Assembly (NCBI GenBank): GCA_041649175.1
Contig: JBAZNR010000001.1
Span: 588,956 to 652,955 of the forward strand
DNA length: 64,000 bases
DNA from: Candidatus Omnitrophota bacterium
Lineage (GTDB): Bacteria > Omnitrophota > Gorgyraeia > Zapsychrales > JBAZNR01
Reading direction: 5' to 3'
Shown here: positions 1 through 64,000 of the stretch, piece by piece
Numbering within the stretch: position 1 is the first letter of the stretch
How the letters are laid out: every line of letters starts with the position of its first letter
Notes under the pieces: generated by a model
Databases searched by the model: none
Seen by the model: the letters and a program-made list of their open reading frames with translations, nothing else
Told to the model about the DNA's origin: nothing
Program-made: the position numbers and the translations under genes

Positions 1-117
1 AATGTCGACGCAATATTCTCCGCTTTCGATCATGTTGCGGATGCCGCGAATCTGCCCTTCGATCCTTTTTAGGTGAACGATCTGTTCATTGTGGCCCGGG
101 AATTTCTTTTGGATCAT
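1..117 (-). CDS. CsoR/RcnR/FrmR-family metal-sensing transcriptional repressor (3' end beyond window; 39 aa visible)
   Basis: Reverse-complement of 1-117 translates MIQKKFPGHNEQIVHLKRIEGQIRGIRNMIESGEYCVDI. This matches the conserved N-terminal helix of the CsoR/RcnR family, including the Cys of the metal site (YC.D). It is under 60 aa and so absent from the ORF track. Confidence 0.7.
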   Translation of the reverse strand, partial: MIQKKFPGHNEQIVHLKRIEGQIRGIRNMIESGEYCVDI

Positions 118-153
118 AGCAGTAACCCCTTTTTATGATTAAGCAAACTATAG

Positions 154-172
154 CATACCCCCAGGGGGTATG
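154..172. promoter_or_regulatory. 19-bp perfect palindrome CATACCCCCAGGGGGTATG, candidate CsoR-type operator upstream of the csoR-like gene
   Basis: Perfect inverted repeat with a central G/C tract, about 40 bp upstream of the - strand csoR-like start. CsoR operators are GC-tract-containing palindromes of this style. Confidence 0.5.
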
Positions 173-267
173 TCAAGGGCTTTGTAAGGCAAAATCAACG
201 AAGATATATTTGAAATTGACCAAACTTAGTGTAAAATGTGCCATAAACAATACCGAAAATATCGCCA

Positions 268-1101
268 ATGAAATTCTTTCGATCAAGATCAGGGATCATT
301 TTTACCGGCCTTTTGGCTTTTGTTTTTCTTTTTTGCTCCGATACATTCGCTGCGAAAAAAAAGTCTAAGGCCCACCGTGTTACGGCTCGTTCCGCTATCT
401 TCTCTAATAGTACCAAAGGCGTACGGCTTTACGGAAAAAATGTCGAAACCACAGTTGTTCCGGCCAGCACAACCAAGGTAATGACGGCCTTGCTTGTTTT
501 GGAGAACTTGTCTTTAGATAGCGTTGTAACTGTTTCTTCTAGAGCAACTTACGTTCAGCCAAGTAAAATATATTTAAAACCCGGAGAACGTTACAAAGTT
601 TCCGAATTGCTTTATGCCATGTTGATCAGCTCGGCTAATGATGCTAGCGTTGTTTTAGCGGAGGCGGTTTCTGGATCAGAATGGGAATTTGTCAAAAAAA
701 TGAACGCGCGGGCCAAGCAATTAGGAGCTAAGAAAACAAAATTTATGAACAGCCATGGGTTGCCCACCAAGCAATCGCAATACACGACCGCCTATGATAT
801 GTATTTGATGTTCCGCGAAGCGTTGAAATATCCTTTTTTCAAAAAGGCCCTCAGCTATAAGTACAAAACCATTGTTTCCCAAAGCGGTAAGAAGACTTAT
901 CTTAAAAACCATAATAAGCTTTTATGGAAAAGCTGGGGGCAAAATATTTACGGGAAAACAGGCTATACCAGAAAAGCACGCTCGTGCTTTGTCGGTTATT
1001 TGGATGGCAAGAAAGATACGATGATCATCGCGGTTTTCGGCTGTGATCAGCGTTGGGATGATATCAAGACAATTGTAGCCCGTTATATCCATTCGCGTTA
1101 A
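268..1101 (+). CDS. D-alanyl-D-alanine carboxypeptidase (peptidase S11, PBP5/6-like)
   Basis: Signal peptide; SxxK active-site motif ASTTK; overall S11 architecture. Confidence 0.8.
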   Translation: MKFFRSRSGIIFTGLLAFVFLFCSDTFAAKKKSKAHRVTARSAIFSNSTKGVRLYGKNVETTVVPASTTKVMTALLVLENLSLDSVVTVSSRATYVQPSKIYLKPGERYKVSELLYAMLISSANDASVVLAEAVSGSEWEFVKKMNARAKQLGAKKTKFMNSHGLPTKQSQYTTAYDMYLMFREALKYPFFKKALSYKYKTIVSQSGKKTYLKNHNKLLWKSWGQNIYGKTGYTRKARSCFVGYLDGKKDTMIIAVFGCDQRWDDIKTIVARYIHSR

Positions 1102-1163
1102 AGACACTAGAGGCCCTTTCGCTGCTTAAATAAATTTGAAAAACACCCGACTTTACGCTACAA

Positions 1164-1403
1164 TTGCAGAACAAGCGTGTCCCTTTTATGGATAATATTA
1201 AGAAAGCCTTAACCTTTTTGTTCGCGATCATCGGTCTTTTGATCTTCTATACGGTGATGATGGTTAAGCTTGAGGTAGCCGCCCAGCAAACACAGGCGCA
1301 TATCCAACAATTATCCGCTGACTTGAACTGGGAAGATTTCTTATATCAAAACGCTGTTTATACCGTGGCTGAAGAAAGAACAAGATCAAAGGTAAATCCG
1401 TAA
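1164..1403 (+). CDS. small membrane-anchored hypothetical protein
   Basis: ORF with a single N-terminal TM helix; no recognisable domain. Confidence 0.3.
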   Translation: MQNKRVPFMDNIKKALTFLFAIIGLLIFYTVMMVKLEVAAQQTQAHIQQLSADLNWEDFLYQNAVYTVAEERTRSKVNP

Positions 1404-1421
1404 GTATAAGGACGATGGATC

Positions 1422-1784
1422 ATGTACGACCGACGAAGAAATCCTCGCTTTGAATGTCCGCCGCAGCACGAATATGTTGTCGAGCTCGCGGATCACAGCG
1501 CTGTCGCGCAGTTATCCAATTTGAGCCGCGACGGAATAGCGTTTGTTTCCTCCAAGGATTTTCACCCCGAAGAGATCTATCAATTTTTGCTAAAAGGGCC
1601 GCACGTTCATTCGGCCGTTGCCTGTGAAGCTCGCATTTCCTGGACGAAGGCTTTGCATCCGTCCCGTTTTTCTTATGGGGCCAAGATCACCAAAATAGAC
1701 CCTCAGGCTAAAACAGATATTTTGGATTTTTTGTATCAGGACTGGAAAGAAAAGATCACCGCGAGTTTTAAACCGTCGCTTTAA
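1422..1784 (+). CDS. PilZ domain protein (putative c-di-GMP receptor)
   Basis: N-terminal RRRNPRF (RxxxR) followed by a DGIAFVS (D.S..G-like) motif. Confidence 0.55.
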   Translation: MYDRRRNPRFECPPQHEYVVELADHSAVAQLSNLSRDGIAFVSSKDFHPEEIYQFLLKGPHVHSAVACEARISWTKALHPSRFSYGAKITKIDPQAKTDILDFLYQDWKEKITASFKPSL

Positions 1785-1802
1785 AAACAGAAGGAGCCTT
1801 GT

Positions 1803-2591
1803 ATGCCAAGATGGGTTTATACGTTAAGCATTTCGTTTTCGATCATTCTTCTGATGTTCGCCGCGTCCGAAACTTTAAGAAGGCAGGATACTTTAGAAAA
1901 AAAGATCGCGGGACTAGAATTAAAGCTGGAATCGCATGAGTCGAAAATAACAAGCGATTTGACTGCTGTCCAGATGGCCCTACGCAGTCTGCCGTCGGCT
2001 TTGGGCCGTATGGCCGGCAACAATCCTCCTGCGCCTCAAGCTCCCAACCCGGAAGACGTTAATAAAGTCTACAAAATTGATGTTGGAAGCTCTCCGGTCT
2101 TGGGAAATAAGAATGCTAAAGTCACCATTGTCGAGTTTTCGGATTTTCAATGCCCATATTCACAGAGATTTCATCCCGTTGTTGCGGAAGTCTTGAAGGC
2201 TTATCCGAACGACGTGAATTATATATTGAAGAATTATCCTCTAGGATTTCATCCCAATGCCAAACCGGCGGCTAAGGCGTCACTTGCGGCCGGGGAACAA
2301 GGAAAATATTGGGAAATGGTCGAAGCCTTGTTTGCCAACGGCAAAGAATTGAGTGAAGAGAAATATAAAGAATTAGCCAAGCAAATTGGGATCAATGTTG
2401 ATCAATTTTCCAAGGATCTCAAAGAAAAAGATGCTCAATGGGAAAAAATGATCGCCGCGGATTTAAAAACTGTGGAAGAAGTTGACGCCCGCGGAACGCC
2501 GACATTTTATTTGAACGGCAAAAAAACCCGCGCGCGTGATCTAGCGGGATGGAAAGCGGAAATAGATGCGGTTTTAAAGGAAAAGAAGTAA
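1803..2591 (+). CDS. DsbA-like thioredoxin-fold protein, membrane anchored (CxxS variant active site)
   Basis: N-terminal TM segment. The DsbA-family region shows FSDFQCPYSQRF where the canonical CPxC reads CPYS. Confidence 0.55.
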   Translation: MPRWVYTLSISFSIILLMFAASETLRRQDTLEKKIAGLELKLESHESKITSDLTAVQMALRSLPSALGRMAGNNPPAPQAPNPEDVNKVYKIDVGSSPVLGNKNAKVTIVEFSDFQCPYSQRFHPVVAEVLKAYPNDVNYILKNYPLGFHPNAKPAAKASLAAGEQGKYWEMVEALFANGKELSEEKYKELAKQIGINVDQFSKDLKEKDAQWEKMIAADLKTVEEVDARGTPTFYLNGKKTRARDLAGWKAEIDAVLKEKK

Positions 2592-2595
2592 ATTA

Positions 2596-2715
2596 ATGAT
2601 CAATGTCAAATTCCAAATGACAAATAAATTCCCAATTTCAAATGTTTAATGACGGATTGGGAATTAGCCATTTGATATTTATTTGACATTTGTCATTAGG
2701 AATTTGTTATTTAAC
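2596..2715. repeat. palindromic intergenic repeat element, copy A
   Basis: aatgatcaa...caaattccaaatgacaaataaat...atttatttgacatttgtcatt...ggaattt internal inverted repeats. It is related to the element at 4845-4975. Confidence 0.45.
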
Positions 2716-2739
2716 GCACAATTCATAAGGAGATACACA

Positions 2740-3003
2740 ATGACACGTCTAGGCGGTTTATCGACAATCAATTACAAAGAAACCAAGGGAATGAAGGTTT
2801 CCGGCGGGCAAGTGGTTAAAGCCGGAACAATTCTTACCCGTGAAGGCCATCGTTGGCAGCCCGGCATCAATGTGGATGGGCGCACCAGTTTAACGGCTAG
2901 CTGCGACGGAGAAGTTTATTTTACCCGTAAACGCGGCAGTTATCGAAGAGCTGTAACATTGATCAATATCAAACCCAAAGCACTTAAAGAAGCCAAGAAA
3001 TAA
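2740..3003 (+). CDS. rpmA: ribosomal protein L27-like (divergent N-terminus)
   Basis: The core GGQVVKAGTILTREGHRWQPGINVDGRTSLTASCDGEVYF aligns to the L27 core. AGGAG RBS before the ATG at 2740. The conserved AHKK...NGRDS N-terminus is not conserved and no rplU is adjacent. Confidence 0.5.
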   Translation: MTRLGGLSTINYKETKGMKVSGGQVVKAGTILTREGHRWQPGINVDGRTSLTASCDGEVYFTRKRGSYRRAVTLINIKPKALKEAKK

Positions 3004-3005
3004 TT

Positions 3006-4844
3006 ATGTGCGGTATCGTCGGCTATGTCGGCCACAAAAATGCCGCCCCTATTCTTTTAGACGGCCTTAAAAAGTTAGAATACCGCGGCTATGACTCCAG
3101 CGGTATCGCGGTCATCGCGCGCGATAAAAGTAAGATCGCTGTGCGAAAAAATCAGGGCAAGATCAAAGCCTTAGAAGAGCTTATTCAAAGCAAGCATCTG
3201 CCCGAAAGCTTTTTAGGAATCTGCCACACCCGTTGGGCCACTCACGGAAAACCTAACCGCACAAACGCTCACCCTCACTGTGATTGTTCCGGAAAAATCG
3301 TTGTCGTTCATAACGGTATTATCGAAAATTATCAGGAATTAAAGAAATTCCTTCAGGAAAAAAACCATACCTTTTCCTCCGAAACCGACACGGAAGTCAT
3401 TGCCCACCTCATTGAACATTATTACAAACAGAAAAAAGATTTTCTATCGGCGGTACGCCGGGCGATCGTCCAACTTAAAGGGTCTTTTGCCTTAGGGATC
3501 CTTTGTTCGGATGATCCCGATCGCTTGATCGCGGCGCGGGTGGGTTCTCCTTTGATCGTTGGCATCGGCAAGGGTGAGAATTTTATCGCATCGGATGTTC
3601 CGGCCATTTTGGATAAAACTAAAAAAGTTATCTATTTATCCGACGGGCATATGGCGGTTTTAACCAAAGGTAAAGTGGAAGTATCGACCTTTTCCGGGAA
3701 AAAAGTTCCAACCAAGATCCACACCGTGGCGTTTAAAGTGGGCGCGGCGCAAAGAGAAGGTTTTGCCCATTTTATGCTCAAAGAGATCCACGAGCAACCG
3801 GCTGTTTTGTCACAAATTTTATCTTCAAGGCTAAAGGGAAACCGCGTTTACCTTGACGGGATTTCATTAAACGATCGTCAGTTACGCGAATTTCAAAATG
3901 TGGTGGTGGTGGCCTGCGGAACGGCGTATCACGCCGGAATGGTCGGAAAATATTTGATCGAACAATTTGCCCAAATTCCTGTTTGGACCGATCTTTCCAG
4001 CGAATTTCGTTACCGATTTCCTTTGGTCAGCAAGAAAACTTTAGTTGTGGCGATCAGCCAATCCGGAGAAACAGCCGATACGCTGGCGGCGGTCAAGGAA
4101 GCGAAGCTAAAGGGAGCAAAAGTTATTTCTATTTGTAACGCGGTTGGTTCGTCTTTAGCGCGCGAATCCGACGGAATTTTGTATACGCATGCCGGCCCGG
4201 AAATCGGCGTTGCCTCCACGAAAGCTTATACGGCGCAATTGATGATGTTGTATTTATTAGCGCTCAAACTTGCCACAGCACGCGGGAAAATAAGATCGAA
4301 AGAATTAAATGAGATCGTCAAAGAATTAAAACATATTCCGGCGCTTTTGAAAGATATTTTAAATAATAAAGACAAGATAGCCCAGGTTGCCCGCGCCAAT
4401 TCGCACTTTGGATGTTTTTTATTCTTAGGGCGCAACATCAATTTCCCGACGGCGCTGGAAGGCGCTTTAAAATTAAAAGAGATCTCTTATATTCCGGCGG
4501 AAGGTTACGCGGCCGGAGAAATGAAGCACGGGCCCATCGCTTTAATTGATGAATACCGCGCGGTTGTCTGTATCGCGCCGCAGTCGGATATTTACGATAA
4601 GATGATCTCCAATATGCAGGAAATTAAAGCGCGCCGAGGAAAAATTATCGCCATTGCCACATCCGGCGATGAAACGATCAAGCATCACGCCAGCCACGTT
4701 GTCTATATTCCTAAAACACACAAGATCTTAACGCCGCTTTTGGCGGTCGTACCTTTACAGCTTATTGCGTATTATATCGCCGTTAAACGCGGGTGCGATG
4801 TAGACCAGCCGCGGAATTTAGCGAAATCTGTAACGGTTGAATAA
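3006..4844 (+). CDS. glmS: glutamine--fructose-6-phosphate aminotransferase (isomerising)
   Basis: MCGIVGY N-terminal nucleophile, two SIS domains, C-terminal ...SVTVE. Confidence 0.95.
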   Translation: MCGIVGYVGHKNAAPILLDGLKKLEYRGYDSSGIAVIARDKSKIAVRKNQGKIKALEELIQSKHLPESFLGICHTRWATHGKPNRTNAHPHCDCSGKIVVVHNGIIENYQELKKFLQEKNHTFSSETDTEVIAHLIEHYYKQKKDFLSAVRRAIVQLKGSFALGILCSDDPDRLIAARVGSPLIVGIGKGENFIASDVPAILDKTKKVIYLSDGHMAVLTKGKVEVSTFSGKKVPTKIHTVAFKVGAAQREGFAHFMLKEIHEQPAVLSQILSSRLKGNRVYLDGISLNDRQLREFQNVVVVACGTAYHAGMVGKYLIEQFAQIPVWTDLSSEFRYRFPLVSKKTLVVAISQSGETADTLAAVKEAKLKGAKVISICNAVGSSLARESDGILYTHAGPEIGVASTKAYTAQLMMLYLLALKLATARGKIRSKELNEIVKELKHIPALLKDILNNKDKIAQVARANSHFGCFLFLGRNINFPTALEGALKLKEISYIPAEGYAAGEMKHGPIALIDEYRAVVCIAPQSDIYDKMISNMQEIKARRGKIIAIATSGDETIKHHASHVVYIPKTHKILTPLLAVVPLQLIAYYIAVKRGCDVDQPRNLAKSVTVE

Positions 4845-4975
4845 ATGATCAAAAACCAAATTCCAATAACCAAATAATTTACAATATTCAATAATCGAAT
4901 TCCAAACGGTTTGGCTATTGAGAATTGGTTATTGTGATTTATTTGGTTATTGTTGCTTGGTGATTGGAATTTAAA
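4845..4975. repeat. palindromic intergenic repeat element, copy B
   Basis: aatgatcaa...caaattccaataaccaaataat...ttatttggttattg...ttggaattt. Same family and symmetry as 2596-2715. Confidence 0.45.
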
Positions 4976-5647
4976 ATGCTATATATTGTTTCTACACCTA
5001 TCGGTAATTTAAAAGACATCACCTTTCGCGCTGTTGAAACGCTTCAACAAGTTGATATTATCGCCGCTGAAGATACCCGCCATAGCAAAATCCTTTTAGA
5101 TCATTACAATATTCAAAAACCTCTTTTAAGCTACTTTGAACATAATCAAGTCAAACGTGGGGAAGAGATCATTAAGCTCTTGAAAGACGGGAAAAATGTG
5201 GCTTTGGTAACGGACGCCGGGACGCCAGGAATAAGTGATCCGGGTTTTCATCTGATTCGCTTGGCGCAGGAAAACGAAATTCCTATTTATGTGATTCCCG
5301 GTGCGACGGCTTTAATCACCGCGCTTTCCGCGTCAGGTTTGCCAGCGCATGCCTTTATTTTTGAAGGATTTTTGCCGGTTAAATCTGCCGCCCGGCGTAA
5401 AAAGTTGGGAGGCTTTAAAGACGAGCGGCGGACCGTTATCTTTTACGAATCTCCTCATCGCATTGTTTCGGCTTTGGAAGACATCAAAGACGTTTTAAGT
5501 GACCCGGTTGTTGTTGTGGCGCGCGAGTTAACCAAGAAGTTTGAAGAGATCAAAAAAGGAAAGGCAAGCGTGCTTTTGGCGCATTTTGAGAAGTCAAAGC
5601 CTAAGGGCGAGATAGTGTTATTGTTCAATTTGACCGTAGAAAAGTAA
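4976..5647 (+). CDS. rsmI: 16S rRNA (cytidine1402-2'-O)-methyltransferase
   Basis: LYIVSTPIGNLKDIT tetrapyrrole-methylase N-terminus typical of RsmI. Start could be 4964. Confidence 0.85.
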   Translation: MLYIVSTPIGNLKDITFRAVETLQQVDIIAAEDTRHSKILLDHYNIQKPLLSYFEHNQVKRGEEIIKLLKDGKNVALVTDAGTPGISDPGFHLIRLAQENEIPIYVIPGATALITALSASGLPAHAFIFEGFLPVKSAARRKKLGGFKDERRTVIFYESPHRIVSALEDIKDVLSDPVVVVARELTKKFEEIKKGKASVLLAHFEKSKPKGEIVLLFNLTVEK

Positions 5648-5723
5648 GATAATATCCGATAGCGCCTATGTTGACAACCGGTCTTTTTATGATATAAATG
5701 ATGGAAGTGTTTGCTGAATTCTT

Positions 5724-5761
5724 AGGGCTCTTTCTCCGCCTTTTGGCAGAGAAAGAGCCCT
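5724..5761. promoter_or_regulatory. perfect 13-bp-stem hairpin AGGGCTCTTTCTC...GAGAAAGAGCCCT between rsmI and the permease gene
   Basis: Inverted repeat seen directly. No downstream T-run, so it is not a canonical terminator. Confidence 0.3.
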
Positions 5762-5766
5762 AGAGC

Positions 5767-7788
5767 TTGGCGGAGAAATTCCCGCCAACGAAGAAAGGCT
5801 GTCCAATGGCTGCAAAAATACCACTCATGAAACGGGTTAAACACCTGGTCATCGGCCAGGCGAGAAATCCAACCGACCGCGGGATCTTCCATAATATAAC
5901 GCTCATTGCCTTATTTGCCTGGGTTGGTTTGGGCGCTGACGGGCTATCGTCTTCTTGTTACGGCCCGGAACAAACCTTTTTAGCCTTAGGCAAATACCCG
6001 TCTTTAAGCCTTTTTGTGGCCTTGGCCATGGCCGCCACGATTTTCGTGATCAGTGAAAGCTATTCGCAAATTATTGAGCTATTTCCCAGCGGCGGCGGAG
6101 GTTATTTGGTCGCCAGCAAACTTCTTTCGCCCACCACCGGTATGATCTCAGGATGCGCTCTTTTGATCGATTATGTTTTAACCATCGCCATTTCCATCGC
6201 CAGCAGTGCCGATGCCTTATTCAGCTTTTTTCCCGTCGCTTATCAACCGCTTAAGATCTATTTCGCCATCGGTGGTGTTTTACTTCTTATGATCATGAAT
6301 ATGCGCGGCGTTAAAGAGTCTGTCATCTCTTTGGTCCCGGTTTTTATGATCTTCATTGTGACCCATTTTATCGCCATCGTTTACGCCCTCGTTGTCCATC
6401 TGGCCGGTTTCACTCAAGTTTTTCATTCCGTCAGTACCGATATGTCAACGGCGCATAGCGAAATGGGCTTATGGGGAATTATCTTTCTTATCTTACGTTC
6501 TTACGGGATGGGCGCCGGAACTTATACCGGGATCGAGGCTGTCAGTAACGGTCTTCCTATTTTAAGAGAACCCAGAGTGCAAACAGCCAAAAAAACCATG
6601 CGTTATATGGCTCTTTCTTTGGCGTTTACCGCCACGGGGCTTATGATCGCGTATTTATTATTTAATGTGTCCGCTCAGCCCGGCAAAACGCTTAACGCGG
6701 TTTTATTTGAATCGATCGTCCGCGAATGGCCCGGCGGCGGTTATGGATTTGTCCTCACTGCTTTGTTTTCGGAAGCCGCTTTGCTTTTTGTGGCGGCGCA
6801 AGCCGGTTTTGTGGACGGGCCTCGGGTTTTGGCCAACATGGCCGTTGACCGATGGTTTCCTAATCGTTTTGCCAGTTTAAGTGACCGTTTGGTCACCCAA
6901 AACGGCGTTATGTTGATGGGTGTTGCGGCGGCGGCCACCATCATATTTACCCAGGGCTTGGTCCAGATGTTGGTCGTTTTATACAGCATCAATGTATTTA
7001 TCACATTTTGTTTATCACAATTAGGGATGGTGCGTCATTGGTGGCAGGTTCGCCGGGAAGAGCGAAAATGGAAAAAAAGAATCACCATCAACGGCGCGGG
7101 GCTTGTTTTAACGTCATTCATCCTTTTATCTATGGTCATTTTAAAATTCCATGAAGGCGGATGGATCACTTTGGTTTTAACCGGAACTATTGTTTTACTG
7201 GCAATCTTTATCAAACGCCATTATTATCTGACCGGAAAATTGTTACGACGCTTAAACGATCTGGTCCAGACGGTTTCCGCCGAGCTTAAAGATGACGCTA
7301 AGGTGCCGAAAGTCCATCAAGAGCCAGACCATCAAGCGAAAACGGCTGTTTTATTGGTGAACGGTTTTAACGGGCTTGGCTTGCATACGCTATTTGGCGT
7401 TATGCGCCTTTTCGGAAGTTCTTTTAAGAATTTTGTTTTCGTGGAAGTCGGCGTTATTGATGCCGGAAATTTTAAAGGGGCCCAGGAAGTGGACCGCTTA
7501 AAAGAGCACGCGCAAAGTGATATCAAGCGTTACATCACCTTTATGCGCCAAAACGGTTTTTACGCCGAAGGGATTTCGCGCGTCGGCATTGATGTCATTG
7601 ACGAAGTAGAAAAGGCCTCTCAGGATATTATCACGCGTTTTCCTAACGTGGTTTTCTTCGGCGGGCAATTGGTTTTCCCGGAAGAAACATTCTTCACCCG
7701 TGTTTTGCATAACCACACGGTCTTTGCTCTTCAAAGAAAGTTTTATTATACCGGAACACCGTTTGTGCTTTTGCCCATTCGTGTTTGA
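5767..7788 (+). CDS. APC-superfamily amino acid/polyamine permease with about 200 aa cytoplasmic C-terminal extension
   Basis: 12-TM core with APC signature region around GLGADGLSSSCYGPE. Start codon uncertain (5767 or 5806). Confidence 0.7.
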   Translation: MAEKFPPTKKGCPMAAKIPLMKRVKHLVIGQARNPTDRGIFHNITLIALFAWVGLGADGLSSSCYGPEQTFLALGKYPSLSLFVALAMAATIFVISESYSQIIELFPSGGGGYLVASKLLSPTTGMISGCALLIDYVLTIAISIASSADALFSFFPVAYQPLKIYFAIGGVLLLMIMNMRGVKESVISLVPVFMIFIVTHFIAIVYALVVHLAGFTQVFHSVSTDMSTAHSEMGLWGIIFLILRSYGMGAGTYTGIEAVSNGLPILREPRVQTAKKTMRYMALSLAFTATGLMIAYLLFNVSAQPGKTLNAVLFESIVREWPGGGYGFVLTALFSEAALLFVAAQAGFVDGPRVLANMAVDRWFPNRFASLSDRLVTQNGVMLMGVAAAATIIFTQGLVQMLVVLYSINVFITFCLSQLGMVRHWWQVRREERKWKKRITINGAGLVLTSFILLSMVILKFHEGGWITLVLTGTIVLLAIFIKRHYYLTGKLLRRLNDLVQTVSAELKDDAKVPKVHQEPDHQAKTAVLLVNGFNGLGLHTLFGVMRLFGSSFKNFVFVEVGVIDAGNFKGAQEVDRLKEHAQSDIKRYITFMRQNGFYAEGISRVGIDVIDEVEKASQDIITRFPNVVFFGGQLVFPEETFFTRVLHNHTVFALQRKFYYTGTPFVLLPIRV

Positions 7789-7825
7789 TAAAAAGATTTT
7801 TCAGATTTTTTAGAAAGGATCAGTT

Positions 7826-8482
7826 ATGTTCAAGAATTTTTCCATATGGGACGCTTTAAGAGTCGGCGGCCCGGTCATGTATTTTTTGATCTGTTGTTCC
7901 GTCGTGTCAATTGCCATCATCGCCGAAAGAATTCTTTTTTATTCTCTGCGCTCCAAAACCTCCAGGGTCAATTTTATGCGTCTTATTCGAAAAGAGCTGG
8001 AAGAAAATGATATCAAAAAAGCGCAAACCACCTGTCATAAAACCTTAACGCCTTTTTCCGAAGTGGTGGCGGCCGGATTAAACGCTTCGCACGGCGACGA
8101 GAAGGAAATAGCCGATGCCATGGAGCGTCAGATCATTATCGAAGTTAATATTTTAGAGCGGCGCACCGCTATTGTCGGCACCATCGGAAGCACGGCGGTT
8201 TATATCGGGCTTTTAGGTACTGTTTGGGGCATTATTGAAGCCTTTCGCGATATCGCTCAAATGGGCTCCGGTGGGATTAATGTGGTCATTCACGGCATTG
8301 CCGCGGCTTTGGTGTGCACCGCGGCCGGGCTTTTTGTGGCCATTCCGGCGGTGGCGGCTTACAATTATTTTGTCAAAAGAGTCAACGGTTTTGTGATGGA
8401 TATGGAGCTATGCGCTTCGGAAGTTGCCGGGCTTCTTAAAGGACATAAAAAAACCAGAGTCAAAAATGAGAAGACCGCATAA
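7826..8482 (+). CDS. MotA/TolQ/ExbB proton-channel family protein
   Basis: 3-TM topology; conserved LGTVWGIIEAF and AALVCTAAGL segments. Confidence 0.8.
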   Translation: MFKNFSIWDALRVGGPVMYFLICCSVVSIAIIAERILFYSLRSKTSRVNFMRLIRKELEENDIKKAQTTCHKTLTPFSEVVAAGLNASHGDEKEIADAMERQIIIEVNILERRTAIVGTIGSTAVYIGLLGTVWGIIEAFRDIAQMGSGGINVVIHGIAAALVCTAAGLFVAIPAVAAYNYFVKRVNGFVMDMELCASEVAGLLKGHKKTRVKNEKTA

Positions 8483-8891
8483 AACCCAAAGCTTGATGGC
8501 GGAAATTAACATCACGCCGTTTACGGATGTTATCTTGGTTTTGCTGATCATCTTTATGATCACCACTCCCTTAATTGCCCAGCGCGGCATTGAAGTTAAA
8601 CTCCCCGAAGCCTCTTCCAAAAGTACCTTAGAAGATCCCAAACAAGCGTATATCACCATTACCGCCGAGGGCGTTGTTTATTTAGAAGAAAAAACGCTTA
8701 ACACCAAAGAATTAAAACAAAAGATCGATGAACTTTTGCGTCGTGACCGCAATTTAAAAGTGGTGGTGGCGGCGGATCAGTCTTGCCGGTTCCGGGATGT
8801 GGTCAGGGTCATTGATATCGTCAAAGAATCCGGTGTAAAAAGCCTCAATATCGCTACCAGAACCAACGAACGCGTTTCACCCGTAAAGTAA
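8466..8891 (+). CDS. ExbD/TolR biopolymer transport protein
   Basis: MAEINITPFTDVILVLLIIFMITTPL N-terminal TM typical of ExbD/TolR. Overlaps the upstream gene (operon). Start chosen at the internal Met. Confidence 0.8.
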   Translation: MRRPHKTQSLMAEINITPFTDVILVLLIIFMITTPLIAQRGIEVKLPEASSKSTLEDPKQAYITITAEGVVYLEEKTLNTKELKQKIDELLRRDRNLKVVVAADQSCRFRDVVRVIDIVKESGVKSLNIATRTNERVSPVK

Positions 8892-8910
8892 GCAAAATAA
8901 CTTTCCTTTC

Positions 8911-9165
8911 ATGGCTAAAATAAAATTAGATTTACACGATATTTTTAACCGCGGCCGATCCATTGACGAGGAGCTAAACCGTGTTATTCGTGAAGCGATA
9001 GATAAGAAAATCGCTTTGGTAGAGATTATTCCGGGCAAGGGAAGCGGGCAATTAAAAAAACACGTGCTAAAGTTTTTAGACCAATCGTCCATCAAACAGC
9101 TCTATCACCGAGTGGAGAAAGACGATAAAAACTTCGGGAGAATATTTGTTCACTTTAGATTTTAA
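8911..9165 (+). CDS. Smr domain protein (small MutS-related)
   Basis: LDLHD...IIPGKGSG matches the Smr LDLHG / HGKG pattern. Confidence 0.55.
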   Translation: MAKIKLDLHDIFNRGRSIDEELNRVIREAIDKKIALVEIIPGKGSGQLKKHVLKFLDQSSIKQLYHRVEKDDKNFGRIFVHFRF

Positions 9166-9997
9166 AAAGATTTCCTGCGCGGCCATGATCCTCATGGCCG
9201 CGCTATGCTTTTCCCCCCAAAGCTCTTTTTCCAAAGAACTTTCCGCCGCCGATATCGTGAAAGATTATTCGCCTTCTATTGTCACCGTCGCCGCCACCAG
9301 CCCCAAGGGATTAAATTTCGGAAGCGGATTTATCGTCAATTCTAACGGGCTTATTGTTACCAATTTCCATATCTTGCAAACGGCGGTTAAGATCGGTATT
9401 AAACTTTCTAACGGCAAAACCTATGACCACGCGAAACTGCTTCGTTTCGACACTCCCAAAGATATCGCGGTTTTAAAAATTGATGCCAAGAATTTAAATC
9501 CGGTCATCTTAGGCGACAGCGATAAGATCGTGGTAGGCGAAGGAGTTGTCACAATAGGAAATCCCCTAGGATTAGAGGCGAGTGTTTCTGATGGGATCAT
9601 TAGCTCCCGGCGTTCGGCAAAAAAAGGGCTGAAGCTGCTTCAAATAACAACGCCTATTTCTTCGGGTTCAAGCGGCGGGCCGCTTTTTAATTTAAAAGGG
9701 GAAGTCGTTGGCATTACAACTGCCACCAATAAAAAAGGGCAAAATATCAACTTCGCCGTTCCCATTAATTACGCCAAGCCGATCATCTTTTTGCATCAAA
9801 AAGGCGAAAGTATTTCAGGTGTAAAAAATGACCCCAACTCAAAAGAAACCTTTCTTTATACGATAAAGCCCAAAGACACCCTCTTTTCTTTGGCTAAAAA
9901 GTTTAACACTTCAGTACAAACGCTGATGGAGTTAAACAGCCTATCCAATCCCAGAATCCTCTCGGGACAAAAAATCAAAGTTCCTTCCAGAAAATAG
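9146..9997 (+). CDS. secreted trypsin-like serine protease (S1C/HtrA-like) with C-terminal LysM domain
   Basis: Signal peptide; catalytic TNFH and SSGSSGGPLF (GDSGGP variant); C-terminal LysM YTIKPKDTLFSLAKKFNTSVQTLMELN. Confidence 0.75.
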   Translation: MFTLDFKKISCAAMILMAALCFSPQSSFSKELSAADIVKDYSPSIVTVAATSPKGLNFGSGFIVNSNGLIVTNFHILQTAVKIGIKLSNGKTYDHAKLLRFDTPKDIAVLKIDAKNLNPVILGDSDKIVVGEGVVTIGNPLGLEASVSDGIISSRRSAKKGLKLLQITTPISSGSSGGPLFNLKGEVVGITTATNKKGQNINFAVPINYAKPIIFLHQKGESISGVKNDPNSKETFLYTIKPKDTLFSLAKKFNTSVQTLMELNSLSNPRILSGQKIKVPSRK

Positions 9998-10018
9998 CTT
10001 TTCAGGTTAGATTTTATA

Positions 10019-10046
10019 TTGACAATTCTCCTTCGAGCCATATACT
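10019..10046 (+). promoter_or_regulatory. sigma70-like promoter TTGACA-16-TATACT upstream of the AT-rich island
   Basis: Near-consensus -35/-10. The sequence closely resembles the pyrR promoter at 11741-11769. Confidence 0.4.
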
Positions 10047-10130
10047 AACGCTCATGGGTGGTCTTTGAGGGGTGTTTTCACGGAATTCTGTTTTCGGGAT
10101 TTAAAATTTACTAGCTGAAGGAGTTTAGCT

Positions 10131-10838
10131 ATGCAATTGATTTCATCTGCTAATAGTATTCGGCTCCGAAATTATGTTTTCCCAATCGGATCTGTAGACA
10201 AAAAAGATGACAAGAATAGTAATGTGTATGGTACAGCAAGTTATTTAGGGGGAAAATATTTTATTACAGCAGGGCATGTATTGAAAAATGCAAGTAGCAA
10301 GAAAATAATTGGCATAGGCTTTATGGGGGACGATGAGTGCAAATATTTTAATATTTCAAAGTATGAAATATTAGAGGATATTGATGTAGGTATTATTGAG
10401 CTCAATTTAGAGCAAATACCTGCAGCAAAGTTAATTTGGGATTCCGATCTATCTTTAATGTTAAGCGATGTTCACACCTTTGGTTTCCCGCATGGACAAT
10501 CTATAAAGGATGATGGGGAAGTTTATAATTCGTTAAGAGCATTAAAAGGTCACGTTGTTTCGATTGATAAGAATTATACGTATGAGCTATCTTTTTTCTG
10601 TCCTAAGGGCTTATCCGGAGCACCTCTCTTAAATAAAAAAGGAAATATTACAGGCATGATTATTGGGAATACAGGGGTAGAAATGAACGTATGCCAAGAA
10701 ATAGAAAAAGATAAGAAGGAAATATATTCGAAAGACATTGTTTATTTCTTAGGTAAAGCAATATGTGCATGCAAAATATTAGATATAAAGCCCAAGTTGC
10801 TTAATATGACCATAGGGGAGTTTATTAAAAAATATTAA
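10131..10838 (+). CDS. trypsin-like serine peptidase (AT-rich island gene 1)
   Basis: TAGHVL (His) and GLSGAPLL (GxSGxP) motifs; GAAGGAG RBS. Codon usage is strongly AT-biased relative to neighbours. Confidence 0.5.
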   Translation: MQLISSANSIRLRNYVFPIGSVDKKDDKNSNVYGTASYLGGKYFITAGHVLKNASSKKIIGIGFMGDDECKYFNISKYEILEDIDVGIIELNLEQIPAAKLIWDSDLSLMLSDVHTFGFPHGQSIKDDGEVYNSLRALKGHVVSIDKNYTYELSFFCPKGLSGAPLLNKKGNITGMIIGNTGVEMNVCQEIEKDKKEIYSKDIVYFLGKAICACKILDIKPKLLNMTIGEFIKKY

Positions 10839-10871
10839 AATTTGTCGGGCACTTAAAGAAAAGGGATATAT

Positions 10872-11696
10872 ATGTCTTCAACGGGGAAAATCTTACAATC
10901 AGAGGCTGACAACACCAAGGAGCTTGTAAAGTCTATAAGTTTTTTAGCTGGTGAAGTTTCAGTATTTAAAGAAGCACTAAGCAAAAATGTGTCTAATTTA
11001 GATGAGACGCTCAAGAAAACAAATCAAAGTACAGAAGAATTACGAGATGCCGTTGTGAGTTCGACTGATAAAATTATTACTTCAGGTGAGAAATTAGCTG
11101 TCGCGCAAAATTTCCATTCAAAAACAATGCTTTTTCTAACTTTTGCGTTAGTTGTTGTGGGCATATTCCAAATATTGGTTATGAATGGGCAATCAAATAT
11201 TATGAAATCACAATCAGAAATTATGAAACATCAGGCTGATCATGCTAAGAAAATAACTGAAATTGAGTTACGTCCAATGCTTGAAATTCAACCGTATGCA
11301 GCTACCTACTCAGAAAATAATCTAGTTTTTCATTATTTTCTTTCTAATTCTGGAAAATCAAATATTTTGAATATAAAGCGCTGCCATACTTTTGAGCTAA
11401 TTAATAGAATTACAAATGAGGAGTCAAGTATTAAACCAGAGACATGTGTTTCTAATGAACATGACTTGACCTTGTTGCATGACAGGTCTAGCTTAATTCA
11501 TGATGATATGATCGGAGATTACAAGCTAGATGAATTAGATCCTCATAAGTATTATCGAATTAATTTAAAAGTTAGTTATGCAACTGAAGAATTTCTAGGC
11601 AAAAAGTGTGTTGCCTCAAGAAAGTTTGACTTACTACCTATTGATAATAAGTTTGTAATCCGACCGTTAGCATATTTAGATACAGTGTGTGAGTAA
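10872..11696 (+). CDS. hypothetical protein, N-terminal coiled coil plus single TM (AT-rich island gene 2)
   Basis: ORF with a hydrophobic segment MLFLTFALVVVGIFQILV; no recognisable domain. Confidence 0.3.
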   Translation: MSSTGKILQSEADNTKELVKSISFLAGEVSVFKEALSKNVSNLDETLKKTNQSTEELRDAVVSSTDKIITSGEKLAVAQNFHSKTMLFLTFALVVVGIFQILVMNGQSNIMKSQSEIMKHQADHAKKITEIELRPMLEIQPYAATYSENNLVFHYFLSNSGKSNILNIKRCHTFELINRITNEESSIKPETCVSNEHDLTLLHDRSSLIHDDMIGDYKLDELDPHKYYRINLKVSYATEEFLGKKCVASRKFDLLPIDNKFVIRPLAYLDTVCE

Positions 11697-11740
11697 GAAT
11701 CATATGTGAATTCTGGGGACACGTACCTAAGTTTTCCTTC

Positions 11741-11769
11741 TTGACACATTCTCCTCTCAGTGTTATATT
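11741..11769 (+). promoter_or_regulatory. pyrR promoter TTGACA-17-TATATT
   Basis: Consensus -35, 17-nt spacer, near-consensus -10, located about 130 nt upstream of pyrR. Confidence 0.55.
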
Positions 11770-11790
11770 TTGGTCAATAATCAACCTTTA

Positions 11791-11816
11791 AGCTTAGCCC
11801 TGTGAGGCTGGCAAGG
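11791..11816 (+). promoter_or_regulatory. PyrR-binding loop (anti-antiterminator) in pyr leader RNA
   Basis: AGCUUAGCCCUGUGAGGCUGGCAAGG matches the conserved PyrR box (..CC.G.GAGGCU.GCAAGG) of Bacillus-type pyr attenuators. Confidence 0.6.
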
Positions 11817-11853
11817 AAAACAAAATGGAAGTTTATATTACGAAATTTATTAA

Positions 11854-11890
11854 GCGCGTTTTTTCGAGAGAAAAAACGCGCTTTTTCTGT
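11854..11890 (+). terminator. pyr leader attenuator terminator
   Basis: Perfect 12-bp stem GCGCGTTTTTTC-GAGA-GAAAAAACGCGC followed by TTTTTCTGT, immediately upstream of pyrR. Confidence 0.7.
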
Positions 11891-11898
11891 GAGCGCTT

Positions 11899-12444
11899 AT
11901 GACCAACTCCACTCAAATCATGACCTCTGATGAAATCCGCCGAGCCGTCACCCGGCTTTCCCACGAGATCTTAGAGAAAAATAAGGGAATTGAAGACCTT
12001 TGTTTGATCGGGATTAGAACGAGAGGGGCGGTTTTGGCGCAGCGTATCAAAACCGCCATTCAAGAAATTGAACACGTCGATGTTCCTCTTGGAATTCTCG
12101 ACATCACTCTTTACCGCGATGATTTAACGCTGGTCGGCGCTAAACCTTTGGTGCGCGAAACCGAAATAGATTTTGACCTAAACGATAAAAAGGTTGTTTT
12201 AGTAGATGATGTTTTGTATACCGGACGCACCATCAGGGCGGCCTTGGATGCAATCGCCGATTTTGGCCGTCCGGCCAGCATTCAATTGGCTGTTTTAATA
12301 GACCGCGGGCATAGAGAACTTCCTATCCGCGCCGATTATGTGGGCAAAAACATCCCCACATCCAAAACACAAATGGTGGAAGTGCGCTTAACCGAAACCG
12401 ACGAAAAAGACGAGGTATCAATTGTCGAAGGTAAAAACAGATAA
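11899..12444 (+). CDS. pyrR: bifunctional pyr operon regulator / uracil phosphoribosyltransferase
   Basis: PRPP-binding [19 protein letters not shown] and overall PyrR similarity. Confidence 0.95.
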
Positions 12445-13375
12445 TCCTCTCTGGACCCGTAAAGATCTTTTGGGATTGCAGGAACTTTCCTCCCAAGAGA
12501 TAGAGCTTATTTTAAATACCGCCGCCTCATTCAAAGAAGTTTCTACCCGCGAAATAAAAAAGGTTCCGGCCCTTCGCGGCAAAACCGTGGTCAATCTATT
12601 CTATGAACCGTCCACCCGCACCCGCGTTTCCTTTGAAGTGGCCGCCAAACGCCTTTCCGCTGACGTCATCAATATATCGGTAGAAACATCCAGTGTCAAA
12701 AAAGGCGAAACGCTTTTAGATACCGGCGCTAATATCCAAGCCCTTAAAGCCGATATTATCGTGATGCGCCATAGCGCGTCCGGAGCGGCTTTAATGCTTG
12801 CCCGTCATCTTAAATCAAGTATTGTCAATGCCGGTGACGGTTGGCACGAACATCCCACCCAAGCGCTTTTGGATATGTTCACCTTAAAAGAAAAATTAGG
12901 CCGTATCAAAGGGCTTAATGTGGCTATCGTTGGCGATATCGCTCATTCGCGCGTGGCGCGTTCTAACATTTGGGGTTTAACAAAATTAGGAGCGAATGTA
13001 ACGGTGTGTGCGCCCGCAATGCTGATTCCGGCGGAAATTGAGAAAATGGGCGTAAAAGTCACATCCGATATTGATGAAGCTTTAAAAAACGCGGATGCGG
13101 TCAATGTGCTTCGTATGCAATTCGAGCGTGACGCACAAAACGCCTTTCCTAAACAGCTGGAATATTTTAAGAATTTTGGCATCACCAAAGAACGCCTTTT
13201 AAAGGTGAAAAAAGATATTATTGTGATGCATCCCGGACCATTAAATCGCGGCATAGAAATGGAAAGCGATATTGCCGATGGGAAAAACTCGGTCATCTTA
13301 GAACAGGTCACCAACGGCATCGCCGTTCGTATGGCGGTTTTATATCTGGTATCGCAAGGACAACAGCAAACATGA
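12422..13375 (+). CDS. pyrB: aspartate carbamoyltransferase catalytic subunit
   Basis: STRTRVSFE and HPTQALLD signatures. Apparent TTG start overlapping the pyrR end. Confidence 0.95.
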
Positions 13376-14646
13376 AAATTCTTATCAAAAATGGAATTGT
13401 GGTCGATCCGGCGAGTAAACTAAACGAAATAAGCGACGTTTTGATCAAAGACGGCAAGATTAGCAAAGTCGCTAAGAGCATTTCTGACGCGGCCGATAAA
13501 ACGATCGACGCCAAAGGAAAAATTGTTGCTCCGGGTTTAGTCGATATGCATGTGCATTTGCGCGAACCCGGCCGTGAAGATAAAGAAACCGTTGAAACCG
13601 GAACGCGCGCGGCCGCTTTCGGCGGCGTGACATCGGTTTTATGTATGCCCAATACAACGCCGGCCTTGGATTCGGTGGCAACCGTTCGTTTACTTAAAGA
13701 TTCCATCAAAAAAACCGCTTCAGTGAATGTTTTTATCTGCGGCGCTATTACCGTTGGGCGTCAAGGTAAAAAAGTGGTTAATATCGCCGCTTTAAAAGAT
13801 GAAGGTGTTTTAGCTTTAAGCGATGACGGCAGTGAGGTTGAAGATGACGCGATTTTTCTTGAGGCCTGCAAAAAAGCGAAGAAAGAAAATATCTTGATCG
13901 ACTGCCACTCGGAAGACCGAAAACTTTCCAACAATGGCGTGATGAACTTAGGATATATGTCCACCATTTTGGGACTGCGCGGGATATCGCGCGAGTCGGA
14001 ATATAAATGCATTGAGCGCGATATTACTATTGCCGCTAAGGCGGACGCGCGCATTCATATTTCTCATGTCAGTTGCCGCGAGTCGGTTGAGGTGATCGCG
14101 CGTTTTAAGAAAAAAGGTGTAAAGGTAAGCGCGGAAACCGCGCCGCATTACTTTTGGCTTTGCGATGAAGATTTACTCGATTATGATACGCATAAAAAGA
14201 TGAACCCACCGCTGCGCACCAAAGATGATAGAGAAGCGATGAAACAGGGTTTGCGTGATGGAACATTGGAAGTTATCGCCACCGATCACGCGCCGCATAC
14301 ACAAAATGAAAAGGAAGTGGAGTTTGACCATGCGGCCTTTGGGATTTTGGGCTTGCAAACAAGCTTGGCGCTTTCAATAGGTGCTTTGGTTGAAACAAAG
14401 ATCTTGGATTGGCCCGGGCTTATTGCCAAAATGAGCCTTAATCCGGCGCGCATTATGCAGGTAGATAAGGGAACTTTAAAGGCGGGCGCGGACGCTGACG
14501 TGGTCATCATTGATCCAAATAAAGAGTGGATTTTTCAAAAAGAAGATATTCTTTCCAAATCCAAGAATTCACCTTTTGTCGGATGGAAATTAAAGGGGAA
14601 GGTGGAAACGACGATTTGCGGTGGAAAAGTGGTTTATCAAGATTAG
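13372..14646 (+). CDS. pyrC: dihydroorotase
   Basis: DMHVHLREPG metal-binding motif; amidohydrolase fold length. Confidence 0.9.
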   Translation: MKILIKNGIVVDPASKLNEISDVLIKDGKISKVAKSISDAADKTIDAKGKIVAPGLVDMHVHLREPGREDKETVETGTRAAAFGGVTSVLCMPNTTPALDSVATVRLLKDSIKKTASVNVFICGAITVGRQGKKVVNIAALKDEGVLALSDDGSEVEDDAIFLEACKKAKKENILIDCHSEDRKLSNNGVMNLGYMSTILGLRGISRESEYKCIERDITIAAKADARIHISHVSCRESVEVIARFKKKGVKVSAETAPHYFWLCDEDLLDYDTHKKMNPPLRTKDDREAMKQGLRDGTLEVIATDHAPHTQNEKEVEFDHAAFGILGLQTSLALSIGALVETKILDWPGLIAKMSLNPARIMQVDKGTLKAGADADVVIIDPNKEWIFQKEDILSKSKNSPFVGWKLKGKVETTICGGKVVYQD

Positions 14647-14718
14647 GCCCCCATAGCTCAATGGATAGAGTACTAGCCTCCGGCGCTGGGTGTACAGGTT
14701 CGACTCCTGTTGGGGGCG
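14647..14718 (+). tRNA. tRNA-Arg (anticodon CCG)
   Basis: Cloverleaf folded by hand: acceptor GCCCCCA/TGGGGGC, D-arm GCTC...GAGT, anticodon stem CTAGC/GCTGG with loop CTCCGGC, T-arm ACAGG-TTCGACT-CCTGT, discriminator G. No encoded CCA. Confidence 0.85.
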
Positions 14719-14745
14719 CTCTTTGAGATGCAACAGCCTCTTGAA
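14717..14745. repeat. direct repeat DR1 (GCGCTCTTTGAGATGCAACAGCCTCTTGAA) abutting the tRNA-Arg 3' end
   Basis: Repeated near-identically at 14886-14915. Confidence 0.7.
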
Positions 14746-14767
14746 AATCCCGAGACGCAGTCGAGGG

Positions 14768-14799
14768 ACGGCGCTGTTGGTGCAGGCTCGACTCCTGCC
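14768..14799 (+). pseudogene. partial duplicate of tRNA-Arg 3' half (anticodon-stem/T-arm fragment)
   Basis: ACGGCGCTGTTGGTGCAGGCTCGACTCCTGCC aligns to CCGGCGCTGGGTGTACAGGTTCGACTCCTGTT of the intact tRNA. Confidence 0.5.
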
Positions 14800-14816
14800 G
14801 AACAATTGTAGCGTGG

Positions 14817-14888
14817 AAGTAGTAGGTCCCCTGCGGGGACCGGGCGCGTATATTCGAAGTAGTAGGCCCCCTTTGGGGGCTAGGCGCG
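14817..14888. repeat. two tandem hairpin repeat units GAAGTAGTAGG-(GC palindrome)-GGCGCG
   Basis: Units at 14817-14848 and 14857-14888, each with an internal GC-rich palindrome (TCCCCTGCGGGGA and CCCCCTTTGGGGG). Confidence 0.6.
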
Positions 14889-14915
14889 TTCTTTGAGATG
14901 CAACAGCCTCTTGAA
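14886..14915. repeat. direct repeat DR2 (GCGTTCTTTGAGATGCAACAGCCTCTTGAA)
   Basis: Second copy of DR1, about 170 bp downstream. Confidence 0.7.
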
Positions 14916-14946
14916 CAGGCTTGGGGACAGACATACGCAGAGATTA

Positions 14947-14979
14947 GGGTCAGGCCCCACCTGCGGTGGGGCCTGACCC
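14947..14979. terminator. GC-rich hairpin GGGTCAGGCCCCACC-TGC-GGTGGGGCCTGACCC
   Basis: Perfect 15-bp stem. No obvious U-run, so it is a structural element or terminator of uncertain function. Confidence 0.4.
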
Positions 14980-15221
14980 TAAGTCAGAGACGGGAAAAAG
15001 TGGAAACCACAAAATGTAGGGCTTTCCACAGAATATACACAATATGCATAAATTGTTAATAATGGAGTAATTGACCCATAACATAGTCTAATTTTGTATA
15101 ATAGTGGATTAAATATACATAATTAATCAATAAATATAGTATATTGTGCATAATTAATACATATCAAAAAACAGCAATTTTCCACAGATTTTTGGCAAAA
15201 TCAATCAAATAGGAGCTCACT

Positions 15222-15686
15222 TTGAGCCATCAAAAAATAACCATATCCGTGATCGGCGGACATGACTGCAACAAAGAAGTGGAGCAATTATCCCATAAAA
15301 TTGGCAAAATAATTGCTAAAATGGGTTCTGTCTTGGTTTGTGGCGGTTTAGATGGGGTTATGCGGGAGGCGGCAAAAGGAGCTAAAAGCTGTGGCGGGCT
15401 GACGATTGGGATACTGCCGGGTAAGAATAAATCTGACGCCAACCCCTTTATCGATATTGCCTTGCCAACTTCTATCGGGTATTCCCGTAATGTCATCGTA
15501 GCTTGCTCGGCGGATATCATCATTGCCTTGCCCGGAAGCCACGGAACCCGAAGCGAAATATCTTACGGCCTTGTTTATGGGCGTCCGGTCATTGATCTGG
15601 GCGGCTGGAATATTAAAGGAATGATCAAGGTTAAAGACCTCAAAGAAGCAGAACAAGTAATCAAGAAGCTAATTAAGGGTTCTTAG
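15222..15686 (+). CDS. LOG-family / TIGR00725-like Rossmann-fold protein (SLOG)
   Basis: VIGGHDC...VCGGLDGVMREAAKGA...GILPG pattern of the LOG/TIGR00725 family. TTG start with an AGGAG RBS 6 nt upstream. Confidence 0.65.
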   Translation: MSHQKITISVIGGHDCNKEVEQLSHKIGKIIAKMGSVLVCGGLDGVMREAAKGAKSCGGLTIGILPGKNKSDANPFIDIALPTSIGYSRNVIVACSADIIIALPGSHGTRSEISYGLVYGRPVIDLGGWNIKGMIKVKDLKEAEQVIKKLIKGS

Positions 15687-15703
15687 GGTTCATTGGGTTT
15701 TTT

Positions 15704-15757
15704 GAGTCTATTGAGTTAACTCAATGACCCGGCGAACTCAAAGAACTCAATAGGCTC
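15704..15757. other. nested inverted repeat (GAGTCTATTGAGTT...AACTCAATAGGCTC) between the LOG-family gene and mutM
   Basis: Near-perfect 14-bp arms with an inner palindrome ATTGAGTTAACTCAAT. No T-run. Confidence 0.35.
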
Positions 15758-15771
15758 AACGGACAACGAAT

Positions 15772-16578
15772 ATGCCAGAACTTCCTGAAGTCGAAACCAT
15801 GGCCCGGGATCTTGAGAAAAAGATCTTAGGTTTAAGGATCAAAGAAGTTGAGGTTTCTGATGCCATGGTGGTGCGCTCGTCCTCCCCAAAAAATTTTATC
15901 CGCAATTTAGAAAATAAGAAGATCATCGGTTCCGGCCGGCGCGGCAAAGCCATTATATTAAAACTTTTCCCCAAAGGTTTTTTGATCATCCAGCCCGTGA
16001 TGACCGGACAAGTGATTTACGGTACCAAAGAACCTAAGGCAAGAGTGATTTTCGCGCTTTCCAACGGACAATATTTAAATTATAATGACCAAAGACGTTT
16101 CGGGCGTTTGAATTATATTGAAGACTTAAGCGCGTTTAAATATTTTAAAGCCTTAGGTTTAGAGCCGCTGGATAAAGAGTTTAGCTGTGCATGGTTCCTT
16201 GAAAGGCTCAAACAAAAGGCCATTCCTATCAAAACGCTTTTAATGAATCAGGCGTTTTTATCCGGGATCGGCAATATCTACGCGTCGGAAATATTATTCC
16301 GTTCGAAAATAAATCCCCGGCGTGAGGCTAAGGCATTAACACCGGCGGAGATAAGAGTTCTTTATCAGACAACTTTAAAAGTTTTAAAAGAAGCGATCTT
16401 GTTACGCGGTTCATCAGTTAATACTTACCGCGATCTCAACGGAAGAAAAGGAAAGTTCATTAACCGCCTTAAAGTTTACGGGCGCGATGGCCAGGCGTGT
16501 TTAAGTTGTCGCCAACCTATTGAAAGGATCGTGCAATCCGGGCGCAGCACGTTTTTCTGCCGGATTTGCCAGAGTTAA
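15772..16578 (+). CDS. mutM: formamidopyrimidine-DNA glycosylase
   Basis: MPELPEVET N-terminus (catalytic Pro2/Glu3); C-terminal zinc finger C..C...C..C. Confidence 0.9.
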   Translation: MPELPEVETMARDLEKKILGLRIKEVEVSDAMVVRSSSPKNFIRNLENKKIIGSGRRGKAIILKLFPKGFLIIQPVMTGQVIYGTKEPKARVIFALSNGQYLNYNDQRRFGRLNYIEDLSAFKYFKALGLEPLDKEFSCAWFLERLKQKAIPIKTLLMNQAFLSGIGNIYASEILFRSKINPRREAKALTPAEIRVLYQTTLKVLKEAILLRGSSVNTYRDLNGRKGKFINRLKVYGRDGQACLSCRQPIERIVQSGRSTFFCRICQS

Positions 16579-16582
16579 ATTT

Positions 16583-17272
16583 ATGAAAAAACGCATTCAA
16601 ATGGACATTACTCTTTTAGTATCGTTCGTCATTGTTCTGACGATTGTTTTTGTGAAATTTCCTCGGCTTTATATTCAAGATGCGGTCAGCGACGACCTAC
16701 TGGATTTTATCGGGTTTCTGACGATCCTTAAGGGAATTTTAGTGCGCATGACGGCGCGCGGATACAAAAAAAGTATTTCTTCTCGCGGAGAAAATCTGGT
16801 GACCGACGGGCCATATAGTATTGTGCGTAACCCAATGTATCTGGGAAGTTTTTATATCGGCTGCGGATTTGTGTTGATCCTCTGGCCCTGGTGGGCATTG
16901 CCTTTATTTGCGGCTGTTTTTTACTTAAGGTTTCGCCGGCAAATCTCATCGGAAGAAAAATATCTTAAAGCGCATTTTGGAAAAACGTTTGACGAATACG
17001 TTAGCCGTGTTCCGCGGCTTATTCCGTCGTGGAAAAGCATCAAAAATGCCAATATTAAAGAATCTTTTCCCTTAGATAAGGCATGGCTTACAAAAGAAAA
17101 GTGGGGGCTTATTAGCTGGACGTTTTTAGCTATTTTTCTAGAAGCGCTGCGCGAATATTTGGTTTTTGGGTCTTTTGATATTGTGACGACAGCGCAGGTT
17201 TTTTCATTAAGCGCTCTAACATTTATCCTTGTCTTGATCGTTTGGTATAACTATGCGCCAAATACAAAATAA
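16583..17272 (+). CDS. isoprenylcysteine carboxyl methyltransferase (ICMT/PEMT) family membrane methyltransferase
   Basis: LVTDGPYSIVRNPMYLGSF signature of the ICMT/PEMT family; multi-TM. Confidence 0.7.
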   Translation: MKKRIQMDITLLVSFVIVLTIVFVKFPRLYIQDAVSDDLLDFIGFLTILKGILVRMTARGYKKSISSRGENLVTDGPYSIVRNPMYLGSFYIGCGFVLILWPWWALPLFAAVFYLRFRRQISSEEKYLKAHFGKTFDEYVSRVPRLIPSWKSIKNANIKESFPLDKAWLTKEKWGLISWTFLAIFLEALREYLVFGSFDIVTTAQVFSLSALTFILVLIVWYNYAPNTK

Positions 17273-18023
17273 ATTTAAGATCACCGCCAACGAAAAGATC
17301 TGCCCGAAATTTTATAAGCTTTCTTTGGACGCCAAGGAAATGGCAAGATCGGTCGGGCCGGGGCAGTTTGTCCATATTAAAGTGACGGAAAGCTTAGAGC
17401 CTTTTTTCCGCCGGCCGTTTAGCGTGTTTCGCGCGAAAAAGCAAGTAGAGGTTTTGTACGAAGCCGTCGGAAAAGGGACGGTTGCGCTTGCCAAAAGAGA
17501 ACCGGGAGAATATTTGGATATCTTAGGGCCTTTGGGCAATCAATTTTGTTTACCGCCCAAAGGCACCAAGCAGGTGGTGATGATCGGCGGCGGCATTGGG
17601 GTAGCGCCTTTAATGGTTTTGTCGGATTTTCTGGCAAAAGAGAAATGCGAAAAGATCCTTCTTTACGGCGCTCGCAGTAAAGGGCACGTATTCGATCTTA
17701 AAGATTTTAAGAAAAATGGATGTAAGGTTTTTGTGGCGACGGATGATGGTTCTTATGGGGTTCACGGGCGCGTTTCTGAACTTTTTAATAAAATTAAAAC
17801 CGATCCTCAAACAACGGCTATTTACACTTGCGGCCCAAAACCGATGATGGCAGCGGTGAAAAAATTTTCCGAGCAAAACAAGCTGAACTGTCAGGCGTCC
17901 TGTGAAGAAGTGATGGCTTGCGCTTTGGGTGCTTGTTTGGGATGTTCCATTAAAACAACCAAAGGTTATCGCACCACCTGTTATGACGGCCCGGTGTTTG
18001 ATATTAAGGAAGTGATTTTTTAA
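17253..18023 (+). CDS. pyrK: dihydroorotate dehydrogenase electron-transfer subunit
   Basis: FAD/NAD-binding ferredoxin-reductase fold with a C-terminal Cys cluster (C..C..C...C). Immediately upstream of pyrD. Confidence 0.8.
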   Translation: MRQIQNKFKITANEKICPKFYKLSLDAKEMARSVGPGQFVHIKVTESLEPFFRRPFSVFRAKKQVEVLYEAVGKGTVALAKREPGEYLDILGPLGNQFCLPPKGTKQVVMIGGGIGVAPLMVLSDFLAKEKCEKILLYGARSKGHVFDLKDFKKNGCKVFVATDDGSYGVHGRVSELFNKIKTDPQTTAIYTCGPKPMMAAVKKFSEQNKLNCQASCEEVMACALGACLGCSIKTTKGYRTTCYDGPVFDIKEVIF

Positions 18024-18932
18024 ATGAATCTCACAGTTCAAATAGGGAATTTAAAACTAGCGAATCCGGTCACGGTCGCCTCAGGGACATTCGGCCACGC
18101 GGAAAAATATTTTGACTTAGAAGAAGTTAAAAAGCTTGGCGCTATTATCCCTAAAACCGTTACGCTTTATCCGCGCGAAGGAAATCCGCCGCCGCGTATT
18201 ATCGAAACGGCGTCGGGAATGCTAAACGCCATCGGCATCGAAAATCCCGGAGCGGATATTTTTATCAAAGAAAAGCTTCCTGCCTTTAGAAAGATCGGTG
18301 TTCCGCTGATCATCAGTATTTTAGGCCACAGCGACGAAGAATTTGTAAAACTCGCGGAGAAATTTAGCGCGGCAGGTGGAGTCGCGGCATTTGAACTTAA
18401 TCTGTCTTGCCCGAATTTACAGCAGAAAACTCTGGTCGCGCAAGATGCTGCGGCTACCGCGCGCGTTGTCGCGGCGGTAAAAAGAATTTCTAAAGTTCCG
18501 GTCATCGCGAAATTATCTCCGAATGTTACCGATATTTCCGAAATTGCTCTTCACGCCGAAGGCGCGGGCGCGGACGCGGTCAGCTTAGTGAATACTTTTA
18601 CGGCCATGGCGGTTGATGTTAAAAAGAGAAAATCGGTTTTGGGAAATTTTAGCGGAGGGCTTAGCGGCCCGGCGATAAAACCCATCGCGCTTTATATGGT
18701 TTATCAAACGGCAAAAAGAATTAAAATTCCGGTGATCGGTATCGGCGGCATTATGACGCCTAAAGACGCGTTGGAATTTTTGATCGCCGGCGCAACGATG
18801 GTGGCGGTGGGGACGGCGAATTATTTAAATCCCAAAGCGCCTTTGGAAATTTTGGAAGGCATTCAAGAATATATGACCGCCAATAAAATAAAAGACATTA
18901 AAGAAATTATTGGGAGTTTAAAAGAGAAATGA
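18024..18932 (+). CDS. pyrD: dihydroorotate dehydrogenase (class 1B) catalytic subunit
   Basis: NLSCPN active-site motif and TIM-barrel DHOD similarity. Confidence 0.9.
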   Translation: MNLTVQIGNLKLANPVTVASGTFGHAEKYFDLEEVKKLGAIIPKTVTLYPREGNPPPRIIETASGMLNAIGIENPGADIFIKEKLPAFRKIGVPLIISILGHSDEEFVKLAEKFSAAGGVAAFELNLSCPNLQQKTLVAQDAAATARVVAAVKRISKVPVIAKLSPNVTDISEIALHAEGAGADAVSLVNTFTAMAVDVKKRKSVLGNFSGGLSGPAIKPIALYMVYQTAKRIKIPVIGIGGIMTPKDALEFLIAGATMVAVGTANYLNPKAPLEILEGIQEYMTANKIKDIKEIIGSLKEK

Positions 18933-19660
18933 GCAAAAAAAGGGCCGAGCTTATCGTAGCGTTGGACGTTGATACCTTGGAAGAGGCGCGTAAATTAATT
19001 GACGCGCTTTCGCCGGCGGTAGACATTTTCAAAGTGGGAAGCCAGCTTTTTACGTCTTGCGGCCCGGCGGCGGTGCGGTTTCTTCAGGCGCGCGGCAAAA
19101 AAGTTTTCCTAGATCTTAAATATCATGACATTCCCAATACGGTTGCCAGTGCCGTTTCTTGTGCTGTTGGTTTGACGGACGCGGTGAAAGCAACACATGC
19201 CGAAAGCAGTTCTTTATTTATGCTGACACTGCATACCGTAGGCGGAAAAGAAATGTTAGAGGCGGCCGTTCGATCAGTCAAAGAAAAAGCAAAAGCGATG
19301 AATATTGAAAAACCCTTCTTGGTCGGCGTAACTGTTTTAACCAGCCAGAAAAAAGATGACAATACTTCCCAGCTTGTCATAGAGCGTGCTTTATTAGCGA
19401 AGGAATGCGGATTAGACGGGGTTGTGGCGTCCAGCCAGGAAGTGGCGCTTATTCGTCAGAAATTGGGAGAAAATTTTCTGATTGTTACACCCGGTATTCG
19501 TCCCACGGGTGCGGATGCGGGAGATCAAAAGAGAGTGACAACGCCCAAAGACGCTATCAAAAACGGAAGCAACTTCTTAGTGGTGGGCCGTCCTATCGTG
19601 GAAGCGGCGGATCCTTTGGCAGCGGCACAAAATATCCTCAAAGAAATAAACATAGCTTAA
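18929..19660 (+). CDS. pyrF: orotidine 5'-phosphate decarboxylase
   Basis: ELIVALDVD and DLKYHDIPNT motifs. Confidence 0.9.
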   Translation: MSKKRAELIVALDVDTLEEARKLIDALSPAVDIFKVGSQLFTSCGPAAVRFLQARGKKVFLDLKYHDIPNTVASAVSCAVGLTDAVKATHAESSSLFMLTLHTVGGKEMLEAAVRSVKEKAKAMNIEKPFLVGVTVLTSQKKDDNTSQLVIERALLAKECGLDGVVASSQEVALIRQKLGENFLIVTPGIRPTGADAGDQKRVTTPKDAIKNGSNFLVVGRPIVEAADPLAAAQNILKEINIA

Positions 19661-19686
19661 AAAAGCTTTTTGTCTCGATGAAGCGG

Positions 19687-19715
19687 TTGACATTGTTTTT
19701 ATTTCATAGTAGGAT
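19687..19715 (+). promoter_or_regulatory. promoter TTGACA-17-TAGGAT upstream of tRNA-Val
   Basis: Consensus -35 with a 17-nt spacer about 90 nt upstream of the tRNA. Confidence 0.4.
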
Positions 19716-19755
19716 GCCGACTTCAATAATGCTGAATTTAGAAAACGTCGGGATT

Positions 19756-19785
19756 AGAGCGTCTGCTTTGCGCAAGTTCAGATCT
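19756..19785 (+). pseudogene. partial tRNA-Val-like fragment (D-arm to anticodon-arm segment)
   Basis: GATTAGAGCGTCTGCTTTGCGCAAG matches GGTTAGAGCGTCTGCTTTACACGCAGAAG of the adjacent intact tRNA-Val. Confidence 0.4.
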
Positions 19786-19803
19786 TTGGATTAATAGATA
19801 GAG

Positions 19804-19876
19804 GGGAATTAGCTCAGCTGGTTAGAGCGTCTGCTTTACACGCAGAAGGTCGAGGGTTCGATCCCTTCATTCCCCA
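19804..19876 (+). tRNA. tRNA-Val (anticodon TAC)
   Basis: Cloverleaf: acceptor GGGGAAT/ATTCCCC, anticodon stem TCTGC/GCAGA with loop TTTACAC, T-arm GAGGG-TTCGATC-CCTTC, discriminator A. Confidence 0.85.
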
Positions 19877-19937
19877 TTTATTTTATAGAAGGCCAGGGAG
19901 TTTCTTTATCGTGTTTTGCTATGAAAGGTTTTAACGT

Positions 19938-21215
19938 ATGGAAGCCGTACTTATTATTATTTTTGTTTTAGGATATTTGGCGATCGCTCTCGAACATGTT
20001 ATTCACATTAACAAGACGGCAACAGCCATTCTTTTAGCGGTAGTTCTTTGGACGATCATGTCGGTGCACGGCTATACGGTGGGCTCGGTTTATTTTGACT
20101 CCCATCAAATTATTGAACAGTTAGGCGAGCATCTGATCGGTATTTCGCAGATCATTTTCTTCTTGCTTGGCGCGATGACCATTGTTCAGTTGATCGATTC
20201 GCACAATGGTTTTCGGATCGTAACAGATTTCATCAAAACAAAAGACAAGCGCACACTTTTGTGGGTCATTTCGTTCATTACTTTCTTTCTTTCCTCCATC
20301 TTAGATAATCTAACGACCACCATTGTCATGGTTTCTTTGATTTATAAGTTGCTTAGTAAAAGAGAAGATCTTTTAATTTTTGCCAGTATGATCGTGATCG
20401 CCGCTAATGCCGGCGGCGCCTGGACGCCCATCGGTGATGTGACAACCACCATGCTTTGGATTGGCGGATGTATTTCGACGGGTAAGATCATGACGGGGCT
20501 TTTTATTCCAAGCATGGTTTGTATGCTTGTACCACTTTCATACTTTTCCTTTTTTATGGAAAAAGAAAATGTTTCCACGTTGTCCGCTGGGAAAAACGAA
20601 GAGGGGATTCTCGGCGCGAAGAGGGTGTTTTATGTCGGAGTGGGTGCTTTGATCTTTGTTCCGATCTTTAGGGCACTCACCGGCCTTCCTCCGTTTATGG
20701 GAATTATTTTAGGTGTTGGAGCCATGTGGGTGATGACTGATCTTATGCATCATAAGCGGGAGCATTTAAGGATTCCGCATATCTTATCCAAAGTTGATAT
20801 TACAAGCGTGCTTTTCTTTTTAGGTATTTTGTTAGCCGTCGGTGCCTTGGAAACGGCCGGCATTTTAAAGAATTTTGAAATATGGCTCGATCAGAATTTT
20901 AAAAACAAAGATTTGATCGTAACCGCTCTGGGGCTTTTGTCAGCCATTGTCGATAATGTTCCCTTGACAGCAGCGGCCATGGGCATGTATGATTTATCTC
21001 AATTTCCGATGGATCACAAACTCTGGGAGCTGTTGGCCTACAGTGTTGGAACGGGCGGCAGTGTTTTGATCATCGGATCAGCGGCCGGTGTGGTCGCCAT
21101 GGGTATAGCCAAGATCAATTTTATTTGGTATATGAAAAGAGTAAGTTTTCCCGCGCTTTTAGGTTATTTTGCGGGAATTATTTCGTATCTAGTTATCTAC
21201 AATATCGTTCATTGA
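19938..21215 (+). CDS. ArsB/NhaD-superfamily permease (NhaD-like Na+/H+ antiporter)
   Basis: About 12 TM, 425 aa. Glycine-rich NAGGAWTPIGDVTTTM segments typical of the NhaD/ArsB/CitMHS ion-transporter superfamily. Confidence 0.6.
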   Translation: MEAVLIIIFVLGYLAIALEHVIHINKTATAILLAVVLWTIMSVHGYTVGSVYFDSHQIIEQLGEHLIGISQIIFFLLGAMTIVQLIDSHNGFRIVTDFIKTKDKRTLLWVISFITFFLSSILDNLTTTIVMVSLIYKLLSKREDLLIFASMIVIAANAGGAWTPIGDVTTTMLWIGGCISTGKIMTGLFIPSMVCMLVPLSYFSFFMEKENVSTLSAGKNEEGILGAKRVFYVGVGALIFVPIFRALTGLPPFMGIILGVGAMWVMTDLMHHKREHLRIPHILSKVDITSVLFFLGILLAVGALETAGILKNFEIWLDQNFKNKDLIVTALGLLSAIVDNVPLTAAAMGMYDLSQFPMDHKLWELLAYSVGTGGSVLIIGSAAGVVAMGIAKINFIWYMKRVSFPALLGYFAGIISYLVIYNIVH

Positions 21216-21318
21216 TTTTTCTTTAGCTTTTTTGAAGTTTTAGTGTTAAAATCCTAAAATATTTTTTCCTAGCTTTCATAGGCTAGGTGCTCTAACAAAT
21301 TTCACGATAGTGAAATTT

Positions 21319-21393
21319 GGGGACGTGGTGTAGCCCGGTTAACACGTCGCCCTGTCACGGCGAAGATCGCGAGTTCAAATCTCGTCGTCCCCG
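21319..21393 (+). tRNA. tRNA-Asp (anticodon GTC)
   Basis: Cloverleaf: acceptor GGGGACG/CGTCCCC, anticodon stem TCGCC/GGCGA with loop CTGTCAC, T-arm GCGAG-TTCAAAT-CTCGT, discriminator G. Confidence 0.85.
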
Positions 21394-21404
21394 TTTTTTA
21401 CTTT

Positions 21405-21450
21405 AAGCGAAAAACCATCAATCCGAAAGGGAGATGGTTTTTCGCTTTAT
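21405..21450 (+). terminator. hairpin AAGCGAAAAACCATC...GATGGTTTTTCGCTT downstream of tRNA-Asp
   Basis: 15-bp perfect stem with a T-tract inside the 3' arm. Confidence 0.5.
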
Positions 21451-21514
21451 AGAGGAAAAACGGGCATTGGTGAAGCTCCGCCTGAGCCAATGCCTGAGAG
21501 GTTTTAAGATCTAT

Positions 21515-23125
21515 TTATAAGTTTTTTCGCTTAAAGATTTTTACCGCGTGATTGGTTACCCACCCAGCCGGCTTTTCCCAGGGGCCGAAAACCGCCATCT
21601 CATTAAAATTTCTTTCAATATATGCGAGCAAAGCCAACCCATAATCTACACCCATAATTCCCATCATTTGAGCCTCGGTAGGCCGCAGGGCACGATTAGA
21701 TAAGATGATAAAATTAATTTTAGTTCTTTCAAGGTCATTGATCACATTTTGTTCTCGTTGACCGTTAAATCCATGAAAGTCAGATTCACGCACAGCACGG
21801 TCATGTCCGCTAAGGAAATAATAAATGGAATCGCTGGGGATTGCGATTATTTTTTCGCCTCGAGGGACATTTTTAACAATAAACCGATTGGCATCAGTTA
21901 CAGTTTGGATCCATTCTTTTTGATTGGAGGAAAGATAAACTTTGTTGGCCCCTACCTGAAGCATATTTTGAGGTTTTTTGCTAGCGACAACAAAATTACG
22001 ATAATTAGTTATTCCTAAGAAACAAACGATGAAAAGAGTGACCCAGAGTAAGGAGCGAATAAACTTGGATAAATCCCTCACTCCCTGATAAAAAATAAAA
22101 ATGACAATGAGTGGAGTGAGCGATATGGTCCAATGCGATCGAAAGGGTATGGCGCTTAAAAGAAATTCATGCAATGAAGAAATCAGGAAAAATACAAGAA
22201 CCATGCATGAAAGAAGGAAGTTCTGTTTTTCTTCCCGAGAAAAAGGACCGTTTTTTAATGCCTGTAAGCTCTTCAAGAGGCAGAAAACAAAAGCACTATT
22301 TAAGAATAATCTTGGCCATGATATAGAGAAACCATTAAGTATCTGCTCGTATAGCATGACAATGGCTTGAAATGATGTTGAAGAAGAACTTTTGTAGGAT
22401 TTGAGGGAGTTGAAATATGAGAGATCGTCAAAGATGAAGTGTTTTGGGAGATGAAAGAAAATAGCTGAATAAACAAGAAAAACTGCTAAAAAAATTACAA
22501 AAGAAACAAAGCCATATCGCATTATTGATCTAAGCAAGAATGGTTTTTGCTTAACAATATCAAATATCATTGCGGATAAAAGAAAAACAGCCAAAGAAGA
22601 AATTCCAATATTGGGGCGTATTAAACAAAGCAGGAAGGAAAAGAAAGCTCCTTGGTAAATGGCGCTGTCATTGCTATTTCTTAGGTATTTTAAAATAAAA
22701 TAGACCATAGTCAAAACAAGGGCAATAGCTCCGATATGATTATATGTGTAGAAAAATTCTCCGGTTCGAGAGGTCCAATACCATAAAGCACATAAAAACG
22801 CAAAAGGGGCTGAGACTAGTATTAAGCCACAAAAATAAATCAGTATGCCAGCTAAAATAACGAGTATGTTGTATCCTAGAATCGTTGATTGAATACTGAC
22901 CCCAAAGATTTTGTAGAAAAAACTGTAGTAATAAAGCATGAGCGGCCCATTGCTGGTGGAGAAGTCTCGATGCGGAACAGCTCCTTCAAAAGTTTTTTTG
23001 AAAGAATAAAGGTCTCGCCCGTGGTCGCCTTGGGCTAGGTAGAGTTGAAAATCATTTGCTGGCCAGAAGATGTAAATGCCAGCCAGGAGGGTTAAGACGA
23101 AAAAAATAATTTTCTTATGGTTCAT
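21515..23125 (-). CDS. polytopic membrane protein, possible GT-C-fold (ArnT/PMT-like) glycosyltransferase
   Basis: More than 10 predicted TM helices followed by a soluble C-terminal domain. AT-rich codon usage. No diagnostic motif recognised. Confidence 0.35.
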   Translation of the reverse strand: MNHKKIIFFVLTLLAGIYIFWPANDFQLYLAQGDHGRDLYSFKKTFEGAVPHRDFSTSNGPLMLYYYSFFYKIFGVSIQSTILGYNILVILAGILIYFCGLILVSAPFAFLCALWYWTSRTGEFFYTYNHIGAIALVLTMVYFILKYLRNSNDSAIYQGAFFSFLLCLIRPNIGISSLAVFLLSAMIFDIVKQKPFLLRSIMRYGFVSFVIFLAVFLVYSAIFFHLPKHFIFDDLSYFNSLKSYKSSSSTSFQAIVMLYEQILNGFSISWPRLFLNSAFVFCLLKSLQALKNGPFSREEKQNFLLSCMVLVFFLISSLHEFLLSAIPFRSHWTISLTPLIVIFIFYQGVRDLSKFIRSLLWVTLFIVCFLGITNYRNFVVASKKPQNMLQVGANKVYLSSNQKEWIQTVTDANRFIVKNVPRGEKIIAIPSDSIYYFLSGHDRAVRESDFHGFNGQREQNVINDLERTKINFIILSNRALRPTEAQMMGIMGVDYGLALLAYIERNFNEMAVFGPWEKPAGWVTNHAVKIFKRKNL

Positions 23126-23268
23126 TTGAACAATAATAGTATAAAAGGCTGCTTTTAATTTTGCTGTTATCCTAGAAGCACCTCATATATAATACCTTAA
23201 ATATTTTACGTTTCTGTAATTAATCTAAGTTTCTCTCGGTCTTGGCCGGGAAATCACAAGGAGAAGAA

Positions 23269-23589
23269 ATGATCTCAATTGATGAATTCAAAAAGACCCA
23301 AATCATTGTCGCTCAGATCAAAGATGCGCAAGAGCATCCTAACGCGGATAAACTTTATGTTCTAAAAGTTGATACCGGAACAGAAGAAAAGCAATTGGTG
23401 GCCGGTATTCGCAAAGCGTATACAAAAGAAGAGCTCATCGGGCGTAAAGTTATTATGGTCAGCAACTTGGAGCCGGCTGTGATCCGCGGCGTAGAGTCCC
23501 AAGGGATGATCTTGGCGGCTTCCGACGAAAACGGCCTTTGCCTTTTAGGGATCGACCGCGATATAAAACTGGGCAGTATCGTTAAATGA
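23269..23589 (+). CDS. tRNA-binding domain protein (CsaA/Trbp111-like OB fold)
   Basis: HPNADKLYVLKVDTGTEEKQLVAGI matches the EMAP/MetRS C-terminal tRNA-binding domain. AGGAG RBS before the ATG at 23269. Confidence 0.7.
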   Translation: MISIDEFKKTQIIVAQIKDAQEHPNADKLYVLKVDTGTEEKQLVAGIRKAYTKEELIGRKVIMVSNLEPAVIRGVESQGMILAASDENGLCLLGIDRDIKLGSIVK

Positions 23590-23634
23590 AGCAGTGCGTA
23601 CTTATCTTAGAAATATTTTAGAGAAATATCAGCC

Positions 23635-24168
23635 ATGTTGGAAAACCTAAAGCAATTTGTCCCTTCGGAAGTTTGCCTTTCCTGCGACGGGTGTTGTCGT
23701 TTTAAAGAAGCAAAAAGTGTTTGGCGCCCTCAAGTTTCTGCCGAAGAAATACACCTGTCAAAGAAGAAAGGCTTGGCGGATATCATTTTCTCAAAAACGA
23801 CCATGGATCCTGAACATCGCATCAAAACAGTTTCTTGTAAAGACGGAGAAAATATTTGTTATTTCTTTACGCCGGAAACAAATACCTGCAAGATCTATGA
23901 ATTTCGTCCTTTTGAATGCCGGCTGTATCCGTTCGTTTTGCGCAAAAGTGATTCTGTAGTTTCTATGACCGTTCACAAGCTTTGCCCATTTATCGAGCAA
24001 CAGGCGAAAACGGAAGAATTTTCTAAGTATGCGGCCTATCTTAAAGACTTTTTTCAACATCAAGATGTGATCGATTTTGTTCAAAAGCATTCTTTATCTT
24101 TAAGCGATTATCATGATTATCAAGATGAGTTAGAGTATCTTTTTACTGTTTGTTCGCCTTCGCTATAA
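23635..24168 (+). CDS. YkgJ-family (UPF0153) CxxCxxCC zinc/iron-chelating domain protein
   Basis: CLSCDGCCRF motif plus a distal CxxxxC...C pattern. Confidence 0.65.
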   Translation: MLENLKQFVPSEVCLSCDGCCRFKEAKSVWRPQVSAEEIHLSKKKGLADIIFSKTTMDPEHRIKTVSCKDGENICYFFTPETNTCKIYEFRPFECRLYPFVLRKSDSVVSMTVHKLCPFIEQQAKTEEFSKYAAYLKDFFQHQDVIDFVQKHSLSLSDYHDYQDELEYLFTVCSPSL

Positions 24169-24358
24169 ATCTACGGTCGCACGTCTTGCTGAGTAAATAA
24201 GGCCGTAGATTTATAAGGCGAATCCCGATGAGCGTGGCGAAATTATCCTGCTTTCAGCAGGAGAATTTCAACACAGCATGCGAATCGGGATAGCTTCGGC
24301 GAATTTCTTCGAAAAAATGCAAAAGTGCTATGGCTGTTAGTCCACAGAGTTTTATTAA

Positions 24359-25279
24359 TTGCAATTCCTCCAAATGAAATCTGATCTCTTGAAGAAAAAA
24401 CCCTTAGTTGATAAATTCTTACGGGAATGCCCCACACGGCTATCCGCGTTTTCTTTTGTGAACATCTTCGCTTGGAAAGATTTCTTTGATTTTACTTTTG
24501 AAATAAAAGACAATTGTCTTTGCATTTTTGCTTCAAATGCTATCGGCACATTTCTTTACCTTCCTCCATTAGGAAAAAATATTTCCTCCGATGTGATCCA
24601 GGGGTGTTTTGAGACGATGGAACGTCTAAATAAGGGAAGTGGGGTATCTCGCATTGAGAATGTTCCGCAAGAGGCGGTAAAATATTTCTCTTCTCGGGAA
24701 TTTCGCCTTGAATCAAAAAGCGAAGAATATCTTTATGAACGCAAAAATATTGCAGAATTTTCCGGGAACCGATTTAAATCCAAAAGGTCATCGTATAATT
24801 ATTTCGTTAAGAATTTTAAGTGTGAATATTTGCCTTTTAAAATGTCGATGAAAAAAGAGTGCCGAGATCTTTATGATAGCTGGGCCAGTCATAAGGCCCT
24901 GGGGAGCGACGATATTATTTTCCGGCAAATGCTTGAGGATAACCGCATAGTCCATCAGACGGTCATGACGCACTATGATTCGTTGGAATTATCCGGACGA
25001 GTTGTTTGTATCGATGGGAAAATAAAAGGTTATACGTTTGGGTTTGCGCTTAACCGGGATATTTTTTGCGTGCTTTTTGAGATCGTTGACCTATCGATCA
25101 AAGGGCTTAGTTCTTTTATTTTCAAAGAATTCTGTTCCGACGGGGCCGTTAAACCATTTCGATATATCAACGTCATGGACGATTTTGGTTTAACGAATAT
25201 CAGAAAAACAAAACTGTCTTTTCATCCATCGGCATTAGTGCCGTCTTATGTTGTTTCAAGAAAGAAAGATCATGAATGA
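24359..25279 (+). CDS. DUF2156 (lysyl-phosphatidylglycerol synthase C-terminal-like, aminoacyl-tRNA-dependent acyltransferase fold) protein
   Basis: SFVNIFAWKDFF (SF.N.F.W), GNRFKSKRSSYNYF and a distal GxxxG...FE block typical of DUF2156. Assignment from memory of the family profile. Confidence 0.45.
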   Translation: MQFLQMKSDLLKKKPLVDKFLRECPTRLSAFSFVNIFAWKDFFDFTFEIKDNCLCIFASNAIGTFLYLPPLGKNISSDVIQGCFETMERLNKGSGVSRIENVPQEAVKYFSSREFRLESKSEEYLYERKNIAEFSGNRFKSKRSSYNYFVKNFKCEYLPFKMSMKKECRDLYDSWASHKALGSDDIIFRQMLEDNRIVHQTVMTHYDSLELSGRVVCIDGKIKGYTFGFALNRDIFCVLFEIVDLSIKGLSSFIFKEFCSDGAVKPFRYINVMDDFGLTNIRKTKLSFHPSALVPSYVVSRKKDHE

Positions 25280-25826
25280 ACTTTTAGAAAAAGAGCTCGT
25301 TATCTTTGATGTGGAAACCACCGGACTTTCGCCGCAAAGCGGAGACCGGGTGATCGAAATTGCGGCAGTCAAGATCAAAAAACTTAAAGTCATCGACAAA
25401 TTCCATTCGCTTGTTGATCCTCAAAGAGAAATATCATTCGGGGCTTTTCAGGTCAACGGGATCAGCCAAGAGATGCTGGAAGGACAACCCTTGGCAGAGG
25501 ATGTCTTTCCGCGTTTTTTGGAATTTGCCGGCTCTCGCCCCTTAGTTGGCTATAATGTCGGATTTGACATGGGATTTTTGCGTAATGAACTTATGCTGAT
25601 CGAAAAAGACCTTCCGCCTGATATCGTGACCGTTGATGTCTTAAGGATGGCCAGAAAATTCTTGCCGAATTTAAAACGTTATCCGATGTGGCATGTCGCT
25701 CAATGTTTGAACATCGAAGAGCCTCAACAGCATCGCGCCTTAGCCGATGTGATGATGACGCTAGAAATTTTCCGTAAATTAACGGAACATTCAGAAGGAA
25801 AAAATCCTGAGAGATCTCAGATATAG
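25272..25826 (+). CDS. DEDDh 3'-5' exonuclease (DNA polymerase III epsilon-like)
   Basis: FDVETTGL Exo I motif, YNVGFD Exo II, and a C-terminal H....D Exo III. Confidence 0.8.
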   Translation: MNELLEKELVIFDVETTGLSPQSGDRVIEIAAVKIKKLKVIDKFHSLVDPQREISFGAFQVNGISQEMLEGQPLAEDVFPRFLEFAGSRPLVGYNVGFDMGFLRNELMLIEKDLPPDIVTVDVLRMARKFLPNLKRYPMWHVAQCLNIEEPQQHRALADVMMTLEIFRKLTEHSEGKNPERSQI

Positions 25827-25904
25827 GTGTTGCCGATCTAGCCGCGTATTTTACAGAATTTTTCTGATCTGAATTTCTTATTCAATATTTAAGAGGCCAA
25901 TATT

Positions 25905-27308
25905 TTGACAGGATCTTGCGTTTGGAAAAGTTATGATTTTAAAGGGGAGGCTGCCCACGTTCTTCGTTTGTTCAAAGACGAACCTTTTGTTTTTTGTTTA
26001 GACAGCAGTCTTCGCCATCCCTCGCGGGGGCGATTTTCTTTTGTCGGTTTTGATCCGTTTATGGTTGTAAAGGCTTCAAAAAATGACCCTCTTTCTGATA
26101 TAAGAAAGATCTTTAACTCCTTTCGAATGTCTTCTCGCAATTATCCCACGCCTTTTCCGGCGGGAATGATGGGTTATTTGGGTTATGATTTTGGCTTGGG
26201 CCTAGAAAAAATAAAACGCAAATCCCACGGTAAAGATTTGATCCCAAACGGCCTTTTAGGCGCTTATGACACAGTGATCACCATTGATCATTTGGCTAAG
26301 AAGATCATTATTTCTTCGACAGGCCTTCCGGAAAAAAGTGCTTTTTTAGCGAAAAAAAGATCCGAAGAACGGATAAAAAAAATCTTAAAGCGCCTTAAGC
26401 AACAGGAAGGTCGCAAGGAAGGTTTTTCTGAAAAGATATTCCGCGCCCAGAATTTAGCGCTTAAAAGTAATTTCACCAAAAGCCGTTATTGTGCGGCTGT
26501 GCGTAAAGCCCTGGATTATATTAAAAAAGGCGATATTTATCAGGTCAATTTATCTCAAAGATTTTGCGTGGATATCGGTTTGAAATGCCAAGACATTTGT
26601 CCGGTCAGTCTTTATGAGTCTTTACGCGCGCTTTCTCCGTCGTATTTCGGCGGTTATTTTAACGGCGGCGATTTTCAGATTATCAGCAGTTCTCCGGAAG
26701 AATTTTTACGGGTCAATAACCGCGCGGTGGAAACTTTTCCGATGAAAGGAACGCGTCCGCGGGGAGCAAGTAAAAGTGAAGATCAAAGAAATCAAAAAGA
26801 GCTTTTACAAAGCCGAAAAGAAAAAGCGGAATTGCTCATGGTCACCGATCTGGAACGGAATGACTTAGGTAGAGTGTGTCGTTATGGAACGGTGCATGTT
26901 AAAAAGATGCGCGTTTTAGAACGTTATAAAACGGTTTTTCAGACCACGTCGGCTGTTCGCGGGATTTTGCGCTCCGGTCAAGATTGTTTTGATGTTATCA
27001 AGGCTTGTTTTCCCAGCGGTTCGGTTACCGGTTGCCCTAAGATCAGGGCTATGGAAATTATCGAGGAACTAGAGCCTGATCGTCGAGGTTTGTATACGGG
27101 TGCTTTAGGATACATCAGTTTTTCAGGGCCCATGAATTTTAATGTTTTGATCCGTACACTATTGTTGAAGAAACAAAAAGCCTATTTTCACGTTGGAGGA
27201 GGCATTGTAGCGGACTCAAATCCTCAGGACGAATACCTAGAAACACTTGTTAAGGCAAAAGCCCTGATGGAGTCTCTTAAGAAAGCTCTTTGCAGGGTTC
27301 CATCATGA
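25905..27308 (+). CDS. pabB: aminodeoxychorismate/anthranilate synthase component I family (chorismate-binding enzyme)
   Basis: PMKGTRPRG, ELLMVTDLERNDLGRV and GGGIVADSNPQDEYLE signature blocks. Confidence 0.8.
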   Translation: MTGSCVWKSYDFKGEAAHVLRLFKDEPFVFCLDSSLRHPSRGRFSFVGFDPFMVVKASKNDPLSDIRKIFNSFRMSSRNYPTPFPAGMMGYLGYDFGLGLEKIKRKSHGKDLIPNGLLGAYDTVITIDHLAKKIIISSTGLPEKSAFLAKKRSEERIKKILKRLKQQEGRKEGFSEKIFRAQNLALKSNFTKSRYCAAVRKALDYIKKGDIYQVNLSQRFCVDIGLKCQDICPVSLYESLRALSPSYFGGYFNGGDFQIISSSPEEFLRVNNRAVETFPMKGTRPRGASKSEDQRNQKELLQSRKEKAELLMVTDLERNDLGRVCRYGTVHVKKMRVLERYKTVFQTTSAVRGILRSGQDCFDVIKACFPSGSVTGCPKIRAMEIIEELEPDRRGLYTGALGYISFSGPMNFNVLIRTLLLKKQKAYFHVGGGIVADSNPQDEYLETLVKAKALMESLKKALCRVPS

Positions 27309-28141
27309 AAAAACCACTTATTTTCATAAATGGAAAAATGGTTCTGGCAAGCCCGGCTGATTTGCGGGCGTTGACACCGGGCGCTATCAATAAGTATGGC
27401 GTTTTTGAAACGATGCGCGCCTGCCAAGGAAGAATATTTTTTTTCAAAGAACATTGGGATAGGTTTTGTTTTGGTCTAAGGAAATTGAAGATAAAGATTT
27501 CATATTCTCCCAACGAAATAAATACTATTTCTAAGGTTGTTTTAAATGCTAATCATTTAGATGAAGCGCGTTTGCGCTGGGAAATCTGGCGGGAAAAGAA
27601 GATAGTGCGATTCGCCATTGTCGCCTTGCCTTATGCTGAATTGTCAAAGCAAAAATTCCGTCGAGGATTAAAATCCGTCATTGTTCCGGTGCGCATTGAC
27701 CGCGCTCAAGGACAATCACGTGTAAAATCACTTTTTTATACTGCTTATTTCAAAGCGTATAAGCTAGCGAAAGAAAAAAAATGTGATGAAGCGATCTTGC
27801 TGAATCGCCAAGGGTTTCTTGCGGAAGGCAGCCGCAGTAACATATTTGTTATCCGTAAAAATATCCTTTTAACTCCCGCTCTTTCCTGCGGCTGCCTTAA
27901 AGGAATTACGCGTCAGTGTATTTTGAAAATAGCCAAAGAAAAAAGAATAATTTGCCGGGAGAAAAATCTTACGGAGGAGTCATTATTTAACGCTCAGGAA
28001 GCTTTCTTAACCAATTCTCTCTGGGGAATTATACCGATTACTTTTGTTAACGGAAAAATGATCGCAAAAGGAAAGCCGGGAGAAATAACCTCTTTATTAT
28101 CAAAGCGATACAAGCATCTTGCCCAGCAATACCTCGCCTAA
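27305..28141 (+). CDS. pabC: aminodeoxychorismate lyase / class IV (fold-type IV) PLP aminotransferase
   Basis: 4-bp overlap with pabB; fold-type IV length and EGSRSNIF motif. Confidence 0.65.
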   Translation: MKKPLIFINGKMVLASPADLRALTPGAINKYGVFETMRACQGRIFFFKEHWDRFCFGLRKLKIKISYSPNEINTISKVVLNANHLDEARLRWEIWREKKIVRFAIVALPYAELSKQKFRRGLKSVIVPVRIDRAQGQSRVKSLFYTAYFKAYKLAKEKKCDEAILLNRQGFLAEGSRSNIFVIRKNILLTPALSCGCLKGITRQCILKIAKEKRIICREKNLTEESLFNAQEAFLTNSLWGIIPITFVNGKMIAKGKPGEITSLLSKRYKHLAQQYLA

Positions 28142-28196
28142 AATTTTGTGAGTTTCTGTTTGCTCTATTTACTGCCGGAAGCTATAATTAAGAACT

Positions 28197-29558
28197 ATGA
28201 GAGTATATATACTTATAACGTTGGCTTTTGTTTCTTTTGTCCCGGTGGCTTTCCTAAAAGCCGAGGAACCGGCAACAGCCACCGATATACGGGCTGTTGA
28301 ATCCGTGTGGAAAGAAAGCGTTGTCGACCTTAAAGACAGCGTTGATGTCCTACTTCAGAAAAATGATGAACTGACTTCCGGCAATGAAGCCCTACGCAAA
28401 GAAGCTTTGGACACCCAGGATCTCATAAAGGCGGCCAAAGATGAAAATGCCAACCTGGAAAACGAGCCTGGGCGAATAACAAAAGCGATCGATGAAACTG
28501 TTTTAAAGACAAAAGAATTACAAAAAACATTAAAAAATGCTCAATCGGAGCTTTCGGCTTTAGAAAAGAAAAAGACAGACCTTGAAACAGAGTTGTCGAA
28601 TTTGGAAAAAAAGCAAAAACCTTGGGAAGCGCAAGTCGAAGAATTAAAAGCTAAAGCGATCGCGATAGAATTAGATACGCAGTTGCAACGTTCTGCGCTC
28701 GACAAGGAAGCCGCGGAGAAAAAATCTCAGGTTGATAGCTTAAAAGAACAATTAAGCCAAAGCCAGCAAAAGCAAAAAGAACTTGATGAAGCGTTAGCGC
28801 AGGCTCAAAAGCAAGTTTCCCAGGAAAAACCGAAAGCCGCTTCTCGCCCCAATCAGGAATTAAAGGCCCAGCTGGTGAAGGCGCAAGCAGATCTTAAAAA
28901 AACATCTCGGGAAGTTGAGGTCTTGACCCAAAAAAATAGTGAAGCGCAGAAGGCGCAACAAAAAACCGTGGAAAAGATTTCTGCGCAGCAAAGCGATTTG
29001 CAAAAACGTAATCAACAGCTTCAAGAAAAGGTCAACAAGATCAATGAGCAAAGATCTTCCCAGAACGTTCAACCGGCATCAACAGCGTCGCAAGAGGCTG
29101 TGAAATTATTAGAAAGCCTGCAGGCTGAGCGTCAGGATCTACAGATCAAAGTAACCGATCTTGACGGAGCCATCGCTGTTTTAAAGCGGCAAAATGCCAT
29201 GACCGAGGCCTTGCTGGACGCGCAGAAGGAAGTGTATGTTAAAGAAGCGACGGAATCAGCTCTCAAAGATATTCCCCAGAGCAAAGGGGAAGCGGAGGCT
29301 ATGGCCTATGCTTATGCCGCGCAAGGGTTGTATCCTCAGGCCGCTGTTTGTTATGAGCAAGCCTTGAAATTGGGCGCTTCCAAGAAAGATATTCATTTTA
29401 ATTTAGGGTATGTTTACTATCAGATGGGAAATCTTGACGACGCCATCAAAAGTTATCAAAACGCTTTAAAGGTTGACCCCAAAGACGACGAAGCCAAGCG
29501 TAATTTGCTCAAACTACGCAAAGAACTTTCCCAAAAGAAAAGTAAAGCAGCGAAGTAA
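28197..29558 (+). CDS. secreted long coiled-coil protein with C-terminal TPR repeats
   Basis: Signal peptide; about 300 aa of heptad-rich Q/K/E/L sequence; C-terminal TPRs (AYAYAAQGLYPQAAVCYEQALKL...). Confidence 0.55.
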   Translation: MRVYILITLAFVSFVPVAFLKAEEPATATDIRAVESVWKESVVDLKDSVDVLLQKNDELTSGNEALRKEALDTQDLIKAAKDENANLENEPGRITKAIDETVLKTKELQKTLKNAQSELSALEKKKTDLETELSNLEKKQKPWEAQVEELKAKAIAIELDTQLQRSALDKEAAEKKSQVDSLKEQLSQSQQKQKELDEALAQAQKQVSQEKPKAASRPNQELKAQLVKAQADLKKTSREVEVLTQKNSEAQKAQQKTVEKISAQQSDLQKRNQQLQEKVNKINEQRSSQNVQPASTASQEAVKLLESLQAERQDLQIKVTDLDGAIAVLKRQNAMTEALLDAQKEVYVKEATESALKDIPQSKGEAEAMAYAYAAQGLYPQAAVCYEQALKLGASKKDIHFNLGYVYYQMGNLDDAIKSYQNALKVDPKDDEAKRNLLKLRKELSQKKSKAAK

Positions 29559-29612
29559 AATTACTTTTTGCCTTTATTCCCGTCGATTATTATTGAAAAA
29601 AGGAGGATGTTC

Positions 29613-30098
29613 ATGGATGAGATTTTAGAAATATTATCTAAAGATGCGCGTATTAGCCCCGAAGAAATTTCCAAGCTGACCGGAAAATCCGTCGCGGTGA
29701 TTACCAAGGCCATCAAAAAATATGAGCAAGACGGCATCATTGTTAAATATAAAACTCTGATCAATCAAGAACTGTTGCAAGAAAATCGTCCTTTAGTGCG
29801 AGCTTTAATTGAAGTCAGCATTACACCGCAAAAAGATGTCGGGTTTGATTATCTGGCGGAGAGGATCTATAGTTTTCCGGAAGTGGTCAGTTGTTATCTG
29901 GTGTCGGGGGCGTATGATCTTTTGGTGGTGGTGGAAGGGGATAATATTCAAACTGTCGCCAATTTTGTGGCTTCCAAACTTTCGCCGATGGAAAATGTTC
30001 GCAAGACAACAACACATTTCTTGTTAAAAAAATACAAAGAAGACGGACAAGTCTTAAAAAAGAGCCAACAGCGTAAGAGGCTCAACATTTCTTACTAA
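29613..30098 (+). CDS. Lrp/AsnC-family transcriptional regulator
   Basis: N-terminal HTH (LSKDARISPEEISKLTGKSVAVITKAIKK) plus a C-terminal RAM domain. GGAGG RBS. Confidence 0.8.
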   Translation: MDEILEILSKDARISPEEISKLTGKSVAVITKAIKKYEQDGIIVKYKTLINQELLQENRPLVRALIEVSITPQKDVGFDYLAERIYSFPEVVSCYLVSGAYDLLVVVEGDNIQTVANFVASKLSPMENVRKTTTHFLLKKYKEDGQVLKKSQQRKRLNISY

Positions 30099-30118
30099 GA
30101 CTGTTGCAGTGAAATAAA

Positions 30119-31276
30119 ATGAAAAATATCGTGATCTCAAAAAAAGTAGAGCAAATGGCGCCTTCGGGGATCCGTGCGTTCTTTGATCTGGTGTTAGGGA
30201 TGAAAGACGTGATCTCGCTAGGTGTGGGCGAACCGGATTTTGTCACACCGTGGCATATTCGGGAAAAGGCTATTTATTCCTTGGAAAAAGGATATACGTC
30301 CTACACGTCCAATAAGGGGATGATCGAAGTCCGCAAGGAACTTGAACGTTTCTTACAAAAACGTTATGGGCTTAGCTATGACCCGGAAGAACAAATTCTT
30401 CTGACCGTCGGAGTGAGTGAAGGCATTGACGTCGCTATGCGCACTATTTTAAATCCGGGTGACAAAGTTCTCATTCATCAACCGTGCTTTGTTTCTTACG
30501 GGCCGATGGTGGATTTAGCGGGCGGCATTCCGGTTTTTCTGGATACAGAGAGCAAGAACGGATTTAAATTAACGCCTCAGCAAATTGACAGAGCTTGCGA
30601 CAGAAAAGTCAAAGCCCTGATGATCAATTATCCGTGTAATCCGACGGGAGCGTCATACACAAAGAAAGAACTTCAAGAAATTTGTCGCGTTGTGATCAAG
30701 CGAAATCTTCTCGTCATCAGCGATGAAGTTTATGATGAGTTGACGTATGATTTTGACCACACGCCTTTAGCATCTTTACCGGGCATGAAAGAGAGAGTTA
30801 TCTATCTTAACGGATTTTCTAAAGCTTATGCCATGACAGGTTTTCGTTTGGGATGGGTTTGCGGGCCGTCTAAGATCATTGCCGGGATGACCAAGGTGCA
30901 TCAGTATACGATCATGTGCGTCCCTATTACCAGTCAGATGGCTGCTCTAGAGGCGCTTCGAAGCGGATTTAAAGATGTTGCCGACATGAAAAAAGAATAT
31001 ATGCGCCGGCGCCGTTTTGTGGTGGAGAGCTTAAACGAAATGGGATTGACATGCCTTAATCCGCAAGGAGCATTTTATGTTTTACCGTCGATAAAAATAA
31101 CAAAACAAAATTCTTTGGATTTTGCCAAGAATCTTTTAAGCCGGAAAAAAGTTGCTGTTGTTCCCGGAGTGGCTTTTGGCCGATCGGGAGAAGGTTACGT
31201 GCGCATGTCTTATGCGTCCAGTTATGAAAATCTAAAAGAAGCGATGGCGCGTTTACGCAGTTACATCGGCTCTTAA
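30119..31276 (+). CDS. class I/II pyridoxal-phosphate-dependent aminotransferase (aspartate/alanine aminotransferase-like)
   Basis: NPTGA and the SKAYAMTGFRLGW PLP-lysine region. Confidence 0.85.
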   Translation: MKNIVISKKVEQMAPSGIRAFFDLVLGMKDVISLGVGEPDFVTPWHIREKAIYSLEKGYTSYTSNKGMIEVRKELERFLQKRYGLSYDPEEQILLTVGVSEGIDVAMRTILNPGDKVLIHQPCFVSYGPMVDLAGGIPVFLDTESKNGFKLTPQQIDRACDRKVKALMINYPCNPTGASYTKKELQEICRVVIKRNLLVISDEVYDELTYDFDHTPLASLPGMKERVIYLNGFSKAYAMTGFRLGWVCGPSKIIAGMTKVHQYTIMCVPITSQMAALEALRSGFKDVADMKKEYMRRRRFVVESLNEMGLTCLNPQGAFYVLPSIKITKQNSLDFAKNLLSRKKVAVVPGVAFGRSGEGYVRMSYASSYENLKEAMARLRSYIGS

Positions 31277-31299
31277 AATATTTTTTATCCGAGAAATTT

Positions 31300-31698
31300 A
31301 TGAAAAAAGAATTCAAAAAACAAGATAATCTTGATTTTGAGATCGCCTTTTATGAGGGCATCTTAAAATATAGTCCTAATTTTACCGAGGCCCTGATCGC
31401 CTTAGGCGATCACTATACAAAACGAGGACTCTATGAAAAAGGTTTGAATGTTGACGAGCGTTTAGCCAAGTTAAAGCCTGAAGACCCGCTGGTTTTTTAT
31501 AATTTAGCCTGCAGCTATTCGCTTTTGGGAGATATTGATAAATCGCTGCAATCAATCGAGCAGGCGGTGAAGCGTGGGTATAAAGATTTCTCTTATTTGG
31601 AACATGATGCGGATTTGATCAAGCTGCGCGCGGATGATCGTTTTCAACAATTTCTGTCAAAAATCAAAGGTAAGGCGGATTCTTTAAAAACTTCCTAA
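31300..31698 (+). CDS. TPR-repeat protein
   Basis: Three TPR-like units (ALIALGDHY..., VFYNLACSYSLLGD...). Confidence 0.55.
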   Translation: MKKEFKKQDNLDFEIAFYEGILKYSPNFTEALIALGDHYTKRGLYEKGLNVDERLAKLKPEDPLVFYNLACSYSLLGDIDKSLQSIEQAVKRGYKDFSYLEHDADLIKLRADDRFQQFLSKIKGKADSLKTS

Positions 31699-31703
31699 CA
31701 ATT

Positions 31704-32813
31704 ATGGACGGCCATCCGGCATCAAAAGCATATCAGCAGGCAAGGAAGATCATTTTTATTATTGGCTTTTTAGCCAATATTATTATCTTCCTTGCCTTTT
31801 TTTTAAGCGGGCTTTCGGTGGCATTACGAGATATTGCTTATGGTTTTTCTCAGAACTTTTTTATTGTTAACGCGATCTATATGTGTGCTTTAAGCCTGGG
31901 GCTTTTGCTCGTTCATTTTCCTTTGGACTTTTTAGGCGAATTTATCCTGGAACACCGCTTCCAATTGTCTAATCAGAAATTCCATGAATGGCTTTGGGAT
32001 CTTACTAAAAGATTCTTTCTGCAACTTATGTTAACGCTTTTGATCGTCGAGGTTGGTTATATTCTTCTTGATCGTTTTCCTCGAACCTGGTGGGTCTGGG
32101 CAGGGGCATTCTGGTTATTTTTGACATTAATCTTAGCCAAAATAACGCCAAACGTGCTCATTCCGATCTTTTATAAATATTCAAAGATCGGCAATGAAGA
32201 ATTAAGGGCAAGAATTTTAGGGCTTTTTGAAAAAGCAAAGATCCCCGTTCAAAATGCTTACATGGTGGATTTTTCTAAGAAAACGAAAAAAGCCAATGCC
32301 TTTATTTGCGGTTTGGGAAAAGGGCGGCGTGTTGTTCTAAGCGATACGCTCGTTAGTGATTTTTCTATTCCCGAGATCGAGGCTGTTGTCGCTCATGAGA
32401 TCGGACATTATAAACATCATGACATTCTTAAGCTTACCATTTTCCATACATTAACAACGCTGCTTGGATTTTTTATCATGAATCGGTTGTGGGAAGTTTT
32501 TGCGGCGCATTCACCCGCTATCCATATTGCGGATATTGCTTTTTTTCCTGTCTTGGCTGTGGCCTTTTCGATGTTTAGCTTCTTGATGATGCCGCTTTCA
32601 AACAGTTTCAGCCGTTATCTGGAGGTGAAAGCGGACTTGTTTAGTTTAAAGGCGACATTAGCGCCGCAACATTTTATCTCTATGATGAAAAAACTTGGGG
32701 TCAAAAATCTATCCGAATTTAATCCGGGATTATTGACTGAAATATTTCTTTATGATCATCCGCCGATCTCTAAACGAATTGATCTGGCGCAGAATTACCA
32801 GCTAAGCCTATGA
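31704..32813 (+). CDS. M48-family (Ste24/HtpX-like) integral membrane zinc metallopeptidase
   Basis: HEIGHYKHHD HExxH motif after multiple N-terminal TM helices. Confidence 0.8.
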   Translation: MDGHPASKAYQQARKIIFIIGFLANIIIFLAFFLSGLSVALRDIAYGFSQNFFIVNAIYMCALSLGLLLVHFPLDFLGEFILEHRFQLSNQKFHEWLWDLTKRFFLQLMLTLLIVEVGYILLDRFPRTWWVWAGAFWLFLTLILAKITPNVLIPIFYKYSKIGNEELRARILGLFEKAKIPVQNAYMVDFSKKTKKANAFICGLGKGRRVVLSDTLVSDFSIPEIEAVVAHEIGHYKHHDILKLTIFHTLTTLLGFFIMNRLWEVFAAHSPAIHIADIAFFPVLAVAFSMFSFLMMPLSNSFSRYLEVKADLFSLKATLAPQHFISMMKKLGVKNLSEFNPGLLTEIFLYDHPPISKRIDLAQNYQLSL

Positions 32814-34846
32814 AGAGCTCCGGCCAAAATAAATCCGATCAAAGTGTTTCCGAAAAACGCCAATATCTTCGTTTAGAAAGTGTCTTTCCGGTAGAATTTT
32901 CTTTTGCGCGTTCCGCCCAAGCTACTCAAACCCTTGATTGGCATCAGGGCTTTACATCCAACATCAGCAAAGGCGGTATTTGTTTAAGCGTCCACATTGC
33001 TTCCGAAGATATCAAGAAACTTTTAGACACGCGGGGGATGCCTCTCCAACTGAGAATCGGAATTCCGTTGGGCGCTCGTTCCATTAAAGCCTCGGCGGAT
33101 ATTATGTGGAGCGAGCATCTTAAAGAGGTGGCGCCCGAACGTTACCTGGTGGGTTTGAAATTTACAAATATCGACGGAAAAGATTTAAACCGGATGCTTT
33201 TTCATGCCCAATGGATACACTTTCGCCTTAAGGCAGCCGTAGGAATAGCGCTCTTCTTTGTCTTAGCTTTCGCAGCCAGCGCTTTATATAATTTTAGCCT
33301 TCGTGAAGCCAATAAAAAGCTGATCAATACTTTGGTGACGACACAACAACAAGAAACAATGGCAACGTACAGCCTTAAAGGTATTGCCTACGAGAAAGAA
33401 GCCTTAGCCAGACAATTGGAGGAATACGCCGGCCGAATGAAGGATCTGGAAGCACAATTACTTGTTGCCCAAGAAGCTATTTCCGCAAAGTCTCAAACGG
33501 AAGTTGAGCTCAACGGCCAGCTTCAGGCTTCAACCGAAAAAGTAGATGGCTTAAAGAAACAAATTGCTGATCTTATTCGAAGAAAATCTCCTTTAGAAAA
33601 TGAATACGCGGCTCTTTTGAAAAAAGAGAATATGATGGCGGATGAATTCGCGCTTTTAGAGCATAAGAAGGAAGGATTGCAAAAAACGGTTGTCCAGAAA
33701 ATGTACCGGTGGATCAAAAACCATCAAAGTTCTGCGACGGGGCTGGTTTTAAGCTTCGAAGGTGATGTCGGGATCATTGAACATTGGGCGTTTAGTTATG
33801 ACCAGGCCTTGGCGGTTAATGCCTTTTTGTTGTTTGGCGACATAGAATCCGCACGCAAGATCCTTAATTTCTTTGTCCGGAAACTAAACGATGATTTTGA
33901 TGGTTTTGTAAATGGGTACTATTTTGATTCCGGACAGATCTCGGAATATACTGTTCACGTGGGTCCGAACACATGGCTTGGTATCGCGGCTCTTCAGTAT
34001 ATTGAAAAAACAAAAGATACAGAATATTTAACTTTGGCAAAGAAAATAGGAGATTGGCTGATCTCTATTCAAGAGCAAGATCCGGCGGGGGGACTGCGCG
34101 GCGGCCCGCAATTCTCTTGGTTCTCCACGGAACATAATTTAGACGCCTACGCTTTCTTTGGCATGCTTTATCAGCACACGAAGGAAGAAAAATACGCATT
34201 AGCGCAAAGAAAAGTTTTTGATTGGCTTAAAACTTACGCGTTAATACCGCATAGCCCCGATTATCGCAGGCCGCCCGTGAAACGCGGCCGCGGTGATTCG
34301 ACCATCGCCACCGATACCTTTGCCTGGGCTTTGGCGGCGATAGGCCCCGAGCGGCTTATAGCTGCGGGAATGGATCCGGAAGAAATTATGCGATTTGCCG
34401 AGGAGCATTGCGCGGTTTCCGTTGATTTTAAACGTCCCAGCGGCATGAATGTCACTTTAAACGGATTTGATTTTGCCAAGAAGACTCATATGCCGCGAGG
34501 AGGCATGGTTTCTCCCGAATGGACATCGCAGATGATCGTTTCCTATCAGATCTTAGGAGATTTTTTCACGCAAAAAGACAATACGGTCAAAGCCAATTAT
34601 TACAAAGAAAAAGCCAAGATGTACCTTAATGAACTTAATAAAATTATTATTGCCAGTCCTTCGTTGACGGGCCAGGGAGAAGGGTGTCTTCCTTACGCGA
34701 CACTGGAAGATGCCGATACGGGCCATGGGTGGAGAACGCCGCACGGAACCACAACCGGTTCTATCGCGGGAACAGCCTATATGATCATGGCCATCCAAGG
34801 CTTTAATCCGCTATCTTTATCGCAGTATGATATTGTTTCTGAATAA
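32810..34846 (+). CDS. PilZ domain - TM - coiled coil - (alpha/alpha)6-barrel glycoside-hydrolase-like domain protein
   Basis: N-terminal KRQYLRLESVFPVEF...NISKGGICLS (PilZ RxxxR/D.S.GG); hydrophobic segment; coiled coil. The C-terminal region has W/Y-rich blocks (IEHWAFSYDQALAVNAFLLFGD, GPNTWLGIAALQYIE) reminiscent of GH15/GH63-type barrels. Confidence 0.5.
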   Translation: MKSSGQNKSDQSVSEKRQYLRLESVFPVEFSFARSAQATQTLDWHQGFTSNISKGGICLSVHIASEDIKKLLDTRGMPLQLRIGIPLGARSIKASADIMWSEHLKEVAPERYLVGLKFTNIDGKDLNRMLFHAQWIHFRLKAAVGIALFFVLAFAASALYNFSLREANKKLINTLVTTQQQETMATYSLKGIAYEKEALARQLEEYAGRMKDLEAQLLVAQEAISAKSQTEVELNGQLQASTEKVDGLKKQIADLIRRKSPLENEYAALLKKENMMADEFALLEHKKEGLQKTVVQKMYRWIKNHQSSATGLVLSFEGDVGIIEHWAFSYDQALAVNAFLLFGDIESARKILNFFVRKLNDDFDGFVNGYYFDSGQISEYTVHVGPNTWLGIAALQYIEKTKDTEYLTLAKKIGDWLISIQEQDPAGGLRGGPQFSWFSTEHNLDAYAFFGMLYQHTKEEKYALAQRKVFDWLKTYALIPHSPDYRRPPVKRGRGDSTIATDTFAWALAAIGPERLIAAGMDPEEIMRFAEEHCAVSVDFKRPSGMNVTLNGFDFAKKTHMPRGGMVSPEWTSQMIVSYQILGDFFTQKDNTVKANYYKEKAKMYLNELNKIIIASPSLTGQGEGCLPYATLEDADTGHGWRTPHGTTTGSIAGTAYMIMAIQGFNPLSLSQYDIVSE

Positions 34847-34898
34847 AATTTTATACAAGATCTTTTTCAGAAACTGCCAGGAAACGCCTATCATTTAA

Positions 34899-36635
34899 AT
34901 GCTATTCCATAAAAAATCTATACTGATCCTCGTTTTTATCGGGCTTATCACGTACGCAAATTCGGTTTTTAATGGTTTTGTTGGTGACGACCACATTGTT
35001 ATTGTAGATAATCCTTTTTATTCGTCCTGGGATAATATTCCTCGCCTGGTCCAGAAAAGTTACATTTCTACATCTCACTCTACGGATTTCAATAGGAAAG
35101 ACTGGGGATCTGGTTCAGTTTCTTACCGCCCGGTTCTCTCGGCGACCTATTTTCTTGATCGTGCTTTTTGGAAACTAAATCCTTTCGGTTATCATCTCCA
35201 TAATCTTGTCCTTCACTTAGCAAATTCTCTCTTGGTCTATGCGCTAATTATGATCATGATCCAGTTACGCGGTGTTGCGTTTTTAACAGCAAGTTTGTTT
35301 TGTGTGCACCCCATCCATTCTGAAGCTGTTTGCAATATCGGTTACCGAGCTGATTTGTTGTCATTATTTTTTGTTCTTCTGTCTTTTTTACTATTTACTA
35401 GATACCCAACTTGCGATGGAAATAAGAGAAAGCTATTTTATGGATTATCTTTGGCAGCCTTTTTCTTATCTTTATTTGCGAAAGAATCAGCGATCACGTT
35501 GCCAATAATCTTTTTGTCATATGATTATTATTTTCGCCGAGGTCTTTTAAAGACACAAAAGTGGTTTTATATAGGATACCTACTGGTCGCCATTTTCTAT
35601 TTATATGTCTACTTTTTGGTCTTTCCGAATAGTGCCTTGAATTCTCCTTTGATACCTGACCAAGGTATCTTTGTAAATCTTTCTGTCATTCTCATGTCTT
35701 GGGCCGGGTATGTTTACGCGATATTCAATCCTTTCGTGATTACATCGCTGCCGCCATTTTATATGCCGTTTCTTAATTTCTTGGTTATGGGTCCTTCCAT
35801 TTTATTTTATAGCCTGATGATTCTTTTTATTTCATTTATTAGTCTTATCGTAAAATACTTCTACAAAAACAAGTTTACTTCTTTCTTTATGCTGTGGTTC
35901 ATCGTCTTTTTTATCCCTATTTCGAATGTCATTCCTTTAACAAATCCTTTTGCGCATCGCTTTGTGTATTTACCGTCCATCGGGATCTTTGCTGCTTTGG
36001 CTTTTGGCTTTTGGCAAGTGTATTCAAAATATTTTAAGGAATCGTTTAAGATAATACTTAATACGTTTATTATCGGCTTGTGCATGGCCTTAACGCTATC
36101 GGTCAATAGTTTATGGCATAGTAATTACACGATCGCATCGGGCTGGGTTAAAAATTTTCCTGATCATCCGGCAGGATATTTTATTCTCGGCTTAGAACAT
36201 CTTAAAGTAGATAAATTTTCTGACGCTGCGAAATCTTTTAAAACGTGCCTGAAGCTTAAGGAAAAAAATCCGCAAGCCTATCATTCTTTAGGCCTTGCAT
36301 ATAGAGCGCCTTACTTTCTGGGGCTCTGTAACCGAGATGATTTTCAAGAAACAGTTAATTATTTTAAAGAAGCCATTAATGCCAATCCGTTTTTTACTGC
36401 AGCGTATGTTCATTTAAGCCAGCAATATATGACAGCGGGTAAATCTGATCAGGCAATTTTCTATTTAAAAAAAGGTATACAAATAATGCCAAATAATTTA
36501 ACCTTATATGAACGCCTTATACAGATTTATTCAAGTTTAAACCGCGCCCAAGAAGCACAACTAGTTTTGAATGCAGCGCAAAATTCAATTCAGAATATTG
36601 ATGCGTTAAGATATTTAAAGGCGATGATTAAGTAA
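34899..36635 (+). CDS. TMTC-like protein: GT-C-type polytopic membrane domain fused to C-terminal TPR repeats
   Basis: About 11 TM helices (aa 1-400) followed by TPR units (AYHSLGLAY..., [14 protein letters not shown]...). Confidence 0.55.
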
Positions 36636-36648
36636 ACCAAGTTATCTT

Positions 36649-37086
36649 GTGGAAAGAGTAAAATCAATGAAATCTTATAGGGAAGAAATTTGGTTCAATA
36701 CAAAAAATCGACGAGATTATATTAATATCAGCGATAATGTCCAAGAACTTATTGATAAAAGTGGTATTAAAGATGGCCTTTGTTTAGTGAATGCTATGCA
36801 TATCACAGCGAGTGTTTTTATCAATGATGATGAGAACGGCCTTATCAAAGATTATGATGATTGGCTGGAAAAACTCGCTCCCCATGAACCGGTATCTTTT
36901 TACCGCCATAATGACACGGGAGAAGATAATGCTGACGCGCATTTAAAACGTCAGGTCATGGGTCGCGAAGTGGTAGTGGCGGTGACAAATGGCAAGCTTG
37001 ACTTTGGGCCGTGGGAACAAATTTTCTACGGAGAATTCGACGGGCGCCGGCGCAAAAGAGTTTTGGTAAAAATTATCGGCGAATAA
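36649..37086 (+). CDS. YjbQ/UPF0047 family (secondary thiamine-phosphate synthase-like) protein
   Basis: HITASV... and C-terminal [24 protein letters not shown] conserved block. Start may be the internal Met at 36667. Confidence 0.65.
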
Positions 37087-37100
37087 CAAAAGGATAAAAA

Positions 37101-38003
37101 ATGAGTTTAGTTGTTGTGGGAACAGTGGCGTTAGATTCCATTAAAACACCGGCCGGTGCGAAGAAAAATGTTTTAGGCGGCTCGGCGGTGCATTTTTGCA
37201 TGTCCGCGCGTTTATTTACCAAGGTGCATTTAGTCGCCGTGGTGGGGAAAGATTTTCCTCAGAAACATTTTCAATTTCTTAAAAAAAGAGGCATTGACTT
37301 AACGTCGCTTAGCCGTGTTTCCGGAGAAACATTTCGTTGGGATGGGGAATATAAAAAAGAGGACTTGAACGCGGCTTTGACGCACGCGACGCATCTGGGT
37401 GTTTTGGAGAACTTTATTCCGGAGATTTCTTTACAGCAAAAGAATATTCCGAACGTATTTTTAGCGAATATTGATCCCGATGTTCAGATAAGCCTGCTTA
37501 ACCTTATGAAAAAACCACGCATGGTAGGGCTAGACAGCATGAATCTTTGGATCAAGATCAAGAGGCCTTCACTTTTACGGTTGATGAAAAGGGTGGATCT
37601 TTTTGTCGCCAATGATGGTGAGGCAAGAATGCTGACCGGAGAACAGAATATTATTAAAGCTGCTAAATTCCTTAGAAAGATCGGCCCCCGCTGGATCGTC
37701 ATCAAAAAAGGCGAGCACGGCGTCTTATTCTATAGTGACCGGTTCAGCTTCTCTTTTCCGGCTTTTCCGGTTGAAGAAGTGGTAGACCCTACCGGTGCCG
37801 GGGATACTTTTGCCGGTGGCCTCATGGGATGTTTAAGTTGTGCAAAAACGATAAATCGTGATACATTTAGAAAGGCTGTTTTGTACGCGACAACGGCCGC
37901 TTCCTTTAATGTCCAGGGTTTTGGCCCGGATCAAACAGAAAACCTTACTTTAGCAAGAATGAATCAACGCCTTAAAAAATTAAGAGAGTTTATTGCTCCC
38001 TGA
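37101..38003 (+). CDS. PfkB-family carbohydrate kinase
   Basis: DPTGAGDTFAGG ribokinase-family ATP-site motif. Confidence 0.8.
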   Translation: MSLVVVGTVALDSIKTPAGAKKNVLGGSAVHFCMSARLFTKVHLVAVVGKDFPQKHFQFLKKRGIDLTSLSRVSGETFRWDGEYKKEDLNAALTHATHLGVLENFIPEISLQQKNIPNVFLANIDPDVQISLLNLMKKPRMVGLDSMNLWIKIKRPSLLRLMKRVDLFVANDGEARMLTGEQNIIKAAKFLRKIGPRWIVIKKGEHGVLFYSDRFSFSFPAFPVEEVVDPTGAGDTFAGGLMGCLSCAKTINRDTFRKAVLYATTAASFNVQGFGPDQTENLTLARMNQRLKKLREFIAP

Positions 38004-38035
38004 TCATCAACGATCGACAACCGAAGGGCCTATGA

Positions 38036-56449: not shown

Positions 56450-58006
56450 ATGATTAAAGTTAAGCGTGCCCTGATCAGCGTTTCGGATAAAACGGGTTTA
56501 AACGAATTTGCTAAAGGGCTTCATGCAAAAGGCATTGAGATCATTTCCACCGGAGGAACGGCGCGCACACTTAAAGACTTTGGCATTCCGGTTATCGAAG
56601 TTTCGGATTATACCGGGTTTCCCGAAATGCTCGACGGAAGAGTAAAAACGCTACATCCTTCTATTCACGGCGGGCTTTTAGCGGTCCGTGATAATCCCGA
56701 ACATATGAAGCAGCTTAAAGAGCATCATATCGGCCTTATCGATATGGTTGTTATTAATCTTTATCCGTTCGAGCGCGTCATCCAAAAAAAGAATGTTGCC
56801 TTAGAAGAGGTCATCGAAAATATTGATATTGGTGGGCCCTCCATGCTTCGCTCGGCGGCTAAGAATTTTAAAAGTGTTGCCGTTGTTTGCAATCCTTCCC
56901 GCTACAAAGAAATTTTAAAAGAATTAGACACTAATACCGGCATTCTTTCCGATGCTGTTTTGATCAATTTAGCTTTAGAGGCATTTCAAACCACGTCACG
57001 CTATGATAGTATTATTTACGACTATCTAACCAATCGTTTACGCAGCGGAGATTTTTCCGGGCTTCCCAAAGAATTATCCTTACGATTTTCTAAAGTTCAG
57101 GATCTACGTTACGGAGAAAATCCGCATCAAGCGGCCGCGTTTTATCGTGATAGTGATAGTCAAACTGGTTTAGCCAAAATCAAACAACTGCACGGCAAAG
57201 AACTTTCTTTCAATAATATTTTGGACCTTAACGCGACCGTTGCCATTATCCGGGAATTTGACGGGCCGGCGGCAACGATCATTAAACATAATAATCCGAC
57301 CGGTGTCTGCGAGGGTAAATCATTAGCAAAGGCTTATCAAAATGCGCACGCGTGCGATCCTTTGTCAGCATTTGGTGGGATCATAGGCCTTAACCGCGAT
57401 GTGGATACGGCGACGGCAAAACTGATCGCTAAAAGCGGTTTTATGGAATGTATTATTGCGCCGGGATTTGATAAAGAGGCTTTAGCGATCTTAACTCAAA
57501 AGAAAAACGTCCGCATCATCGAAGTGGATCTGAAAAATTTTAAACCCAAGGAATTTGATTTTAAGAAAGTATCCGGCGGACTTTTACTGCAGGATCAAGA
57601 CAGCAGAAAGCTTAATATTTCCGAATTAAAAGTTGTCAGTAAATTAAAGCCTACGGCGGATCAGTTGGAATCAATGCATTTTGCTTGGAAAGTTGTTAAG
57701 AATGTCAAATCCAACGCGATCGTTCTCGCCAAAGGAAAAAATATCGTCGGTGTTGGTTGCGGCCAGACCAGTCGCGTGGAAAGCGCGGCAACAGCGATAA
57801 AGAAGGCCGGAAAAAATGTGCGTGGTGCTGTTTTAGCCTCTGATGCTTTTATCCCTAAGGTTGACACGGTAACGCTTGCCAAAAAAGCCGGGATCAAGGC
57901 GATCATCCAAACCGGCGGTTCTATCGAAGATGCCAATGTCATCAAAGCGGCGGATAAGTCAAAGATCATTATGGTTGTAACCGGCGTTCGGCATTTTAAG
58001 CATTGA
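56450..58006 (+). CDS. purH: bifunctional AICAR transformylase / IMP cyclohydrolase
   Basis: MGS-like N-domain (ISVSDKTGL, TGGTA) and AICARFT domain similarity across 518 aa. Confidence 0.95.
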   Translation: MIKVKRALISVSDKTGLNEFAKGLHAKGIEIISTGGTARTLKDFGIPVIEVSDYTGFPEMLDGRVKTLHPSIHGGLLAVRDNPEHMKQLKEHHIGLIDMVVINLYPFERVIQKKNVALEEVIENIDIGGPSMLRSAAKNFKSVAVVCNPSRYKEILKELDTNTGILSDAVLINLALEAFQTTSRYDSIIYDYLTNRLRSGDFSGLPKELSLRFSKVQDLRYGENPHQAAAFYRDSDSQTGLAKIKQLHGKELSFNNILDLNATVAIIREFDGPAATIIKHNNPTGVCEGKSLAKAYQNAHACDPLSAFGGIIGLNRDVDTATAKLIAKSGFMECIIAPGFDKEALAILTQKKNVRIIEVDLKNFKPKEFDFKKVSGGLLLQDQDSRKLNISELKVVSKLKPTADQLESMHFAWKVVKNVKSNAIVLAKGKNIVGVGCGQTSRVESAATAIKKAGKNVRGAVLASDAFIPKVDTVTLAKKAGIKAIIQTGGSIEDANVIKAADKSKIIMVVTGVRHFKH

Positions 58007-58009
58007 GCC

Positions 58010-59365
58010 ATGACCTCATCTGAGGCAAGAACATATCTCGATTCTTTTGCTAATTACGAATTAAAATCCCTTCCTGATGCGCAACATTTTGATCTGCGCC
58101 GTGTTCATCAACTTCTTAGCTTTCTCGGAAATCCTCAAAAAAAAATAAAATTTCTTCACATCGCCGGAACAAAAGGCAAAGGGTCCACCTGTGTTTTTGT
58201 GGCCTATATTTTGCGCGCGGCCGGTTATCGCGTCGGATTATATACATCGCCGCATTTTTATAATTTTGCGGAAAGAATTCGTATTCTCAATCCCTGGAAA
58301 AAATTCCCTATTCAAAATTATTTTTCCGGAACAATCAGCGAAACACATTTATTGCACGTGGTCAAAGACATAAAAAGCGCAGTTGAGAAGGTTAAGAAGA
58401 ATAAAAAATGGGGGACATTGACCTTCTTTGAAGTTTATACGGTTTTAGCGATCTATTATTTTGCGAAGCAAAGAGTTGATTTTGCGGTTCTGGAAACCGG
58501 TTTAGGCGGCAGGCTTGACGCGACGAATTGCGTGGACGCGATCGTCTGCGCTATTACGTCGATTAGCCTGGAGCATACGGATTTTTTGGGAACAACCATC
58601 AAGAGCATCGCTCGGGAAAAATCAGGAATTATAAAAAAGAAAGATCAAATTGTTATTATTGCTCCTCAAAAAAAAGATGCTTTAACGGTTATCAAAAATT
58701 TTTCCGGCAAGATTGGTTCTAGAAATTATTTTCTTGGGAAAGATATACGATTTCAAAGAGAGAAACAAGATCTTAGAGAACAAGTTTTTCATCTTAAGGG
58801 ATTGAGAAATTCTTACCGGGATTTAAAAACAAGTCTTTTAGGGCGTCATCAAATTGTTAATGCCGCGACGGCCATTGGCATGGTAGAATCGCTTTCTAGT
58901 AAAGGGTTTTTTATTGATGCATCAAGTATTCGCCAGGGAATTAGGGAAGCGTTGTGGCCTGGACGATTTGAGATCATTAAAAAAAATCCGTACATTGTTT
59001 TAGACGGAGCTCATAACAAGGCTTCTGCTGCTATTTTAGCGCGAACTGTCAAAGAGATTTTCAAAACAAGAAAAGTTATTCTTATTTTGGGAATTTCTAA
59101 TGATAAAGATATTTCCGGGATCTGTCGGGAACTCGGTAAAATAGCAAAGAAGATTATTTTGACGAAAGCCGCTCATCCTCGGGCGTTTGAATTTTCGGAC
59201 AAGGATAAAAAAAGATTCCCTCGTAAAGAAGTGATCATGGCAAACGATGTAAAACAGGCTATGGATGAAGCATTAGCTTCGTCGGAGAGAAATGATATCA
59301 TCTTAGTTGCGGGTTCGCTTTTTATCGCCGCAGAGGCAAGGAAATTATGCGTTCAATTCCAATAG
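58010..59365 (+). CDS. folC: folylpolyglutamate synthase / dihydrofolate synthase
   Basis: HIAGTKGKGST P-loop of the Mur-ligase family in FolC context. Confidence 0.85.
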   Translation: MTSSEARTYLDSFANYELKSLPDAQHFDLRRVHQLLSFLGNPQKKIKFLHIAGTKGKGSTCVFVAYILRAAGYRVGLYTSPHFYNFAERIRILNPWKKFPIQNYFSGTISETHLLHVVKDIKSAVEKVKKNKKWGTLTFFEVYTVLAIYYFAKQRVDFAVLETGLGGRLDATNCVDAIVCAITSISLEHTDFLGTTIKSIAREKSGIIKKKDQIVIIAPQKKDALTVIKNFSGKIGSRNYFLGKDIRFQREKQDLREQVFHLKGLRNSYRDLKTSLLGRHQIVNAATAIGMVESLSSKGFFIDASSIRQGIREALWPGRFEIIKKNPYIVLDGAHNKASAAILARTVKEIFKTRKVILILGISNDKDISGICRELGKIAKKIILTKAAHPRAFEFSDKDKKRFPRKEVIMANDVKQAMDEALASSERNDIILVAGSLFIAAEARKLCVQFQ

Positions 59366-60792
59366 ACGATACGATCGTTGCTATTTCAACAGCCGCCGGA
59401 CAAGGCGGTATTGGGATCATCCGTTTAAGCGGTAAAGGATCTTTGAAGATCGCTGATCAGATATTTATATCAAAGAATAAAATGAAACCATCTGATTTTA
59501 AAAGTTACACAGTTCATTACGGATGGATCATTAATAAGATCAAAAACCAGAAATCCAAAATCAAAAATAAGGGCAATCTATCGGCGGATACGGACGCAGA
59601 CACAATCGATGAAGTTCTTTTGACCGTTATGCGCGCGCCCAAAAGTTACACCAGAGAAGATATCGTTGAAATCAGCTGTCATGGCAGCAGCGTTTCTTTA
59701 AAAGCTATTTTAAGCGTGATTGTTTCTTGCGGCGCTAGATTAGCCGAACCGGGTGAGTTTACTAAACGCGCCTTTCTTAACGGGCGTATTGATCTGGCAC
59801 AAGCGGAAGCCGTTTTAGATATTATCCAAGCAAAAACGGATGCCTTTCTGAAGGTAAGCCTTCATCAATTAAAAGGGGAATTGACCGTTGAGCTTGAAGC
59901 GATCAGGGAAATCCTGATGGATATTTATACGGAAATAGAAGCCATTGTTAATTTTCCGGAAGATGATATTGATGCTTCCAATGTAAAGGGTATTTCCAAG
60001 AAAATTGACGCAGCTTGCAGGCGGGTTGAGGAACTTCTTAAAACCAGTGAACACGGAAAAGTTTTAAAAGACGGGATCAAGGTGGTTTTGTGCGGTAAGC
60101 CTAATGTCGGGAAATCTTCACTGCTCAATGTTTTCTTAAAGCAGTCGCGCGCTATTGTGACGGATATCGCCGGAACAACCCGCGACACCATTGAAGAAAC
60201 GGCGCAGATCAAAGGAATTCCGCTCCAGCTCATTGATACAGCCGGGATCTTGGTTCCGCGTGACCTCATAGAAGAAGAAGCGGTCAAGCGAAGCCGGATG
60301 TCCATCGAAAGCGCGGATTTGGTGCTTTTGATCCTAGACGGAAATCGGACATTGGATGAAGAAGACGTAAAGCTTTTCACGCAAGTAAAAGACCGCAATG
60401 TTTTTTTGGTCGTCAACAAATGTGATCTGCCTCAGAAATTAGAAAAAGAAGAAATGGCAAGTAAGATGAACCATAAAAAGATCTTTTTTGTTTCCGCGCT
60501 TGAGAAAAAAGGAATTTCTGAACTAGAAAATGAGATCGTTAAAAATGTTTGGCATGAAGAAGCCGTTAATACCAGAGGCATTCTTATCAGCAATGTCCGC
60601 CATATTCATTCTCTTCAAGAATGTGTGGCGGGTTTAAAAAAAGCAAGAAAATCATTAACAGAACGTATATCGCTGGAGTTTATATCAGAAGAAATAAGAT
60701 CAGCCGTGAATTGCTTAGATCAAATTACCGGGCGAGATATTGATTCAGATCTTCTGGATAAGATCTTCTCTAGTTTTTGTATCGGAAAATAG
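59347..60792 (+). CDS. mnmE: tRNA modification GTPase MnmE
   Basis: G-domain GKPNVGKSSLLN, DTAG, NKCD and the C-terminal CIGK tetrapeptide. Confidence 0.9.
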   Translation: MRSIPIDDTIVAISTAAGQGGIGIIRLSGKGSLKIADQIFISKNKMKPSDFKSYTVHYGWIINKIKNQKSKIKNKGNLSADTDADTIDEVLLTVMRAPKSYTREDIVEISCHGSSVSLKAILSVIVSCGARLAEPGEFTKRAFLNGRIDLAQAEAVLDIIQAKTDAFLKVSLHQLKGELTVELEAIREILMDIYTEIEAIVNFPEDDIDASNVKGISKKIDAACRRVEELLKTSEHGKVLKDGIKVVLCGKPNVGKSSLLNVFLKQSRAIVTDIAGTTRDTIEETAQIKGIPLQLIDTAGILVPRDLIEEEAVKRSRMSIESADLVLLILDGNRTLDEEDVKLFTQVKDRNVFLVVNKCDLPQKLEKEEMASKMNHKKIFFVSALEKKGISELENEIVKNVWHEEAVNTRGILISNVRHIHSLQECVAGLKKARKSLTERISLEFISEEIRSAVNCLDQITGRDIDSDLLDKIFSSFCIGK

Positions 60793-60795
60793 CTC

Positions 60796-61560
60796 TTAAG
60801 GATTTTCCGGTTGGCTTGACGGTTGCGAGGTTTGTGTTTCAGTGAGGCTGGGCGTCTGCGTTAAAATAGCCGCATTTAAATCCATGATCTTTTTAACCAC
60901 ATCTTTATCCTGCATTAATTGGGCAATCTTTGGATTCGACAATAGTTTTGTCAGGTCTTTTTTCTCAATTTGCTGAACTATCTCCGGGTCGGCTAAGACT
61001 TCTTTCACTTTTTCATTTTGAGAAAATTCCTGGAACTGCGGCAACTGCCGGACAGCTTCTAGTTGTTCGGGATGCTGAGTAATGGTGGCAACGTTTTTCA
61101 TCTGATCGGCAAACCCAACGCGTCCTTGTGTTAATTGATTTAAGCACTGGTAACTTTTCGACGCAAGGACAGTATCTTGGATCCCAAAAATATTTCCGAT
61201 CATAGGTGGTAAAGTAGCAATGCAGGTGAAAAGGATGAACACAACCGCAATGCTCCAGCCAAAGTTAAAAAACCCTCCTAATAGCCGGCTTAAAAGTGTT
61301 GGCGGCATTCCACCATCTACGGACCTGTTCCACCAATTGACCAATAATGTTAGGAAAATATTCAAAACGATGGGCCCGAGGCAGATCAAAAGAAATGATT
61401 TGAAGATATCGGATGTTTGATGGAAGTAATAATATCCTGCTCCGACGCCAATGGCAAGTGACAAAGGGCCGATCAGGATGCGGACAATGCCTTTCGAATA
61501 ACCGTTCAAGACAAAAAAAGCCAAGATGCCCAGAACAATGATATCAATAATGAACGACAA
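60796..61560 (-). CDS. CvpA-family membrane protein with C-terminal repeat-rich tail
   Basis: N-terminal MSFIIDIIVLGILAFFVLNGYSKGIVR and 4 TM helices typical of CvpA. Confidence 0.55.
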   Translation of the reverse strand: MSFIIDIIVLGILAFFVLNGYSKGIVRILIGPLSLAIGVGAGYYYFHQTSDIFKSFLLICLGPIVLNIFLTLLVNWWNRSVDGGMPPTLLSRLLGGFFNFGWSIAVVFILFTCIATLPPMIGNIFGIQDTVLASKSYQCLNQLTQGRVGFADQMKNVATITQHPEQLEAVRQLPQFQEFSQNEKVKEVLADPEIVQQIEKKDLTKLLSNPKIAQLMQDKDVVKKIMDLNAAILTQTPSLTETQTSQPSSQPENP

Positions 61561-61584
61561 TGGTTAACCTTTAAGTTTTGGAAG

Positions 61585-61929
61585 TTATGGTGTTTTAGAC
61601 TGCCTGGAGAGATGATCGATGGAGTTTTTAGCTCCGGCGCTCAAATCAAAAAATGCCGCGCGTGTTTTAAAATTTCCATCCTCAGCTCTTATTGACTCGA
61701 TGACTCGGCCAAACAGTTCCGCCTTTTCTTTAAAATCCGGAGGTACGCGTAATGTAATACGGATGACATCATCTTTGGCGATTTCACGATCGGCGAGAAA
61801 ACAAATGCCAACGTGGCTAATGTCTAAGACTTTAGACGGGTTTCCTTCCGCGGAGACCTTGCGGTAAACCTGACAGAGGATGCTGAAATCTTCTTTGATC
61901 CGGGGATCTTTGCGGCGTTCTTCGCTCAT
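61585..61929 (-). CDS. PilZ domain protein
   Basis: RRKDPRIKEDF (RxxxR) and DISHVGICF (D.S..G) motifs. Confidence 0.6.
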   Translation of the reverse strand: MSEERRKDPRIKEDFSILCQVYRKVSAEGNPSKVLDISHVGICFLADREIAKDDVIRITLRVPPDFKEKAELFGRVIESIRAEDGNFKTRAAFFDLSAGAKNSIDHLSRQSKTP

Positions 61930-61985
61930 AGGAATATCCTTATAATAACTGCTTTCATTGTAGCCGATTTACTTTCTTATGACCA

Positions 61986-63668
61986 TTATTTTAAGAGATT
62001 TTTCTTAGAAAACCATTCGTCATGAAGTTTTTTCCCATCCAATATCCAGGCAAAACCTTTTTGACGGTCCGCGTCACGTATGTCCTTAACAATAAGATCG
62101 CGATAAGTGCAGATCTCTTCTTCTTGAGTCCACATAGGACTGGATGATAAAGACGGAAATGTGGCAACAACATAATCATAAAAATGCCCCGATTCAAAAA
62201 GTTCTGTCAAATAGGGATCGGCTTTAAAATCTTCTTCTCGGCATTCACACCAGATCGTTTTTCCGGTGATCGGGGGGATCAGGATATAACCTTTGGTGAC
62301 CTGGGCGATCGTGTCTATCCACTGAAAATAGACCTTATTTTCATGTTTAGGATTATTAAGATACATGACGATATTTTTGTAACGGGGATGAGCCAAATAT
62401 GTGTAGACTTCATTGGTGCGTTTATTCATCAGCCAATCATAAATGCGGGTTGTGACCATGCGAGAAGGAAAGACATCGGATAAAAATACCCGCGCGTTAA
62501 AAATAATATGGCTTGCTAGAAGCAAGAAAACAACGCTCGTAAAAATTATTTTATATTTTCTTGAAAGAGCCCAGATCTGCGTTCTTATTTCGTGAAAAAC
62601 GAGGCTTAAGGTGAAAATAATTCCCGCAAACCAAGAGAAGTAATTTCGTCCGAATTGAGCCACCTGAATGATCTCAACTAAGATCGGCGTGGAAAGGCTT
62701 AAAAGGACGATCCAAATCAAGCGGCGATTCTTAAAACAGGCGATCGTTATGAGCGCCAGAGAGACAAGATATGCCCAAAACATAATGGGCATGACAAGAA
62801 AGAAATATCTGAAGATCCATTCCCATCCGTCTCCGCGCATGGATAAGGGAACCGGGAAAAACTGAGCCAAGTAATTTTTATAGATGATGAAATTATTGCT
62901 GTGTTGGCTCATGCGGATAAATTTGAAAAAGTATTCCATATTTTGAATGGGGCGAGGAATGGTGAACAACAGAAAGATGCTCAATGCTCCGGTGAAGATC
63001 AAGGCGGCGGGGATAAAGGCTTTGTAAAGATTTTCCTTGGATAAATTTGGTTTTATGATCGCGTAATAGATAAAGACAGCCAGACAGTAAGGGAAATAGA
63101 CAGAAGATGTTGGTGACGAAAAGAACATCAGCCCTAGGAATATTCCGGATAAAAAATAAGCGCCCTTATATTTTTCTGATCGCTGGATGAAAAAGACAGC
63201 CGCCAGAAAATTCATCAGCACTAAAGGCGGATGCGCTCCTTGCAAAATATACAAATAAGGCCAAAAAGAGGCGGTAAAAAGCGTGCACGCGAATAAACCG
63301 GCATGCTCATCGAAGAATTCTTTAATGATAAAGTAGATCAGTAAAGAAGAAATAGCGACGGCTAAGATAAGAAGCAAAACATTGGGATAAAGGCTATCGT
63401 AGTCGTTCAAGAGTTTTTGCATGATGGCGATGCCTAGAATAAGAGTTTCCTTGGCGCGCATCGTTAATTTGAAAGAACTGAAGCTAAAAAGGTCATGGAT
63501 CTGGGATATGTAGGGAAGTTCAAAAAGTTTTCGAGCGGCAGGAAGGTAAGGATTTTCGGAATCCGTCGGCCAATAATTGATGTGATAAGTTGCTATCGAT
63601 AAAGCGATAGCGATCAAAACGACCACAAGGACAATAAAACGTAAATAATGTTTATTCCATGAGCTCAT
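61986..63668 (-). CDS. polytopic membrane protein, possible GT-C-fold glycosyltransferase
   Basis: About 12 TM helices followed by a soluble C-terminal domain; AT-rich. No diagnostic motif. Confidence 0.35.
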   Translation of the reverse strand: MSSWNKHYLRFIVLVVVLIAIALSIATYHINYWPTDSENPYLPAARKLFELPYISQIHDLFSFSSFKLTMRAKETLILGIAIMQKLLNDYDSLYPNVLLLILAVAISSLLIYFIIKEFFDEHAGLFACTLFTASFWPYLYILQGAHPPLVLMNFLAAVFFIQRSEKYKGAYFLSGIFLGLMFFSSPTSSVYFPYCLAVFIYYAIIKPNLSKENLYKAFIPAALIFTGALSIFLLFTIPRPIQNMEYFFKFIRMSQHSNNFIIYKNYLAQFFPVPLSMRGDGWEWIFRYFFLVMPIMFWAYLVSLALITIACFKNRRLIWIVLLSLSTPILVEIIQVAQFGRNYFSWFAGIIFTLSLVFHEIRTQIWALSRKYKIIFTSVVFLLLASHIIFNARVFLSDVFPSRMVTTRIYDWLMNKRTNEVYTYLAHPRYKNIVMYLNNPKHENKVYFQWIDTIAQVTKGYILIPPITGKTIWCECREEDFKADPYLTELFESGHFYDYVVATFPSLSSSPMWTQEEEICTYRDLIVKDIRDADRQKGFAWILDGKKLHDEWFSKKNLLK

Positions 63669-63865
63669 AGAATATCTTTTAAATCCGGGGATTTGCTTTC
63701 CTAAAAGTTGTTGATCTTCGAATATGCCATGGCCGTGAGGCTGTGGAATTTCACTATATCCTAAAATTTTTAGATAATCAAGGCGGGAGGTATTTGTTAT
63801 TTATTCGTATTATGTTGGTTACTTTATTCGTCTTCGGTAGTAAAATAAAATACGAGGTGAAAACC

Positions 63866-63999
63866 ATGAGAAAGTATTCCCGGATCATTTTTGTCGTTGT
63901 TGCGTGTTTTTTTCTTTGTTCGTGCGAAAGAATAAAGACATCCATGATGTATCTGGAGGCGAGCACAGCCTATAATCAGGGCAATATGGGCAAAGCCAT
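63866..63999 (+). CDS. partial (5' end) putative lipoprotein / TPR-like protein
   Basis: GAGGTGA RBS; MRKYSRIIFVVVACFFLCSC signal with a Cys-containing lipobox-like end. Truncated by the window edge. Confidence 0.3.
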   Translation, partial: MRKYSRIIFVVVACFFLCSCERIKTSMMYLEASTAYNQGNMGKA

Positions 64000-64000
64000 T

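Follow-up and report, generated by a model that had tools for sequence, protein, structure and literature searches.

A compositionally foreign two-gene islet encoding a trypsin-fold protease and a single-pass Ig-like membrane protein upstream of pyrR in Candidatus Omnitrophota

Why does a short, strongly AT-rich pair of genes lie between a housekeeping protease gene and the pyr operon, and what might its two products do? The question arises from a 64,000-nt stretch of a Candidatus Omnitrophota genome, hereafter the window, in which a sequence-only reading had described an AT-rich island in front of pyrR. The GC content of the window was calculated and is not uniform. Positions 10131-11696 have a GC content of 33.0% compared with 42.8% for the whole window (z = -3.5) and form the lowest-GC 1566-nt stretch in the 64 kb. 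GC3 is 0.297 for ORF1 and 0.262 for ORF2, below every one of the 41 other window ORFs of at least 200 aa (0.354-0.521), and both genes are thus compositionally foreign. Rfam and NCBIfam matches place the block where the earlier reading had put it, between a LysM-protease gene and the pyr promoter and attenuator.

9146-9997, forward strand: HtrA-like secreted serine protease, LysM domain at the C-terminus; resident upstream gene
10131-10838, forward strand: ORF1, a 235-aa serine protease (Pfam Trypsin_2; GC 33.1%)
10872-11696, forward strand: ORF2, a 274-aa single-pass membrane protein (GC 33.0%)
11781-11888, forward strand: PyrR-binding attenuator leader (Rfam RF00515, 58.5 bits, gathering score 54)
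11899-12444, forward strand: pyrR (NCBIfam PyrR equivalog, 254 bits, cut-off 138)
12422-13375, forward strand: pyrB, following pyrR (ORF list)
13372-14646, forward strand: pyrC, following pyrB (ORF list)

The genes on either side are unremarkable in composition. The LysM-protease gene, which matches Pfam Trypsin_2 (1e-31) and LysM (2.5e-16) as well as the NCBIfam Do/HtrA family, has a GC content of 43%; its true start is probably the ATG at 9185, and its database counterpart P0125 is 270 aa long. The resident pyrRBC operon has a GC content of 46-47% and is preceded by the arrangement expected of PyrR attenuation: the RF00515 leader, a terminator hairpin at 11852-11883 with its U-tract, and then pyrR. 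With ExbBD and Smr also among the neighbors, the surroundings consist of housekeeping and envelope genes rather than a defence island, and no Hachiman-, AVAST-, retron- or Ago-type sensor gene (HamA, Avs, RT, Ago) was found within 7000-15000.

ORF1 is preceded by a Shine-Dalgarno sequence and matches Trypsin_2 (PF13365) over profile positions 1-144 of 144, at 31.8 bits against a cut-off of 27.6, which upholds its original description as a trypsin-fold protease. The triad His49 (TAGH), Asp85 and Ser162 (GLSGAP) is invariant in a 28-sequence family alignment, and its His, Asp, Ser order and GxSGxP serine motif are those of the PA clan. As judged from these residues, ORF1 is predicted to be a catalytically intact protease. 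Neither a signal peptide nor a TM segment was detected (maximum Kyte-Doolittle 1.19); the protein is leaderless and therefore predicted to be cytoplasmic. It consists of the protease domain only, without fused HamA, Avs or RT. Its 129 homologues are each at most 40% identical, and among solved structures the S. aureus Jep protease comes nearest in sequence, at only E = 3e-5.

10117-10123, forward strand: Shine-Dalgarno GAAGGAG, 7 nt before the ORF1 ATG (sequence reading)

ORF1 also matches the PADLOC models RT-Protease_XI, PDC-M35A, HamA1 and LmuA at 1e-9 to 1e-5. In a control comparison, the same models were matched at 1e-20 to 1e-22 by the HtrA-LysM protease resident upstream and by two of its orthologues. 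Because a housekeeping HtrA-like protease scores far better, the similarity of ORF1 is non-specific and was rejected as evidence of defence. As a practical caution, PADLOC trypsin-domain matches cannot be taken as a sign of defence.

ORF2 starts 33 nt past ORF1, behind an AAGGGA ribosome-binding site, and had been proposed to be a coiled-coil membrane protein. One strong hydrophobic helix (residues 86-104, Kyte-Doolittle 2.65 in a 19-residue window) and the long helix of its AlphaFold2 model (residues 5-132, followed by a beta-sandwich; pLDDT 76.8) agree with that proposal.

nt 10884-11126, forward strand: ORF2 helix/coiled coil, residues 5-85 (structure model)
nt 11127-11195, forward strand: ORF2 TM segment, residues ~86-108 (hydropathy)
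nt 11277-11690, forward strand: ORF2 Ig-like beta-sandwich, residues 136-273 (structure model)

The beta-sandwich carries NxG and S-x-I-H-x-D motifs, both invariant across the C-terminal domain family, and all four cysteines of ORF2, which are conserved. Charges flanking the TM helix are uninformative on topology. The conserved cysteines, together with the placement of TIR or zinc-ribbon domains across the TM helix in relatives, suggest that the sandwich is extracytoplasmic. ORF2 would then be type-II-like, with a cytoplasmic helix/coiled coil of approximately 85 residues that leads through the single TM helix to the Ig-like beta-sandwich at the C-terminus. No family match was obtained in Pfam, NCBIfam, PADLOC or PHROGs, and the top structural matches are generic Ig-like sandwiches. 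TMEM106B/LEA-2-like type-II membrane proteins resemble ORF2 at the fold level only (8% sequence identity); dozens of generic Ig-like folds score similarly, and no functional inference is warranted.

The two genes are laid out as an operon, with one near-consensus promoter at 10019, two Shine-Dalgarno-led genes 33 nt apart and no terminator between them in a terminator scan, in which the PyrR attenuator was the sole terminator found around the island. Folding z-scores for the island flanks (-1.68 and +0.84) gave no significant indication of a structured 5' leader. We consider it very likely that approximately 10090-11730 was acquired horizontally as an islet within what is otherwise a housekeeping region, and that it comprises a two-gene operon encoding proteins with the architectures described above.

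How such an islet entered is less clear-cut. It resembles integrase-mediated genomic islands in deviating from its host in composition and differs from them in having neither an integrase or transposase (the block holds only the two ORFs) nor a tRNA or other att target, the nearest tRNA lying at 14647. An integron cassette was rejected, as an integrase is absent and no attC-type R'/R'' (GTTRRRY) ends are visible by eye around the GGGGACAC motif. A phage or plasmid origin was likewise set aside: neither protein was matched in IMG/VR, INPHARED phages or PLSDB plasmids, PHROG matches were marginal, and BFVD fold matches were uninformative. A search for the uninterrupted site did not recover one. 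The nearest LysM-protease orthologues (45-56% identical, protein search) are not beside pyrR, three of the contigs that carry them show no link to pyrR, and the genome-contig matches listed for the LysM-protease gene are generic HtrA genes from other phyla.

The flanks themselves contain two promoter-like sites and a pair of short direct repeats.

10019-10046, forward strand: P_left, TTGACA-16-TATACT, 11/12 (consensus match only)
10083-10090, forward strand: GAATTCTG, left copy of an 8-nt direct repeat (not significant alone)
11708-11715, forward strand: GAATTCTG, right copy of the repeat (repeat comparison)
11715-11726, forward strand: GGGGACACGTAC, a 12-mer 19 nt past the ORF2 stop
11741-11769, forward strand: P_right, TTGACA-17-TATATT, TG-extended, 11/12 (consensus match)

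Both sites occur where the sequence-only reading had quoted them, and both match the consensus at 11 of 12 positions. P_left is the presumed promoter of the two island genes. P_right lies upstream of pyrR and 12 nt upstream of the RF00515 PyrR binding site, which bears out its identification as the pyrR promoter; from this position, it is taken as the native promoter of the pyr operon, with a predicted start at the PyrR leader. The same reading regarded the two sites as imperfect direct repeats arising from insertion into, and duplication of, the pyrR promoter region. They share a block, TTGACA[C]ATTCTCCT (present in P_left as TTGACAATTCTCCT and common to the right flank), and to this extent the repeat is real. 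Although 21 of 29 columns are identical, this 14-15-nt core is the only real block; identity ends abruptly beyond it, with 2 of the 9 remaining spacer positions matching and the -10 hexamers differing. Insertion with promoter duplication is accordingly not established.

The significance of the shared core depends on the test, ranging between P ~0.03 and 4e-4. For the flanks, there is a substantial possibility, a little short of even odds, that the sites are strong sigma-70 promoters of independent origin which share eight further bases by chance. An agnostic local alignment of both intergenic flanks gave P = 0.025 against shuffles, and an equal or higher score was reached by 5.2% of the window's other intergenic pairs; together with the unlike -10 hexamers and remaining spacer and the missing integrase, transposase and tRNA target, this would be expected of unrelated promoters. 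Against chance stand the register-specific test, in which the same 8-mer follows the -35 element in both sites (~4e-4, empirical), and a binomial test on spacer identity (7e-3). Furthermore, the window as a whole contains only seven sigma-70-like sites with an 11/12 match (shuffles, 2.4 +/- 1.5); these are two of them, and they exactly bracket the foreign block. A core of this length with an abrupt end is more in keeping with a crossover core or microhomology junction than with a duplication that has diverged. The islet probably entered through illegitimate or microhomology-guided recombination at or beside the pyr promoter, an event that would have left the short core at both junctions.

The GAATTCTG pair brackets the AT-rich block more tightly than the promoter-like pair, and GC content drops from ~0.45 to ~0.30 directly after its left copy. 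The GGGGACACGTAC 12-mer recurs identically on a metagenome contig (L005), in the flanks of the closest ORF2 homologue and accompanied there by four related copies; the post-hoc chance estimate for this sharing is ~0.006, with a BLAST E of 6 in a small database, and the sequence may be element-borne or REP-like. Candidate inverted terminal repeats (10069-10090/11709-11730) were ~64% complementary by hand, anchored only on a GAATTC palindrome and not reported by the repeat search; they were treated as chance.

To what do the two proteins belong? Full-length homologues of ORF2 number only three among 5.8 billion proteins (four sequences including ORF2). A profile search of 1.8 billion representatives showed that its C-terminal domain follows a TM helix in various contexts: with a zinc ribbon (P0180, E 5.6e-53), with multi-TM regions (P0190 and P0194), and fused to TIR_2 (P0219; hhalign probability 95%, E 3.3e-8), where a single TM helix separates the TIR from the beta-domain. 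The N-terminal coiled-coil and TM module stands alone in dozens of proteins of 100-150 aa and is joined to a different C-terminal domain in P0183. The family of the C-terminal domain comprises ~10 representatives, P0181 and P0232 among them, and that of the N-terminal module ~80. In one neighborhood (L004), an ORF2 homologue of 39% identity occurs in the order TIR(ThsB-like/PDC-S66)-131aa-ORF2-like-...-Schlafen/AlbA_2, the TIR protein matching PADLOC ThsB1 at 2e-5 and PDC-S66 at 4e-12. The TIR link of ORF2 thus consists of one neighborhood and one fusion protein. Because relatives of ORF2 are paired with or fused to TIR, a candidate anti-phage module is plausible but unproven, and the suggestion that the pair resembles an accessory, defence-like module is a reasonable one.

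It is very improbable that the pair serves ordinary envelope maintenance or regulated proteolysis without a conflict role and owes its AT-richness to an old transfer or a codon or amino-acid bias. Its housekeeping, envelope-related surroundings (ExbBD, the LysM-HtrA protease) are those such a pair might have, and a conserved block of housekeeping genes surrounds one relative of the protease (P0013). This explanation must, however, account for the extremely sparse distribution of full-length ORF2 proteins, for contexts that are variable and mobilome-rich, and for a GC drop that is confined to the CDS and recurs with ORF2 homologues in unrelated genomes, where they form AT-rich islets (29.7 versus 54.6% GC in L001; 35.2 versus 51.0% in L005).

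The loci of ORF1-family proteases are hypervariable, with 126 neighbors falling into 106 clusters that include integrases, IS110, AbiEi, AbiZ, a methyltransferase, TIR and MBL; the closest homologues adjoin GmrSD_N, NOV_C/DUF3883, MazE and an integrase. The exact pair of protease and ORF2 was found in the window only. An ORF2-family HMM detected no relative beside ORF1-family proteases (0/86 loci), and tblastn with ORF1 found no protease beside ORF2 homologues (0/3 loci), so that co-occurrence in other genomes, which the sequence-only reading had named as a check, was not observed. The TM partner next to the closest contextualized protease (L006) was rejected as an ORF2 relative (hhalign probability 0.3%).

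These counts bear on whether the genes belong together at all. They could be unrelated accessory genes from a similar AT-rich pool, placed side by side by chance and each working alone, an explanation we regard as unlikely but by no means negligible. ORF1 would then be a stand-alone cytoplasmic protease of the mobilome, and ORF2 a membrane or surface protein. The failure of the pair to recur is what independence predicts, as are the essentially all different neighbors of the protease family and the ORF2 homologues of L001-L003 and L005, which have no adjacent effector gene; two of the three full-length homologues appear solitary. It is less easily reconciled with the identical aberrant composition of the two genes, their 33-nt spacing, the single promoter-like site and the lack of a terminator between them. 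Additionally, TM proteins are enriched downstream of ORF1-family members (a TM helix in 8/22 same-strand downstream neighbors within 150 nt versus 2/30 upstream, p = 0.012), and TIR, another classic effector, occurs linked or fused to the ORF2 domain.

In our functional model, which is tentative and carries clearly less than even odds, the pair would probably be a conflict or defence module in which a membrane receptor is combined with a cytoplasmic effector that can be swapped. ORF2 would act as the receptor or anchor and its cytoplasmic partner as the interchangeable effector, which would be a trypsin-like protease in the window and TIR in relatives, as a protein of its own in L004 and as part of the fusion in P0219. 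The Ig-like domain may sense an envelope-side cue, and a signal passing through the TM helix and coiled coil would release or activate the protease, which could then cleave host or invader targets with an outcome of the phage-defence or abortive-infection type. Taken as a whole, an acquired operon combined with this conflict or defence model is the best explanation of the locus, with a probability of roughly 0.4.

The roles could also be reversed, with ORF1 cutting the cytoplasmic coiled coil and thereby activating ORF2 as a latent membrane-disrupting effector; the infection sensor would then be the protease itself or a product encoded elsewhere. Activation of a neighboring effector by a protease is an established theme (10.1101/2025.09.03.673762; PMC13434031), only the N-terminal ~85 residues of ORF2 would be within reach of a cytoplasmic protease, and free coiled-coil and TM modules of 100-150 aa occur naturally. 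We nevertheless consider this quite improbable: with its single TM helix, ORF2 has neither a gasdermin nor an MBL or pore-former fold, a sensor component is absent, and, since the TIR fused to it in relatives is itself an effector, the ORF2 domain more closely resembles a sensor or anchor.

Several known systems can be compared with the pair. In Hachiman-, AVAST- and retron-associated modules, a trypsin-like protease activates an adjacent MBL nuclease (10.1101/2025.09.03.673762). The window likewise has a Trypsin_2-type protease beside a second protein in an accessory locus, and protease-to-partner logic is plausible. It differs in that ORF2 is a TM/Ig-like protein with no MBL-fold match (Pfam, E <= 1), the other neighbor of ORF1 is the HtrA-LysM protease and not an MBL protein, ORF1 is free-standing and not fused to HamA, Avs or RT, and no helicase/NTPase sensor gene is nearby. 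Lacking any PADLOC match, ORF2 is also not PDC-M35B. Gasdermin operons with trypsin-like proteases (PMC13434031), whose activators are trypsin- or caspase-like, are likewise small and accessory, with a protease gene adjoining that of a membrane-targeting protein, but ORF2 is not a gasdermin-fold partner with a cleavable inhibitory C-terminus.

Membrane-sensor defence systems include Kiwa (KwaA/KwaB), SNIPE and Zorya (ZorAB tail to ZorCD), which are covered in a review (PMC13434031). With the topology proposed here, ORF2 would resemble them as an inner-membrane protein that extends into the cytoplasm, has a small part in the periplasm and is coupled to an effector on the cytoplasmic side, and Kiwa has the same two-gene format. 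The extension in ORF2 is a long helix. ORF2 is unrelated in sequence to Kiwa and Zorya (no Kwa or Zor match in PADLOC), has a single TM helix instead of a multi-TM or stator complex, and its putative effector in the window is a protease and not a DNA binder or nuclease. Thoeris (a ThsB TIR with TM-containing ThsA variants) is approached through the L004 homologue, which follows a ThsB-like TIR, and through the TIR_2 fusion in P0219. The window locus, however, lacks a TIR gene, no ligand-binding domain of the SIR2, Macro or SLOG type is present in ORF2, and the placement of the TIR and beta-domain across the TM helix in P0219 speaks against a TIR product being bound in the cytoplasm.

A broader reading, which we regard as improbable, is that ORF2-type proteins are an undescribed class of outside-in conflict sensors and that the window holds a minimal receptor and protease anti-phage system. 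The Ig-like domain with its S-x-I-H-x-D motif, disulfide-stabilized in the ORF2 clade, would be anchored by the one TM helix and wired through a coiled coil or a fusion to interchangeable effectors of death or defence (a free-standing protease in the window, TIR or a zinc ribbon in others), and envelope events would be sensed instead of cytoplasmic nucleic acids.

The ORF2 family deserves definition because it consists of two separable modules and is absent from the four collections searched. If the two genes are independent, the locus is merely a small laterally acquired islet. If the pair cooperates, it would be a very small and tractable addition to the few membrane-sensing defence systems such as Kiwa, Zorya and SNIPE, would show protease and TIR effectors being swapped on a new receptor scaffold, and would provide an example of immunity in Omnitrophota, a phylum in which almost none has been characterized.

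The block at 10131-11696 is a compositionally foreign pair of genes in operon layout, and the genes surrounding it are housekeeping:

Upstream neighbours: a K+ transporter-like ORF, ExbB/ExbD-like ORFs and a Smr-domain protein
9146/9185-9997: secreted HtrA-type protease with a LysM domain (LysM-protease), directly left of the island
10019-10046: promoter-like site P_left
10131-10838: ORF1, protease of 235 aa
10872-11696: ORF2, membrane protein of 274 aa
11741-11769: promoter-like site P_right
Further right, in order: pyrR-pyrB-pyrC, then tRNA-Arg

The block has a GC content of 33.0%, compared with 42.8% window-wide, the minimum among all 1566-nt stretches of the window (z = -3.5). GC3 is 0.297 in ORF1 and 0.262 in ORF2, lower than in each of the other 41 ORFs that reach 200 aa (0.354-0.521); the bias therefore lies at the codon level and not merely in amino-acid composition. 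The dip is limited to the two coding sequences and their 33-nt spacer, with flanks (10047-10130 and 11697-11740) at ~41% GC. Both GC content and codon usage thus bear out the AT-rich island proposed in the sequence-only reading. Further low-GC ORFs (GC 0.36-0.38, GC3 0.36-0.39) lie at 21515-23125 (-), 24359-25279 (+) and 34899-36635 (+); they may have been acquired too, and are less extreme. In the ORF list the LysM-protease begins at TTG 9146; the length of the database protein, 270 aa, points instead to ATG 9185, and the hairpin GCGCGGCCATG...CATGGCCGCGC (~9177-9203, GC-rich) overlaps this ATG just 3' of the Smr gene.

Both promoter-like strings were found in place and are the top two sigma-70 matches of the region, each scoring 11/12. 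Counting both strands, the 64-kb window holds seven such sites, these two included, against 2.4 +/- 1.5 in block shuffles. P_right ends 12 nt 5' of a PyrR-binding leader (RF00515, 58.5 versus a Rfam gathering score of 54), which contains the attenuator hairpin (11852-11883) and is followed by a PyrR equivalog gene; P_right is therefore the native pyr promoter. The terminator scan detected none between ORF2 and the pyr leader, so transcription from P_left may run into the pyr operon, where it would still be gated by the PyrR attenuator.

The two 28-29-mers share 21 of 29 aligned columns, 11 of them contributed by the two consensus hexamers. Their sole informative common block is ATTCTCCT, directly 3' of the -35 and offset by one base, beyond which 2/9 spacer positions match. 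Agnostic and register-specific tests of this similarity disagree. Agnostic local alignment of the intergenic flanks scored 11.0 (P 0.025 versus shuffles), a level attained by 5.2% of other intergenic pairs in the window; conditioned on both sites being promoters, an identical 8-mer in identical register has an empirical probability of ~4e-4 (5/12,720 promoter-like site pairs), and a binomial test of spacer identity gave 7e-3. The best-scoring pair in the alignment null distribution is explained by two c-di-GMP-I riboswitch aptamers (RF01051; 45240-45358 (-) and 50337-50415 (-)), which score 44.3 and 36 bits against a gathering score of 35 and lie 5' of the large minus-strand ORFs 43132-45105 and 48243-50318, respectively. 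The P_left/P_right similarity is short, yet probably not pure chance. Of the duplicated promoter repeat initially proposed, the strings and a short common core stand, whereas similarity does not extend beyond that core. A perfect core with unrelated arms fits a recombination junction better than a diverged tandem duplication; such a junction would probably stem from circular DNA, bringing its own promoter, that entered by a microhomology-guided, Campbell-type route. The block is bracketed more tightly by another direct repeat of 8 nt, GAATTCTG at 10083 and 11708, which leaves two candidate boundary pairs, neither decisive.

The ORF list and tRNA scan revealed no integrase, transposase or tRNA target at the island. 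Identity to the nearest LysM-protease orthologues is 45-56%, and in three contigs these do not adjoin pyrR; a scan of species-representative genomes with the LysM-protease returned, among the matches listed, only generic HtrA genes. Farther right, at 14647-15230, a ~27-nt direct repeat, TCTTTGAGATGCAACAGCCTCTTGAA, lies 3' of tRNA-Arg(ccg) (copies at ~14720 and ~14889); next come a fragment like the 3' end of a tRNA, three hairpins rich in GC and 230 nt of very AT-rich sequence. The region has no Rfam match and resembles att-type scars left at the tRNA by an element.

ORF1 scores above the Pfam cut-off for Trypsin_2. When it is aligned with 27 relatives, His49, Asp85 and Ser162 (GLSGAP) never vary, which predicts an active serine protease. 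Hydropathy analysis identified no signal peptide or hydrophobic segment; ORF1 is therefore cytoplasmic, unlike the resident LysM-protease, and by sequence it is intact. The family comprises 129 matches, all at most 40% identical, of ~235-270 aa and consisting of the protease domain alone; solved structures are remote (best E = 3e-5). PADLOC matches to retron-XI RT-protease, PDC-M35A, HamA1 and LmuA (1e-9 at best; models PDLC02959/02960, PDLC04593, PDLC00169 and PDLC03855) were rejected as signs of a defence lineage: housekeeping HtrA-like proteases, including the secreted LysM-protease, match the same models at least 10 orders of magnitude better (1e-20 versus 1e-9), so the matches mirror the fold. 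PADLOC HMM matches taken without system context carry a general false-positive risk for trypsin-domain models.

ORF2 is identical to the NCBI entry 'MAG: hypothetical protein WC676_02230 [Candidatus Omnitrophota bacterium]' on a 1.23-Mb contig and has no family match in Pfam, PADLOC, NCBIfam or PHROGs. A search of 5.8 billion clustered proteins yielded only three full-length homologues (53, 51 and 39% identity). The AlphaFold2 model (pLDDT 76.8, from a four-sequence alignment) comprises a single long helix at 5-132 and then a beta-sandwich at 137-273, and hydropathy indicates a single strong TM helix at ~86-108. ORF2 thus spans the membrane once, with a long helix at its N-terminus and an Ig-like domain at its C-terminus; together with the Trypsin_2 match of ORF1, this upholds the gene content first assigned, a trypsin-fold protease plus a coiled-coil/TM protein.

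Searching 1.8 billion representatives with profiles revealed that ORF2 is modular. Its TM and sandwich module occurs behind other N-terminal regions, namely a zinc ribbon (P0180), multi-TM segments (P0190, P0194) and TIR_2 (P0219; hhalign probability 95%, E 3.3e-8), with NxG and S-x-I-H-x-D invariant across these sandwich proteins and ORF2. The ORF2-type coiled-coil and TM module stands alone in dozens of 100-150-aa proteins, and in P0183 precedes a different C-terminal domain. P0219, a metagenomic representative of 487 aa, carries an N-terminal region, TIR_2, one TM helix and the ORF2-type sandwich in one polypeptide. Because TIR and the zinc ribbon are necessarily cytoplasmic and one TM helix lies between them and the sandwich, the latter is most likely extracytoplasmic; all four ORF2 cysteines lie within it, invariant in the ORF2 clade, in agreement with this placement.

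The 39%-identical homologue (locus L004) resides in a defence-type neighbourhood (353-4587), comprising a TIR_2 protein (ThsB-like / PDC-S66, 4e-12), a 131-aa helical protein, the homologue, a 194-aa protein and, further on, a Schlafen/AlbA_2-HATPase_c_4 protein matching pAgo-associated PADLOC models. Each of the two closer homologues stands alone as a sharply AT-rich gene within GC-rich DNA (29.7 versus 54.6% GC in L001; 35.2 versus 51.0% in L005), adjoining REP-like repeats and a BrnT-like toxin gene. The REP-like elements shared by L001 (1905-2187) and L005 (996-1387, 1-60) form a hairpin, CCCTCCCCCTTGYGGGGAG..., and include GGGACAC-N3-AC, sometimes with GAATTC in front; the L005 contig breaks off within one of these repeats. 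Beyond the homologue, L001-L003 carry a 53-aa ORF and the start of the BrnT-like gene. The 12-mer GGGGACACGTAC, 19 nt 3' of the ORF2 stop, recurs identically upstream of the L005 homologue, with four related copies downstream of it, a post hoc observation with weak statistics that hints that the right flank up to ~11730 travelled together with ORF2.

Neighbourhoods of the ORF1 family are hypervariable: 126 flanking ORFs from 86 loci formed 106 clusters, and the multi-member clusters displayed were the same contigs sampled repeatedly. Among the neighbours with an annotation are three integrases, two IS110 transposases, AbiEi, AbiZ, a methyltransferase, a TIR protein and an MBL protein. Of the relatives whose context is available, the closest adjoin a single-TM 300-aa protein (L006), GmrSD_N (L175), a NOV_C/DUF3883 protein (L176), MazE (L177), an integrase and DUF5677 (L010) or housekeeping genes (L008). 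Among same-strand ORFs of L095-L174 and L006-L011, a TM helix was predicted in 8/22 downstream neighbours (at most 150 nt away) versus 2/30 upstream (Fisher p = 0.012). The downstream membrane neighbours are unrelated in sequence, and an ORF2-family HMM run on the 86 loci, with hhalign for the L006 partner, found none homologous to ORF2.

We tentatively propose (probability about 0.3) that ORF2 would serve as a receptor or anchor whose cytoplasmic coiled coil holds or regulates a swappable effector, the protease here and TIR elsewhere, set off by an envelope cue. Searching for co-occurrence did not recover the pair, either in the 86 protease loci or beside ORF2 homologues; this uniqueness speaks for ORF1 and ORF2 being independent genes, an equally tentative possibility. 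Activation of ORF2 as a membrane effector by the protease is unlikely, and ordinary envelope proteolysis highly improbable. The defence-like character suggested earlier gains from the apparent tie of the ORF2 module to TIR (P0219, L004) and loses from the isolation of the pair and the non-specific PADLOC matches.

The proposed receptor with an interchangeable effector would follow the same logic as Kiwa, SNIPE and Zorya (PMC13434031) and as immune modules coupled to a protease (10.1101/2025.09.03.673762), but the sequences differ. The island is not a trypsin-MBL module, because it has no MBL protein and no fused sensor; nor Thoeris, because no TIR gene is present at the locus; nor a gasdermin system, because the ORF2 fold is wrong; nor a PADLOC system, because the matches are non-specific. 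It represents a lead, not a demonstrated system, kin in kind to membrane-sensor/effector or protease-coupled accessory modules. As an object it is of an ordinary kind, a small laterally acquired accessory islet, bearing an unusual, uncatalogued membrane-protein family in a pairing seen nowhere else.

Follow-up and report, generated by a model that had tools for sequence, protein, structure and literature searches.

In tRNA genes, integrases usually cross over in the T loop or in the anticodon loop. Successive integrations at the same gene leave partial tRNA copies in tandem, as in the tycheposons, where the newest unit lies nearest to the tRNA (10.1101/2020.12.28.424599). Elements that have kept their att sites after the loss of the integrase have also been described, together with the accretion of CIMEs and IMEs (PMC5704250), and tRNA gene fragments or pseudo-tRNAs, arising from integration or from other rearrangements, have been tied to identifiable elements or to CRISPR activity (PMC9897764).

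The window considered here is a stretch of 64,000 nucleotides taken from a 1.23-Mb metagenome contig (ENA ERZ27247363, k141_2258133) of a Candidatus Omnitrophota bacterium. In this window, a tRNA-Arg(CCG) gene is followed by a GC-rich, hairpin-rich, non-coding block of about 265 nt (14720 to 14984). The block resembles the attL/attR scars of tyrosine integrases in its location at the 3' side of a tRNA, in the inclusion of the tRNA terminus in a direct repeat, and in a displaced 3' fragment that begins in the anticodon loop. Furthermore, relatives vary in the presence of the block, and two other loci (L093 and L150) show a tandem accretion comparable to that of tycheposons (10.1101/2020.12.28.424599) and of CIMEs and IMEs (PMC5704250). 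However, different from such scars, the block has no integrase, cargo, attP or known parent, only about 137 nt lie between its repeats, and the exact part of the repeat is trailer. A CIME would have an intact attL and attR recognizable as those of a known ICE or IME; no parent element is known for Omnitrophota, and the insert of the window has no homologue in any of the collections searched. As in the cases collected in PMC9897764, a non-functional partial copy stands beside an intact gene, but, unlike those cases, no element can be identified here. We tentatively favor, with a probability of roughly four in ten, the reading of the block as a decayed, non-coding and immobile recombination scar at the 3' half of a tRNA, which acted as a hot spot.

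The tRNA-Arg locus and its closest relatives

The functional tRNA-Arg(CCG) gene (14647 to 14719, + strand), called by ARAGORN and scoring 61.4 bits against the Rfam tRNA family, lies in a pyrimidine cluster with the order pyrR, pyrB, pyrC, tRNA-Arg(CCG), SLOG cluster-4, fpg, a PEMT-like gene, pyrK, pyrD, pyrF and tRNA-Val. The TAG stop codon of pyrC (dihydroorotase; 13372 to 14646, + strand; Pfam Amidohydro_1/DHOase) is directly against the 5' end of the tRNA (14644 to 14647). On the other side, the SLOG cluster-4 (LOG-like) gene (15222 to 15686, + strand; Pfam PF18306) is the conserved downstream neighbor of tRNA-Arg(CCG) in Omnitrophota, with the synteny occurring in 45 of the 48 loci that carry this tRNA. 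A minus-strand ORF of 114 amino acids (14590 to 14934) was considered as a coding sequence and rejected, as it has no Pfam match and overlaps the tRNA.

The sequence-only reading of this stretch had reported that no integrase is present, and we could confirm this, the neighbors being pyr genes, SLOG, fpg and the PEMT-like gene; no integrase was found in the pyr-gene neighborhood, and none of the 48 examined loci has one adjoining its tRNA-Arg. Likewise, no cas, tnpB or cas1 genes were found nearby, nor terminal inverted repeats, which gives little reason to consider RNA-guided or casposase-like mechanisms (with a 17- to 18-nt "guide" or a long target duplication).

The public proteins nearest to the PyrC of the window are 80% identical to it, and the next ones are at most 65% identical. 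In the closest relative, L082 (GCA_040960315.1), which has the 80% identical PyrC and the same tRNA with one mismatch, the tRNA is followed by about 40 nt and then by an AT-rich spacer homologous to positions 14985 to 15220 of the window, and the block at 14720 to 14984 is absent. In L084, whose SLOG protein is 78% identical, the AT-rich spacer alone is present, and the block is absent as well. Thus, the comparison of relatives at this tRNA, which the sequence-only reading had proposed as a check, revealed a presence/absence polymorphism. Since the block is missing from both relatives and its GC content (0.585) departs from those of the adjacent spacer (0.283) and of the whole window (0.428), it is a derived, lineage-specific addition.

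A PHP/MJ0043_C-domain gene (1.3 to 2.7 kb) stands between pyrC and the tRNA in all close relatives and is not found in the window, whose lineage has deleted the whole segment between pyrC and the tRNA, this gene included. In L082, the segment corresponding to the pyrC-tRNA junction of the window spans positions 3813 to 5444. The same relative carries, upstream, a split and decayed second copy of tRNA-Arg (5249 to 5271 and 5362 to 5380).

Downstream of the block, the AT-rich ancestral spacer (14985 to 15221, + strand; GC 0.28), homologous to that of L082, contains between 15020 and 15210 (e.g., 15063 to 15091 and 15126 to 15206) the decayed beginning of the SLOG coding sequence (15222 to 15320), about 90 nt of it, in one or two copies. 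Such copies also occur in L082 (5589 to 5680), and the local alignment scores of 17.5 and 19.0, obtained for the spacers of the window and of L082, were equalled by 6 of 1000 and 0 of 1000 shuffles, respectively. These copies could be either the remnant of a duplication or a regulatory mimic. By eye, the motif TGGAGYAnnnnnnCCCAYAA was also noticed in the spacers of L084, L085, L088 and L091. A replication origin at 15000 to 15220 was considered on account of TTTCCACA-like motifs and rejected, as there is no switch of GC skew and a single DnaA-box match occurs, against 1.5 expected.

Anatomy of the block

The first copy of the direct repeat (14713 to 14745, + strand) consists of the last 7 nt of the tRNA and of a 26-nt trailer, indicated here as T1 (14720 to 14745), while the second copy (14883 to 14915, + strand) includes a trailer identical to T1, indicated as T2 (14890 to 14915). 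Over their 33 nt, the two copies are 94% identical; only the first 7 nt are inside the tRNA, both mismatches fall there, and the exact 26 nt are trailer throughout. It follows that the repeat of the tRNA 3' end announced by the sequence-only reading is real, but that its exact part does not belong to the tRNA, to which it is anchored by seven imperfect nucleotides. Similarly, the distance of about 170 bp that was said to separate the repeats corresponds to the start-to-start spacing (170 nt), whereas 137 nt actually lie between the copies. The exact 26-nt repeat occurs twice in the 64 kb, where none is expected (100 shuffles), and it was not found in the related loci or in the JGI metagenomes; it is thus not a generic intergenic repeat.

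T1 is followed by a 23-nt junction segment with a small hairpin (14746 to 14768, + strand), which has no detectable similarity to the 5' half of the tRNA (1952 of 2000 shuffles scored at least equally) or to the sequence after T2. The next element is a partial copy of tRNA-Arg(CCG), 29 to 31 nt long (14769 to 14799, + strand), which starts in the anticodon loop (CGGC), with the 3' part of that loop, and proceeds along the variable loop and through the T arm. In an ungapped alignment over 29 nt, positions 14769 to 14797 are 83% identical to positions 14681 to 14709 of the tRNA, and the embedded tRNA fragment that had been noticed earlier (at 14768 to 14799) is therefore well founded. Neither ARAGORN nor Rfam calls this partial copy.

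Among the tRNA-Arg(CCG) genes of other Omnitrophota, the best match of the fragment is that of L012 (91% over 23 nt, E = 8e-5; 87% in a second comparison), so that the fragment is nearer to alleles of other lineages than to the adjacent gene (83%). Moreover, an A-T pair in the T stem of the adjacent tRNA is replaced by G-C in the fragment, whose T loop carries mutations (CTCGACT). Given the greater similarity to the L012 allele and the paired change in the T stem, the fragment descends from a different, functional tRNA-Arg allele, as would be expected of an attB/attP partner, and it is now dead.

A gapped alignment places the two tRNA 3' halves colinearly over their whole length, which begins in the anticodon loop and finishes with the trailer, except that about 75 nt occupied by hairpins break up the second one. 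In particular, the order is 14769 to 14797, about 75 nt with two hairpin units, the TTGGGGGC acceptor 3' strand (14873 to 14880), and T2. The first hairpin unit, H1 (14816 to 14855, + strand), with the sequence GAAGTAGTAGG-GTCCCC TGC GGGGAC-CGGGCGCGT..., is unique in the window, and the second, H2 (14856 to 14889, + strand), has the stem GCCCCC/GGGGGC, equal to the tRNA acceptor stem; its 3' strand is the TTGGGGGC segment that continues the colinear second copy. The two are tandem 40-nt units with 82% identity between 14816 to 14849 and 14856 to 14889. The GTCCCCnnnGGGGAC hairpin of H1 is also found downstream of tRNA-Arg in L010, L012 and L100.

Past T2, a perfect 18-bp palindrome with a 3-nt loop (14944 to 14982, no strand assigned; -39.8 kcal/mol, z = -7.9) represents a separate small insertion with respect to L082, which lacks it, and has CAGAGA on both sides (14938 to 14943 and 14985 to 14990). 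In terms of folding stability, the palindrome alone is exceptional, the other segments being close to shuffles (z between -0.65 and -1.4). The hairpin units (14816 to 14889), the palindrome and the colinear, interrupted second 3' half add to what the sequence-only reading had described. Being small GC-rich palindromes in an AT-rich spacer, the palindrome and H1/H2 resemble REP and MITE elements, and a structured palindromic repeat, the "B core," is dispersed in both orientations in related genomes. However, REP and MITE elements have multiple dispersed copies in a genome, and for the hairpin units and the palindrome no further copy was found in the 64 kb of the window or in related loci totalling 1.2 Mb; they also have no match to the B core and no clear target-site duplication.

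Within 14600 to 15250, Rfam matched the tRNA and nothing else at E < 0.01, and no known RNA family was found in the block or in the spacers of the relatives. TRF reported no tandem array in the block. The terminator scan identified no intrinsic terminator on the + strand between 14720 and 14990, and no hairpin there is followed by a T run, the hairpin tails in the block being GGGCGCG, AGGCGCG and GTCAGAG.

A full tandem duplication of the tRNA gene followed by pseudogenisation was considered and rejected; it requires a second 5' half, and the segment from 14746 to 14768 is unlike both the 5' half of the tRNA and the sequence after T2. Since the tRNA-derived parts are 83% identical and the trailer repeat is 100% identical, either at least two events took place or the constraint was unequal, and the tRNA-like fragment is older than the 26-nt repeat or of another origin. 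The trailer of L082 aligns weakly to both T1 and T2 (8 to 11 of 500 shuffles reached the same score) and does not discriminate which copy is ancestral.

The searches for copies and for an attP covered the 64-kb window, the related loci and the collections listed below. Outside its own position, the block has no copy in the window; none was found in 161 related loci either, or among viral, JGI-metagenome, phage and plasmid sequences, and no cargo gene was found in the block. As for an attP, the repeat had 0 matches in viral and JGI metagenome contigs, and the tRNA 3' end had 0 in viral contigs; the common tRNA-Arg 3' end of Omnitrophota matched only phage tRNA arrays in viral contigs, and the family-B motif returned nothing useful there. 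The expectation that the repeat might be met next to an integrase or in an element elsewhere was thus not borne out in the viral and JGI-metagenome contigs, nor was the block itself found in phages and plasmids.

Inserts at the tRNA 3' end across Omnitrophota

When extra copies of the last 18 nt of the tRNA were searched for with at most 3 mismatches, 13 copies were found in 11 of the 48 Omnitrophota tRNA-Arg(CCG) loci, against an expectation of 0.29 and with no match in the reversed-probe controls. All 13 are on the same strand as the tRNA and between it and SLOG, 107 to 319 nt downstream. The inserts measure 105 to 166 nt in the other loci, a range into which the 137 nt of the window fits. 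The copies start mostly at tRNA positions 55 to 57, in the T loop, and some of them at 49 to 50 or at 39; the starts at 55 to 57 were seen in at least four unrelated insert families. In L093 and L150, two units are arranged in tandem, the newest being the one that adjoins the tRNA, and for most inserts no further copy of the same insert comes next.

Several insert sequence families are common to different lineages, and none of the families of other lineages has sequence in common with the window insert. One family is found both at tRNA-Arg (L090) and at tRNA-Val (L034), in each case ending in the local tRNA 3' end, with a similarity score of 18.5 that was reached by 0 of 1000 shuffles. In L034 (5771 to 5949, - strand), tRNA-Val(TAC) is followed by a structured insert of 160 nt, after which 18 nt of the tRNA 3' end are repeated. 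At other tRNAs, such inserts were found in 1 of 16. In L095, the duplication of the tRNA 3' end takes in over 100 nt of trailer and seems, as judged by eye, to reach about the SLOG start codon.

Across 45 loci, the spacer from the tRNA to SLOG ranges from 0 to 2400 nt, and the tRNA-Arg-SLOG junction is a general insertion hot spot, hypervariable across Omnitrophota. Protein-coding cargo is also encountered at this junction. In particular, L083 carries a SAM methyltransferase (2148 to 2900), which is present in L087 too, L152 has two ORFs without a Pfam match (266 to 2457), L092 has a small ORF whose product looks secreted by eye (1474 to 2051), and the insert of L003 encodes a CARDB-domain protein. 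The larger inserts of L083, L152 and L003 contain no integrase.

The block itself is nothing unusual, being non-coding debris next to an intact tRNA, with little import for this genome, and its annotation as a gene, an island or an array of pseudo-tRNAs should be avoided. The only part worth pursuing is the recurrence, throughout the phylum, of inserts that are uniformly small and terminate in the 3' end of a tRNA; these offer a handle for finding recombinases and elements in Omnitrophota, a group with small genomes, largely uncultured, whose mobile elements are poorly known. In addition, the tRNA-Arg-SLOG site represents a convenient marker for strain and lineage typing.

Origin of the block and other elements at the junction

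The bounds of the target repeat, the boundaries of the copies in the T loop and in the anticodon loop, and the tandem units beside the tRNA fit recombination at a tRNA hot spot, and we infer that a site-specific recombinase of the tyrosine-integrase type made the block. According to this reconstruction, DNA would have been inserted at the tRNA or just after it, leaving a 26- to 33-nt repeat of the tRNA end and trailer on either side of about 137 nt. The inserted DNA would have included the displaced 3'-half fragment of tRNA-Arg from a different allele, ancestral or foreign; hairpin units would then have been duplicated inside the insert, giving H1 and H2, and the 39-nt palindrome inserted nearby. 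The element carrying the recombinase would be gone or would have acted in trans. After excision, the junction of the empty site would read ...GGGGGCGC-T-CAGGCTTGG and that of the circle ...CTAGGCGCGT-T-AATCCCGAG. At present, the block is probably without function, and the most that its hairpins could provide is a 3' barrier for the pyrRBC-tRNA transcript.

The att-site scar proposed by the sequence-only reading is consequently retained in part: an insert bounded by repeats and containing a displaced tRNA fragment is there, it is absent in the closest relatives, and comparable cases recur in 11 of 48 loci, but integrase, cargo and attP are lacking and the anatomy is not that of canonical att sites. 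A further point against the scar is that about 140 bp is too small for an autonomous element.

A close rival of the scar reading, which we judge somewhat unlikely, dispenses with a recombinase and with a mobile element altogether. Small local duplications, through replication slippage or template switching at the tRNA hairpins, or illegitimate recombination with DNA of related Omnitrophota anchored on the tRNA, would have produced the block, followed by decay and hairpin expansion. What brings this rival close is that the spacer also holds the decayed copies of the SLOG 5' end; these cannot come from a tRNA-specific integrase, and being present in the spacers of both the window and L082 they point to duplications at gene ends without tRNA specificity, which keeps local duplication or illegitimate recombination a serious alternative. 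The identity of T1 and T2 at a distance of only 170 nt, the tandem arrangement of H1 and H2 as a 40-nt pair, the duplication of the tRNA end with a long trailer in L095, the decayed second tRNA-Arg copy upstream in L082, and the failure to find an integrase or an attP are in line with the same explanation. However, the sequences after T1 and T2 are unrelated, contrary to a simple tandem duplication, and the allele nearest to the tRNA fragment is not the adjoining one. Furthermore, random ends would differ, whereas the copies start at 55 to 57 in at least four unrelated insert families, and the lack of a second self-copy after most inserts, as well as of a tandem array according to TRF, is not what this rival leads one to expect.

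It is also possible to hypothesize, with more doubt, that the block is the representative, in this lineage, of a class of miniature elements not described before, which would be non-coding and hairpin-rich, about 105 to 170 nt long, and would insert at the 3' halves of Omnitrophota tRNAs. Such elements would carry or duplicate 17 to 33 nt of the tRNA end, would accumulate in tandem with the newest by the tRNA, and would depend for their movement on a recombinase that is encoded elsewhere and acts in trans. The hypothesis is drawn from the 11 of 48 tRNA-Arg(CCG) loci and the 1 of 16 other tRNAs, from the uniform sizes and the starts in the T loop, and from the family common to tRNA-Arg and tRNA-Val.

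Less probable still is a functional explanation, in which selection maintains the hairpins as RNA elements of the pyrRBC-tRNA transcript, be it for termination, as a barrier at the 3' end or for processing, and the repeats are by-products. As the tRNA abuts the stop codon of pyrC, the two are probably co-transcribed and a downstream end is needed; GC-rich hairpins follow tRNA-Arg in many lineages, the palindrome is extremely stable, and five of the seven occurrences of the GTCCCCnnnGGGGAC hairpin in 1.23 Mb are located 33 to 147 nt downstream of tRNA-Arg. On the other hand, the hairpins of the block lack T runs, the terminator scan was empty on the + strand, the segments other than the palindrome fold about as their shuffles do, and no Rfam family was recognized. 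Moreover, the closest relatives do without the block, and the tRNA fragment and the trailer repeat would be left unexplained. Finally, a false duplication created by MEGAHIT in joining strain variants is very improbable, even though the contig is a single short-read metagenome contig from only one sample, given that repeats of 26 to 40 nt are far below the final k-mer of 141 and cannot induce misjoins, that the two copies stand in different contexts with diverged tRNA-like parts, and that comparable structures occur in many independent assemblies.

Apart from the scar that we favor at the tRNA of the window, other structured elements were noticed in related loci. A conserved element, AACAAGCGTTGCCAG-AGGGACnGTCCCC-loop-GGGGACnGTCCC-CGACAAGATAAGGG, directly follows tRNA-Arg(CCG) in L010 (5640 to 5730), L012 (4575 to 4640) and L100 (about 640 to 710) and has no Rfam match. 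The spacers of L004 (3069 to 3300), L015 (7490 to 7773) and L033 (8007 to 8135) share an element that is closed by a long helix (...GTCTTGTCTTG ... CCAAGCCACCCGC...), with TTGACAATAAATAT in front; Rfam has no match for this element, which is possibly a small RNA transcribed from a promoter of its own.

A third type is a dispersed structured repeat of Omnitrophota, about 70 to 100 nt long, with the pattern GGG-(A/T)TTAATTCGC...ACTTAYGTC-(variable hairpin)-TCCRTAAGT...GCTCATTAA. It was located in L093 (4066 to 4138), L095 (1598 to 1683), L150 (5716 to 5798, 5893 to 5981 and, on the - strand, 491 to 580), L016 (2047 to 2115), L033 (2197 to 2300, - strand), L099 (442 to 515, - strand), L014 (6987 to 7070, - strand), L094 (1024 to 1104) and L091 (1024 to 1127). 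The repeat occurs in both orientations, at tRNA-linked as well as non-tRNA intergenic sites, and has no Rfam match; compensatory changes are present in 13 of its 18 predicted pairs, and it could represent either an undescribed RNA or an element of the REP/MITE kind.

In the window itself, a PyrR-binding attenuator is located upstream of pyrR (11781 to 11888, + strand; 58.5 bits), and two matches to the c-di-GMP-I riboswitch are found at 45240 to 45358 and 50337 to 50415, both on the - strand, with 44.3 and 36 bits, respectively.
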